From assembly GCF_051058965.1 (NCBI RefSeq), contig NZ_CP183924.1: 64,000 nt of DNA; one strand, 5' to 3'. Shown here one piece after another: positions 1-64,000 of the stretch. Both the position numbers and the translations under genes were made by a program. Under the pieces are notes generated by a model. That model did no database searches and was not told where the DNA came from. It saw only the letters and a list, made by a program, of their open reading frames with translations. This stretch comes from Corallococcus exiguus. Lineage in GTDB: Bacteria > Myxococcota > Myxococcia > Myxococcales > Myxococcaceae. Within the stretch, counting starts at the first letter, position 1. Every line of letters begins with the position of its first letter.

Positions 1-253
1 CACCGTAGCGTGCCTCCTCCTGGCGCTGCTTCTCCTCGGCCGCCAGGCGCTGACGCTCGCGCGCCAGCCGGAACTCTTCCTTGAGGCTGGTGATCTCCCC
101 CTTGAGCGAGGTGATGTCCTCCTTCACCGCTCGCGGGTGGCTTTCGCCAGCCGGGTCGTGATGGTTGCCCGCACGCTTGCCCTCCGAGCCGGCTCCACCG
201 GAGGCGGTCATCTGCATCAACAGCGCGGCCAGGGTCATCACCATCATGAGCAT
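1..253 (-). CDS. Partial CDS (N-terminal part; runs off the window start). Hydrophobic N-terminus followed by a Glu/Arg/Lys-rich coiled-coil. Hypothetical secreted or membrane protein.
   Basis: I translated the minus strand by hand from ATG at 253-251. The frame is open to position 1 (MLMMVMTLAALLMQMTASGG...LKGEITSLKEEFRLARERQRLAAEEKQRQEEARYG). It is not in the ORF track because it has no stop inside the window. Confidence 0.35.
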   Translation of the reverse strand, partial: MLMMVMTLAALLMQMTASGGAGSEGKRAGNHHDPAGESHPRAVKEDITSLKGEITSLKEEFRLARERQRLAAEEKQRQEEARYG

Positions 254-285
254 TCACGTAAGCAAGCGCCGTGCTCGCGCGCAAG

Positions 286-1344
286 TCATGTTGCGTGAGC
301 GGCGCCTCTCTGGCCGCCCTCCTCCTTGTGTGACACGACGCGTTCCGCGAGCCGGACGGCGGACAGCGGGGCGCTGCCTTCCGCCTTGTTGTTGATGGTC
401 ACGAAGACGGGACGGTCGCGCCGCACCGCCGCCATGCACACACGGGCCAGCACGTCGCGGGTGCCCACGTCCTCGTCCACCAGCCGGTTGAACGGCGCGT
501 AACGGGCGTAGGCCTCCTCGTAGCCGAGGTTCGGCGGCAGCATCCATCGCACCACCACGGCGCGGGCCTCGAACGCGCGCGTGAGCTTCGCCTGCCGCGC
601 GACGGGCGGCATGTGGGCCCACACCGCGAGCACCGGGCTCACGCCCGTGTCCGCGAGCGCCTGCGCGAAGCCCTCCGTGAGCAGCTCCTCGTTGCGAACC
701 TCCACCGCGTACAGCGGCCCCCGGGGCAGCGTGGAGAAGAACGCGTGCAGCCGCTCCACGAAGCGGCCCGCGCCACCCAGCGCCGCGGGATCCTGCGGTG
801 GAAACTGGAAGACGAGCGGTCCGGCCTTGTCGCCCAGCCCTTCCAGGAACGGCGCCACCACGTGGTCCACGGCGTAGGCCGCCTGGAGGAAGCGCTCGTT
901 CACCTGCCCCCGGTGCGCGCCGTAGCGCTCGTGCACGGGGAAGCGCGCCAACGTGCAGGCCTCGTGGGCCTTCACCAGGAAGCGGAAGCCGTCCGGCACC
1001 TGCTGCGCGTACTCAGCGAAGGTCGTGGCTGGCACCGGTGCGTAGAACGTCCGGTCGATGCCGACCGTGCGCAGCACCGGGTGGTGCGCGTAGGCAGCCA
1101 GGCCCTCGCGCGCCAGCTGGGTCGTGCTGGCCTCATGGTCGTAGACGAGCCCGTTCCAACCCGGGAAGGTCCATGACGACGTGCCCAGGTAGACACCGCG
1201 CGGGAGCTGCTCGCCCAACATGCGCAGGCTGTCGGACGGCTCGGCGGGTCCCACCGGCTGGGTCCTGCGCCGCGACGACGCGGGTGGCTCCTCCACCGCG
1301 CCGGTGAAGAGGTCGAACTGCGCGGGTCGTCGCGGTGCGCTCAT
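286..1344 (-). CDS. DUF72 (YecE/UPF0759) family protein
   Basis: 352-aa ORF with the DUF72-like pattern YLGTSSWTFPGW... and TIM-barrel-like spacing. Family assignment is from memory of DUF72 proteins. Confidence 0.75.
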   Translation of the reverse strand: MSAPRRPAQFDLFTGAVEEPPASSRRRTQPVGPAEPSDSLRMLGEQLPRGVYLGTSSWTFPGWNGLVYDHEASTTQLAREGLAAYAHHPVLRTVGIDRTFYAPVPATTFAEYAQQVPDGFRFLVKAHEACTLARFPVHERYGAHRGQVNERFLQAAYAVDHVVAPFLEGLGDKAGPLVFQFPPQDPAALGGAGRFVERLHAFFSTLPRGPLYAVEVRNEELLTEGFAQALADTGVSPVLAVWAHMPPVARQAKLTRAFEARAVVVRWMLPPNLGYEEAYARYAPFNRLVDEDVGTRDVLARVCMAAVRRDRPVFVTINNKAEGSAPLSAVRLAERVVSHKEEGGQRGAAHAT

Positions 1345-1499
1345 GCGTGCAGCTCCTCTCCCACGGTGGGGACGGCGGGGAAGCCCTGGGAGTAATCCCC
1401 GAGCCCAGGTGATGCAGCAGGTTGCCCCGATTCAGGGAGACGTTCCAGGTTTCCGGCACGCTCCCCAGGCGGACGACCACACACGGACAGTCCCCCCTC

Positions 1500-1630
1500 A
1501 ATCACCACGGTATGTGATTGGACCTTTGTCCAAATGCAAACGCAGTCACTTCGCTGTAAGCTATTTAAACCAAGGAATTCAGCACTACCTATGTAAAACT
1601 TGGACTGGATTGCAACGGCCGGGGGGCCTC
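1500..1630 (+). promoter_or_regulatory. AT-rich putative promoter region upstream of the PAS-LuxR regulator
   Basis: A locally AT-rich stretch (tatgtgattggacctttgtccaaatgcaaacgcagtcacttcgctgtaagctatttaaaccaagg...) in an otherwise approximately 70% GC context. It lies in the divergent intergenic space between the DUF72 gene and the LuxR gene. Confidence 0.4.
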
Positions 1631-2554
1631 ATGGACTGGTCGTTGACCGCATCGCTGCTCGCGGAGCGGGACACGCGGCCCATCGTCGTGATGGACCGGC
1701 GTGGCCGCATCGAGCTGGCGAACGGCGCGTTCACGTCGCTCCTGGGCCGGCCCCGCGAGGAGTTGTTGGGGCGCCGCTGGACGGATGTCTGCACGCCACG
1801 CGAGCACGGACGCGAGGTGGGACAGGCGCTGCGGGCCATCTTCACCAGCGCGGAGACGCGGCTGGAGACAGAGGTGCTCACGCGCGACGGCGAGCGGCTG
1901 TCGGTGGAGCTGGACGTGGCCGCCGTGGGCCGCCCTCCCCTGCGGCTGGTGGCCATCATCACGCGCTCCGCCCCGCCCCTCTCCATCCCCGAGCGCACCG
2001 TCTTCCCGGAGCCGGCCCGGGAACACGGAGCACGTCGGGATTTGAGCTACGAAATCTCCACCGAGCTGTCGTCGTTCGGGACGCTCAAGGCGGTGTGGAC
2101 GTCCGGAGAGGCGCGGCAGGAGGAGATGGTGGGCCGGCCGTGCTTCGGCGCCTTCGCCCACCGCGACGCGCCCTGCCTGGACTGTCCGCTGACGATGGCC
2201 GCGCCTACCTCCTGGCCGCACACCATCGTGCGGCAGGCTTCCGAGCATGCGGAGAGCTACGAGGTCGTCACCGCCACGCCCACGGGCGCTGGCACCGCGC
2301 GTGTCAGCGTTCACACCATCGGTGATGAAACACTCAGCGGCCTCTTCGAGGCGAAGGTGCGGCGCATGGCCAGCGCCGCGCGGCTGTCCGAGCGGGAAGG
2401 CGATGTGTTGCGATATCTCGCGCTCGGCCGCTCGCCGACCGACATCTCGACCGTGTTAGGGATTACCGAGCGCACTGTGAAATTCCACCAGGCCAACCTG
2501 CTCCGGAAGCTGGGCGCGGAGACGCGATACGACCTGCTCCGCCTGTTCTTCTGA
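1631..2554 (+). CDS. PAS-domain LuxR-family transcriptional regulator
   Basis: Internal ATG at 1631 (MDWSLTASLLAERDTRPIVVMDRRGRIELANGAF...) sits in frame with the 1220 ORF and follows an unusually AT-rich approximately 120 bp segment. The N-terminus is a PAS fold. The C-terminus is a LuxR HTH (LSEREGDVLRYLALGRSPTDISTVLGITERTVKFHQANLLRKLGAETRYDL). Confidence 0.8.
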   Translation: MDWSLTASLLAERDTRPIVVMDRRGRIELANGAFTSLLGRPREELLGRRWTDVCTPREHGREVGQALRAIFTSAETRLETEVLTRDGERLSVELDVAAVGRPPLRLVAIITRSAPPLSIPERTVFPEPAREHGARRDLSYEISTELSSFGTLKAVWTSGEARQEEMVGRPCFGAFAHRDAPCLDCPLTMAAPTSWPHTIVRQASEHAESYEVVTATPTGAGTARVSVHTIGDETLSGLFEAKVRRMASAARLSEREGDVLRYLALGRSPTDISTVLGITERTVKFHQANLLRKLGAETRYDLLRLFF

Positions 2555-2759
2555 TCAGGGCGCCTTCCCTCTGGGACAGCTTTCAGGCCGTTGACTTTGG
2601 AGGATGCTGGGACTTCGACTCCGGAGTCTTGTGGGTCGGGGGGGCCGTTGCCTATGGGCAGCGCCAGTCAAATCCGTCTCATCAAACACATACAGTCTGT
2701 GTGGACTTCCGTCCGGAAGCGTCCTGTCCGTGGGTGACACTCCGGGCTGGGACGACGTG

Positions 2760-3040
2760 ATGCGGGAGTTCCTCCTCGAGTCCCGCGAGCACGTGCAGAG
2801 CATCGAGGCGACGGTGCTGGAGCTGGAGGCGCGGCCGGGCTCGCAGCCGTTGCTGGCGCAGCTGTTCCGGGCCCTGCACACCGTGAAGGGCACCTGCGGC
2901 TTCCTGGGCTTCAGCCGCCTGGAAGCGTTGATGCACGCAGCCGAGGAGATGCTCGGCCTGGCGCGCGACCGGCGCCTGGTGCTGGACCGCGAGCGCGTGT
3001 CCACGCTGCTGGCGGCGGCGGACGCGGCGCGCGGACACGG
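2760..3040 (+). CDS. CheA-P1-like histidine phosphotransfer (Hpt) domain segment. It is apparently the N-terminal part of a frameshifted Hpt-PAS-MCP gene.
   Basis: [65 protein letters not shown] matches the CheA P1/Hpt signature (HT[VL]KG..GFLGF). The frame then runs on with no stop to 3404 as low-complexity junk, while the real continuation switches frame near 3035-3045. Confidence 0.6.
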
Positions 3041-3042
3041 AG

Positions 3043-4257
3043 TTGGCGCGCCTGAGGGCCATGCTGGAGAACGCGCCCACCTGCGTGATGGTGGCCGACC
3101 TGGACCTGAAGATCGTCTACCTGAACCCCGCCTCGCGCCGGCTGTTGCAGCGCGTGGAGAAGCACCTGCCCATCGCCGCGGACCGGGTGCTGGGTTCCCA
3201 CATCGACGTCTTCCACAAGGACGTGGCGTACCAGCGGAAGATCCTGGCCAACGACAAGAACCTGCCGGTGCGCGCGAACATCCCCATTGGGCCGGAGACC
3301 GCGGACCTGCTGGTGACGGCGGTGTACGACGGCCAGGGCCGCTACCTGGGCCCCATGGTGACGTGGGAGCTGATCACGGAGAAGCTCGCCGTGCAGCAGC
3401 GTGAGAAGGATCTGGACAGCACCCTGCGCGGCATCTTCCAGGAGGTGACGCAGCACTCGCAGACGCTCGCCGCGTCGTCACAGGAGCTGTCCAGCGTCAG
3501 CCAGCAGATGGTGAGCAACGCGCAGGAGACCGCGGCGCAGGCCACCCAGGTGTCCGCCGGCGCCGAACAGGTCAGCCGCAACGTGCAGAGCGTCGCGTCC
3601 GGCATGGAGGAGGTCAACGCGAACATCCGCGAGGTGGCGCGCAACGCGAGCGCCGCCGCCAAGGTGGCGTCCTCCGCGGTGAAGCTCGCGGACTCCACGT
3701 CCAGCGTCGTCGGCAAGCTGGGCACGAGCAGCCAGGAGATCGGCAAGGTCATCAAGGTCATCACCTCCATCGCGCAGCAGACGAACCTGCTGGCGCTCAA
3801 CGCGACCATCGAGGCGGCGCGCGCCGGTGAGGCGGGCCGGGGCTTCGCGGTGGTGGCCAACGAGGTGAAGGAGCTGGCGCGCGAGACCGCCCGCGCCACG
3901 GAGGACATCGGTCAGAAGATCGGCAGCATCCAGGGCGACACCGAGGAGGTGGTCAACGCCATCCTGGAGATTGGCGCCACCATCGGCAACATCAACGAGC
4001 TGCAGACGTCCATCGCCTCCTCCGTGGAGGAGCAGACGGCCACCGCGGGGGAGATCCTCCGCAACGTGGGCGAGGCCGCCAAGGGCAGCCAGCAGATCTC
4101 CGAGAACATGGCCGCCGTGGCGGAGGCCGCGCGCAGCACCACCGAGGGCGCGGGCAGCACGCAGCGCTCGGCGGTGGAGCTGGCCCACATGGCGCAGTCG
4201 CTGCAACGGCTGGTCGTGCAGGTGGACACCTCCGACAAGCAGACGCGGACGAAGTAG
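3043..4257 (+). CDS. Cytoplasmic methyl-accepting chemotaxis protein (PAS + MCP signalling domain). Probable C-terminal part of the Hpt-PAS-MCP fusion.
   Basis: The PAS N-terminus is [28 protein letters not shown]. The MCP highly conserved domain is [20 protein letters not shown]...[41 protein letters not shown]. There are no transmembrane segments. TTG at 3043 or ATG at 3061 can serve as a start if the gene is independent. Confidence 0.85.
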
Positions 4258-4291
4258 CGCGGGCGGCGTCAGGCACAGGGAGCGACGGCAC

Positions 4292-5821
4292 GTGCGAACC
4301 GGATTGAAGCGGTGGTGGGAGCTGGGCCAGGTGGCCCGTGCCTCCACGCGTCTGCGGCGGGGGTCCCGGCCCCAGGACGCGGAGCGCGCGCGGCACGAGC
4401 TGGCCCAGCGCCTGTTGGGGCTGCGCGGGCTGCCCCAGAAGGTGGGCCAGGTGCTCACACTCGCGGAGCTGGGCGCGGACACGCCGGGGTTCGGTTCGCT
4501 CGCGGAGGCGCCCTCCCCGCTCGACCCGGAGGCCGCGCTGGCGGAGGTGTCCCGCCGGTTGGGCCGTCCGTGGCGGGAGGTGTTCAAGTCGCTGGAGGGC
4601 GCGGGCATCGCCGCGTCGCTGGGCCAGGTGCACCGGGGCGTGCTGCATGACGGGCGCACCGTGGCCGTGAAGCTGCGGCACCCGGGCATCGCGGAGGCCG
4701 TGCGGGATGACTTGCGCGCGCTGGGGTGGCTTGCCGCTCCGTTGGGAGGCTGGCGCGGGAAGCTGGACCTGTCCGCCTACCGCCACGAGCTGGCCCGCAT
4801 GCTCCAGGGCGAGCTGGACTATCGCCACGAGGCCCAGGCCCTGCAGGACGCGGGCACTCGCATGGCGGAGGTGCCGGGCGTCGTCATCCCCGTGCCGGTG
4901 GATGAGCTCACGCGGGAAGACCTGCTGGTGATGACGTGGGTGGAGGGCGAGTCGCTCGCGGAGGGCTGGCGCTGGAGCGAAGCGGACCGCCGCGCGCTGT
5001 CCACGACGCTGGTCCGGCTGTTCCTCCACGGCTGCTTCACGTGGGGCGCGCTCCACGCGGATCCGCACCCGGGCAACTACCGCGTGTCGCGGGGACCGGA
5101 CGGCAAGCCCGTGCTGGGAGTGCTCGACTTCGGCTGCGTGAAGACACTGCCGCCGGAGCTGTCCGTGGGGCTGGGGCGGTTGATCGCGCTCCTGAACTGT
5201 CCGAGCACGCCGCCGCGCCCGGAGCAGCTCCTGTCCGCGTGGGTGATGCTGGGCTTCGCGCCGGAGCTGCTGGAGCCCATGGCGGAAGCGCTGCCCGCCG
5301 TCAGCCGAGTGCTGCTGGAGCCCTTCCTCCTGGACCAACCCTTCCACGCGCGAAGCTGGCGCCTGGGCGAGCGGCTCACCGAGGCGCTGGGGCCGCACCG
5401 CTGGAACTTCCGCGCGGCGGGGCCCGCGGCGCTCCTGTTCGTCCTGCGCGCGTTCCACGGGCTGGTGCGACACCTGGACGTGCTGGATGCGCCCATCGCA
5501 TGGGGACCCCTCCTGGATGAGGCCTGTGCCCCGTCACTGCCGCCTCCGCCATCGCCGTCGGCGGCTCCCGTGGAGGGCACCGCGCGATACCTGAAGGTCC
5601 AGGTGACGGAAGGAGGGCGGACGCGCGTCGCGCTCACCTTCCGCGCGGACGTGACGGCGCACCTGGAGGACCTGCTGCCGGAGGACCTGCCTCGCAAGCT
5701 GGCGGCGCGGGGCGTGGATCCGGCGGCCATTGGTATCGCGGCGGTCGCGGCGGGTCTGCGGCCGTCGGAGTTGTTCCACCTGGATGAGGGCCGCCGGCGT
5801 GTCCGGGTCTGGCTCGAATGA
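4292..5821 (+). CDS. ABC1/UbiB/AarF-family atypical protein kinase
   Basis: The sequence carries GQVLTLAELGAD...LGQVHRGVLHDGRTVAVKLRHPGIAEAVRDDL...ELDYRHEAQ...ALHADPHPGNY...LDFGCV. This is the ABC1 kinase motif set (VAVK lysine, HADPHPGN catalytic loop, DFG). The start is tentative at the in-frame GTG 4292. Confidence 0.75.
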   Translation: MRTGLKRWWELGQVARASTRLRRGSRPQDAERARHELAQRLLGLRGLPQKVGQVLTLAELGADTPGFGSLAEAPSPLDPEAALAEVSRRLGRPWREVFKSLEGAGIAASLGQVHRGVLHDGRTVAVKLRHPGIAEAVRDDLRALGWLAAPLGGWRGKLDLSAYRHELARMLQGELDYRHEAQALQDAGTRMAEVPGVVIPVPVDELTREDLLVMTWVEGESLAEGWRWSEADRRALSTTLVRLFLHGCFTWGALHADPHPGNYRVSRGPDGKPVLGVLDFGCVKTLPPELSVGLGRLIALLNCPSTPPRPEQLLSAWVMLGFAPELLEPMAEALPAVSRVLLEPFLLDQPFHARSWRLGERLTEALGPHRWNFRAAGPAALLFVLRAFHGLVRHLDVLDAPIAWGPLLDEACAPSLPPPPSPSAAPVEGTARYLKVQVTEGGRTRVALTFRADVTAHLEDLLPEDLPRKLAARGVDPAAIGIAAVAAGLRPSELFHLDEGRRRVRVWLE

Positions 5822-5843
5822 AACACGGACAAGGAGGTGACGG

Positions 5844-6179
5844 ATGGTCACCATCGGCATGAACTACGAAGTGCGTGAGGGCAAGGCGGAAGCCTTCGAG
5901 CGGAAGTTCGCGCTGGTGCTGGAGGCGATGCGCACGCTGCCGACGCACGCTCACACGGAGCTGTTCAAGAGCGTGGGAGCGCCGGGGCGCTACCTCATCG
6001 TCTCCGAGTGGCACAGCCGCGAGGGCTTCGACGCCTTCGTCGCGTCCGAGGCCTTCCACCGCGTGACGGACTGGGGCGCCAGCGCCATCCTCGCGAGCCG
6101 TCCGCGCCACGAGGTGTATGGCGAAAGTGCCTCCAGCGCCCCCGTGGGCCGCTGCCCGGTCGCGCACGCGGCGCGGTGA
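5844..6179 (+). CDS. Antibiotic-biosynthesis-monooxygenase (ABM) domain protein
   Basis: 111 aa. AAGGAGG RBS at 5831-5837. The ABM-like dimeric alpha+beta barrel pattern is present (EVREGKAEAFERKFALVLEAMRTLPTHAHTELFKS...YLIVSEWHSREGFDAFVASEAF). Confidence 0.7.
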   Translation: MVTIGMNYEVREGKAEAFERKFALVLEAMRTLPTHAHTELFKSVGAPGRYLIVSEWHSREGFDAFVASEAFHRVTDWGASAILASRPRHEVYGESASSAPVGRCPVAHAAR

Positions 6180-6190
6180 AGCGGGTGCGA

Positions 6191-7255
6191 ATGAACGCCA
6201 TCCGGGTCCTCGTGGTCGACGACGCGGCCGTGGTGCGGCGTCAGGTGTCGCTGCTGCTGGGCGCGGCGCCGGGCCTGGAGGTCGTCGCCACCGCGCCCAA
6301 TGGCCGCATCGCCCTGGCGAAGGTGGAGCAGTTCCAGCCGGACGTCGTGCTGTTGGACCTGGAGATGCCGGAGCTGGACGGGCTGGAGACGCTGAAGCTC
6401 CTGCGTCAGCGCGCCCCGGAGTTGCCCGTGGTGATGTTCAGCGCGCTCACCGAACGCGCGGGCGTGTTGACCCTGGAGGCGCTCGCGCTGGGGGCCCGCG
6501 ACTACGTGACGAAGCCCACGTCCGCGGGCGGGATGAACATCACCGTGGAGGCCGTGCGGGACGAACTGGTGCGCAAGCTCAAGGCGCTGAACGTACGCAC
6601 GCCGTCCGCCACGCCCTCGCCCCCACTGGTGACGCGCGAGCCGCAGTCCAGGCCGCGAGTGCCCGCGCGGGTGGAGGCCATCGTCGTCGGCGCGTCCACG
6701 GGAGGCCCGGGCGCGCTGGTGCGCCTGGTGTCCGCACTGCCCGCGGACCTGCCGGTGCCGGTGTTCATCGTGCAGCACATGCCGCCCCTCTTCACCCGGC
6801 TGCTCGCGGAGCGGTTGCAGGGCGTGACGCCGCTCACCGTGCGCGAGGCGGTGACGGGCGCATCCGTGAATGCGGGCGAGGTGTGGGTCGCTCCCGGCGA
6901 CTTCCACCTGGCCGTGTGCCGGGATGCGACGGGCGTGCGGCTGCTCACGCACCAGGGGCCGGCGGAGAACGCGTGCCGTCCGGCGGTGGACCTGCTCTTC
7001 CGCTCCGCGGCGGAGGTGTACGGCGCGGGGGTGCTGGCGGTGGTGCTCACCGGCATGGGCCAGGACGGGCTGCGCGGCTGCCGGAGGGTGAACGAGGCAG
7101 GCGGTCAGGTGGTGGTGCAGGACCAGGCCAGCTGCGTCGTCGGCAGCATGCCGGGTGCGGTGGAGCAGGCGGGGCTCGCGGATGCCGTGGTGCCCCTGGA
7201 GGCGCTGGCCCTGGAGCTGGCGCGGCGCGTGGATCCGCGCGGACGGAGGACCTGA
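6191..7255 (+). CDS. cheB: Chemotaxis response regulator protein-glutamate methylesterase CheB
   Basis: The REC domain reads MNAIRVLVVDDAAVVRRQ...DVVLLDLEMPELDG. The CheB catalytic domain reads IVVGASTGGPGAL...FIVQHMPPLFT...VLTGMGQDG. Confidence 0.9.
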   Translation: MNAIRVLVVDDAAVVRRQVSLLLGAAPGLEVVATAPNGRIALAKVEQFQPDVVLLDLEMPELDGLETLKLLRQRAPELPVVMFSALTERAGVLTLEALALGARDYVTKPTSAGGMNITVEAVRDELVRKLKALNVRTPSATPSPPLVTREPQSRPRVPARVEAIVVGASTGGPGALVRLVSALPADLPVPVFIVQHMPPLFTRLLAERLQGVTPLTVREAVTGASVNAGEVWVAPGDFHLAVCRDATGVRLLTHQGPAENACRPAVDLLFRSAAEVYGAGVLAVVLTGMGQDGLRGCRRVNEAGGQVVVQDQASCVVGSMPGAVEQAGLADAVVPLEALALELARRVDPRGRRT

Positions 7256-7257
7256 AC

Positions 7258-8148
7258 ATGTCCCTGCTTCCCGACGACTTCGCGTACCTGCGGCAGCGCG
7301 TGCTGCGCCGCTCCGGGCTCGTGCTGGAGTCCGACACGTACGCGCTGGTGGAGACGCGGCTCACGCCCCTCATGCGCGAGGAGCGTCTGCCGGACCTCTC
7401 CTCCCTGGTCTCGCGGTTGCGCTCGCAGCCGGAGGGCAGTCCGCTGCACCAGCGCCTGGCGGAGGCGCTGGCCAACCACGAGACGGCCTTCTTCCGCGAC
7501 GCGCCCGTCTTCGAGGCCCTGCGAACCACGGTGCTGCCCACGCTGCTGGCCAGGCGCATCCGCACGCGAACGCTGCGCATCTGGTGCGCGGCGTGCGCCT
7601 ACGGTCAGGAGCCCTACAGCGTCGCGATGACGCTGACCGAGGCCGGGCTGCTCATCACCGGATGGACGGTGCGCATCCTCGCCACCGACTTCTCCACCCG
7701 CGCGATCGTGCGCGCCTGCGAGGCCCGCTACGACGCGAAGGAGATCCACCGGGGCCTGACGCCCGAGCTGCGCCAGCGCTACTTCCACCAGGAGCGCGAC
7801 GGGTGGCGGCTGAGTGAACAGGTGCGCAAGCCGGTGGAGTTCCGGCCGCTCAACCTGATGGAGGACTTCCCGCTGGAAGCGCCCGTGGATCTCGTCTTCC
7901 TGCGCAACGTGATGATCTACTGGGACGCGCCCACCCGGCGCGCGGTGCTCGCCCGCGTGCGGCGGATGCTCCACGCGGACGGCTACCTGGTGCTGGGCGC
8001 CGCGGAGGCCTCGCCCCTGGTGGAGGACGGCTTCACGCGGCACCTGATTGGACAGACAAGCTGGTACCGCCCCACGCCCGCCTCGTCTGGCGTCGGCGCG
8101 CCCGTGGAGGACGCGCGGCGCTCGCCCCGCTCCGGCGCTACACCTTGA
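7258..8148 (+). CDS. cheR: Chemotaxis protein methyltransferase CheR
   Basis: MSLLPDDFAYLRQRVLRRSGLVLESDTYALVETRL...NHETAFFRD...LRIWCAACAYGQEPYSVAM...VFLRNVMIYWD shows the CheR N-terminal and SAM-MTase motifs. The start ATG at 7258 lies 2 nt after the cheB stop. The longer 6118 ORF is a spurious upstream extension. Confidence 0.9.
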   Translation: MSLLPDDFAYLRQRVLRRSGLVLESDTYALVETRLTPLMREERLPDLSSLVSRLRSQPEGSPLHQRLAEALANHETAFFRDAPVFEALRTTVLPTLLARRIRTRTLRIWCAACAYGQEPYSVAMTLTEAGLLITGWTVRILATDFSTRAIVRACEARYDAKEIHRGLTPELRQRYFHQERDGWRLSEQVRKPVEFRPLNLMEDFPLEAPVDLVFLRNVMIYWDAPTRRAVLARVRRMLHADGYLVLGAAEASPLVEDGFTRHLIGQTSWYRPTPASSGVGAPVEDARRSPRSGATP

Positions 8149-9058
8149 GGCGGATGGCGCCCGGCAACAGCGTCATGGTGCAGGGCAGCCGGCCCGGCGT
8201 CTCGCCGTCCACGTCCAGGAACACGTCGCCCGTCAGCGACTCGGCGTGGATGGTGCGGCAGCGCAGCCTCCGCGTGCCCTTCCAGGTGACGTGGTCGCCG
8301 TTGTAGACGCCCTTGGACTTGAGGACGAAGTCGGACAGGCCGTAGTTGGACCAGATGGTGACGTCGAAGAGGCCATCGTGCGTCACCGCGTCGGGCGCCA
8401 CGAACATGCCGCTGCCGAAGTAGCGGCCGTTGGCCACGGCCACCGCGGTGACGCTCACCGTCTCCGGCTCACCGCCGTCCACCGTGAGGCGCACCTGCTG
8501 CTCCTGGTACTTGATGAGGCCCTTCACGGTGCCCCACATGAAGCTCAGGTTGCCGCCCAGCGCCTTGCTGCCCTGGTTCACCTCGCGGGCCACCACCGCG
8601 CTCACGCCGAGCGAGGCGATGTTGGCGAAGAAGCGCGTGGCCGGCTTGCCGTCGTTGTCGGTGAACTCCAGCCGCCCCACGTCGAAGGGCTCGGTCGTCT
8701 CCGTGCGCAGCCGCTCCAGCGCGGACGTCAGCTCCAGGTCCCACCCGAAGGTGCGGCGGAAGTCGCCGCCCGTGCCTCGGGGCAACAGGCCCAGCGTGGC
8801 CCGGGGGTTGATGACCTGTCCGTCGCGGAAGAAGCCGTTGGTGACCTCGTTGAGGGTGCCGTCGCCGCCCACCGCGACGATGCACTCAAAACCGTCATCG
8901 ATGGCCTGCCGCGCCAGACGCGCCGCATCCATGCCGCCGCTGGTGAAGCCGTACCCGAAGTCGCCGAGCACCTTGCCCACCTGCGCGGAGATCTCCACCC
9001 ATCGCTTCCCCGTCTGCCCGTTGGCGCTGCGCGGGTTGACCACGAGGAACGTCTTCAT
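8138..9058 (-). CDS. Diacylglycerol-kinase-family lipid kinase (YegS/BmrU-like)
   Basis: MKTFLVVNPRSANGQTGKRW...FECIVAVGGDGTLNEV...LGLLPRGTGGDF is the DAGK_cat signature. It is convergent with cheR, overlapping it by 11 bp. Confidence 0.85.
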   Translation of the reverse strand: MKTFLVVNPRSANGQTGKRWVEISAQVGKVLGDFGYGFTSGGMDAARLARQAIDDGFECIVAVGGDGTLNEVTNGFFRDGQVINPRATLGLLPRGTGGDFRRTFGWDLELTSALERLRTETTEPFDVGRLEFTDNDGKPATRFFANIASLGVSAVVAREVNQGSKALGGNLSFMWGTVKGLIKYQEQQVRLTVDGGEPETVSVTAVAVANGRYFGSGMFVAPDAVTHDGLFDVTIWSNYGLSDFVLKSKGVYNGDHVTWKGTRRLRCRTIHAESLTGDVFLDVDGETPGRLPCTMTLLPGAIRLKV

Positions 9059-9156
9059 TCAGTGCCTTCTCCCTGCTGCGAGAACGACCTGTTTACGCAA
9101 TTGTGAGCCCAGGCTCCACTCCGTGACCCACGGGAGGGCCTCATCGCCCGGGGTGT

Positions 9157-18183: not shown

Positions 18184-20868
18184 TCACCGGGCGCGGAGGA
18201 ACGCCTTGACGCTCGGGGACTGGAGCTTCTGGGACTCGATGCACAGCCGGATGGACTCCAGGGCCCGGGTGAGCGCGCGCGGTCCGCCTTCAATCTTGTC
18301 CACGCGGGGCGTCAGGAACGTCTCCACCTGCGCCAGGTGGATGTCATCGCAGAGGCTCCCCGTCTGGCCAATCAGCCGACCCAGCTCATCCGAACGCAGC
18401 CGCTGGGTCAGCGCATCGAAGTGCGTCTGATAGAAGTTCCACGCCAGCGACTGCGACTCCGGCAACATCAACGCCATCCGGAGGATGCTCTGCGAGTCCC
18501 GCACATCGAAGTCCGGCGACACCACGAGCCCCAGCGCCCGCCACAACAGCTCCGGGTTCCGGAAGTAGCCCAGCGACATCAGCAGCCGGGAACGCTCGGT
18601 GCGGTCCTGTTCCTTCCTCGCCGCTTCCAGCAGCGCGTCGAACAGCGCCGCATCGCCGTGCGTCGCTGCTCGGGGCAGCGCGGCACTGAACGCCTCCGGG
18701 TCCACCGACTTCCGGTCCGCCAGCCATGCGCGCACCAGGGGCAGCGCCTCCTTCACCAGCCGAGGGTCATCGCCCAGACCACCGGCCAGCCGGAGGAACA
18801 GGGAGCGTGAATCCTTCACGGAGTCGTCCTCGCCCGGCTTCGGCACCCAGCCCATGGCCCGCGCACGCGCCGAGTAGAGCGAGGCCACCCACGCGCGGAA
18901 GCGCTGGCGCTCCTCGGGCGTGAGCTGCTCCAGACGCACGAGTTCCAGCAGCGAGGCACCGCTCTGCACCACGAGCCGGTTCGTCGATTTCGCGGAAGCA
19001 GGCACCGACTTCAGCGCCTCCCCCAGCGGCAGGTCGCCCCGGCTCACCGCCGCATCCACATCCGCCCAGAGCGCCATCTGCTCCGCGGGAGTGAAGGCGG
19101 CGGCCGGAGTCGCGAGCAGCTTCGTCAACTGCTCGCGGGTGTAACCGCTGCGGTAGTAACCCGTGCCGCCCGCGTTGAGCAGCACCCACGCCGGGCACTG
19201 CTTCGTGGGCAACGCGACCTCCGCGGACGGCCCCTGCAACATCGAGCACACCCGCGACGACTGCGTGCCCGTGCCCACGCGAAGACACACGGGCACCTGC
19301 CATTCTTGCCGCGAGTCCGCCTTGGAGCCCACGGGCAGGTACCGCTCCTGCGACAGCTTCACGGACGGAGCACCGCCCGCCGGGCACGACAGCTGCGCGG
19401 TGATCCGAGGCGCCCCACTCCGCTCGATGAACCCGCCGAAGGATTGCGCCACCTCCGGCCCCGCCGCCTGGGACAGGTCCGCGAGGAAGTCCTCCATCGT
19501 CGCGACCTTCCACTCGTGCTTGCGGACATAGCCTCGGAGGAAGTCGCGGAAGCGCTCGGGGCCCATCCAGGCCTCGTACATGGCGATGACGGACGAGCCC
19601 TTGTCATACGTCGTCCCGTTGTCGAACGAGCCCACGATGTCGTCATTGCTCTCCACCGGCTTGCGCACGGGCAGCGCCGAGGCCAGCTCATCCGACGCCA
19701 GGGCGGAGCGGGTCGCGGACATGGCGCGCTCCTGCTGGTAGTCCCAGGACGGCTCCAGCCGGTCCACGGTCTGCCGGTCCAACCACGCGGTGAAGGACTC
19801 GTTCAGCCAGATGTCGTTCCACCAGGAGCAGGTGACGACGTCCCCGAACCAGTAGTGGCCCAGCTCATGGTTGGCGATGACCGCGTACGACTTGCGGCGG
19901 GCCAGCGTCTCCTCACCGGGAGGAATGAGCGTGAGCGGCTGCCCGAGTGCGACGATGCCCGGGTGCTCCATGGTGCCCCAGTACCGGGGCACGACCGCCA
20001 CATCGAGCTTCTCGTACGGATAGGGCTGGTCGAAGAAGTCCTCCAGTCCCTTCACGATGCGAGGCGTGATGCTCGCGGCGTAGCGCGTCTCCGCGCCCCG
20101 GCCCTTGGGGACGATGAAGCGCAGCGGCACGTTCGTGCGTCCCACGGTGCCGGCCTCGACGATGTCGAACGGCCCCACCATGAAGGCCACGAGGTAGCTG
20201 GGCATCGGCTTGCTCTCCGCGAAGGTGACGCGCTCCAGTCCGTCCGCCAGCGGCTCGCGCGACACGACGGGATGGTTGGCCAGCGCCACGTGTCCGGCCT
20301 TCACGGTGAAGCGCAGACGCCACGGCACCTTGAAGGTCGGCTCGTCGAAGCACGGGAAGGCGCGGCGCGCGTCGATGGGTTCGAAGAACGTGTAGAGGTA
20401 GGGCTCACCGCCCTCCTCCACCCCGTAGATGCCCTGGCTGCGCTCACGGTCCACCTTGCCCGTGAAGTCGAGCAAGAGCTGGGCCTTGCCCACCGGCAGT
20501 TCCTCCGGCAGCAGCAATCCCAGACGTCCTTCGGGCGCGGTGACAGGCTTCGCATCGAACGTGCGGCCCGCCACGGTGACACGAGCCCGCGTCACTTCCA
20601 CGTCCTGCGCATGCAGCCACACCTGGCGCACGGGCTCGCGGACCTCCACGTCGATGGTGACGCTGCCCGGGTACCTGTCCTCCGAGGGCACGAGCTTCAG
20701 ATCCAGCGCGTAGTGCACGGGCCGAACGGTGTCCGGCAGCCGCAGCGCGGGGGACAGGGCCTCCGGCCACGAAACGGAGGGCGGCGCGGATGCAGTCGGC
20801 GCGGCCTCCGGCGCGTGGGCGCAGCGGACGGTCAACACCACCAGGGCGAGGAGTGGGAGCAGTCGCAT
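18184..20868 (-). CDS. pepN: Aminopeptidase N (M1 family zinc metallopeptidase), secreted
   Basis: Signal peptide MRLLPLLALVVLTVRCAHA. The zinc motif is HELGHYWFGDVVTCSWWNDIWLNESF (HExxH-18-E), and GAMEHPG is upstream of it. Confidence 0.9.
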   Translation of the reverse strand: MRLLPLLALVVLTVRCAHAPEAAPTASAPPSVSWPEALSPALRLPDTVRPVHYALDLKLVPSEDRYPGSVTIDVEVREPVRQVWLHAQDVEVTRARVTVAGRTFDAKPVTAPEGRLGLLLPEELPVGKAQLLLDFTGKVDRERSQGIYGVEEGGEPYLYTFFEPIDARRAFPCFDEPTFKVPWRLRFTVKAGHVALANHPVVSREPLADGLERVTFAESKPMPSYLVAFMVGPFDIVEAGTVGRTNVPLRFIVPKGRGAETRYAASITPRIVKGLEDFFDQPYPYEKLDVAVVPRYWGTMEHPGIVALGQPLTLIPPGEETLARRKSYAVIANHELGHYWFGDVVTCSWWNDIWLNESFTAWLDRQTVDRLEPSWDYQQERAMSATRSALASDELASALPVRKPVESNDDIVGSFDNGTTYDKGSSVIAMYEAWMGPERFRDFLRGYVRKHEWKVATMEDFLADLSQAAGPEVAQSFGGFIERSGAPRITAQLSCPAGGAPSVKLSQERYLPVGSKADSRQEWQVPVCLRVGTGTQSSRVCSMLQGPSAEVALPTKQCPAWVLLNAGGTGYYRSGYTREQLTKLLATPAAAFTPAEQMALWADVDAAVSRGDLPLGEALKSVPASAKSTNRLVVQSGASLLELVRLEQLTPEERQRFRAWVASLYSARARAMGWVPKPGEDDSVKDSRSLFLRLAGGLGDDPRLVKEALPLVRAWLADRKSVDPEAFSAALPRAATHGDAALFDALLEAARKEQDRTERSRLLMSLGYFRNPELLWRALGLVVSPDFDVRDSQSILRMALMLPESQSLAWNFYQTHFDALTQRLRSDELGRLIGQTGSLCDDIHLAQVETFLTPRVDKIEGGPRALTRALESIRLCIESQKLQSPSVKAFLRAR

Positions 20869-21029
20869 GGGGCGCAGCGTAGACCATGCGCGGGTCGCGC
20901 ACCGCGCCTACGTCTCGGCTCGCACCCACAGCATTCTTGAAATGTCTCCAATCCGTGAAGCAGTGATTTCAACCCCGCGAGCCGCTACGGTCCTGATCCC
21001 CCCGCATCACCCTCTAGCCGAGGATAAAC

Positions 21030-21653
21030 ATGTTTCGTCGCAGCAGCGTTCTTCCCTCCCTCTTCGTGTCCCTGCTTTTCGTCGTGGGCTTCGCGTCGTC
21101 GGCCAGCGCTGACACCTACCAGACCTATGTGACGCCCACGGTCAATGGCTATCAGATTGGCACGTACCTCCCCAACCAGCCCACCGGGAACTTCAGCAGC
21201 GCCGCCGACACCGCCCGCCGCTTCTGTCAGGACCAGGGCCACAGCGGCGCGCAAAGCTTCACCACCGCCATCCGTGGCTCCGCCTACTCGTTCATCGTGG
21301 GTACGAATGGCGTGGGCAACTGGGGCACCACCGGCAATTCCAACGTGACCATGCTGGAGACCGTCACCTGCTTCACCTCCAACTCGGGCGTCACCTACAC
21401 GACTCCCGCGGTCAATGGCTATCAGATTGGCACGTACCTCCCCAACCAGCCCACCGGGAACTTCAGCAGCGCCGCCGATACCGCCCGCCGCTTCTGCCAG
21501 GACCAGGGCCACACCGGCGCGAGCAGCTTCACCACCGCCATCCGTGGCTCCGCCTACTCATTCGTCGTGGGCACGAACGGCGTGGGCAACTGGGGCACCA
21601 CCGGCAACTCCAATGTGACCATGCTCGAAACGGTCACCTGCATCACGCAGTAA
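21030..21653 (+). CDS. Secreted protein made of two near-identical approximately 90-aa tandem repeats
   Basis: Signal peptide MFRRSSVLPSLFVSLLFVVGFASSASA. The repeat unit YxTPxVNGYQIGTYLPNQPTGNFSSAADTARRFCQDQGH.G..SFTTAIRGSAYSF.VGTNGVGNWGTTGNSNVTMLETVTC occurs twice. The DNA copies are 270 bp apart at about 95% identity. Confidence 0.7.
   Translation: MFRRSSVLPSLFVSLLFVVGFASSASADTYQTYVTPTVNGYQIGTYLPNQPTGNFSSAADTARRFCQDQGHSGAQSFTTAIRGSAYSFIVGTNGVGNWGTTGNSNVTMLETVTCFTSNSGVTYTTPAVNGYQIGTYLPNQPTGNFSSAADTARRFCQDQGHTGASSFTTAIRGSAYSFVVGTNGVGNWGTTGNSNVTMLETVTCITQ
21113..21652 (+). repeat. Two 270-bp direct tandem repeats inside the CDS at 21030..21653
   Basis: gtcaatggctatcagattggcacgtacctccccaaccagcccaccggg... 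begins at 21141 and again at 21411. Confidence 0.8.
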
Positions 21654-21736
21654 CCGACAGTCCGGGGACCGGGGCTCCTCGCGGCCCCGGTCCACCGGGT
21701 GTCTTCCAGATGCACGCGGCGGTGGAGTGGGTCAGG

Positions 21737-22567
21737 ATGCGGCCCATGTCCAACCTCCAAGGCAAGACCCTCTTCATCACCGGCGCCAGCCGCGGCATCG
21801 GCAAGGCCATCGCGCTGCGCGCGGCCCGCGACGGCGCCAACATCGTCATCGCGGCCAAGACGACGGACCCGCACCCCAAGCTGCCCGGGACCATCTACTC
21901 GGCGGCGAAGGAGATTGAAGAGGCCGGCGGCAAGGCGCTCCCCTGCGTGGTGGACATCCGCGACGAGGCGCAGATCCACGCCGCCGTCGCCAAGGCCGTG
22001 GAGACCTTCGGCGGCATCGACATCCTGGTGAACAACGCCAGCGCCATCAGCCTCACCGGCACGCTGGAGACGCCGCTCAAGCGCTTCGACCTGATGCACG
22101 GCATCAACACGCGCGGCACCTTCGCGTGCTCGCAGGCGTGCATCCCGTACCTCAAGAAGTCCTCCAACCCGCACATCCTCAACAACTCGCCGCCGCTCAA
22201 CATGGAGCCGCGCTGGTTCGGCCCCCACGTGGCCTACACCATCGCGAAGTACGGCATGAGCCTGTGCGCCCTGGGCATGGCGGAGGAGCTCAAGGACGAC
22301 GGCATCGCCGTCAACACGCTGTGGCCCCGCACCGTCATCGCCACCGCCGCCGTGCAGAACCTGCTGGGCGGCGACGACACCATCAAGGGCAGCCGCACGC
22401 CGGAGATCATGGCGGACGCCGCCTACGCCATCCTCACCAAGCCCAGCCGCTCCTTCACCGGCAACTTCTGCATCGACGATGAAGTGCTGCGCGCCGCCGG
22501 CGTCACCAACCTGGACAAGTACCAGTCCGTCCCCGGCGCGGAGCTGCTGCCCGACTTCTTCCTCTAG
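21737..22567 (+). CDS. SDR-family oxidoreductase (HSDL2-like short-chain dehydrogenase)
   Basis: The cofactor motif is LFITGASRGIGKAIAL (TGxxxGIG). NNAS is present, and the active-site YTIAKYG carries the YxxxK. The start is MRPMSNLQGKT at 21737, or MSNL at 21746. Confidence 0.85.
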   Translation: MRPMSNLQGKTLFITGASRGIGKAIALRAARDGANIVIAAKTTDPHPKLPGTIYSAAKEIEEAGGKALPCVVDIRDEAQIHAAVAKAVETFGGIDILVNNASAISLTGTLETPLKRFDLMHGINTRGTFACSQACIPYLKKSSNPHILNNSPPLNMEPRWFGPHVAYTIAKYGMSLCALGMAEELKDDGIAVNTLWPRTVIATAAVQNLLGGDDTIKGSRTPEIMADAAYAILTKPSRSFTGNFCIDDEVLRAAGVTNLDKYQSVPGAELLPDFFL

Positions 22568-22581
22568 CGCGTCTCGGCCCC

Positions 22582-23502
22582 ATGCCCCCGCGCAAGCTCC
22601 AGCGACACCTGGTCTGGCTCGAGTCCTTCACCGCCGCCGTGGAGGCCGGCAGCATCGACGCCGCCGCGGAGCACCTGGGCGTCGCCCGCTCCGTCGTGAG
22701 CGAGCACATTCGCGCCCTGGAGGAAGCGCTCGCGGATGGCGCCGCCCTGCTGGAGCGGGGGCCGGGCCGGCGCCTGCAACTGTCCGCGCGCGGAGAGCGC
22801 CTCTACGCGGGCACCCAGACGCCGCTGCACCAGCTGGACGTGAAGCGGCTGATGGACCTGGCCCGCGTGGAGCCCACCCTGCGCCTGGGCCTCAACCCCA
22901 CGCTGTCCATGTCGCTGTTGGGCGGCATCGCGCAGGACGCCGCCGCCGCCGACCTCAAGCTGGTGGTGGGCTTCGGCGGCTCGCACGAGCTCATGCGGCA
23001 GGTGCAGACGCGGCAGCAGGACCTGGCGCTCGACTTCACCCCCCTGCCCCCGCATGAGGGCGTGGACACCGAGTCCCTGCTGCGCATGTCCTTCGTCGTC
23101 ATCGCGGGTCCCGACTCCGCGCTCGCCCGGGAGCACCCCTCCCGCCGCTCGCTGGACGTGAAGGACCTCCAGGGCCAGCGCTTCGTGGACTGGCTTCGAG
23201 ACGACCCCTACGGCGGCGCCAACAGCGCGCGCTTCGCCGCGCACGGCGTGTCCGTCACCGAGGTCGGCCGCGTGGAGAGCTTCCTCCACCTCTACGAGCT
23301 GCTGCGCGCGTACAAGGCCTGCACCATCGCCCCGGACGTACGCCCCACCCAGCCGTTCCCCACCGACCTCCACGTCTGGCCCCTGCGCGAACAGGAGCCC
23401 CAGGTCGTGGAGGTGGTAGCCGTCTGGCCCTCCGGAGGCCTCAGCCCCGCCGTCCAATCCATCCTTGACGGGCTGCGTCGCCGCCTGAACAAACGGCGAT
23501 AA
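22582..23502 (+). CDS. LysR-family transcriptional regulator
   Basis: The N-terminal HTH reads LQRHLVWLESFTAAVEAGSIDAAAEHLGVARSVVSEHIRALEEAL. The C-terminus is substrate-binding-like. Confidence 0.85.
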   Translation: MPPRKLQRHLVWLESFTAAVEAGSIDAAAEHLGVARSVVSEHIRALEEALADGAALLERGPGRRLQLSARGERLYAGTQTPLHQLDVKRLMDLARVEPTLRLGLNPTLSMSLLGGIAQDAAAADLKLVVGFGGSHELMRQVQTRQQDLALDFTPLPPHEGVDTESLLRMSFVVIAGPDSALAREHPSRRSLDVKDLQGQRFVDWLRDDPYGGANSARFAAHGVSVTEVGRVESFLHLYELLRAYKACTIAPDVRPTQPFPTDLHVWPLREQEPQVVEVVAVWPSGGLSPAVQSILDGLRRRLNKRR

Positions 23503-23595
23503 TCCGACGAAGACGTCGAATTCTGCCGGATTTCCGTCTTGCAGTGGGGTGGGTATTCTTCAGGAGTCCTGCATCTCCTGAAGGAGCCGCTCGCG

Positions 23596-25191
23596 ATGAC
23601 GCCCACGGAACGGACCATTGCCCGTCTTCCCGCCCACCTGCGCCGCTACGTGGTGGGCCAGGACTACGCGGCGTACACGCCCAGGGATCAGGCGGTGTGG
23701 CGGCACATCCTGGGGCAGCTGCGCGAGCACCTGAGCGACAAGGCGCACCCCGTCTACCTGGAGGGCCTGGAGGCCACGGGCATTGGCGCGGAGGCCATCC
23801 CCAGCCTGGACGAGATGAACGAGAAGCTGTCCCAGCTGGGCTGGTCCTGCGTGGCGGTGCGCGGCTTCATCCCGCCGGCCGTCTTCACGGAGCTGCAGGC
23901 GCTGGGCGTGCTGGCCATCGCGGCGGACATCCGCACGCACGAACACATCCAGTACACGCCCGCGCCGGACATCGTCCATGAGAGCGCCGGCCACGCGCCC
24001 ATCATCGCGAACGCGCGGTATGCCCAGTACCTCAAGGCCGTGGGGCTGGTGGGCTTCAAGGCCATCGCCAGCGTGGAGGACCAGGCCGTCTTCGAGGCCA
24101 TCCGCAACCTCTCCGTGGTGAAGGAGGACCCCACCGCGACGGAGGAGGAGATCGCCCACGCCCAGGCCCGCCTGGAGGCCGCCAACGCCAGCCACCGCTA
24201 CATCAGCGAGAGCACCCGCGCGAGCCGCCTGTACTGGTGGACCGCGGAGTACGGGCTGATTGGCGACCTGAAGCACCCGCGCATCTACGGCGCGGGCCTG
24301 CTGTCCAGCATCGGCGAGGCCCGGCACTGCCTGACGTCCGCCGTGCACAAGCTGCCCCTGGGCGCGGCGTGCGCGGACACGGACTACGACATCACCCGCA
24401 TGCAGCCGCAGCTCTTCGTGGCGCGCGACTTCGAGCACCTCTTCGAAGTCCTGGCCGAGTTCGAGTCCACGCTCGCGTGGAAGCGCGGCGGAGACCTGGG
24501 CCTGAACGAGGCGCTGCGCGCGCGCACGGTCAACCACCTGGTGCTCGCGGACGGCCGCGAGGTGACGGGCAAGGTGGTGGAGCTGCTGCCCGCCGCGAAG
24601 GACGTGGCCCCGGGCCTGTCCACCGCGCTGGCCCGGCTGGAGGGCCCCATCCTCACGTCCATGAACGGGCACGCCGTGGACATGCCGTTCAGCGGCGCGG
24701 CGCTGGTCGCCTTTGGCCAGGGCAGCCTGCCGGAGCGCGGAAGCTTCACGCTCACGCTCGACAGCGGGCTGGTGCTGGAGGGCTTCGCGGTGGGCGGCGG
24801 AGAAGTGATTGCCCTGCGCGGCACGCTGGCCGGCCAGGAGCTGACGCTGCCGTCCATGGCGCGCCTGTACCTGACGGAGCGGCTGCCGTCCGTGGCGGGC
24901 GGCCCCGCCGACCCGGGCACGTGGGACGAGTGGTTCGGGGAGATGGACGCCTTCACCGCGGGCGACGGCGAGGCCCAGGCGCGCGAGCGCAAGGCGCAGG
25001 CCCTGCCCCCGTCGCTGGCCGCCCTCTACACGGAGGTGCGCCGCATCCGCGAGACGGGGCAGCTGGCCTCCGAGCGACTGGAGCAGATCGCCCGCGCGTC
25101 CACGGACTTCCCCACCGACTGGCTCCTGCGCGCCGAGGTCGCGGAGCTGCGCGGCGAGGTGCCCGCGCGGCGCGAGGCGGCGCAGGCGTAG
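23596..25191 (+). CDS. Aromatic-amino-acid hydroxylase family protein (phenylalanine-4-monooxygenase-like) with a approximately 250-aa C-terminal extension
   Basis: GGAG RBS, then ATG 23596. The non-heme iron motif is PDIVHESAGHAPIIA (PDxxHExxGHxP), with ...YWWTAEYGLI... as in PhhA. The protein is about 532 aa against about 270-300 for bacterial PAH. Confidence 0.7.
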   Translation: MTPTERTIARLPAHLRRYVVGQDYAAYTPRDQAVWRHILGQLREHLSDKAHPVYLEGLEATGIGAEAIPSLDEMNEKLSQLGWSCVAVRGFIPPAVFTELQALGVLAIAADIRTHEHIQYTPAPDIVHESAGHAPIIANARYAQYLKAVGLVGFKAIASVEDQAVFEAIRNLSVVKEDPTATEEEIAHAQARLEAANASHRYISESTRASRLYWWTAEYGLIGDLKHPRIYGAGLLSSIGEARHCLTSAVHKLPLGAACADTDYDITRMQPQLFVARDFEHLFEVLAEFESTLAWKRGGDLGLNEALRARTVNHLVLADGREVTGKVVELLPAAKDVAPGLSTALARLEGPILTSMNGHAVDMPFSGAALVAFGQGSLPERGSFTLTLDSGLVLEGFAVGGGEVIALRGTLAGQELTLPSMARLYLTERLPSVAGGPADPGTWDEWFGEMDAFTAGDGEAQARERKAQALPPSLAALYTEVRRIRETGQLASERLEQIARASTDFPTDWLLRAEVAELRGEVPARREAAQA

Positions 25192-25237
25192 GGCCCGGTG
25201 CTTCGAATCACAGACGGATGACGCGCAACGGCCCGGT

Positions 25238-25275
25238 CGACCTCTTCACGAGGTCGCCGGGCCGAATCACTTCCA
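25238..25275. terminator. Imperfect inverted repeat between the convergent PAH-like and LysM genes
   Basis: cggcccggtcgacctc ttcac gaggtcgccgggccg. The stem is approximately 14 bp with one indel. Confidence 0.35.
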
Positions 25276-25294
25276 GGGGCTTTCGCCGCCGGGA

Positions 25295-27013
25295 CTACTT
25301 GTTGATGCGCACCATGGCCACGTCGTAGTGGCGCTCGGTCACGTAGCCGTTCGCGGCCTTGCCGGGGCGGTACATGTTCCCGGTCTTGTCATCCACGTAG
25401 AAGCGGTTGTTCGGGTTCGTGTCCTTGCCCGTGCTGGCGTTCTTCGTGCCCGGGTCGTGGAACGTGTAGTAGGTGCGGCCCTTGTCGTCGACGCCGCGGC
25501 CCGTGATGGTCACGAAGTGGTCCGTGAGGCCGTCCGCGTTGTAGGTCGCGTCCTTGTGGCTCACGCCCACGACCACCGGCTTGCCGGCCTCCAGCTGCTT
25601 GTCGATGTAGCTGCGGCCCTCGGCGGCCTTCTTCGAGTCCACGTTGAGCGCGCCGACGCCGTTCTCGCTCTTGCCCACCTGGATGCGGCGGTCCGGGCCC
25701 AGCACGGTCGCGCCGGAGTCACGCGCCATCGCCGTCGCGGCCTTGAAGCACGCCGTGTCGCTCGCGGTGTAGCCGTGGCCGTTCTCGAACTGGCTGTAGT
25801 ACGGCACCTTCACGTGCACCGCCGGCTTGTCCTTGGACGGGGCCACCTGCTCCGTGTTCGCGGGGGCCGCCTCCGTGGTGGGCTTGGAGGTGTTCGTGCC
25901 CTGCGTCGTGGGCTTGCCTTCCGTGGTGCCCGGCTTCGAGCCGTTGTTCACGGACGGGGGAACCACGCCCGTGTTGGTGTTGGCCGGCTTCGTCGTGGTG
26001 CCCGACTTCTCCTGCTTCAGCATCGCGAGGGCGTCCTTCGCCTCCGACTTGAAGCGGTTGGCCACGCCCTTCTGCACATCCTTGGAGCTGCCGGAGAAGT
26101 GCACCAGGGTGCCGCTGGCGTTGGTGCGGCCGCGCTCGGCGTAGATGTCCTTGATGAGCTGCTCGTCGCTCACCTTCGCGGGGTCACGCCCGTTGAGCGC
26201 CTTCTTGAAGATGTCATCCGCCTTGCCCGGGCCGTGCTGCACGGAGGTGGACCAGGCCACGTCTCGCAGCGCCGCGGAGCGCTTGTCCAGGTCGATGCCC
26301 GTCGCCTTCTTGATGTTGGCGGCGCCCGCGTCGTAGTGCGTGGTCTTGATGTAGTCGTGCTGCGCCTTGTCGAAGCCCTTCGGGTCCTTCGCGGCCAGCT
26401 GCTTCCACGCGGCGGAGAACTCCGCGGTGCCCGGCTTGCTGCCCGACAGCGCCTTGTGGAAGTCCGGGTTCGTCTTCTTCAGCGAGTTGACGAACGACTG
26501 CGCGGACCCGTTCGCGGAGGCGAACTGGTAGGAGCCGTAGGACACGCCGCCCTTGTCACCCTTGCCCGTGGACACGGTGCCGGGGCCGCGAGCCTCGTAC
26601 TTGCGGCTCAGCCCGCCCAGTTCCCCGTTGGTCGCGCTGCTGGAGGACGTGTTCGTCGCGGGCGTCGTCGCCTTCGCGCCGTCCGTGGACTGCGTGAAGC
26701 TGTCGCCCGACGTCTTCGTCCCCGCGCTCGACTTGTTGGTGCCCTTCGTGTCGAAGCCGTCCTGCACCTTCAGCGTCTGGCCGGCCAGGATCTTGTTCGG
26801 ATCCTTGATGTTGTTCGCCTTGGCCAGCGCGTCAACGGTCGTGTTGTAGCGCTTCGCGAGCCCGGAAAGCGTGTCGCCCGAATTGACGCGGATGTTGGAG
26901 ACGGTCACGGAGAAGACCCCTCTATGTCTGGCCGCGACCAAAGGCGCCGCGGACGTGCTTGGATTGACCGGATTATCGAAAGGCAATGCGATCAGTTTCG
27001 CATTCCCAGTCAC
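25295..27013 (-). CDS. LysM-domain protein with a central unknown domain and a C-terminal C39-like (papain-fold) cysteine peptidase domain. Candidate peptidoglycan-targeting hydrolase or effector.
   Basis: LysM reads [48 protein letters not shown]. Low-complexity T/S/G linkers follow. The C-terminus carries [28 protein letters not shown], a Peptidase_C39_2-like YYSQ...C motif. Codon usage looks atypical (Lys/Asn/Thr-rich), and the flanking intergenic region is AT-rich. Confidence 0.65.
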
Positions 27014-27101
27014 AATCGTGTGAAACCAGTGATTCCAGCAACTTCAGTTTCAGCAGATCGATCCGCTGAGACTGAAGAACCTGCCCAGGAGGACCACTCG
27101 G

Positions 27102-28136
27102 ATGTCCAGGATCCAACCGGAATTCAAAAGTTTGGCATTACTGTTTGCCATTTGCGTCACGACCGCGGTCCCGGACGCCTCGGCTCAGGGGTCCGAGGGA
27201 CTCACGGGGGTCTATTCGAACAAGGGCGGGACGCTCGCCATCGTCGAAGGCAGCAACGAGACGCTCGTGCACTTCTCGGGCTCGTTCCCGCAGGGCAGCA
27301 GCGCGGGCACCTGCGATTGCGCCCTGGTCGTCCAGAAGAAGACAGTCACGAATTGGTCACTTCATCAGGCGGGTGAGGAAGACGCCTGGACGCTGCGCGT
27401 CAATCCCAAGCAATTCGTCCTGGAGTCGGGTCCGTCACCGTCCTGTTGCGGCGCCGGCTACCCAGGCAAGGACACGTTCGCCCGGAGTACCTCCAAGCCG
27501 CTGAGCATCTGCAAGGTGAAGGTGTCCAAGGCGGGCTTCCACGCGTCGGACGCGGCCAACACGCCGCGCAAGGCGTTCGTGGTGTCTGGCGACGCGGTGG
27601 AGGCCTACGTCGACCCGGTGGAGCCGGACTTCCTCGCCGCGCGCTTCCAGGGCCCCCAGAAGGCCACGGCGGGGCTGCTCAAGCGCGAGGACCTGGACTG
27701 CGCGGCGGAAGGCGCGCCCACGGCCGCGAAGGCTCCCGTGGCCGCGGACAAGCTCCAGCCCTTCGCGGGGACGTGGGTGGAGTTGACGCGGCAGGGCAAG
27801 GGCTTCGTGGTGCTCAAGCCCTGCTCGGCGGCGACGCGCAGCTTCACCGTCAAGCCCGCGACGGGCGAGGTGGAGGTGCAGTTGGGCCAGGAGGCCACGA
27901 CGATGAAGGTGACGTCCGTGGAGGCCGGCAAGGGCGCCGGGGCCTGGGTGCTGGGGCTCACGGCCGCGGACGGCAAGCCGGAGTCGCTCCAGTGGAAGAC
28001 GGCCGACGCCGCGAAGGGCACCGTGACCGTGAACAGCCCGGACCTCTTCTCCCAGAGCCACGACTACGTGCGCCAGGAGAAGAAGTCCGCCTTCCCGACC
28101 AAGCAGGAGACGGGATGCGACGAGTTCGAGCGCTAA
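27102..28136 (+). CDS. Hypothetical secreted protein (signal peptide, several Cys)
   Basis: The signal peptide ends MSRIQPEFKSLALLFAICVTTAVPDASAQG. I recognise no domain. It is divergent from the LysM gene across an AT-rich intergenic region (26940-27100). Confidence 0.55.
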   Translation: MSRIQPEFKSLALLFAICVTTAVPDASAQGSEGLTGVYSNKGGTLAIVEGSNETLVHFSGSFPQGSSAGTCDCALVVQKKTVTNWSLHQAGEEDAWTLRVNPKQFVLESGPSPSCCGAGYPGKDTFARSTSKPLSICKVKVSKAGFHASDAANTPRKAFVVSGDAVEAYVDPVEPDFLAARFQGPQKATAGLLKREDLDCAAEGAPTAAKAPVAADKLQPFAGTWVELTRQGKGFVVLKPCSAATRSFTVKPATGEVEVQLGQEATTMKVTSVEAGKGAGAWVLGLTAADGKPESLQWKTADAAKGTVTVNSPDLFSQSHDYVRQEKKSAFPTKQETGCDEFER

Positions 28137-38248: not shown

Positions 38249-39511
38249 TCAATGCTGGGTCTCGCGGTCCTTGATGAGCCGCTCCAGCTCTTCCCGGATG
38301 ATGGTCTCCGCCAGCTGCGGAACGACCTCCCAGGCAATCTTCTCGATGACCTCGCGGGACGCCTTCGACAGCGCCTCGCGCAGCAGCGCCTCTCCGCCAT
38401 CCGCGGCCGGACGGGCGCGCGCGGGCGGAGTCGCCGGCGAGGGACCGCCGATGTCCAGGGAGATCTCCTCCGCGCCGCTGGGCTCGGGCAGCGAGTCCTC
38501 GATGCGGATGCTCGCCGTGCGGGCCTGCGCGGCGGGCGGGGCGGCCGGAGCACCCAGCCCGAACGGATCCCGGGCACGGGCGGCCGGAGGCACCGCGGCG
38601 GGCGGGGGCGCGGACGGCAGCGGCGCGGCGCCCGGAGGACGCGGGAAGCCGCCCGGGATGTTCGGGGCGCCAGGGCCCGGAGGACGCGCGGCCATGCCCG
38701 GAGGAGGCGCACCCGGAGGACGCGCGCCCGGCGGCACGGCACCCGGCGGAGGACGCGCACCCGGAGGCATGGCGCCCGGAGGCGGCGCACCCGGAGGACG
38801 CGCGCCCATGCCCGGAGGCGGCGCACCCGGAGGAGGACGTGCACCCGGAGGCATGGCGCCCGGAGGCGGCGCACCCGGAGGACGCGCGCCCGGAGGCACA
38901 GCGCCCGGCAGCGGACGCGCCGCACCCGGAGGAGGAGGCACACCGGCGCCCGGAGGACGCGCGCCCGGAGGCACGGCACCCGGCGGAGGACGTGCACCCG
39001 GCGGCACGGCGCCCGGAGGCGGCGCACCCGCGGGACGCGCACCCGGCGGCACGGCGGCGGCGGGCGGCGCGCTGACCGGAGCGCTCGGGGCGGAGGTCTG
39101 GGGCAGAATGCGCGTCGCGGCGGACGCGGGCATCGTGTTGGACTTCTGGCCCACCAGCGCCTTCACCTTGTCGAGGAGGATCTGGCTCTCGAAGGGCTTG
39201 GTGATGTGGTCATCCGCCCGGGCGGCCTTCGCGCGGTTCTCGTCGAACGCCTCGAAGGTGCCGGCGAGCAGCAGCACCGGGATGGCCTGCGTGGAGGGGT
39301 CGCTCTTGAGCGCCTCGCAGACCTCGTAGCCGCTCTTGCCCGGCATCATCACGTCGGCGAGCACCACGTCGGGACGCATCTCGCGCGTGCGGGAGATGGC
39401 GTCCAGCCCGTTGTCCACCGCGGTCACCTGGAAGTCTTCCGTCGCGAAGATCATCCCGATCACCTTGCGGATGGTGAGCGAGTCGTCAGCGATCAGTAGA
39501 TTCTTGGGCAT
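38249..39511 (-). CDS. romR: Response regulator with an N-terminal REC domain, a long Pro/Gly/Ala-rich repeat linker (PPGARPPGA x many) and an acidic C-terminal domain. It is RomR-like (the polarity regulator of myxobacterial motility).
   Basis: REC reads MPKNLLIADDSLTIRKVIGM...DVVLADVMMPGKSGYEVC...PVLLLAG. An approximately 180-aa Pro-rich region is encoded by GC-rich tandem DNA repeats (38600-39060). The C-terminus reads EEISLDIGG...ALLREALSKASREVIEKIAWEVVPQLAETIIREELERL. Length from MPKNLL is 420 aa, matching M. xanthus RomR. Confidence 0.7.
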   Translation of the reverse strand: MPKNLLIADDSLTIRKVIGMIFATEDFQVTAVDNGLDAISRTREMRPDVVLADVMMPGKSGYEVCEALKSDPSTQAIPVLLLAGTFEAFDENRAKAARADDHITKPFESQILLDKVKALVGQKSNTMPASAATRILPQTSAPSAPVSAPPAAAVPPGARPAGAPPPGAVPPGARPPPGAVPPGARPPGAGVPPPPGAARPLPGAVPPGARPPGAPPPGAMPPGARPPPGAPPPGMGARPPGAPPPGAMPPGARPPPGAVPPGARPPGAPPPGMAARPPGPGAPNIPGGFPRPPGAAPLPSAPPPAAVPPAARARDPFGLGAPAAPPAAQARTASIRIEDSLPEPSGAEEISLDIGGPSPATPPARARPAADGGEALLREALSKASREVIEKIAWEVVPQLAETIIREELERLIKDRETQH

Positions 39512-39628
39512 CGGCTCCGGCCTCGGGGGGCGCATACCCCCCTGAATTCGTTTGAGATTTCGGGCGAGCAAGCCTGCCTGCACGCCCTGTGTCAATCGGA
39601 GAAGCTTAGGATTCGCGCGTTGGGCCGA

Positions 39629-40441
39629 TCAAGAAAACATGCGCTGCAGGTCCAGTAACATCACCGGATCCGGCAGCCCCGGCGCCCGGAACGTTCCAGG
39701 AAGCTCGGCCGGCTTGAACTTCTGCAGCACACCAAGCACCCGGGTGGCCGCCAGCCCCACGTTCCGCCCCGCCAGTTCCGTGAGGACGAACAGCTCCTCC
39801 ACCTGGGCCGGCGCACCCAGCAGCGCTGGAATCGAACAGATGGGCCATAGCGCCTGCGCGTGGGGATAGACGCCCGCCACCGGCCCGCTCTGCACCGGGA
39901 GCACGCTGAACGCCTCGCCCCGGGGCACCACCTGGGAGACACAACCCAGCGGGACGCCGAACAGCACCCCCTGGGATTCCAGCACCAGCGCCCGCTCCGG
40001 GGGCTCGTCCGCATAGTGCACGGGCCGGGGCTCCGGTGGAGTCGCCCGGGGGCCCGCCCGGTGCGGCAGCGCCTCCACGATGAGCTCCAGGTACAGCCGG
40101 TCCTTGTGCAGCACCGCGCCCCGGCTCAGCGGCGCCAGCGAATCCGCCAGGCCCGGAGGCAGCAGGAAGAACGGATCCCTCGCGACGTCCGCGACCTCCA
40201 CCACGGCGCGAACCCGCACCGCGAGCGTGGGGCTGACGTCCAGGACCACCACCATGCCCGCCACTTCCTCAGGCAGGCCGCCGAGCAGCGCGGCGAGGTC
40301 CTTCACTTCCAGTACGCCGCGCAGACTCGCGCCGCGAGCGCCCGGCATCGCGACCTCGATGACGGAGGTGGCCTCCACCGCGTAGCGCGTCTCTCCGGCC
40401 TCCACCAGCAGGCAGAGCCGCCGTCCGCTTTCAAAGGGCAC
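39629..40441 (-). CDS. CheW-like domain protein (tentative). It is hypothetical and conserved next to the RomR-like gene.
   Basis: Two segments resemble the CheW fold (RLCLLVEAGETRYAVEATSVIEV... and ALVLESQGVLFGVPLGCVSQVV). The similarity is weak. Confidence 0.4.
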   Translation of the reverse strand: MPFESGRRLCLLVEAGETRYAVEATSVIEVAMPGARGASLRGVLEVKDLAALLGGLPEEVAGMVVVLDVSPTLAVRVRAVVEVADVARDPFFLLPPGLADSLAPLSRGAVLHKDRLYLELIVEALPHRAGPRATPPEPRPVHYADEPPERALVLESQGVLFGVPLGCVSQVVPRGEAFSVLPVQSGPVAGVYPHAQALWPICSIPALLGAPAQVEELFVLTELAGRNVGLAATRVLGVLQKFKPAELPGTFRAPGLPDPVMLLDLQRMFS

Positions 40442-40494
40442 GGCCCGGGACCCTAGCAGCCTTCCAGCGTTGGGTGCTAAGCCCTGAGACAGTC

Positions 40495-41883
40495 ATGGCG
40501 CGACTGCTCCTCGTCGACGACGAAAAGATCGCCCGCAATCTCTACGGCGACTACCTCACGGCCGCGGGACACCTGGTCACGGCGGTGCCCACCGTGGCGG
40601 ACGCGAAGGCCGCCCTCTCCGCGGCACGGTTCGACGCGGTGGTGACGGACCTCATCCTCCCCGGCGGCGACGGCATGGAAGTCCTCCGTCACGTGCGCGA
40701 GCGCTACCCCGGCGTGGAGGTGCTCGTCATCACCGGCCTGGACAAGGTGGCCCCCGCGGTGCGCGCCATCAAGAGCGGCGCGGCGGAGTACCTGGTCAAG
40801 CCCGTGGCGCCGGAGGCCCTGGAGCACGCGCTGCGCCGCGCGCTCACCACGCGCGACCTGATGCGTGAGAACGCGTCCCTGCGCCAGCACGTCGCGCTGC
40901 TGGAGGCGGGCCAGCGCATCGCCACCACGCTCGACCGCGAGCGGCTGTCCACGGCCGCGTCGGACGCGCTGGAGTCCATGGCCAACGCCTCCGCGGTGAT
41001 GCTCCTGGAGCGGGACCCCGGTGGCACGGGCTTCCGCTCGCACGGCATGCGCGGACTGCCGGTGGACCTGCACGAAGCGCTCGTCCCGCAGCTCATCGAG
41101 CGGCTTTCGGGCACGCGCACGCAGGTGGAGCTCGACGGACTTCAAGTTCCCTGGCCGCGCACCCTCTCCTTCCCCGCCGTGGACGGCGAGCTGGTGCTGG
41201 GCCACGCGGTGCTCTTCCACGACAGCGCGCCCGTGGAGCACCACGCGGAGACGGTGGGCTTCCTCGTGCGCAACTGGGCGCTGGCCCTGCGCAACCTGGG
41301 CCGCTTCGCCGCCGTGGAGGACCTGGCCTACGTCGACGACCTCACCCGCCTGTTCAACACGCGCTACCTGCACCTGGTGCTGGACCGCGAGGTGAACGAG
41401 GCCCTCCAGACGGAGCGCCCCTTCTCCCTGCTGTTCCTGGACCTGGACCGCTTCAAGGCCATCAACGACACGCACGGGCACCTGGTGGGGTCGCGCGTGC
41501 TGGTGGAGGCCGCGCGCGTGCTCAAGGGCTGCGTGCGCGACCCGGACGTGGTGGCGCGCTTCGGCGGCGACGAGTACGTGGTGCTCCTGCGCGGCACGGA
41601 CTCCGGCGGGGCCCTCAAGGTCGCCGAGCGCATCCGCCGCACCATGGAGACCCATCAGTTCCTGGGCCGCGAGGGGCTGGCGCTCAAGCTCACCACCTGC
41701 ATCGGCGTGGCCAGCTTCCCGGAGCATGCCCAGGACAAGGACCACCTGCTGGACCTGTCCGACCGGGCCATGTACCGGGGCAAGCGTGGCACCCGGAACG
41801 TCGTCTACATGGCGGCGCAGGACCTGGAAGCCACCCCGGCCGAGCGCCGTCAGAATCCCCCGCCCCCGCAGGGACAGGGCTGA
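40495..41883 (+). CDS. Response-regulator diguanylate cyclase (REC-GAF-like-GGDEF)
   Basis: REC reads MARLLLVDDEKIARNLYGDYL...DAVVTDLILPGGDGMEVL. GGDEF reads RLFNTRYL...LFLDLDRFKAINDTHGH...VARFGGDEYVVLL, with an intact GGDEY active site. Confidence 0.85.
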   Translation: MARLLLVDDEKIARNLYGDYLTAAGHLVTAVPTVADAKAALSAARFDAVVTDLILPGGDGMEVLRHVRERYPGVEVLVITGLDKVAPAVRAIKSGAAEYLVKPVAPEALEHALRRALTTRDLMRENASLRQHVALLEAGQRIATTLDRERLSTAASDALESMANASAVMLLERDPGGTGFRSHGMRGLPVDLHEALVPQLIERLSGTRTQVELDGLQVPWPRTLSFPAVDGELVLGHAVLFHDSAPVEHHAETVGFLVRNWALALRNLGRFAAVEDLAYVDDLTRLFNTRYLHLVLDREVNEALQTERPFSLLFLDLDRFKAINDTHGHLVGSRVLVEAARVLKGCVRDPDVVARFGGDEYVVLLRGTDSGGALKVAERIRRTMETHQFLGREGLALKLTTCIGVASFPEHAQDKDHLLDLSDRAMYRGKRGTRNVVYMAAQDLEATPAERRQNPPPPQGQG

Positions 41884-41898
41884 AAGCCGGACCGCGCG

Positions 41899-42285
41899 CT
41901 ACTTGCGCAGGCTGCCCACGGTGAGCCGCTTGGGCAGCTCCACCTCGGCGGCCTCGGCGCCACCCTCGCTCACCGCCTCCACCTCTTCGTGAGACGCGCC
42001 GGTGGTGATGAGGCGGTACTTCTGCGACGCCTCGCGGTCGTGCTGGGCCTGCTCCGGATCCAACCGCGCGATGAGCTGCCAGAAGAGGGCCGCGTGCTCG
42101 CGCTCCTCGTCCATGACGTGCCGCAGGATGGCCTTCGCCTCCTCGTTGTCCGTCGCGTCCAGGTGCGCGGCGTAGAGGTTGATGGCGTCCAGCTCCGCCT
42201 CGATGTTGAGCCGGATGGAGCGGGCCAGTTCGGAGTCCGTCAGCTTCCGGGGCACCAGCGAGTGGAACGGGTTCGTCTGCGGCAT
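41899..42285 (-). CDS. Ferritin-like (EncFtn-type) protein with a C-terminal encapsulin cargo-targeting peptide. EncC-like orphan encapsulin cargo.
   Basis: Four-helix ferritin-like motifs are NIEAELDAINLYAAHLDAT and RHVMDEEREHAALF (ExxH). The C-terminus ...EVELPKRLTVGSLRK matches the myxobacterial encapsulin targeting-peptide consensus (LTVGSLR). No encapsulin shell gene is in the window. Confidence 0.65.
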   Translation of the reverse strand: MPQTNPFHSLVPRKLTDSELARSIRLNIEAELDAINLYAAHLDATDNEEAKAILRHVMDEEREHAALFWQLIARLDPEQAQHDREASQKYRLITTGASHEEVEAVSEGGAEAAEVELPKRLTVGSLRK

Positions 42286-42443
42286 GAAGACCTCAGCGAC
42301 AGGGAGGGTTTCCAGCAAGCGAGCGGGCAGCAGCATTTTCCGTCAGGCCGGGCCGGAAGGCGTGCGCGAGCATCCGTTCGGTCGCGAGCGCGGTCAACCG
42401 AATCCCGCTGGGGGTGCGTTGCACGTGAACACCTGCCTCCGCC

Positions 42444-43973
42444 ATGCTCCCGCGCATGGAGACCCCCTCGGCGCTCGCGCAGCTGCTCCAGGCCCTGGAC
42501 GCGGGGGACCTGGAGAAGGCACGGCTCGCGGCCGTGGCGCTGCAACGCTCCAACGCCCACACCCACCAGGTCGCCGCGGAGGTCCTCCACGAGCTGCGTC
42601 AGCCCCTGCTGGGCGCGAAGGCGTACGCCCAGCTGCTGGCCGAGGAAGGAGGCTCCAGCGGCCCGCTGAAGCTGCTGCTCGCGCAGGTGGAGCGGATGGA
42701 GCAGATCGTCTCCGACTTCATCCGCCTGGCCAGCGAGCGGCCGGCCCCGCAGCAGCGGCTGTCGCTGGCCGCGCCCATCTGGGCGGCGGCGAAGGTGTTC
42801 AGCGTCAACCCGGACTCGGCGCGCATCTCCCTGGAGGTGGAGGCCCCCGAGGACCTCACCATCCAGGGCAACGCGCGGCTGATTGAGCAGCTCACGCTCA
42901 ACCTGCTCAACAACGCCCGCGACGCCATGTCCGGCCGGGGCCGCGTGAAGGTGACGCTCGCGCGCGATGGCGCCTCCGCGGCCCTCTACGTGTCCGACTG
43001 GGGACCGGGCATCCCGGACGAGCTGAAGACGCGCATCTTCGAGCCCTACGTCTCCGCCAGCAAACGCGGCACGGGCCTGGGGCTCGCCGTCTGTCGTCGC
43101 ATCGCGCAGGAGCACCACGCGCAGATTGCCCTGGTGCCGCCCACGACGCTGCGCGAAGTGCCGCCCCCGGCCACCGTGTTCCGCGTGCTCTTCCCGCCCA
43201 CGGACGCGCCGCGCCCGCCGCGCAAGCGCCTGCTGGTGGTGGACGACGAAGGCATCATCCGGATGGTCTTCAAGGACCTGATGGACAAGGAGTGCGAAGT
43301 CATTGAAGCGGCCACGGGCGAAGCCGCGCTCGAAATCCTCCGCTCGTCGCCCGTGGACCTCATCGTCACGGACAAGAACCTGCCCGGGATCTCCGGCCTG
43401 GAGCTGGCCCAGCACGCGAGGAAGCTGGACCCCGCGTCGCGCGTCATCCTGATGACGGGCTACCCCTCGCTGGTGACGACGCAGCAGGCGCTGCAGCTGG
43501 GCCTGGTGGACTACCTGCTCAAGCCCTTCGACGACATCCGACAGGTGCGCGCGCTGCTGCGGCAGGCGCTGTACACGCCGGCCGCGCCGCCTGTCCCCGC
43601 CCCCAGCGCTGGCGTGCGCCGGGTGGACGTGCTGGAGGACAACCCGGCCACCGCGCGGCTGATTTCAGAGGCGCTGACGCTGCTGGGCCTGGAGGCGCGC
43701 GTCGTCGCGGGCGCGGAGGTGGCCACCATGGAGCCACCCGTGGGCGTGGTGGTGTCGTGGGACTTCGCGCCGGCCTACGGCAAGAAGGCGCTGGAGCTGG
43801 CCCGGGCCCTGAGCCAGGGCGCGCCCTTCGTCGTCCTGGCCGAGCACCTCACCATGGACACGGCGCTGGCGTCGCTGCGCGCCGGGGCCGCCGCGTGCCT
43901 GCCCAAGCTGCTCTCCGACACCACGGCGCTCAGCCGCGAGCTGGGCCTGGCCCTCAAGAAGACCGCTTCCTGA
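42444..43973 (+). CDS. Hybrid sensor histidine kinase (HisKA-HATPase_c-REC), cytoplasmic
   Basis: H-box HELRQPL, N-box LLNNARDA, G-boxes DWGPGIP and GTGLGLAVCRRI. The C-terminal REC reads LLVVDDEGIIRMVF...DLIVTDKNLPGISGLEL. Confidence 0.85.
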   Translation: MLPRMETPSALAQLLQALDAGDLEKARLAAVALQRSNAHTHQVAAEVLHELRQPLLGAKAYAQLLAEEGGSSGPLKLLLAQVERMEQIVSDFIRLASERPAPQQRLSLAAPIWAAAKVFSVNPDSARISLEVEAPEDLTIQGNARLIEQLTLNLLNNARDAMSGRGRVKVTLARDGASAALYVSDWGPGIPDELKTRIFEPYVSASKRGTGLGLAVCRRIAQEHHAQIALVPPTTLREVPPPATVFRVLFPPTDAPRPPRKRLLVVDDEGIIRMVFKDLMDKECEVIEAATGEAALEILRSSPVDLIVTDKNLPGISGLELAQHARKLDPASRVILMTGYPSLVTTQQALQLGLVDYLLKPFDDIRQVRALLRQALYTPAAPPVPAPSAGVRRVDVLEDNPATARLISEALTLLGLEARVVAGAEVATMEPPVGVVVSWDFAPAYGKKALELARALSQGAPFVVLAEHLTMDTALASLRAGAAACLPKLLSDTTALSRELGLALKKTAS

Positions 43974-43982
43974 AAAAGACTC

Positions 43983-44027
43983 CGGCCCCGGGCGCCCCGC
44001 TTTCGCGGAGCCCACCGGGGCCGGAAA
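43983..44027. terminator. Inverted repeat (11-bp stem) between the convergent hybrid HK and groEL genes
   Basis: TCCGGCCCCGG ...23 nt... CCGGGGCCGGA. The poly-A tract aaaaag precedes it. Confidence 0.4.
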
Positions 44028-44057
44028 CCCTACGAAGCTACGGAGCCGTCAGCCAGC

Positions 44058-45749
<1,692 letters not shown>

Positions 45750-45880
45750 TTAGCACTCGGCCATGTCGAGCGCCAACATAAGGGCCGCATCGACGATGTC
45801 AACGGAAAGGGGCAGCCGTGTGGGCCTGAGGACGCCTACTGGCCCGCCCGGGTGGGGGGCCCGGGCTGCCCGGGAAGGCC

Positions 45881-46237
45881 CTACTCCGCGAAGCGCACGA
45901 GGTTGAGCAGCTGCCCCATGTCCAGGGGCTTCTGCAGGGTGATGGCGACGCCCTTGCGCAGGCCCCGGTCGGAGATGTTGGCGTCCGTGCTGGCGGTCAT
46001 CATCAGGACGGAGATGCGCTGGAAGCGGGGGTCCGCCTTCAGCATCTCCGTGAAGTGGATGCCGTCCAGGTGGGGCATCAGGTAGTCGGTGATGACCAGC
46101 CCCACGGGGTGACGCTCCATGATGTCCAGGGCCTGGAGCGCGTCCGACGCCGAGAACACGGTGTAGCCATGCATCTCCAGGTAGCGAGAGAGCATGGTGC
46201 ACAGCTCGTAATCGTCGTCGACGACCAGGATGTTCAC
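45881..46237 (-). CDS. Single-domain (CheY-like) response regulator
   Basis: MNILVVDDDYELCTMLSRYLEMHGYTV...GLVITDYLMPHLDGIHF...ISVLMMTAS...QKP carries the REC D/D/T/K residues. Confidence 0.8.
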   Translation of the reverse strand: MNILVVDDDYELCTMLSRYLEMHGYTVFSASDALQALDIMERHPVGLVITDYLMPHLDGIHFTEMLKADPRFQRISVLMMTASTDANISDRGLRKGVAITLQKPLDMGQLLNLVRFAE

Positions 46238-46325
46238 GGGGTTCGGGCCGAAACGGGGCGCTGGAAGGTAACAGCGACGCCGGTCGTTGACAACGCGAAG
46301 GTCGGCTTCTTAGCTGCCGGCCCGA

Positions 46326-47399
46326 ATGGCGAAGCGCATGGCGAAGCAAGGGGAGGCGCGAGGCGTGGACGCGCGGCTGGAGGAGGTCGCGGACGCCTTC
46401 GAGGCCAGGGACTTCGAGGCCGCGCTCACCAGCGCCGACGCCCTGCTCCGGGACGTTCCGGACTCACCAGAAGCCCTGCACTACCGGGCCGCCGCGCTGG
46501 TGGAGGTGGGACGCCTGGAGGACGCGGGCAAGGCCTATGGCGCCGCCCTCAAGATGTCCCCGGAAGACCTGGAGATCCTCTTCGGCGCGGCGGAATTCCT
46601 CGTGTGCCGCACCGGCGAGGACCGCGAGGCGGTGGAGGAAGGGCTGGAGTGGTGCGGCCGCGGGCGGAAGCTGGCGCAGCGGACCGACGACGTGGAGCTC
46701 GTCTACGAGTTCCTCCTCCTGGAGGGCATGGGCCTCAACCAGTTGGGGGAATGTGAGTCCGCGCTGAAAATCCTGGACCAGGCGCTGACGCACATGCCGC
46801 GCTCGACGGACGCGCAGCTGGAGCGGGGCATCGCGCTGTTCGAGTTGTGCCGCTTCGCGCCCGCGCAGGAGGCCTTCGAGCGGGTGTTGAAGGACGCGCC
46901 GGACGAGGCCTGGGCGCACCACTACCTGGGGCTGGTCGCGGAGCGGCGCCAGGATGCGAAGGAGGCGAAGAAGCGCTTCTCCCGGGCGCAGGCGCTGGCC
47001 CCGGAGGAGCTGCCGCCGCCGGTGGCCCTGGAGGAGGCGGCGTTCGACCGCGCGGTGGAGGACGCGATGCGCGCCCTGCCCTCGCAGGTGAAGCAGTACA
47101 TGGACAACGTGACGCTGGCGGTGGAGGACCTGCCGTCGGATGAGGACCTGCTGGGTCAGCAGCCGCCGCTGTCGCCGTGCATCCTGGGGGTGTTCCGGGG
47201 CACGCCCGTGGGCGAGCGCAGCGTGATGGACGCGGCGGATCACTTCCCGCCCTCCATCGTGCTGTACCAGAAGAACCTGGAGCGCTTCGCGCGGACCCGC
47301 GAGGAGCTCATCGAACAGATTGGCATCACGGTGATGCACGAAGTCGGTCACTTGATGGGTCTGGATGAAGACGACCTGTGGGAGCGGGGGCTGGACTAG
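46326..47399 (+). CDS. TPR-repeat protein with a C-terminal zincin-like metallopeptidase domain (Zincin_1/DUF1025-like)
   Basis: The N-terminal TPR-like helices are PEALHYRAAALVEVGRLEDAGKAYGAALKMSPED... and ...AWAHHYLGLVAERRQDAKEAKKRFSRAQALAPEE. The C-terminus reads ITVMHEVGHLMGLDEDDLWERGLD (HExxH...GLxE). Confidence 0.65.
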   Translation: MAKRMAKQGEARGVDARLEEVADAFEARDFEAALTSADALLRDVPDSPEALHYRAAALVEVGRLEDAGKAYGAALKMSPEDLEILFGAAEFLVCRTGEDREAVEEGLEWCGRGRKLAQRTDDVELVYEFLLLEGMGLNQLGECESALKILDQALTHMPRSTDAQLERGIALFELCRFAPAQEAFERVLKDAPDEAWAHHYLGLVAERRQDAKEAKKRFSRAQALAPEELPPPVALEEAAFDRAVEDAMRALPSQVKQYMDNVTLAVEDLPSDEDLLGQQPPLSPCILGVFRGTPVGERSVMDAADHFPPSIVLYQKNLERFARTREELIEQIGITVMHEVGHLMGLDEDDLWERGLD

Positions 47400-47419
47400 C
47401 GCCGTTCTCCCCTGCCCTG

Positions 47420-47722
47420 ATGCGCGCCATGCATGCATGGACGAAGCTGGGGCTGATGGCGGTGCTGGGTCTGACGGGCTGTCTGGGCGACGACGACGAA
47501 GAGCCGCGCACGTGTCCGCAGGTGGTGGTGTTCGCGCGCTCGGACAGCGAGACGTGCAAGTCGTTCCCGACGCCGTGTGACGTGCCGGAGGGGTACGTCG
47601 AGTGCTGCGGCGGGCTCTTCGGGGGCTGCGCGGGGAACGTGTCCGGGAACACCTGCGTGGATGATCCGTCCGACACGTGCCAGCCCGGGGGCAGCGCGGA
47701 CTGCCCGGGCATCTGCCAGTAG
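47420..47722 (+). CDS. Small Cys-rich lipoprotein (about 100 aa, 10 Cys)
   Basis: The lipobox is MRAMHAWTKLGLMAVLGLTGCLGDDDEE. The mature part reads ...TCPQVVVFARSDSETCKSFPTPCDVPEGYVECCGGLFGGCAGNVSGNTCVDDPSDTCQPGGSADCPGICQ. Confidence 0.5.
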   Translation: MRAMHAWTKLGLMAVLGLTGCLGDDDEEPRTCPQVVVFARSDSETCKSFPTPCDVPEGYVECCGGLFGGCAGNVSGNTCVDDPSDTCQPGGSADCPGICQ

Positions 47723-47725
47723 GCG

Positions 47726-50125
47726 TCAGGCGGCGCGCGAGCCCTTGTCCTCGAAGTAGGCGCGGCGGGCGCGGGCGCAGGTGGGGCACTGCCACTGCAC
47801 CAGGGTGAGGTGGCGGTCGCCCAGGACGACGGCCTCGTGGCGGAGCGACTCCCGAGGGGCCTCGCTGGTGGCTCCGCAGGCGCAGCGCAGCCGGTCCAGC
47901 GTGGAGAGCAGCTCCTGGGGGCTGGTGATGGGGATGGCGGACCCGGCGCTGTCGCCCCGGTGGTCCGCGTCGAACTTGCGTGCGAAGGCGCGGCGCCGGC
48001 CCCAGGCGCGGCCCTTGCGCCAGAGCGCCACCGGGCCGCCCTGCGCGATGACGAACCACAGCACGAGGCACGTCGCGATGACGCCCAGGAGGATGACACC
48101 CGCCTCGCCGGACGGAACGGACGAGGCCTGGTCGCGGGCGGCCCGGCTCCTGAGTTGGATGGCGTAGCCGCGCTGGGCTTCGGTGGTGCGCACGGCCTTC
48201 ACGTACTCGGCGATGCGCTCGGGCGGGACCGAGTCCGCGGTGCTGCGATAGCTGTAGTCGAGCAGCAGCGTCTTGCCTTCGGCGCGCGTGTCGGCCACGA
48301 AGCGGAAGGCCGGACCGTCCACGACCTCGTACTCCGTTTTGACAGGGGGCAGCTCGCCGGCCTTCAGCGTGATGCGGTGGCGGGCGAAGACGGGGTGCTC
48401 CACCTCCAGTGGGTAGGCTCGGTGGGAGTAGTTCGGCACGGCGAGGTGCTGTCGCAGGCCATGCGCGCGGAACTCCCGGCGACCGTCCGAGGTCCAGAAG
48501 TCCTCGATGCGGTAGTGCTCTTGCGTGACAAGCACGTTCGTCACGGTGTCGTCGTCCACCGTCAGGGGCTTCGCGATGGAGATGTTCGCGTCCGTCTTCG
48601 CGTAGTAGTTGAAGTAGAGGCGGGACACCTCGGACAGGGACGTGCCCGCGAGCGCGCGGCGCATGGAGTTGGCGGCCGCCCCCGTGCGCGTGGTGACGAC
48701 GTCGAGTGTCGCGGCCCCGTCGCGGCCCATCGCGACGTAGGTCTCGTCCACGAAGATGGAGGGCTCCGTCAGCGTGGGCGTGGGGATGACGGAGAGCGCC
48801 GTGGTGGCGGGGGCGACGAGGAGGGCCCGGCCGTAGGAGGGCGGCTCGTAGCTGTCGAGCCCGCCGCGCTCCAGCGCCGCCGTGGGATCCACCCACAGCT
48901 CGCGGCCAGCCACGGTGGCGTGGACGATGACGTGGTTGAACGCGGTGGCGGTGGGACGCAAGCCGTCCAGCAGCTGCGTGAGGTCCGTGCTCACGAGCGC
49001 CGGCTGCGCGTCGATGCCCAGCCCCTTGAGGAGCGACACCAGGAGGAGCGACTTGTCCTTGCAGTCGCCGAAGCGGCGCTGGAGGACCTCGTCGGGCGGA
49101 TGGGGCTGGTGGGAGTTGGCGCCCATCTCGATGCCCAGGTAGCGCACCTCGTCCTGGACGAAGCGCAGCGCGGCGAGGAAGCGCGCCTCCGGGGTGGGCT
49201 CCTTCGAAAGCCGGCGGACCTCCTGCTCCAGCGACTTCGAGCGGGCGGGCACCTGGAACAGCGTGGAGGCCCAGCGCGCGACGTCGTTCCAGTCCTTGTA
49301 TTCGCTGAACTGGATCCACGGGTAGACGGGCTGCCAGCCGGGGACGTTGTCCTCGTGGCGGACCGCGGGCACGTGGTGGCGCTCCAGGATGATTTCACGT
49401 TCGCCATTCAGCATCGACTCCGAGCGCGACAGGCCCGGCGCGGCGAAGTCCCGGATGAAGAGCGTGCGCCCCCGCCCTTCCGGCCACAGCAGCCGGTAGG
49501 CGAAGTGGACCACGGGATAGGAATGGCCCACGCCGACGACGTCGGAGAAGCGTCCGCCAAAGACGGGGTTGGCGCCTTCGAAGGAGTACGCGACCTCCAC
49601 CGTGTCGCCCACGCGCACGTCGCGGAGGAAGGGCACCACGGAGAGGTTGCCGTTGTAGAGCCGGTTCTGGAGCTCGGTCTCCTGCTGGATGACCCGGGCC
49701 TCGGCGGGCTGGAAGACGTCCTCGCGGCGGCCGTCGCGGATGCGCCAGATGCCGTGGACGGTGAGCTTCTGGTACGTCGGATCGAAGCGGAACTGGATGT
49801 CCGTGACGCGGTCGATGCCCCGCGGCGAGAGGACCTTCTGGGCCGAGTGCAGGTAGTGCTCGCGCGATGGGCCGGACACGCGCACCTGTTCCTCGATCAG
49901 CAGCCGGGAGACGCTGGTCTCCTCCTCGCCCTCGGGCGTCGGGCCGGGGTCTGGAGGAATGGGAAGCGGCTTCACCCACGCGGCGGGAGGCCCGACGCGG
50001 AACGGCCTGGCGTTCGTCGCCGCCGGTGCCGCCCCGGCGCTCAAGGACAGACACAGACACAGCAGCAGGACGGACACCGGAAAGAAGTCCGGTACCAGGA
50101 GGACGGAACGGAAGGTTCGGCGCAT
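47726..50125 (-). CDS. DUF3857 + transglutaminase-like domain protein with a C-terminal TM segment and a Cys-rich zinc-ribbon-like tail
   Basis: Signal MRRTFRSVLLVPDFFPVSVLLLCLCLSLSAGAAP. The transglutaminase core is RRFGDCKDKSLLLVSLLKGLGIDA. The late TM is GVILLGVIATCLVLWFVIAQ. The tail reads ...CACGATSEAP...CPTCARARR. Confidence 0.7.
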   Translation of the reverse strand: MRRTFRSVLLVPDFFPVSVLLLCLCLSLSAGAAPAATNARPFRVGPPAAWVKPLPIPPDPGPTPEGEEETSVSRLLIEEQVRVSGPSREHYLHSAQKVLSPRGIDRVTDIQFRFDPTYQKLTVHGIWRIRDGRREDVFQPAEARVIQQETELQNRLYNGNLSVVPFLRDVRVGDTVEVAYSFEGANPVFGGRFSDVVGVGHSYPVVHFAYRLLWPEGRGRTLFIRDFAAPGLSRSESMLNGEREIILERHHVPAVRHEDNVPGWQPVYPWIQFSEYKDWNDVARWASTLFQVPARSKSLEQEVRRLSKEPTPEARFLAALRFVQDEVRYLGIEMGANSHQPHPPDEVLQRRFGDCKDKSLLLVSLLKGLGIDAQPALVSTDLTQLLDGLRPTATAFNHVIVHATVAGRELWVDPTAALERGGLDSYEPPSYGRALLVAPATTALSVIPTPTLTEPSIFVDETYVAMGRDGAATLDVVTTRTGAAANSMRRALAGTSLSEVSRLYFNYYAKTDANISIAKPLTVDDDTVTNVLVTQEHYRIEDFWTSDGRREFRAHGLRQHLAVPNYSHRAYPLEVEHPVFARHRITLKAGELPPVKTEYEVVDGPAFRFVADTRAEGKTLLLDYSYRSTADSVPPERIAEYVKAVRTTEAQRGYAIQLRSRAARDQASSVPSGEAGVILLGVIATCLVLWFVIAQGGPVALWRKGRAWGRRRAFARKFDADHRGDSAGSAIPITSPQELLSTLDRLRCACGATSEAPRESLRHEAVVLGDRHLTLVQWQCPTCARARRAYFEDKGSRAA

Positions 50126-50303
50126 GGAGGAAGGGCGCTCATCATGGAGCCCGGATGACGCGCCGGGCAAGGCGCCCCCTGGGACACCGGGCGAGCGGCC
50201 CCGCTTCATTCACCAGTGAAAACCGTCATGCAGGCCAAGCCTGGAATTGCCGTGACACGGGCTAGGGTTCCGGCCATCGGTTGGAAGGCCCAGGAGGCTG
50301 GCG

Positions 50304-51272
50304 ATGGTCAACGTGAGGCAGGTCGCGACGCGGCTGAAGAGTGCGTTCCTGGCGGACCCGGAGCGCTTCTATACGAACGAGACAGGGGCCTGGGTGGCGG
50401 GGATGCCGGCGCCGAGCGACATCCGGGTGACGACGGGCCGGGAGCCCTTCTGGATCAACCTGGGCTACTGGAAGCACGTGGAGAAGGTGGACGACTCCAA
50501 CGTGGAGCGCGTGGGGGAGCTGTTCCGGTCCGCCCAGGCGGAGATGGCGCGCCTGTTGGCGAGGACCGCGAAGCTGGGGCCTGGGGATGCCGTCTTGGAC
50601 TGCGGCTTCGGGTACGCGGACCAGGACCTGCTGTGGGCGGAGGAGTTCAAGCCCGCGAGCATCGTCGGGGTGAACATCACGCCGAACCAGGTGAAGGTGG
50701 GCCGGGAGCGCGTGAAGCTGACGGGGTTGGAGGGCGTGGTCCGGCTGGAGGTGGGGAGCGCGACGGCGCTGCCGGGGCTGGAGGGAGCATTCGACGTGGT
50801 GTTCGCGCTGGAGTCCGCGATGCACTTCCGGATGCGGCAGGACTTCCTGCGCGAGGCCTTCCGGGTGCTGAAGCCGGGAGGCCGGCTGGTGATGGCGGAC
50901 ATGGCGCAGAAGACGGACCGTGAGGCTGGAGCAGGACTCCGAGCGCGGCTGCGCTACCGCTACTGGCGGGGGCTGATTGCCTTCCCGGAGGAGAACGTCT
51001 GGTCGACGGAGCGCTACCGGGAGGAGCTGCGGCGGGCGGGGTTCCAGGACGTGAAGGTGGAGTCCATCGCGGAGGATGTGTACCCGGCGGTGAACACGGC
51101 GCTGGTGGCGCTGCGGGGCATGACGCAGTTGGAGAGGCAGCAGGGAAGCACGTCCCTGCACCAGGTGCGCGCGGACGTGCACAAGGCGATGCGGATGACA
51201 CCGGAGCAGCTCCAGTGGCCCGCGCTGTTCAACTGCGACGAGTACGCCGTGGTGTCCGCGCGCAAGCCGTGA
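50304..51272 (+). CDS. Class I SAM-dependent methyltransferase
   Basis: Motif I is VLDCGFGYADQ. Motif post-I/II is VVRLEVGSATALP...FDVVFALESAMHF. LKPGGRLVM is also present. Confidence 0.8.
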   Translation: MVNVRQVATRLKSAFLADPERFYTNETGAWVAGMPAPSDIRVTTGREPFWINLGYWKHVEKVDDSNVERVGELFRSAQAEMARLLARTAKLGPGDAVLDCGFGYADQDLLWAEEFKPASIVGVNITPNQVKVGRERVKLTGLEGVVRLEVGSATALPGLEGAFDVVFALESAMHFRMRQDFLREAFRVLKPGGRLVMADMAQKTDREAGAGLRARLRYRYWRGLIAFPEENVWSTERYREELRRAGFQDVKVESIAEDVYPAVNTALVALRGMTQLERQQGSTSLHQVRADVHKAMRMTPEQLQWPALFNCDEYAVVSARKP

Positions 51273-51314
51273 CGGTGGTTGACGGACTGGGGCGGAGCGG
51301 CGGTAATCGGAAGC

Positions 51315-51413
51315 GGTAGGGCCTCCGGACCTGGTGGCCGGCCCGGTCTTCAAAACCGGTGAGGGGCTGCGAGAGCAGTCCCTGGCGAGTTCGATTCCCG
51401 TGCCCTACCGCCA
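51315..51413 (+). tRNA. selC: tRNA-Sec (selC-like; anticodon UCA)
   Basis: I folded it by hand. The acceptor stem is 8 bp (GGTAGGGC / GCCCTACC) with discriminator G and an encoded CCA at 51411-13. The D-stem is CCGG/CCGG. The anticodon stem is CCGGT/ACCGG with loop cTTCAaa (TCA at 51350-52). The variable arm is long, 8 bp (GGGGCTGC-gaga-GCAGTCCC), resembling E. coli selC. The T-loop is TTCGATT, with one A.C mismatch in the T-stem. Total length 99 nt. Confidence 0.6.
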
Positions 51414-51507
51414 TCTGCTTGCGGCCTGATGTCAGAGCCGCAGACGCGACAGGCCTTGTCTGAGGATGGACAGGTAATTGACGGCCAGCGTGTCGTAGCG
51501 GGAGCCA

Positions 51508-53790
51508 ATGGCACGCTTGTCCGTACTCCGTGCCGATGGATGCAGGTCCGTGACCGGGTACCCCGGACCGGTTATACGTCCCCCGTTCACCAGGGGAGAC
51601 ACCGTGTCCGAAGAGTTGGAGGTCGCTAGCGCATGCTGGTTGCTGTTCAAGAAGGCGCGGGAGTGGCCCTCCAAGAAGCTCTTCGCCCGCAGCTACCCCC
51701 ATTGGGCCGCCCCCGTCCTGAGCTCCCAGAAGAAGTGGCCCCACATCCATGTCAGTAGCGAGATCAGACCTGACTGGGAACTCCTCTTCATTCTTCCGGA
51801 GACGCGCACCCTCCTCGCCCCGCTCCCTGCATTCATCCGTGATGTGGCCGCCCGGGTCGTTGCGAACCCCATTTATCGCAACGATCATTCATCGCGGTTG
51901 AACCTCACGCTGAAGGACTTCGAGCGATTCTGGAGCAACGCCGATACAGCCAGGCTCGCGGCAGATCTGCTGACCAAGCTGTGGAATCCCTGGCTCGGCT
52001 GGGGAAGCTCAGATTCGGAGGGCGTCAGGTTCCATCCACACCTGGATGTACTCCGATATGAGCATGTCCAGGGGCTCGACGAGTTGCTTCAGCAAAGCCA
52101 CCTGCCGCCGAGCGGCGCCCAGAAAAAGGTCGCCGAGCCCGAAGGCACGTATCTGCAGCTCCTGCACCGGATTCACGAGCATCTCAAGCGAACTGGCACC
52201 TGGCCCGAGGCCGTTCCCTTCACGGTAGCGCACCGCGACCTTGGCTTCATCCCGGATCTCGTCGACCGGCTTGAACCCGAGTTCATCCGGAGAGCATGGA
52301 AAGGGACACGGGACGAGAAACTCAAGCTCACCTTCAAGAGCCTTGACCGGGTCACATCCGCGCACGAACGACACCTTCTCGCTCAGGCAGTCCGGGCCAT
52401 GGCCCAGATCTGGCTGGACACGGATGAGCCCGATTCCAACTTCGGCATCACCGCCGAGATGGTTGCGCATGAATCGAAGCTTTCGCAGGCAGAGGTGGGC
52501 CCCTTGTTGCGATACCTGGAGCAGGCGTTCTGGGTAACAATCGAGCCCTCGGACTGGGTGGAACAGCCCTGGAAGTTACTGGTCAATGACAAGATTGGCC
52601 TCCTGAAGAACGTGGAGATCTGGGAGGATTATCTCCGAGCCATCCAAGAGGAGGAAAAAGCTCAGCACCATGCGGTAATCAGTTCGGTTGATCTGGAACG
52701 ACTCGCCAACGTATCAGAAGGCTTTTTCGCACCAGCCCGCGAGCCGCCCGCCCTGGGTAAGAAAGGGCGCAGCCGACGCGCCAAGAAGGCAAAGCCGATA
52801 TTCATCAGCCATGCCGCGAAGGACAAGGAGCTTGTCGATGCCTTCGTGGAGCTTCTTGTGTTCGGAATGGGCGTCGACGCCGACGACATGGTCTGCAGTT
52901 CCCTGAGTCAGCAGGCTGTTCCATTGGGAAACAAGTTCAGGGATTACCTGAGAGATTCCGTCAATGGCTGCTCCCTGTTCATCTGCCTCGTCTCCAAGAA
53001 CTTCTACGCCAGCACGTTCGCTCTTTGTGAAGTCGGTGCGGCCTGGGGCGCAAATAAGATCATTGTCCCCGTGATGGTGCCTCCCCTGGGGCCAGAGGAT
53101 CTGGAAGCCGTGCTCCAAGATGGATGGCAGGCCGTCGAGCTACTGAATGGCGACCAGTTGGCACAAGTGGAAGGACTTCTCCGCAAGCACCTCGGGGGTA
53201 CTGGCGACATCGGCCGCTGGAACCACCAGCTTCGGAAGTTCCTGAAAACGGCTCGGGAAGTGGGGCAGGATGCCTCCAGAGATGCTTCAGGCCAGGACAC
53301 TCACTCACCTGAGCGCGCAGGTCATGACATACACAAGCAAGCAGGAGCGTCTTCCAGCGTCCGAAATGTCCAAGCCTCTGACCCGCCGGACTGGCAGACC
53401 TTCGTGAAGCTTGTTGGGGCGGTAAGAGCGGCCAGCGAACCGCTCTCTCCCGTGCTGCGAGCGGCAGCCTATGCGACAGGCTCTGGAATGGCGGGAGAGG
53501 TTATCGGCAGAGATTACAAAGACATCCGTGACGCTGAAGACCGCGGCATGCTCGTGTTCGACGCGAACAAGTTCTGGGCGGACGACGACAGCCGGCTCAT
53601 GCGCAGTGTTGTCGAGCCCTTCAATGCCTTGAAAGGCTTCCTCCAGCAGGCAAGCGATCGCTTCCACCTTGAGCACGAGAAACGATACGGGTTTGTCGCG
53701 GATATGCAGAAGCTGCGATTCGCGGAAGTACACATTGGGTTCAGCTGGGTCTACGGCACACCGGATCCGGACGACAACATCCCATTCTGA
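51508..53790 (+). CDS. Large (about 760 aa) hypothetical protein with a central TIR-like domain. It is the first gene of the post-tRNA island.
   Basis: A central block reads KKAKPIFISHAAKDKELVDAFVELLVFGMGVDADDMVCSS...GNKFRDYLRDSVNGCSLFICLVSKNFYASTFALCEVGAAWGANKIIVPVMV. This is the TIR_2-like pattern (FISH...D, then SKNYxxSxWC.E). I could not assign the N-terminal approximately 430 aa or the C-terminal approximately 230 aa. GC is noticeably lower than in the flanks. The start is uncertain (ATG 51508 or GTG 51604). Confidence 0.55.
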   Translation: MARLSVLRADGCRSVTGYPGPVIRPPFTRGDTVSEELEVASACWLLFKKAREWPSKKLFARSYPHWAAPVLSSQKKWPHIHVSSEIRPDWELLFILPETRTLLAPLPAFIRDVAARVVANPIYRNDHSSRLNLTLKDFERFWSNADTARLAADLLTKLWNPWLGWGSSDSEGVRFHPHLDVLRYEHVQGLDELLQQSHLPPSGAQKKVAEPEGTYLQLLHRIHEHLKRTGTWPEAVPFTVAHRDLGFIPDLVDRLEPEFIRRAWKGTRDEKLKLTFKSLDRVTSAHERHLLAQAVRAMAQIWLDTDEPDSNFGITAEMVAHESKLSQAEVGPLLRYLEQAFWVTIEPSDWVEQPWKLLVNDKIGLLKNVEIWEDYLRAIQEEEKAQHHAVISSVDLERLANVSEGFFAPAREPPALGKKGRSRRAKKAKPIFISHAAKDKELVDAFVELLVFGMGVDADDMVCSSLSQQAVPLGNKFRDYLRDSVNGCSLFICLVSKNFYASTFALCEVGAAWGANKIIVPVMVPPLGPEDLEAVLQDGWQAVELLNGDQLAQVEGLLRKHLGGTGDIGRWNHQLRKFLKTAREVGQDASRDASGQDTHSPERAGHDIHKQAGASSSVRNVQASDPPDWQTFVKLVGAVRAASEPLSPVLRAAAYATGSGMAGEVIGRDYKDIRDAEDRGMLVFDANKFWADDDSRLMRSVVEPFNALKGFLQQASDRFHLEHEKRYGFVADMQKLRFAEVHIGFSWVYGTPDPDDNIPF

Positions 53791-53839
53791 AGTCGTGGGT
53801 CAGTGACAGTTCCCCCTGTTCATTCATGGAGACATCCTC

Positions 53840-56800
53840 ATGAGCGGCACGGCCCCCAAGAGCTGGGATCTCTTCCTCAGCTACAACAGCAGAGACCATG
53901 CGCTCGCGACGAAGCTGGCCTACCGCCTGCGCAGTGAGGGGCTCCAGCCGTGGTTCGACAAGTGGGAGCTGATTCCAGGGGAACCGTGGCTGCCCGCTGT
54001 AGAGCATGGAATCGCAGAGTGCCCATGCATGGTGGTGTGCATCGGAGCCTCTGGCTGGGGGCCGGTCCAGGACGCCGAAGCCCAGAACGCACGGATTCGC
54101 GCCATGCTCGACAGCAAACGACGGGTCATCCCAGTGTTCATGGCCGGAGTCGAACAGGTCGAGCTTCCAGGGCTGCTGAAGAACCTGGCGTATGTTGACC
54201 TCCGAGGGAACTCCGACGAGGAGTTTCGACGATTGACCCTGGCGATTGGAGGCCTCACCGCCAAACCGAGACCCGCGACCGTCGGCGATTGCCCCTACCG
54301 GGGGCTGCAACCCTTCGAAAGCCGGCACGCCGGGATGTTCTTCGGCAGGCAGGAAGATGTCTCGGGCCTGCTCGACCGGCTAGGTCGCGCACAGCGCCTG
54401 CTTCTCATCGTGGGCCCCTCTGGGAGCGGTAAGTCGTCACTGGTCATGGCGGGGCTGCTTCCGGCGGTCGCTTCCGGGCAGCTCCATGGCTCGTACGACT
54501 GGCGTGTTGTCAGCGTGCGCCCGGGGGTACGGCCCTGCCATGAACTCGCGGTGGCCCTGGGCAGCCTTGATGAAACGCCGCCCGCGGACGGGGTGGCTCG
54601 CCTCCAGGCTCGCCGCAAGTGTTTGCGTGAGGACCCCGAGTCACTCAGCGACCAGGTGGACCTCCTGCTTCAACAGCTGCCGCGCGCTTGTCGGCTCCTG
54701 TTGCTTGTCGATCAATTGGAAGAGGTGTTTTCGCAATGTCAGGACAGCGCAGACCGAGAAGCCTTCCTGGCCAACCTCGTACATGCGGGGACCATCGCAG
54801 GAGGTCGCGTGCATGTCGTGGCGACACTTCGCTCGGACTTCCTCGGTCGCCTTCAGGAGTGGCCCGGAATCGCAGGGCACCTGAACGGCTCCACATATCT
54901 CATGCGCTCGATGGCCGAGGCCGAGCTGCATGAAACCGTGGCACAGCCAGCGCAGCTCTCTGAACTGCGCTTCGAGCCGGGGCTCATCGAGGAGCTCCTC
55001 ACCGCGGTGCGCGCCCAGCCAGGTGACCTCCCCCTGCTCCAGTTCACGCTGCTCCAGCTTTGGAAGGAGCGCCAGGGAGACACGCTCACCTGGGAGGCCT
55101 ATGAGCGCATCCGTCGGCTGAAAGGGGCCATCACGCGCAGCGCGGAGCAGTGCCTCTTGACGCTCACGGAGCCCCAGCAGTCCTTGGTCCCACGGGTGTT
55201 CCGTCGACTGGTTATCGTCGGCGACGAAACCGGCGACACGCGCCGCCGCGCTTCTCGTGAAGAACTCGAAGCCCTTGGAGCAGAGGTCCCGATAATCCTC
55301 GAGCGCTTCATCTCCGAGCGCCTGCTGGTGGCCAGTGACGGTCTGGTGGAGTTGGCCCATGAAGCCCTGGTGCGCGGCTGGGAGCGACTCCGCGAATGGC
55401 TGGAAGAGGAGCGAGAGCTCCTGATGCTGCGCCAGGAGGTCGAACGTGCTTCGGAGGCATGGCGGCGCTCCGGTCAGTCCACCGACGAACTCTGGAGGGG
55501 CAGCCGTATGTCGCGGACTGGGGAGCTGAAAGACGCCCTGGCTCCCCTTCTCACCGAAAGGGAGCGGGCCTTTCTGGACGAGTCGAGAGAAACGCTGCGC
55601 CGCGACACCGAGCGTGCCGATCTGGCCGTGGCGAGGATGCTCGCGATGCGCTCGGCACAGGTGCGTCCACATCGCCCCATGCTGTCCGTGCTGCTGGCCC
55701 GCGAGGCGGTCAGGCGCTACTCCCACCCCGAGACGCGCTCGGAGCTGTACGCCGCACTGCTGGACAGCCCACTGCGCGAGGTCATCCAACTGGCGGGAGG
55801 AGCAAGAACCGGACAGCCATTGTTCCGTCCGAGCCCTGATGGGGCGACGTTCTTCGTGTGCTCAAGCGGTATGGCGGCACTTGTGTCGCGGGCTGGGAAG
55901 CTCATCACGGAGCTGCCCGTGAAGAGCCTCGACGTGAAGTTCGTGAGATTCAGTCCGGACAGAGAGCGGCTCGCAGTCATTCCCACCCAGCGCGTCGAGG
56001 GAATCGCGGCGTGGCTCTTCAGCGCTCGCGGAGAACTCATCTCCACACTCCGGGATGGCGGTTCTCAAGAGCCAACCGACTGTGCAAGCTTCAGTCCGGA
56101 TGGGCAGCATCTTCTGACCGCGCGCAGCGATGGCGCCGTGCGACTGTGGAATGTCGCCCTTGGCCATGCTGCGTATCTGCCCACCGGTGTAGGCTTTTCC
56201 TACGGACACTTCAGTCCAGACGGAACGAGGCTGCTTACGCTGTCCTCCGAAAGTCGTACAGCGAACCTATGGAGCACCGAAGGTGAGCGGCTCCACGAAC
56301 TGAAGGGGCACGAGCACCGAATCATCCATGGAAGGTGGAGCCCGGACAGCACCCATGTCCTCACGAGCGCAAGGGATGGTACCGCACGCATCTGGGACCG
56401 GGATGGCAAATCCATTGCGACACTGACCGGACACGCTGCTCCGCTCACCTATGGCTCTTTCGACCCTTCAGGCAGCCGCGTCCTTACGGTCAGTGAGGAC
56501 TCCACCGCGCGGCTCTGGGATTTGACGGGCAAGAGCCTCCTCATTCTTCGTGATGCGACCCGGGCGCTTGAGTTCTGTTCCTGGAGCCCCCAGGGCCGGC
56601 ACTTCCTGACCTGGAACCAGCATCAACTGCGCATCTACCGTGACAGTGGCCGGCTCCTCACCACGCTTCAAGAACACGAGGTGCCCGGGCGCGACCATGC
56701 AACGTGGAGTTCGGACGGAGCGTCGCTGATGACGTCGCACGCCGGCAGACATGACAAGGAGGGGCCTGAGATCCAGGTCTGGGCCGTGGAACCCGCGCCG

Positions 56801-64000: not shown

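Follow-up and report, generated by a model that had tools for sequence, protein, structure and literature searches.

Myxobacteria kill both prey and non-kin cells when they touch them, yet only a few of the proteins responsible have been identified. In the 64,000-nucleotide stretch of Corallococcus exiguus DNA analysed here (the window), two divergent genes code for a LysM protein and for a cysteine-containing protein, and the preliminary description of this locus had read them as a compositionally atypical pair of secreted proteins, perhaps acquired horizontally. The locus thus raises two questions, namely what the two proteins do and whether they are foreign to their host. Our analysis suggests that the pair probably encodes a bifunctional peptidoglycan toxin and a composite immunity protein; it would be a candidate wall-degrading weapon with its presumed antidote adjoining, conserved in at least five genera.

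Start codon and domains of the LysM protein

The LysM gene appears in the list of open reading frames at 25295..27013 (minus strand, 572 aa). Such a reading frame does exist, as described earlier, but it is probably 35 codons too long: the GTG at 26908 lines up with an ATG in eight other Corallococcus species, the orthologues of six genera begin with M-T-V-S-N, just where the LysM domain sets in, and the GTG is preceded by a Shine-Dalgarno sequence (GAGGGG), so that we prefer this start. The revised effector gene (25295..26908, minus strand) has 537 codons and specifies a LysM domain, a linker, a VgrG3-like lysozyme-type domain, a second linker and a BtaeB-like C39-like peptidase domain. Both linkers are rich in Lys, Thr, Asn and Ser, as already noted. 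The 537-aa protein, of 56.6 kDa and pI 9.55, shares 99% of its residues with a protein of Corallococcus exiguus and possesses a single cysteine. No signal peptide was detected in it with either start (maximum Kyte-Doolittle values of 0.18 and 1.12). The residue numbers given below (Glu140, Asp153, Cys422, His499 and Asp520) are those of the 572-aa frame.

The peptidoglycan-binding LysM domain (26765..26890, minus strand; residues 42-83 of the 572-aa frame, 7-48 of the 537-aa protein) claimed earlier is confirmed by a Pfam scan (PF01476, E 2.4e-15, 56.6 bits against a cut-off of 20.9), and its N-terminal placement is kept in all the orthologues aligned. The central domain (26042..26620, minus strand; residues 132-324), hitherto labelled unknown, proved identifiable as PF21277, T6SS_VgrG3-like_C, a lysozyme/chitosanase-type glycosidase domain, with an E value of 3.6e-53 (180.7 bits against a cut-off of 27) over positions 1-182 of the 183 of the profile. 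It is also matched by PDB 4noo_A and 4nso_A, the C-terminal domain of Vibrio cholerae VgrG3 (VgrG3C), at E 1.5e-29, and the YE and GD..GG.SYG.YQ motifs align between the two. Glu140, in the YE motif, and Asp153, in the GD.GG motif, are the same residues in VgrG3C and are nearly invariant in 14 orthologues; in line with the VgrG3 literature, we take them to be the candidate catalytic residues. The gp27-like and gp5-like domains of a VgrG spike are absent, Pfam giving only LysM and PF21277 in a protein that opens with LysM.

The C-terminal domain (25298..25822, minus strand; residues 398-572) is matched by PDB 9jdd_A and 9jg8_C, with E values of 1.9e-20 for the single sequence and 4.8e-25 for a profile, and with the Cys and His aligned. 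The PDB title of 9jdd is that of a complex between the C-terminal domain (CTD) of BtaeB and BtaiB, a type VI effector-immunity complex. Cys422, the sole cysteine of the protein, is the predicted nucleophile; it is invariant in 14 orthologues, as are His499 and Asp520. On these alignments the domain is a papain-like (C39-like) peptidase with its Cys and His retained, in agreement with the papain-fold signature reported before; the VPYYSQ and DTAC motifs are present, and the Cys-His dyad, the loss of which had been put forward as an argument against an effector, is in place. The tie to Peptidase_C39_2 (PF13529) would be at superfamily level only, the match of 18.6 bits falling below the cut-off of 24 and covering just the C-terminal third of the profile. 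A bacteriocin-processing C39 peptidase of the kind found in ABC exporters, which would go with an ABC transporter and a double-glycine leader substrate, is not supported, as neither the LysM protein nor the flanking genes contain an ABC transporter domain. The relatives of the C39-like domain are for the most part short proteins that carry a murein-binding domain at the N-terminus and no trafficking domain. In two relatives from actinobacteria, P0161 and P0163, the N-terminus has a WXG-like appearance on visual inspection, which Pfam does not confirm.

The neighbour, its modules and their conservation

The neighbour gene (27102..28136, plus strand) codes for a 344-aa secreted or periplasmic all-beta protein. 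By inspection, residues 1-28 (27102..27185, plus strand) form a Sec-type signal peptide with a predicted cleavage after A-S-A and before Q; the leader is hydrophobic (maximum Kyte-Doolittle 2.48) and Ala28 is conserved. The mature part carries eight cysteines, six invariant and two nearly so, and the earlier claim of a secreted, Cys-containing protein was thus correct. Secretion had been claimed for both proteins, but since the LysM protein lacks a signal peptide only one of the two is visibly Sec-secreted. The neighbour has no match in Pfam, NCBIfam, PHROG or PADLOC, a sequence-profile search against the PDB returned chance-level matches only, and its family, of at least 152 clusters at 50% identity, bears no annotation; the present work gives this family its first functional hypothesis.

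The AlphaFold model (mean pLDDT 80, with residues 1-31 below 50) divides the neighbour into two modules. The N-module (27201..27701, plus strand; residues 34-200) consists of an eight-stranded beta-barrel and, after it, an SH3b-like domain, and holds six invariant cysteines (71, 73, 115, 116, 137 and 200). The C-module (27744..28133, plus strand; residues 215-344) is a lipocalin-like beta-barrel that may resemble BtaiB in fold, a match that a Foldseek search of the whole neighbour model against the PDB did not reproduce. In sequence, a PDB profile search up to E 10 did not return BtaiB (9jdd_B), and the neighbour resembles TsiV3, the partner of VgrG3C, neither in sequence nor in fold.

The two genes are separated by 193 bp (26909..27101), which presumably carry the promoters of both and end on the right with the ribosome-binding site of the neighbour, CAGGAGG. 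This region had been singled out as AT-rich. Its GC content is indeed below that of the window (55% versus about 69%), but such a value is nothing unusual where promoters diverge, and another short intergenic region nearby has 51%. In nine Corallococcus loci it is 81-91% identical, near the 83-94% of the coding DNA. A promoter scan of the region found no sigma-70 consensus site and a manual search for a sigma-54 site was unconvincing; an RNA hairpin in the 5' leader of the neighbour was dropped for want of compensatory changes or covariation.

The pair is adjacent and divergent in 23 loci from five genera (Corallococcus, Archangium, Cystobacter, Pyxidicoccus and Myxococcus). Among the genome loci found via the neighbour, the three-domain gene adjoins it divergently in 20 of 24; the five-genus set of pairs consists of those loci together with L002, L003, L036 and L040. 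A metagenome scan for further neighbour loci yielded five loci only, mostly short. The orthologous pairs are 43-94% identical across the five genera, and between genera the neighbour diverges faster than the proposed toxin (43-54% versus 58-82% identity). The flanking genes are common to the Corallococcus species and unrelated between genera. The association is also broken in places: Archangium primigenium has the toxin gene without an adjacent neighbour gene, Hyalangium-like genomes have orphan neighbour copies without the toxin, and in one strain an extra LysM-C39 paralogue is inserted beside the module.

Each half of the neighbour also occurs alone, as a separate secreted protein. At L041, a stand-alone C-module (P0284) is divergent to a C39-only toxin (P0144), 70 bp apart, and we propose that the C-module is an inhibitor of the C39-like domain. 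At one locus, recorded without DNA, a stand-alone N-half gene directly follows a 668-aa PF21277 protein and overlaps its stop codon; from this locus the N-module may, tentatively, be assigned as the inhibitor of the VgrG3-like domain. No N-module neighbour accompanies the glycosidase-only relatives at L029, L032 and L034, even when looked for with an HMM, and at L030 and L031 an N-module-only gene is divergent to a LysM-starting gene at which the contig ends. The N-module is moreover found fused to other domains and beside a penicillin-binding protein, and may be a general murein-associated module. In M. landrumensis, an Rhs gene and an IS66 element are found close to a distant glycosidase-only relative.

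Function, delivery and alternative explanations

How might the two proteins work together? The leaderless, strongly basic toxin would be anchored to murein by its N-terminal LysM domain, the VgrG3-like domain would cut the glycan strand through the candidate residues Glu140 and Asp153, and the BtaeB-like C39-like peptidase would cut the peptide part through Cys422 and His499. The neighbour, exported to the periplasm via its Sec leader, would neutralise toxin coming from sibling cells, its perhaps BtaiB-like C-module blocking the cysteine peptidase while the N-terminal barrel and SH3b-like module would probably block the glycosidase. We infer the immunity function from the leaders, as a leader on the partner and none on the toxin is usual for toxins that act in the periplasm; in addition, the studied toxin relatives of both catalytic domains, VgrG3C and BtaeB CTD, have cognate immunity proteins. 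The linkage of the two genes, the parallel modularity of both proteins, the orphan neighbour copies and the faster divergence of the neighbour speak for it as well. The preliminary description had seen in the locus an effector directed at the cell wall and a partner linked to it in function, a reading that is in keeping with the retained Cys and His of the peptidase and with the linkage of the neighbour.

The surroundings of the gene bear on the route by which such a toxin might be delivered. Neither the protein itself nor the roughly 8 kb around it, in the window and in L001-L003 and L040, contains VgrG, PAAR, Rhs, MIX or an adaptor gene, and Pfam detected no trafficking domain in the toxin (PAAR, MIX, FIX, Rhs or a VgrG/Hcp fusion). 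With no markers nearby, delivery as type VI secretion cargo is without support from genetic linkage, and a protein of 56.6 kDa exceeds what the Hcp lumen can hold. Type VI delivery is nonetheless plausible, if less likely than not, and we would give the same tentative standing to another contact-dependent or vesicle route; release by lysis is unlikely. One might further speculate, at rather long odds, that leaderless hydrolases starting with LysM or PG_binding_1 form a class of cargo for a route without known substrates, a class that may take in this pair, the LysM-GH19 enzymes and the short LysM/PG_binding-C39 proteins. In myxobacteria the candidate killing machines may be the contact-dependent Tad-like (Kil) or the needle-less type III-like ones, for both of which we know of no identified effector. 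If this were true, the fused two-module immunity protein would belong to the first set of toxin and immunity protein to be linked with a route of this kind.

An injection machine might also be dispensed with altogether. The LysM protein could be a predatory lysin, released in outer-membrane vesicles or by the lysis of part of the cells, that digests the walls of prey, its LysM domain binding especially the exposed murein of Gram-positive prey, while the neighbour does no more than shield the wall of the producer from stray enzyme. The lack of any type VI marker in or near the gene agrees with this, as does the existence here of a wider class of leaderless, LysM-first proteins, such as C25GH19C of Corallococcus silvisoli (PMC10875029); the predominance of short, murein-binding proteins without a trafficking domain among the relatives of the C39-like domain and a very strong codon bias, fitting for an abundant protein, point the same way. 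A free 57-kDa enzyme, however, cannot pass an intact outer membrane, and the existence of a dedicated periplasmic immunity protein, in some genomes as an orphan without the toxin, is more easily explained by delivery into neighbouring cells. For both domains, the relatives that have been studied are toxins delivered by injection, and the LysM protein is not mentioned in the supplementary secretome data of C. silvisoli. We therefore regard a released lysin as rather unlikely.

It could equally be asked whether the enzyme serves its own cell, as an autolysin for wall remodelling in the rod-to-spore transition or in developmental lysis, with the neighbour as its periplasmic regulator. Vertical inheritance across the whole suborder and native codon use would suit such a role, as would the occurrence of the N-module family beside a penicillin-binding protein, and the conservation of the intergenic region, equal to that of coding DNA, suggests tight regulation. 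Yet without a leader the enzyme has no route into its own periplasm, and the genomic context differs between genera, the module is absent or orphaned in some lineages, and a LysM-C39 paralogue has been inserted alongside it in one strain. Such varied context, patchy presence and insertion of a paralogue are typical of genes involved in conflict and not of housekeeping genes, and an endogenous autolysin appears very improbable.

A recently acquired, compositionally foreign secreted pair used in predation, closest to what was first proposed, is harder still to maintain. The composition of the LysM protein is unusual, as claimed, at the level of amino acids: compared with 25 other genes of the window it is rich in Lys (10.2% versus 2.9%), Asn (6.1% versus 1.9%) and Thr (10.2% versus 5.9%) and poor in Arg (3.7% versus 8.7%). 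The GC content of the intergenic region, below the window average, and the varying surroundings between genera might also be taken as signs of recent import. The oddity, however, is confined to the amino acids, the codons themselves being wholly native in their use. GC3 reaches 0.972, and the codon-usage check that had been proposed found the gene to be more host-like than the average, its local synonymous-codon fit (z = +5.6) lying above that of all 25 reference genes; the low total GC (GC1 of 0.55) follows from the Lys, Asn and Thr content. Native codons with only the amino-acid composition odd, together with synteny within Corallococcus and orthologues in five genera, leave horizontal acquisition unsupported, and the absence of a signal peptide from the LysM protein does not fit a secreted pair; recent acquisition thus has little to recommend it, and we consider the module to be native and conserved. 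The compositionally foreign part of the window lies elsewhere, at 51.5-64 kb. Finally, an endolysin or virion-associated lysin of a prophage or tailocin with an unrelated neighbour was rejected as hardly credible: the glycosidase domain does match two large PHROG families (E 1e-43) and is 35-42% identical to Erwinia and Dickeya jumbo-phage proteins, and the LysM domain matches many endolysin families, but the best phage records cover at most 49% of the protein, none comes from a myxobacterial phage, no locus has phage genes in its flanks, and in 23 loci the neighbour shows tight linkage.

Comparison with known systems

The closest parallel to the proposed toxin and immunity protein is BtaeB-BtaiB, a type VI effector-immunity pair of Bacteroides fragilis (PDB 9JDD, 9JG8/9JG9; Li W et al., Cell Host Microbe 2025, as cited in PMC13402684). 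BtaeB CTD and the C-terminal part of the window protein are homologous in sequence (E 2e-20 to 5e-25), their Cys and His being aligned, and in both cases the partner is encoded next to the toxin domain. The first 420 or so residues of BtaeB, outside the crystallised CTD, are unlike the window protein, which has a LysM and a glycosidase domain instead. The window locus also differs in having neither an adaptor nor a vgrG gene and in the fusion of the immunity-like domain to a second module; the neighbour has no detectable sequence similarity to BtaiB, and the organisms belong to different phyla.

VgrG3C and TsiV3 of Vibrio cholerae (4NOO, 4NSO) offer a counterpart for the other half, as the window domain matches PF21277 at full length with the Glu and Asp kept. 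Periplasmic murein would be the common target. In contrast to VgrG3C, the window domain is not carried on a VgrG spike, gp27 and gp5 being absent, and is one of two enzymatic heads. In this respect it recalls Tse4 of Acinetobacter baumannii, which Le et al. (PNAS 2021, listed among the references of PMC13035841) are said to have described as a bifunctional cell-wall-targeting type VI effector. Like Tse4, the window toxin would have a glycan-cleaving and a peptide-cleaving head on one polypeptide, an arrangement for broad and rapid lysis. The domain families differ, and the window toxin adds a LysM domain and a composite partner whose modules also occur separately. Two toxin domains are thus joined in one protein and two presumed antidotes in the other, a parallel fusion of which the unfused states also exist in nature, and which would make a clean system for the study of toxin-immunity specificity when modules recombine.

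For the leaderless N-terminus, the nearest likeness is found within the same lineage. C25GH19C, the LysM-GH19 enzyme of Corallococcus silvisoli, has GH19 as its catalytic domain instead, and the paper describes no partner gene; its authors predict non-classical secretion (PMC10875029). Its layout is that of the window toxin, with LysM starting at residue 1-10, no leader and a murein-active domain downstream. The leaderless toxin belongs to a class of LysM-first proteins that takes in other myxobacterial lysins.

Extent and composition of the divergent pair

The LysM protein had been described as a 572-aa ORF (25295..27013, minus strand, GTG start), which is divergent to the 344-aa ORF of its neighbour (27102..28136, plus strand) and has as its top database match a Corallococcus exiguus protein with 99% identity, which places the window in this species or one very close to it. 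This ORF is present, but its length is probably overstated, judging from the sequence. M-T-V-S-N, directly before LysM, is the N-terminus of the toxin orthologues from six genera; the GTG at 26906-26908 of the window aligns with an ATG in eight species (intergenic alignment with nine other Corallococcus loci); and a GAGGGG motif lies nine bases upstream of this GTG. We thus took the gene as 25295..26908 (minus strand), giving a predicted protein of 537 aa, 56.6 kDa and pI 9.55. Toxin residue numbers follow the 572-aa ORF, and 35 has to be subtracted for the 537-aa protein.

Horizontal acquisition, as proposed in the preliminary description, is contradicted by codon usage. When synonymous choice was analysed conditional on amino-acid content, with 25 window genes as the reference, the fit of the toxin gene (GC3 0.972, z = +5.6) exceeded that of every reference gene, and the neighbour gene (GC3 0.907, z = -1.7) was well within the reference range. 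The atypical composition is thus real for the amino acids, but codon choice is native-like: the lower total GC of the toxin gene (0.67) is due to the first codon positions (GC1 0.55), and these to a Lys/Asn/Thr-rich, Arg/Leu-poor protein, which also explains its basic pI. A protein charged in this way might bind well to the anionic cell wall. The intergenic region (26909-27101, 193 bp), reported as AT-rich, does have only 55% GC, but another intergenic region nearby is even lower (51%). Compared across the window and nine Corallococcus loci (L004-L012), it is about as conserved as the flanking coding DNA, or slightly less so, and holds long stretches that do not vary, among them AAACCAGTGATTCC and AACTTCAGTTTC; in this set neither a promoter nor an operator could be assigned.

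The truly deviant composition of the window is found at 51500-64000, where GC is 0.56-0.66 versus about 0.70. Three TIR proteins are encoded here: one at 51508-53790, a 1384-aa TIR-STAND NTPase-WD40 protein (53840-57994) and, on the minus strand, a 1232-aa TIR-WD40 protein (58264-61962). With a further gene for a MAP3K-TRAF-binding/TPR-S protein (62388-63890, minus strand), the region resembles a defence or conflict island. The most extreme composition of the window occurs over 500 bp at 38501-39000 (GC 0.83, AT skew +0.65), overlapped by a minus-strand ORF (38188-39042, GC 0.79).

Domains of the two proteins

The toxin consists of three domains, the first being LysM (residues 42-83, Pfam 2.4e-15). 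Its middle region, previously labelled unknown, is now identified: residues 132-324 are a full-length match to Pfam PF21277 (E 3.6e-53), the lysozyme-type domain at the C-terminus of VgrG3, a Vibrio cholerae spike protein. Alignment with the solved VgrG3 domain (E 1.5e-29) shows the same Glu in the YE motif and the same Asp in the GD.GG.SYG.YQ motif, and both (E140 and D153) are near-invariant across the toxin family. With 18.6 bits, the C-terminal 175 residues do not reach the Pfam cut-off of 24 for Peptidase_C39_2. They match PDB 9jdd_A and 9jg8_C, both named "Peptidase C39-like domain-containing protein" (E 1.9e-20; 4.8e-25 with a profile), with the DTAC Cys and the TDHF His aligned, which bears out the C39-like peptidase proposed earlier; Cys422 is the sole cysteine of the entire toxin. 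By its title, 9jdd is BtaeB CTD-BtaiB, an effector-immunity complex of type VI secretion from Bacteroides fragilis; according to PMC13402684, BtaeB is the same as the effector Bfe7.

Both proteins had been taken as secreted. This holds for the neighbour, whose leader is of the typical Sec kind and ends in A-S-A|Q, but the toxin has no signal peptide: the best 12-residue hydrophobic stretch in its first 45 residues reaches 0.18 on the Kyte-Doolittle scale, versus 2.48 for the neighbour, and the N-terminal position of LysM leaves no space for a leader. The neighbour has no match in Pfam, NCBIfam, PHROGs or PADLOC. Its mature part contains eight cysteines (six invariant, two nearly so), and its AlphaFold model is all-beta (mean pLDDT 80), with a disordered break at residues 203-209 between an N-module (residues 34-200, beta-barrel and SH3b-like) and a C-module (residues 215-344, lipocalin-like barrel). 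No sequence similarity to BtaiB was found, nor was BtaiB among the top 50 Foldseek matches for the whole model; as the fold in question, a lipocalin-like barrel, is common, structural likeness alone to BtaiB would be weak evidence. Between genera, the neighbour is 43-54% identical, versus 58-82% for the catalytic domains of the toxin.

Linkage of the genes and separate occurrence of their modules

A search for the conserved motifs of the neighbour in one genome per species returned 24 loci, and in 20 of them the three-domain toxin gene is located divergently upstream, 150-250 bp away. The identical arrangement was found independently, via the toxin, in Cystobacter ferrugineus and Pyxidicoccus xibeiensis (neighbour identity 53% and 47%, respectively), and two further pairs come from one metagenome locus and one additional Corallococcus genome. 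The flanking genes vary from genus to genus. The Corallococcus locus is syntenic, with a metalloprotease on one side and an aromatic amino-acid hydroxylase and a LysR regulator on the other. The exceptions to the linkage are informative: Archangium primigenium possesses the toxin with no adjoining neighbour gene, and Hyalangium-like genomes possess, at a conserved locus, orphan neighbour copies without toxin, one of them cut down to the N-module. At an otherwise syntenic locus of Corallococcus sp. (L040, CP114039.1), an insertion between the toxin and hydroxylase genes (5001-6943) brings a 282-aa LysM-C39 gene, with a peptidase domain 77% identical to that of the window toxin, and a 323-aa endonuclease/exonuclease/phosphatase-family lipoprotein, with no additional neighbour-like gene alongside.

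In the window, the neighbour gene shares its last 4 bases with a convergent gene (28133-29788, minus strand) for an MXAN_6640-family HExxH metalloprotease that has a MYXO-CTERM sorting tail; next comes a gene for an HmuY-like protein (29713-30747, minus strand). Three genes from the pair lies a bacterial homologue of the eukaryotic major vault protein (30833-33109, minus strand, 758 aa; MVP shoulder domain 1.3e-44 and several Vault repeat families).

At the sequence level, toxin and neighbour are both fusions of modules that are also found separately. When the neighbour was used for an exhaustive profile search, 152 cluster representatives were obtained, including many proteins of 190-220 aa with the N-module only and several of 130-180 aa with the C-module only; all the stand-alone proteins inspected have a leader. 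One stand-alone N-module protein (P0269) has its start four bases ahead of the stop codon for a 668-aa PF21277 protein, a single case which fits pairing of the N-module with the glycosidase. Against a strict pairing count three glycosidase-only relatives with no N-module nearby, HMM search included, and the presence of the N-module as a duplicate, in other fusions and beside a penicillin-binding protein. The N-module (barrel and SH3b-like) is a widespread unannotated family (P0274, P0288, P0303, P0309, L027), occurring also as a tandem duplicate and at the C-terminus of 360-500 aa proteins; at L027 (4699-6273, plus strand) its gene directly follows that of the penicillin-binding protein. In a protein from a metagenome contig (P0046, L032 8001-9578), the glycosidase domain is followed by a C39-like domain that has other residues in place of the Cys and the His; the N-terminus of the protein is unrelated, without LysM, and no neighbour-family gene is nearby.

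A putative toxin-immunity module and its delivery

In our opinion the pair is quite probably a toxin-immunity module, and may work like a periplasm-acting effector-immunity pair. Domain identities, conserved residues, leaders and genetic linkage are documented here; homology and context suggest the catalytic activities of the toxin and its inhibition by the neighbour. The toxin would be a leaderless product of the cytoplasm that reaches the periplasm of other cells, where LysM would keep it on the murein, one head cutting glycan strands and the other peptide bonds. Sibling cells would survive because the two-module inhibitor is exported into their own periplasm.

Type VI secretion is the route that first suggests itself, since for each head the relatives that have been studied are type VI toxins. 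However, neither a spike nor a PAAR, Rhs or MIX part is present in the toxin, and the loci examined have no vgrG, hcp or adaptor gene within about 8 kb; at present the toxin cannot be classed as a type VI effector. Lacking a spike part, it is not a VgrG; a bacteriocin-processing C39 peptidase was also rejected. Relatives of each head have several delivery routes, or none visible. The glycosidase domain occurs fused to WXG100 in Chloroflexota, a few relatives (e.g. P0220) carry Sec leaders, and some are large virion proteins of jumbo phages; most commonly, they are short leaderless proteins starting with LysM, PG_binding_1 or SH3b. Those starting with LysM or PG_binding_1 include P0047-P0056, P0077, P0078, P0142 and P0217, the two catalytic domains being in reverse order in P0050, P0052 and P0055. 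In two C39-like actinobacterial relatives (P0161, from Nakamurella, and P0163) the N-terminal region, about 100 aa long, contains a W-x-G motif and is reminiscent, by eye, of substrates of type VII secretion; a WXG100 domain in them was not confirmed by Pfam.

On sequence grounds, the toxin is assigned to the LysM, PF21277 and BtaeB-like domain families. Its leaderless layout is shared by a LysM-GH19 enzyme published from Corallococcus (PMC10875029). The nearest known systems are VgrG3C for the glycosidase head and BtaeB-BtaiB for the C39-like head. What is new is that these two heads are combined behind LysM, that the neighbour in a matching way joins two secreted modules which also occur on their own, and that the unannotated family to which the neighbour belongs receives a first functional hypothesis.

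Follow-up and report, generated by a model that had tools for sequence, protein, structure and literature searches.

A gene on the minus strand of a 64-kb stretch of DNA (the window, by which we mean the whole stretch that was analyzed) is almost certainly the Corallococcus ortholog of encC, which encodes a ferritin-like cargo protein of the myxobacterial type 1 (T=3) EncA encapsulin. As the ortholog of a known protein that has been characterized structurally and biochemically in M. xanthus (EncC, MXAN_4464, UniProt Q1D3Y8, PDB 7S8T), and one that occupies a conserved genomic position, the feature is already known. Our analysis supports the view that the protein would act as a 'secondary cargo', loaded in trans into the shell formed by a distantly encoded EncA, as has been published for M. 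xanthus.

The initial annotation had proposed an ORF at 41899-42285 whose product ends in PKRLTVGSLRK, and these coordinates prove exact. Specifically, the encC coding sequence (41899..42285, minus strand) runs from an ATG at 42285..42283 to a TAG stop codon at 41901..41899 and specifies 128 aa. The complete translation is MPQTNPFHSLVPRKLTDSELARSIRLNIEAELDAINLYAAHLDATDNEEAKAILRHVMDEEREHAALFWQLIARLDPEQAQHDREASQKYRLITTGASHEEVEAVSEGGAEAAEVELPKRLTVGSLRK, which opens with MPQTNPFH; its C-terminal part reads ELPKRLTVGSLRK, with PKRLTVGSLRK as the final residues. The GC3 of the codons is 0.94, a typical value for genes in this window of 68% GC. A GAGG sequence resembling a Shine-Dalgarno element (42291..42294, minus strand) lies 5 nt 5′ of the ATG and may serve in translation initiation. 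The start given in the ORF list, an upstream ATG at 42336 that would yield a protein of 145 aa, was rejected because 26 orthologs of 127-133 aa uniformly begin with MPQT. The position of the Shine-Dalgarno-like element before 42285 further disfavors the upstream start. In a cross-genus alignment of the upstream region, conservation drops sharply just before the ATG at 42285.

Profile searches assign the protein to the encapsulated ferritins. The best Pfam family is PF22277 (EncFtn-like; 36.4 bits, cut-off 27), and the NCBIfam model NF058679 EncB_fam ('EncB family encapsulin nanocompartment ferritin-like cargo protein') gives 112.2 bits against a cut-off of 90. As judged by the Pfam match, the EncFtn-like domain spans residues 21-82 (42040..42225, minus strand) and includes the two main helices with the residues of the ferroxidase center. 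The initial annotation was therefore correct in naming an EncFtn-like ferritin. Its description of a four-helix protein is imprecise, because each EncFtn monomer contributes two main helices, and only in the dimer, at its interface, do a four-helix bundle and the di-iron site come together (bioRxiv 10.1101/063495). Consistent with this architecture, the ferritin-like region is about 60-85 residues long, and the self-contained four-helix monomer of classical ferritins, bacterioferritins and rubrerythrins is not what is encoded.

A search of the PDB yields M. xanthus EncC (7S8T) as by far the top match, aligned end to end (E=2e-63, 215 bits). Other encapsulated ferritins follow, among them M. 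xanthus EncB (7S5C; E=1.5e-6, 31.8 bits), and bacterioferritins match with E values of at least 0.027. Pairwise alignment with M. xanthus EncC gives 81% identity over the full length of 130 aa. Thus, of the M. xanthus cargo proteins with which a comparison had been suggested, EncC is the ortholog and EncB is much more distant. Full-length similarity that clearly exceeds the similarity to EncB, together with the conserved genomic position, places the protein in the EncC orthologous group.

The window protein and M. xanthus EncC fall into the same length class (128 and 130 aa, respectively) and have in common the MPQTNPFH N-terminus, the EXXH, Glu and Tyr iron ligands, and the layout of a linker followed by LTVGSLR. 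M. xanthus EncC differs in belonging to another genus, in ending with Arg where the window protein ends with Lys, and in having a linker of other sequence that is two residues longer. The nearest database sequence examined is COCOR_03315 of C. coralloides DSM 2259 (AFE05153.1), which is 98% identical and has an identical neighborhood, with encA located 1.60 Mb away on the same chromosome. It differs by a few substitutions in the linker, and it is annotated as 'hypothetical protein' or 'demethoxyubiquinone hydroxylase family protein'.

The residues expected to bind iron can be placed by comparison with R. rubrum EncFtn (Rru_A0973, PDB 5DA5), for which He et al. report 33% identity with MXAN_4464 (bioRxiv 10.1101/063495). 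The match to 5DA5 aligns query residues 26-85 with chain residues 27-86, which implies an offset of +1 and puts E31, E61 and H64 of EncC on Glu32, Glu62 and His65. These three residues of R. rubrum EncFtn were established as di-iron ligands by crystallography and mutagenesis (bioRxiv 10.1101/063495). The corresponding span of encC covers 42094..42195 on the minus strand, with codons for E31 at 42193-42195, Y38 at 42172-42174, E61 at 42103-42105 and H64 at 42094-42096; E31 would lie on helix 1, and the EXXH motif, E61-x-x-H64, on helix 2. All four residues are invariant (26/26) in an alignment of orthologs from Corallococcus, Myxococcus, Pyxidicoccus, Stigmatella, Hyalangium, Archangium, Vitiosangium, Aggregicoccus and metagenome-assembled genomes (MAGs). 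As read from the alignment, the di-iron ligands of EncC are intact.

The EncFtn proteins of R. rubrum and Haliangium ochraceum offer a broader point of reference. They too have a two-helix monomer, a di-iron site at the dimer interface (Glu32/Glu62/His65), a decameric ring and a C-terminal targeting peptide. However, both are core cargos that are encoded beside a T=1 shell, and their peptide consensus is SLGIGSLK, versus RLTVGSLR for EncC (PMC11202242).

The C-terminal end of EncC is divided into two segments under very different constraint. A flexible linker (residues 103-118, EAVSEGGAEAAEVELP; 41932..41979, minus strand) varies in both sequence and length. Hypervariability begins at residue ~103, and alignment columns 104-123 are variable and gapped across the 26 orthologs. 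A disordered linker is known to precede the targeting peptide (PMC11126975). Beyond it lies the predicted targeting, or cargo-loading, peptide KRLTVGSLRK (residues 119-128; 41902..41931, minus strand), whose core LTVGSLRK is encoded at 41902-41925. Here, T122, V123, G124 and R127 are invariant among the 26 orthologs and conservation at K119 and L121 is 90% or more, such that the extreme end of these sequences follows the pattern K-[RQ]-L-T-V-G-[SNG]-[LMF]-R-[RKP]. A drifting linker joined to a constrained tail is the pattern predicted by a docking peptide.

The C-terminal peptide following this linker agrees with the published targeting-peptide consensus of M. xanthus EncC, RLTVGS(N)L(M) (PMC11202242), as expected of a type 1 encapsulin cargo. 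The identification of LTVGSLRK as a myxobacterial cargo-loading peptide, made from the sequence at the outset, thus holds up, both in its fit to the consensus and in its conservation across genera that do not conserve the linker. Across all six reading frames of the window, L[TS][VI]G[SNT][LM] has a single match, which lies at the C-terminus of EncC. In mononucleotide-shuffled sequence, the mean number of matches is 0.1 overall, and 0.01 when only those no more than 6 residues from a stop are counted. The final residue is Lys, versus Arg in M. xanthus EncC, and Lys is general in the Corallococcus clade of the alignment. Judged by residue type, this is a conservative change. In cryo-EM structures, the Leu/Val/Leu residues of the peptide occupy a hydrophobic cleft, Arg forms salt bridges to Asp39 and Asp214 of EncA, and the terminal Arg of both EncB and EncC contacts EncA Asp214 and Tyr217 (PMC11126975).

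The shell itself is encoded elsewhere. A tblastn search of the 64-kb window with M. xanthus EncA, using a probe sequence identical to that of PDB 4PT2, revealed no credible EncA-like shell gene (best match E=0.15), and Pfam scans of 38 ORFs in the window, including the neighbors of encC, found neither the Linocin_M18 nor the HK97-capsid family. These searches confirm the earlier statement that no shell gene is present in the 64 kb. The best tblastn match, at 51694-52192 on the minus strand (E=0.011 in the table of hits and 0.15 in the complete alignment output), was rejected given that its identity is 25%, it contains an internal stop, and it is antisense to a TIR-domain gene.

In related genomes the shell gene is readily found. 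NCBI names EncA orthologs as such in C. coralloides, C. exiguus, C. exercitus, C. macrosporus and Corallococcus sp. RDP092CA, and the last of these carries both EncC and EncA. The encB and encA genes are present in every Corallococcus genome examined and form one operon, in which encB lies directly upstream of encA (290 aa) and is followed, after encA, by a gene for a REC-sigma54 activator. EncA of Corallococcus and that of M. xanthus share 94% identity, and D39, D214 and Y217 are retained in 5/5 sequences, all of them from relatives of the window strain. The distance between encC and encA, measured in three complete Corallococcus genomes, is 1.60-1.64 Mb: in CP003389.1, encC is at 4,086,113 and encA at 5,685,012 (1.60 Mb); in CM137252.1, they are at 4,033,415 and 5,663,959 (1.63 Mb); and in CP114039.1, they are at 5,964,197 and 7,604,802 (1.64 Mb). 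From these relatives, we infer that encA is also present in the genome from which the window derives.

Because encC is unlinked to encA, loading of its product would have to proceed in trans. The initial annotation called the gene an 'orphan' cargo. It does indeed lie away from any shell gene, but the label overstates the case because a cargo gene remote from the shell operon is, according to published work, the usual arrangement and an established category, namely that of 'secondary cargo' (bioRxiv 10.1101/085266).

Other readings of the gene deserve consideration. One is that it encodes a free cytosolic di-iron carboxylate protein, similar to COQ7 or rubrerythrin and unrelated to encapsulins, whose C-terminal motif is incidental. 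Indeed, orthologs are named 'demethoxyubiquinone hydroxylase family protein', which is the NCBI name, 'rubrerythrin' or 'ferritin' in various sources, and the Pfam models for COQ7 (25.7 bits, cut-off 23.5) and Rubrerythrin (26.2 bits, cut-off 22.8) both give weak matches. However, the COQ7 match extends only over profile positions 2-59 of 169 and the Rubrerythrin match over positions 5-90 of 137, out of step with a full-length COQ7 di-iron domain of ~170 aa. The NCBIfam equivalog DMQ_monoox_COQ7 reaches 14.1 bits, far below its cut-off of 180, and the EncFtn-specific models score higher than either Pfam family and above their own cut-offs. An incidental motif also sits poorly with a peptide that is constrained while the neighboring linker drifts, and with 81% identity to EncC, a protein shown to be encapsulin cargo by structure and proteomics. 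We accordingly attach hardly any weight to this reading. An even smaller chance belongs to the proposal that the gene encodes a core cargo of the EncB type or arose recently by duplication of encB. EncB (MXAN_3557), a core cargo of the same encapsulin, does share the EncFtn fold, the EXXH ferroxidase center and the decameric assembly, its C-terminal xLT[VI]GSLRR peptide occupies the same EncA pocket, the wider pattern xLT[VI]GSLRx is common to EncB and EncC, and the best NCBIfam model for the window protein bears the name 'EncB_fam'. But EncB is encoded directly upstream of encA, is longer (158-166 aa, and 162-166 aa in Corallococcus, where it is likewise EncFtn-like), and, unlike the window protein, carries a long linker rich in Pro and, beyond the peptide (...PLTIGSLRR in Corallococcus), a tail rich in Gly. 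Identity is ~37% in the ferritin-like domain, and pairwise alignment with Corallococcus EncB gives 37% over 65 aa only. The NCBIfam EncB 'exception' model reaches 27 bits against a cut-off of 210, and the length, N-terminus and synteny of the window protein are those of EncC.

A different kind of alternative accepts the protein as EncC and supposes that the strain has lost encA, leaving EncC as a free EncFtn decamer that acts as a ferroxidase with no storage cavity. This reading would accommodate the finding that encA is not in the 64-kb window. Yet every Corallococcus genome examined has encB-encA, and the 94% conservation of EncA relative to M. xanthus likewise speaks against loss of the shell. 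Moreover, the targeting peptide is undamaged and has the same sequence as in relatives that carry encA, and this absence of decay counts against a shell lost long ago because decay would be expected after such a loss. We consider this scenario very improbable, and we prefer to regard the protein as an EncC that still has its EncA shell.

If EncC of Corallococcus behaves as its M. xanthus counterpart does, its function can be outlined from the structures and biochemistry available for that species. Monomers would pair in antiparallel fashion to create the ferroxidase center at the dimer interface, and five such dimers should close into a ring-shaped decamer, as suggested by the 81% identity to the crystallized decamer 7S8T. 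During assembly of the EncA shell, the C-terminal LTVGSLRK peptides would dock in hydrophobic pockets on the inner shell surface, with Leu/Val/Leu probably making the hydrophobic contacts and Arg, together with the terminal Lys in this case, forming salt bridges to EncA Asp39, Asp214 and Tyr217. Once inside the shell, EncC would be expected to oxidize Fe2+ to Fe3+ for mineralization in the lumen, such that iron may be stored and Fenton chemistry limited during starvation or oxidative stress. For M. xanthus, decamers and the ferroxidase center have been published, as has a copy number of ~92 EncC per native shell (PMC11126975), and it is for M. xanthus EncC only that a location physically inside shells has been shown (PMC11126975, PMC9321382).

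The genes surrounding encC, as annotated with Pfam, provide further evidence of orthology. On one side lie nadC (33813-34697, minus), valS (34701-38195, minus), a gene for a RomR-like protein that combines a REC domain with a Pro-rich region (38249-39595, minus), a gene for a protein with two CheW domains (39629-40441, minus) and a REC-GGDEF gene (40474-41883, plus). On the other side are genes for a hybrid histidine kinase (42444-43973, plus), GroEL (44058-45701, minus), a single-domain REC protein (45881-46237, minus) and a TPR/zincin protein (46326-47399, plus). The initial annotation had described encC as embedded among signaling genes (REC-GGDEF and hybrid histidine kinase) and next to groEL, and this description is accurate. 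It had further likened the order romR...encC...groEL to that of M. xanthus, with which it is indeed equal. The published M. xanthus map comprises MXAN4460 (ValRS), 4461 (RomR), 4462 (two CheW domains) and 4463 (REC-GGDEF) (PMC2034494), followed by EncC as MXAN_4464 (PMC11202242), and MXAN_4467 is GroEL. The M. xanthus gene has the same neighbors as encC of the window on both sides, hybrid histidine kinase included, and it is likewise unlinked to encA.

The same arrangement recurs widely. A scan of species-representative genomes returned, among the matches listed, at least 17 loci from Corallococcus, Myxococcus, Archangium, Citreicoccus and MAGs, and in most of the 17 the order valS-romR-2xCheW-REC/GGDEF-encC-HK-groEL-REC-TPR/zincin is collinear, with 74-94% nucleotide identity. 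C. coralloides shares this gene order around encC. Among the matches listed, protein identity is highest (95-96%) for C. exercitus SDU142, C. carmarthensis and Corallococcus sp. RDP092CA. The window is ~94% identical to these three loci at the DNA level over 14-18 kb (again among the matches listed), which identifies it as DNA of Corallococcus rather than Myxococcus. An assembly labeled 'Comamonas' is mislabeled, and a few indels were also observed.

The region upstream of encC may hold a regulatory signal. The gene and that for the hybrid histidine kinase are divergent and share an intergenic region of 158 bp. Within it, the cross-genus alignment reveals a promoter-like element, TTGACC-N17-GATGCT (42369..42397, minus strand), both of whose hexamers are invariant in the window and in the 17 related loci listed (Corallococcus, Myxococcus, Archangium, Citreicoccus and MAGs). 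Farther upstream, a GCAA.GC core is invariant in the same set. Because a strict scan of 41700-42600 for sigma-70 and terminator consensus sequences made no call, at TTGACC-N17-GATGCT or at any other site, a promoter role for the element is putative. The conserved sequence GCGTTGC on the strand facing the kinase gene was inspected by eye as a possible sigma-54 -24/-12 promoter, and this reading was dropped because GG and GC stand one base too close together and the -24 region shows no conservation.

The TTGACC-N17-GATGCT element was not found upstream of encB in four Corallococcus loci, nor did encC and encBA of these loci yield any common promoter motif. The sequences thus give no sign that encC and encBA are regulated together. 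Throughout the sampled genera of Myxococcaceae, encC stays unlinked to encBA and remains between genes for polarity, c-di-GMP and two-component signaling. One could imagine that an unlinked encC with its own element receives a separate regulatory input, which would tune the EncB:EncC ratio, and hence iron loading, to a signal other than the one that governs shell synthesis. We regard this idea as unlikely; were it correct, the input might come from the divergent hybrid histidine kinase.

The conservation of encC in Corallococcus, together with that of encA and encB, indicates that this genus has kept the iron-storage encapsulin of M. xanthus with all three of its parts, EncA, EncB and EncC, and with encC unlinked. 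The public labels 'demethoxyubiquinone hydroxylase family protein' and 'hypothetical' on EncC orthologs hide this secondary cargo from encapsulin surveys that are based on operons. The practical value of our result is to flag this misleading annotation, and it has little reach beyond annotation. The conserved promoter-like element of encC offers a small handle on how an unlinked cargo and its shell are coordinated.

The window contains other genes of note. A bacterial homolog of the major vault protein is encoded 9 kb from encC. We rejected this homolog as a cage for EncC given that no evidence links the two and that the targeting peptide specifically addresses shells of the EncA type. Finally, an island of TIR/STAND genes is situated beside tRNA-Sec.

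The DNA between encC (41899–42285, complement strand) and the hybrid histidine kinase gene (42444–43973, plus strand) carries blocks of conserved sequence at 42369–42420 on the complement strand, as revealed by aligning the window with the 17 related loci listed. A GCAA.GC core is invariant across this entire set, and takes the form GCAACGC in all except one locus. Likewise, both hexamers of a TTGACC-N17-GATGCT arrangement are unchanged in the window and in the same 17 loci. The GCAA.GC and TTGACC-N17-GATGCT blocks are candidate promoter or operator elements.

Public databases describe EncC orthologs (P0001, P0008, P0295 and others) by a variety of names. Specifically, NCBI and JGI labels include 'demethoxyubiquinone hydroxylase family protein', 'rubrerythrin', 'ferritin' and 'hypothetical protein', and none of these labels names an encapsulin cargo. 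Despite these labels, the orthologs should score above the cut-off of the existing NCBIfam EncB_fam model. A record name also merits comment. The related locus L007 (BNCN01000007.1) is deposited as 'Comamonas sp. KCTC 72670', and is collinear with the valS-romR-encC-groEL region of the window at ~81% nucleotide identity, encoding an EncC that is 83% identical to that of the window. This DNA is myxobacterial and Myxococcus-like. Because it carries a Comamonas name, the record is probably mislabelled or contaminated.

Two further genes of the window can be compared with related loci. An 827-aa DUF3857/transglutaminase-like gene (47726–50209, complement strand) is present in the window and in C. 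coralloides (L025). In the C. exercitus SDU142 locus (L001), which is collinear apart from this, precisely that gene is missing. The valyl-tRNA synthetase encoded by valS (34701–38195, complement strand) ends in a low-complexity tail of ~110 residues that matches histone-H1-like HC2 and extensin-like Pfam models, and the C. coralloides enzyme also carries this tail.

To the left of nadC, where the window lacks synteny with C. coralloides L025, a 758-aa protein (30833–33109, complement strand) is homologous to the major vault protein (MVP) of eukaryotes. A Pfam scan identifies Vault repeats and an MVP_shoulder domain (151 bits), and residues 111–742 match rat MVP structures (PDB 4HL8/2QZV) with E~2e-138. 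MVP homologs have been described in bacteria, including C. coralloides H8MNI3 (Daly et al., 2013; PMC3762200). The gene adjoins an HmuY-like gene (29713–30747) and is located ~9 kb from encC; there is no evident connection between the vault protein homolog and EncC. Farther left, a 572-aa protein (25295–27013, complement strand) combines, by Pfam models, LysM with a C-terminal domain of the T6SS VgrG3-like, peptidoglycan-degrading type, and the next two ORFs (27102–28136 and 28133–29788) have no Pfam match.

At the other end of the window, similarity to the related loci listed ends near 51413, the last nucleotide of a tRNA-Sec gene (51315–51413, plus strand). GC3 drops sharply at this gene, from 0.9–0.97 in upstream genes to 0.61–0.74 in all those downstream. 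No att-like repeat of the tRNA-Sec 3′ end occurs within the window. The downstream genes encode a TIR protein with SpbK-like similarity (51508–53790), a 1384-aa TIR-nSTAND1-WD40 protein (53840–57994), a 1232-aa TIR-WD40 protein (58264–61962, complement strand) and a protein with MAP3K_TRAF_bd and TPR-S domains (62388–63890, complement strand). The segment at 51315–64000 looks like an NLR-like/TIR conflict-system island with tRNA-Sec as its insertion site.

Follow-up and report, generated by a model that had tools for sequence, protein, structure and literature searches.

The window analysed here is a 64,000-nucleotide stretch of Corallococcus exiguus DNA (assembly GCF_051058965.1, contig NZ_CP183924.1), which is ~89-93% identical to that of other Corallococcus species. 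Ordinary Myxococcaceae chromosome genes, encoding valyl-tRNA synthetase (ValRS), NadC, GroEL, response regulators, chemotaxis proteins, an M1 peptidase and a SAM methyltransferase, fill the first 51.3 kb. They are followed by selC, the gene for the selenocysteine tRNA (tRNA-Sec), and by an island of lower GC content. The visible part of the island is 12.6 kb long, and all of its genes are of the TIR, STAND, WD40 or TPR-S type. The features of the locus are listed in Table 1.

Table 1 Features at and around the selC locus of the C. exiguus window.
Feature	Position	Strand	Evidence
Class I SAM methyltransferase, 322 aa, GC3 0.94, last native-composition gene before selC	50304..51272	+	Pfam Methyltransf_11/31/25, GC3, synteny
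selC, tRNA-Sec	51315..51413	+	ARAGORN, Rfam RF01852, covariation in 24 homologues
Junction, synteny break	51414..51603	.	blastn, junction sequences
Low-GC island (GC ~0.62, GC3 0.66-0.75), leaves window	51414..64000	.	Composition, comparison with C. exercitus L036
TIR protein, 728 aa, SpbK-like TIR domain at aa 399-523	51604..53790	+	Pfam TIR_2; PADLOC spbK 1.7e-28
TIR-nSTAND1-WD40 NTPase, 1384 aa	53840..57994	+	Pfam nSTAND1 9e-114, TIR_2 2e-22, WD40
TIR-WD40 protein, 1232 aa	58264..61962	-	Pfam
ThsB-like TIR protein, 138 aa	61959..62375	-	Pfam ThsB_TIR 1.8e-6; PADLOC ThsB 2.5e-6
MAP3K_TRAF_bd (DUF4071) + TPR-S protein, 453 aa, ATG at 63749	62388..63749	-	Pfam 9e-45, 5e-24
Further ThsB-like TIR gene, 3' end only, truncated where the window stops (product of 128 aa in C. 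exercitus)	63929..64000	-	blastn, 96% to L036rc 10924-10996

ARAGORN identified a single tRNA in the 64-kb window, a 99-nt tRNA-SeC with a TCA anticodon. A covariance-model scan with Rfam 15 likewise returned a single match in the whole window, to RF01852 (tRNA-Sec), which covers 51315-51409 and, at 70.5 bits (E=2e-12), exceeds the gathering score of 47. The acceptor stem consists of 8 bp, all Watson-Crick (G1-C95 to C8-G88); the discriminator is G96 (G73), and the CCA is encoded at 97-99. The UCA anticodon occupies tRNA positions 36-38 (window 51350-51352) within the 7-nt loop CUUCAAA, and the variable arm features an 8-bp stem (G49-C68 to C56-G61, one G-U) capped by a GAGA loop. The five positions of the T stem are G-U, C-G, G-C, A-C (a mismatch) and G-C, and the acceptor and T domains together span 13 positions in the bacterial 8/5 arrangement. 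The D stem forms 4 of 6 pairs in the Rfam register and is drawn with 3 bp by ARAGORN; when base 15 is bulged, it comprises 6 bp, 5 of which covary across homologues. No promoter or terminator sites were found in a scan around selC.

Positions 51315-51413 are thereby confirmed as a genuine bacterial-type tRNA-Sec gene. The sequence-only reading had folded by hand a 99-nt tRNA-Sec with an 8-bp acceptor stem, a discriminator G, an encoded CCA, a UCA anticodon in a cUUCAaa loop and a long 8-bp variable arm. Each of these elements is present in the ARAGORN fold and the sequence, and the tRNA predictor proposed there as a check recovered the tRNA-SeC at the same coordinates, in agreement with the RF01852 match above the gathering score. 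The gene shares with the E. coli selC archetype and RF01852 the UCA anticodon, the 8+5 bp, the long variable arm, G73, the CCA and its single copy, but differs from the bacterial archetype in the conserved A-C mismatch of the T stem and in the bulged base 15 of the D stem.

A search pattern based on the anticodon arm and T arm of selC retrieved 35 genomes (27 Myxococcota and 8 Actinomycetota), and ARAGORN called a tRNA-Sec in all of them. Twenty-four of the 35 homologues were aligned, and pairs were counted on an explicit 8/5 cloverleaf. Pairing was observed in 93.2% of the cells, versus 41-49% after sliding the 3' partners by 1-3 columns. Both sides had changed in 14 of 32 pairs, and none of 500 shuffles reached the observed covariation score. 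In the variable arm, 6 of the 8 pairs covary. Since the search pattern fixed both the anticodon and the T arm, these arms are uninformative on covariation, and the signal stems from compensatory changes in the acceptor, D and variable arms. The eight actinomycetotal loci (L003, L010-L012, L015, L018, L027 and L035, from Actinoplanes, Jatrophihabitans and others) have anticodon and T arms identical to those of the Myxococcaceae and differ from them in the acceptor, D and variable arms. Conservation of the tRNA-Sec structure across 27 Myxococcota genomes provides indirect support for a functional gene.

In the Actinomycetota retrieved by the same search, selC is found beside genes of the selenocysteine machinery. 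For instance, selA adjoins selC in 5 of the 8 loci (Jatrophihabitans, Mycobacteriales and uncultured Actinomycetota MAGs), and selB is also present in 4 of those. In contrast, the window selC adjoins neither gene. No selA, selB, selD or formate dehydrogenase gene was detected in the 64-kb window, either by Pfam searches of the 35 ORFs upstream of selC and the 5 island ORFs or by motif scans. SelA, SelB and SelD motif scans of all retrieved loci, which were taken as 8-kb blocks in the relatives, placed selA or selB beside selC in actinobacterial loci only, and in none of the Myxococcaceae loci. According to Romero et al. 2005 (PMC1273633), the Sec-decoding trait has SelC and SelB as its signatures. 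One tRNA-SeC is listed in the genome annotation of the myxobacterium Archangium gephyra (PMC5441343), and this is all that our search of published work on myxobacterial selenocysteine returned. We infer that the window tRNA reads UGA and serves in the insertion of selenocysteine.

The mismatched T stem, a D stem that needs either a one-base bulge or two mismatches, and a 64-kb window in which no selenocysteine machinery is seen could also reflect a decaying selC, or a non-Sec tRNA such as an opal suppressor or a pseudogene, in a lineage that does not use selenocysteine. We regard this as highly improbable. The Rfam score lies well over the gathering threshold, the acceptor, D and variable arms have undergone compensatory changes, and a tRNA-SeC has been reported in another myxobacterial genome (PMC5441343). 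Moreover, the A-C mismatch is invariant, even in Actinomycetota in which selC adjoins selA and selB, and is therefore a feature of the lineage rather than a mark of decay.

Composition changes at the 3' end of selC. GC content per kb ranges from 0.65 to 0.76 (mean ~0.70) over 1-51 kb, whereas it ranges from 0.59 to 0.66 (~0.62) over 52-64 kb. GC3 similarly falls from 0.93-0.96 in five measured upstream genes to 0.66-0.75 in five downstream genes. Homology to the relatives is lost at the same place, as blastn matches of 27 Myxococcota loci to the window end at 51410-51425. The downstream DNA of the window is common to none of these 27 Myxococcota reference loci, and none of them encodes the island proteins either. 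Two proposals of the sequence-only reading, that selC marks an island boundary and that it sits exactly at the GC transition, therefore hold: homology and composition both switch at the 3' end of the gene, and GC and GC3 both drop straight after it. The switch is not always flush with the tRNA. In three Corallococcus loci (L036, L009 and L033) a short semi-conserved stretch, CAACCGCCCTG, is found just past the CCA, so that some synteny breaks fall 10-25 nt past the tRNA rather than within it.

The 5' side of selC is also variable. A segment corresponding to 47723-50150 or to 47723-51276 is missing in some Corallococcus species, and the methyltransferase gene that precedes selC is accordingly present in some species of the genus and missing from others. 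The DUF3857/transglutaminase gene at 47726-50209 is missing from C. exercitus SDU142 and C. sicarius, and C. terminator lacks both this gene and the methyltransferase gene. In Myxococcus and Pyxidicoccus, an unrelated stretch of ~1.7 kb takes the place of the 47723-51276 genes. These variable 5'-side genes are still native in GC3 (0.93-0.94).

Three proteins encoded further upstream have unusual architectures. A bacterial homologue, 758 residues long, of the Major Vault Protein of eukaryotes (30833-33109, minus strand; MVP_shoulder 1e-44, with Vault, Vault_2, Vault_3 and Vault_4 repeats) is encoded amid core genes. The valyl-tRNA synthetase (34701-38195, minus strand) carries a C-terminal tail of ~110 residues (aa 1048-1160) resembling histone H1 / HC2. 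A 572-residue protein (25295-27013, minus strand) is a fusion of LysM with a T6SS VgrG3-like C-terminal region of the peptidoglycan-hydrolase type.

DNA located downstream of selC in the relatives is not only unrelated to the window island but also mutually different, except in a few small groups. An integrase and a DUF3854/DUF5906 primase-like gene are among the first genes found after selC. Others encode a cNMP-binding Pycsar-type TIR effector, a ResIII helicase, a type I HsdR, an IS21-like transposase, Ser/Thr kinases, an AlkZ-like glycosylase and a 2101-aa eCIS-core/UCH protein. The last, which combines an eCIS core with a ubiquitin C-terminal hydrolase domain, is the product of the first gene past selC in C. 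exercitus AB043A (L017 698-7003, plus strand). In two Archangiaceae-like MAGs (L026 and L030), the downstream genes, for an aminotransferase and, judged by eye, a dehydrogenase, look core-like. As the downstream cargo differs among species, the 3' flank of selC is a hypervariable hotspot within the Myxococcaceae.

In three species, M. vastator, C. interemptor and C. llansteffanensis, a 381-aa tyrosine integrase gene starts ~110 nt past the CCA. The element at selC features, in addition to the integrase, an HTH_17 excisionase-like gene and a primase-like gene. DNA downstream of selC is 93-97% identical among the three species, whereas the upstream flanks are unalignable between genera and 82% identical within Corallococcus. 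Near-identical sequences downstream of diverged flanks are the signature of a mobile element that has landed repeatedly at one site.

A sister copy of the element was identified in Corallococcus sp. CA047B (L037), in which a 95%-identical integrase has no intact tRNA beside it. Instead, the integrase is abutted by a 66-nt fragment of tRNA-Sec (L037 9824-9889, E=3e-21) that corresponds to positions 34-99 and extends from the anticodon loop as far as the CCA. The variable arm of the fragment is of the M. vastator/Pyxidicoccus (Myxococcus) type, though the host is a Corallococcus, and the fragment must therefore have travelled with the element. Fragment and integrase sit between Ser/Thr-kinase genes, and the element either occupies a secondary site or belongs to a tandem array. 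A 44%-identical member of the integrase family in M. stipitatus is likewise adjoined by a tRNA-Sec fragment, 33 nt in length. The occurrence of the integrase next to a 3' fragment of tRNA-Sec in the sister copy identifies selC as a true attachment site in the Myxococcaceae. The role of selC as an integration site, which the sequence-only reading had drawn from other bacteria, thus extends to this family, as evidenced by the integrase elements and the 66-nt fragment.

Mobile elements sometimes carry tRNA genes, and the L037 element does carry a piece of tRNA-Sec. On these grounds, the tRNA-Sec gene could itself be regarded as cargo of mobile DNA, borne outside the core chromosome. Such a reading is very unlikely, as the copy borne by the element is only a 3' fragment, in which ARAGORN calls no tRNA. 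The intact tRNA-Sec, in contrast, is linked to the same upstream core genes (GroEL, a response regulator and a TPR-zincin) throughout Corallococcus, Myxococcus and Pyxidicoccus, irrespective of the DNA that follows it. selC is accordingly treated here as a chromosomal gene that serves as a target.

Of the 71 members of the integrase family, all those for which an organism is named are myxobacterial. No match to the integrase was found among 50,697 phage records, and no attR was detected in the relatives within the 8-kb blocks. In Corallococcus sp. AB011P (L038), a dense array of degenerate direct repeats of 59 nt and 118 nt, ~4 kb long and with no called genes (13600-17600), is located 2.5 kb downstream of a related integrase. 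The simplest reading of the fragments is that attP copies the 3' two-thirds of tRNA-Sec, and strand exchange would then take place at or near the anticodon loop. Such an arrangement is used by several subfamilies of tyrosine integrases, in which the att sequence covers a tRNA between its anticodon loop and its 3' end, a sublocation reportedly included in the scheme of Williams (2002). Like other tRNA-targeting tyrosine-integrase elements, the element of the relatives carries tRNA positions 34-99 beside its integrase and restores an intact tRNA when it inserts. It differs from them in that the target is tRNA-Sec, and the element is not present in the window.

The island genes of the window encode proteins of varied architecture. 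The product of the first gene, the 728-aa TIR protein, is 100% identical to WP_434300344.1 of Corallococcus exiguus. The GTG start at 51604 is backed by this identical 728-aa NCBI protein and is preceded by the motif GGGGAGA. The protein is nearly an orphan: only 3 proteins match it at E<=1e-10 among 5.8 billion, all of them from Corallococcus, and ~400 N-terminal and 200 C-terminal residues match no recognised domain. In the 1384-aa protein, TIR_2 (aa 12-132) is followed by nSTAND1 (152-548) and by WD40 propellers that start at residue 719. The gene for the 138-aa ThsB-like protein overlaps the start of the TIR-WD40 gene by its last 4 nt.

The MAP3K_TRAF_bd/TPR-S protein is 96% identical to its C. 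exercitus homologue (P0001). Its family is large (7287 matches at E<=1e-20), and identity is ~60% over Acidobacteriota, Nitrospirota, Gemmatimonadota and Myxococcota, an unusually high figure for such distances. A conserved two-gene module made of a TIR gene and the MAP3K_TRAF_bd/TPR-S gene was considered and rejected, as the latter occurs alone, with no TIR neighbour, in both distant genomes checked.

PADLOC returned domain-level matches on the island and no system call. The five island genes share their domain content with the SpbK, Thoeris ThsB and TIR-STAND (Avs-like/nSTAND1) systems, and are clustered in a variable, low-GC island. The 1384-aa protein has the layout of TIR-STAND (nSTAND1) NTPases, with an N-terminal TIR domain, a central STAND module and a C-terminal repeat sensor. 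A Thoeris system was rejected, as ThsB-like TIR genes are present but no ThsA partner is. SIR2, SLOG and Macro domains were not found by Pfam in any island gene, even at E<=1. TIR paralogues of the island are only 20-31% identical to one another, which argues against recent local duplication. Judging from their domains, the TIR genes are predicted to encode NAD-consuming or signalling immune or conflict proteins, which would act in defence.

A second copy of the island was identified in C. exercitus GCA_013116705 (L036). This locus was reached via the 96%-identical homologue of the MAP3K_TRAF_bd/TPR-S gene and was used as a proxy for the DNA beyond position 64000. Alignments obtained with blastn revealed the end of the methyltransferase gene and tRNA-Sec at 92.5% identity; the same island comes next, at 89-92%. 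As the divergence of the island is close to that of the flank, its acquisition is old. The two copies differ in two respects. A 763-bp segment located right after the L036 tRNA, which includes a 136-aa ThsB-like TIR gene, is missing from the window, and most of the TIR-WD40 gene (58845-61948) is missing from the C. exercitus copy. Past the point at which the window ends, L036 carries three more TIR genes, and up to nine TIR-containing genes are found in the window and the C. exercitus copy together. Between 13.4 and 13.9 kb, GC3 in L036 is back to 0.84-0.95, in genes for CCP_MauG, FGE-sulfatase, PNPOx, an aminotransferase and an NRPS. The return of native composition indicates that the island is bounded on both sides. 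By analogy, the island, ~13 kb long in C. exercitus, would measure ~15 kb in the window genome, of which ~2.4 kb with three TIR genes would lie past the window. Two other C. exercitus strains (L007 and L017) carry different cargo at selC.

In Enterobacteriaceae, selC is the site of islands and prophages such as LEE, PAI-I of UPEC 536, SHI-2, SPI-3 and the retronphage phiR73. These islands typically retain a P4-type integrase beside selC, together with direct repeats that match the 3' end of the tRNA. The window island resembles them in consisting of atypical DNA located directly 3' of selC, with cargo that differs by strain. In contrast, it has neither integrase nor repeats, and its cargo is of the TIR/STAND immune type, whereas theirs is related to virulence. 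The integrase found at selC in the relatives belongs to a family specific to myxobacteria.

Pfam, PADLOC and tblastn searches with the relatives' integrase revealed no integrase, transposase or recombinase in the visible 12.6 kb of the window island, and the complete C. exercitus copy likewise has none. Searches for a partial tRNA copy (attR) gave nothing beyond chance, either in the window or in L036, whose sequence includes the right border. A 13-mer of the tRNA, CCCTGGCGAGTTC, recurs at 62003; this candidate attR was rejected as a chance match (E=0.16), as it shows no extension and lies inside a TIR ORF. A search for an empty site, in which the right flank of L036 was compared with all of the relatives' selC loci, gave no match. 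The traits of a genomic island that the locus does display are its position against the 3' end of a tRNA, atypical composition and variable presence, in that it was found in one further strain and in none of the 27 Myxococcota reference loci. Integrase and att repeats define a classical integrase-borne island. As neither is found in the window island, we infer its integration, and refer to it as an integrase-less island that occupies a demonstrated hotspot of attachment at selC.

The most likely history of the island is an old integrase-mediated insertion, followed by the loss of integrase and attR. Tyrosine-integrase elements would attach via the tRNA-Sec sequence that extends from the anticodon loop to the CCA, and insertion would rebuild an intact tRNA, with foreign DNA placed straight after the CCA. 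The window island may have arrived by such an insertion, and its integrase and attR would have been lost later.

The position of the tRNA might, however, be incidental. The region could be a hotspot of accessory genes that are exchanged by homologous recombination between conserved flanks, or a locally diversifying native TIR/STAND family whose lower GC would be a trait of the gene family rather than a sign of foreign origin; in neither case would an integrase ever have been involved. Such an origin would fit the lack of integrase, att repeat and transposase in both the window island and the full C. exercitus copy. It would also fit the presence/absence of genes upstream of the tRNA (47723-50150 or 47723-51276), the near-equal divergence of island and flank, and the many downstream cargos of relatives with no visible integrase inside the 8-kb blocks. 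We nevertheless consider it unlikely. In each of the 27 Myxococcota loci, the break lies no more than ~12 nt from the tRNA's 3' end, and in three species the exact site is used by an integrase element with a tRNA-Sec-derived att sequence. In addition, the TIR paralogues are too divergent (20-31% identity) for recent local duplication, and the GC3 shift is large (0.60-0.82 versus 0.93-0.96). Taken as a whole, the locus is thus read, with good though not full confidence, as a chromosomal selC with a hypervariable 3' hotspot, which is the att site of an integrase family and now holds a TIR/STAND island.

selC itself is routine, and the locus is an ordinary, clean case of a tRNA gene used as a landing pad by mobile DNA. 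A bolder view, which we put forward tentatively and hold to be somewhat less probable than its opposite, is that the 3' flank of selC is a major, previously undescribed defence/conflict hotspot of the Myxococcaceae, seeded by a myxobacteria-specific family of tyrosine integrases with an attP that mimics tRNA-Sec between the anticodon loop and the CCA; the all-TIR island might then be a multi-TIR immune cluster whose members co-operate, rather than a chance accumulation.

Positions 34-99 of tRNA-Sec provide a concrete and testable candidate for the attachment site of a myxobacterial integrative element. Integration at attB sites has been described for the myxophages Mx8 and Mx9 (PMC11610982), and an att sequence based on tRNA-Sec could join those of Mx8 and Mx9 as a third tool for site-specific integration in Myxococcus and Corallococcus genetics. 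selC is one locus at which Myxococcaceae strains exchange immune-type cargo, and offers a handy point from which to mine these large, social, predatory bacteria for defence and conflict systems.
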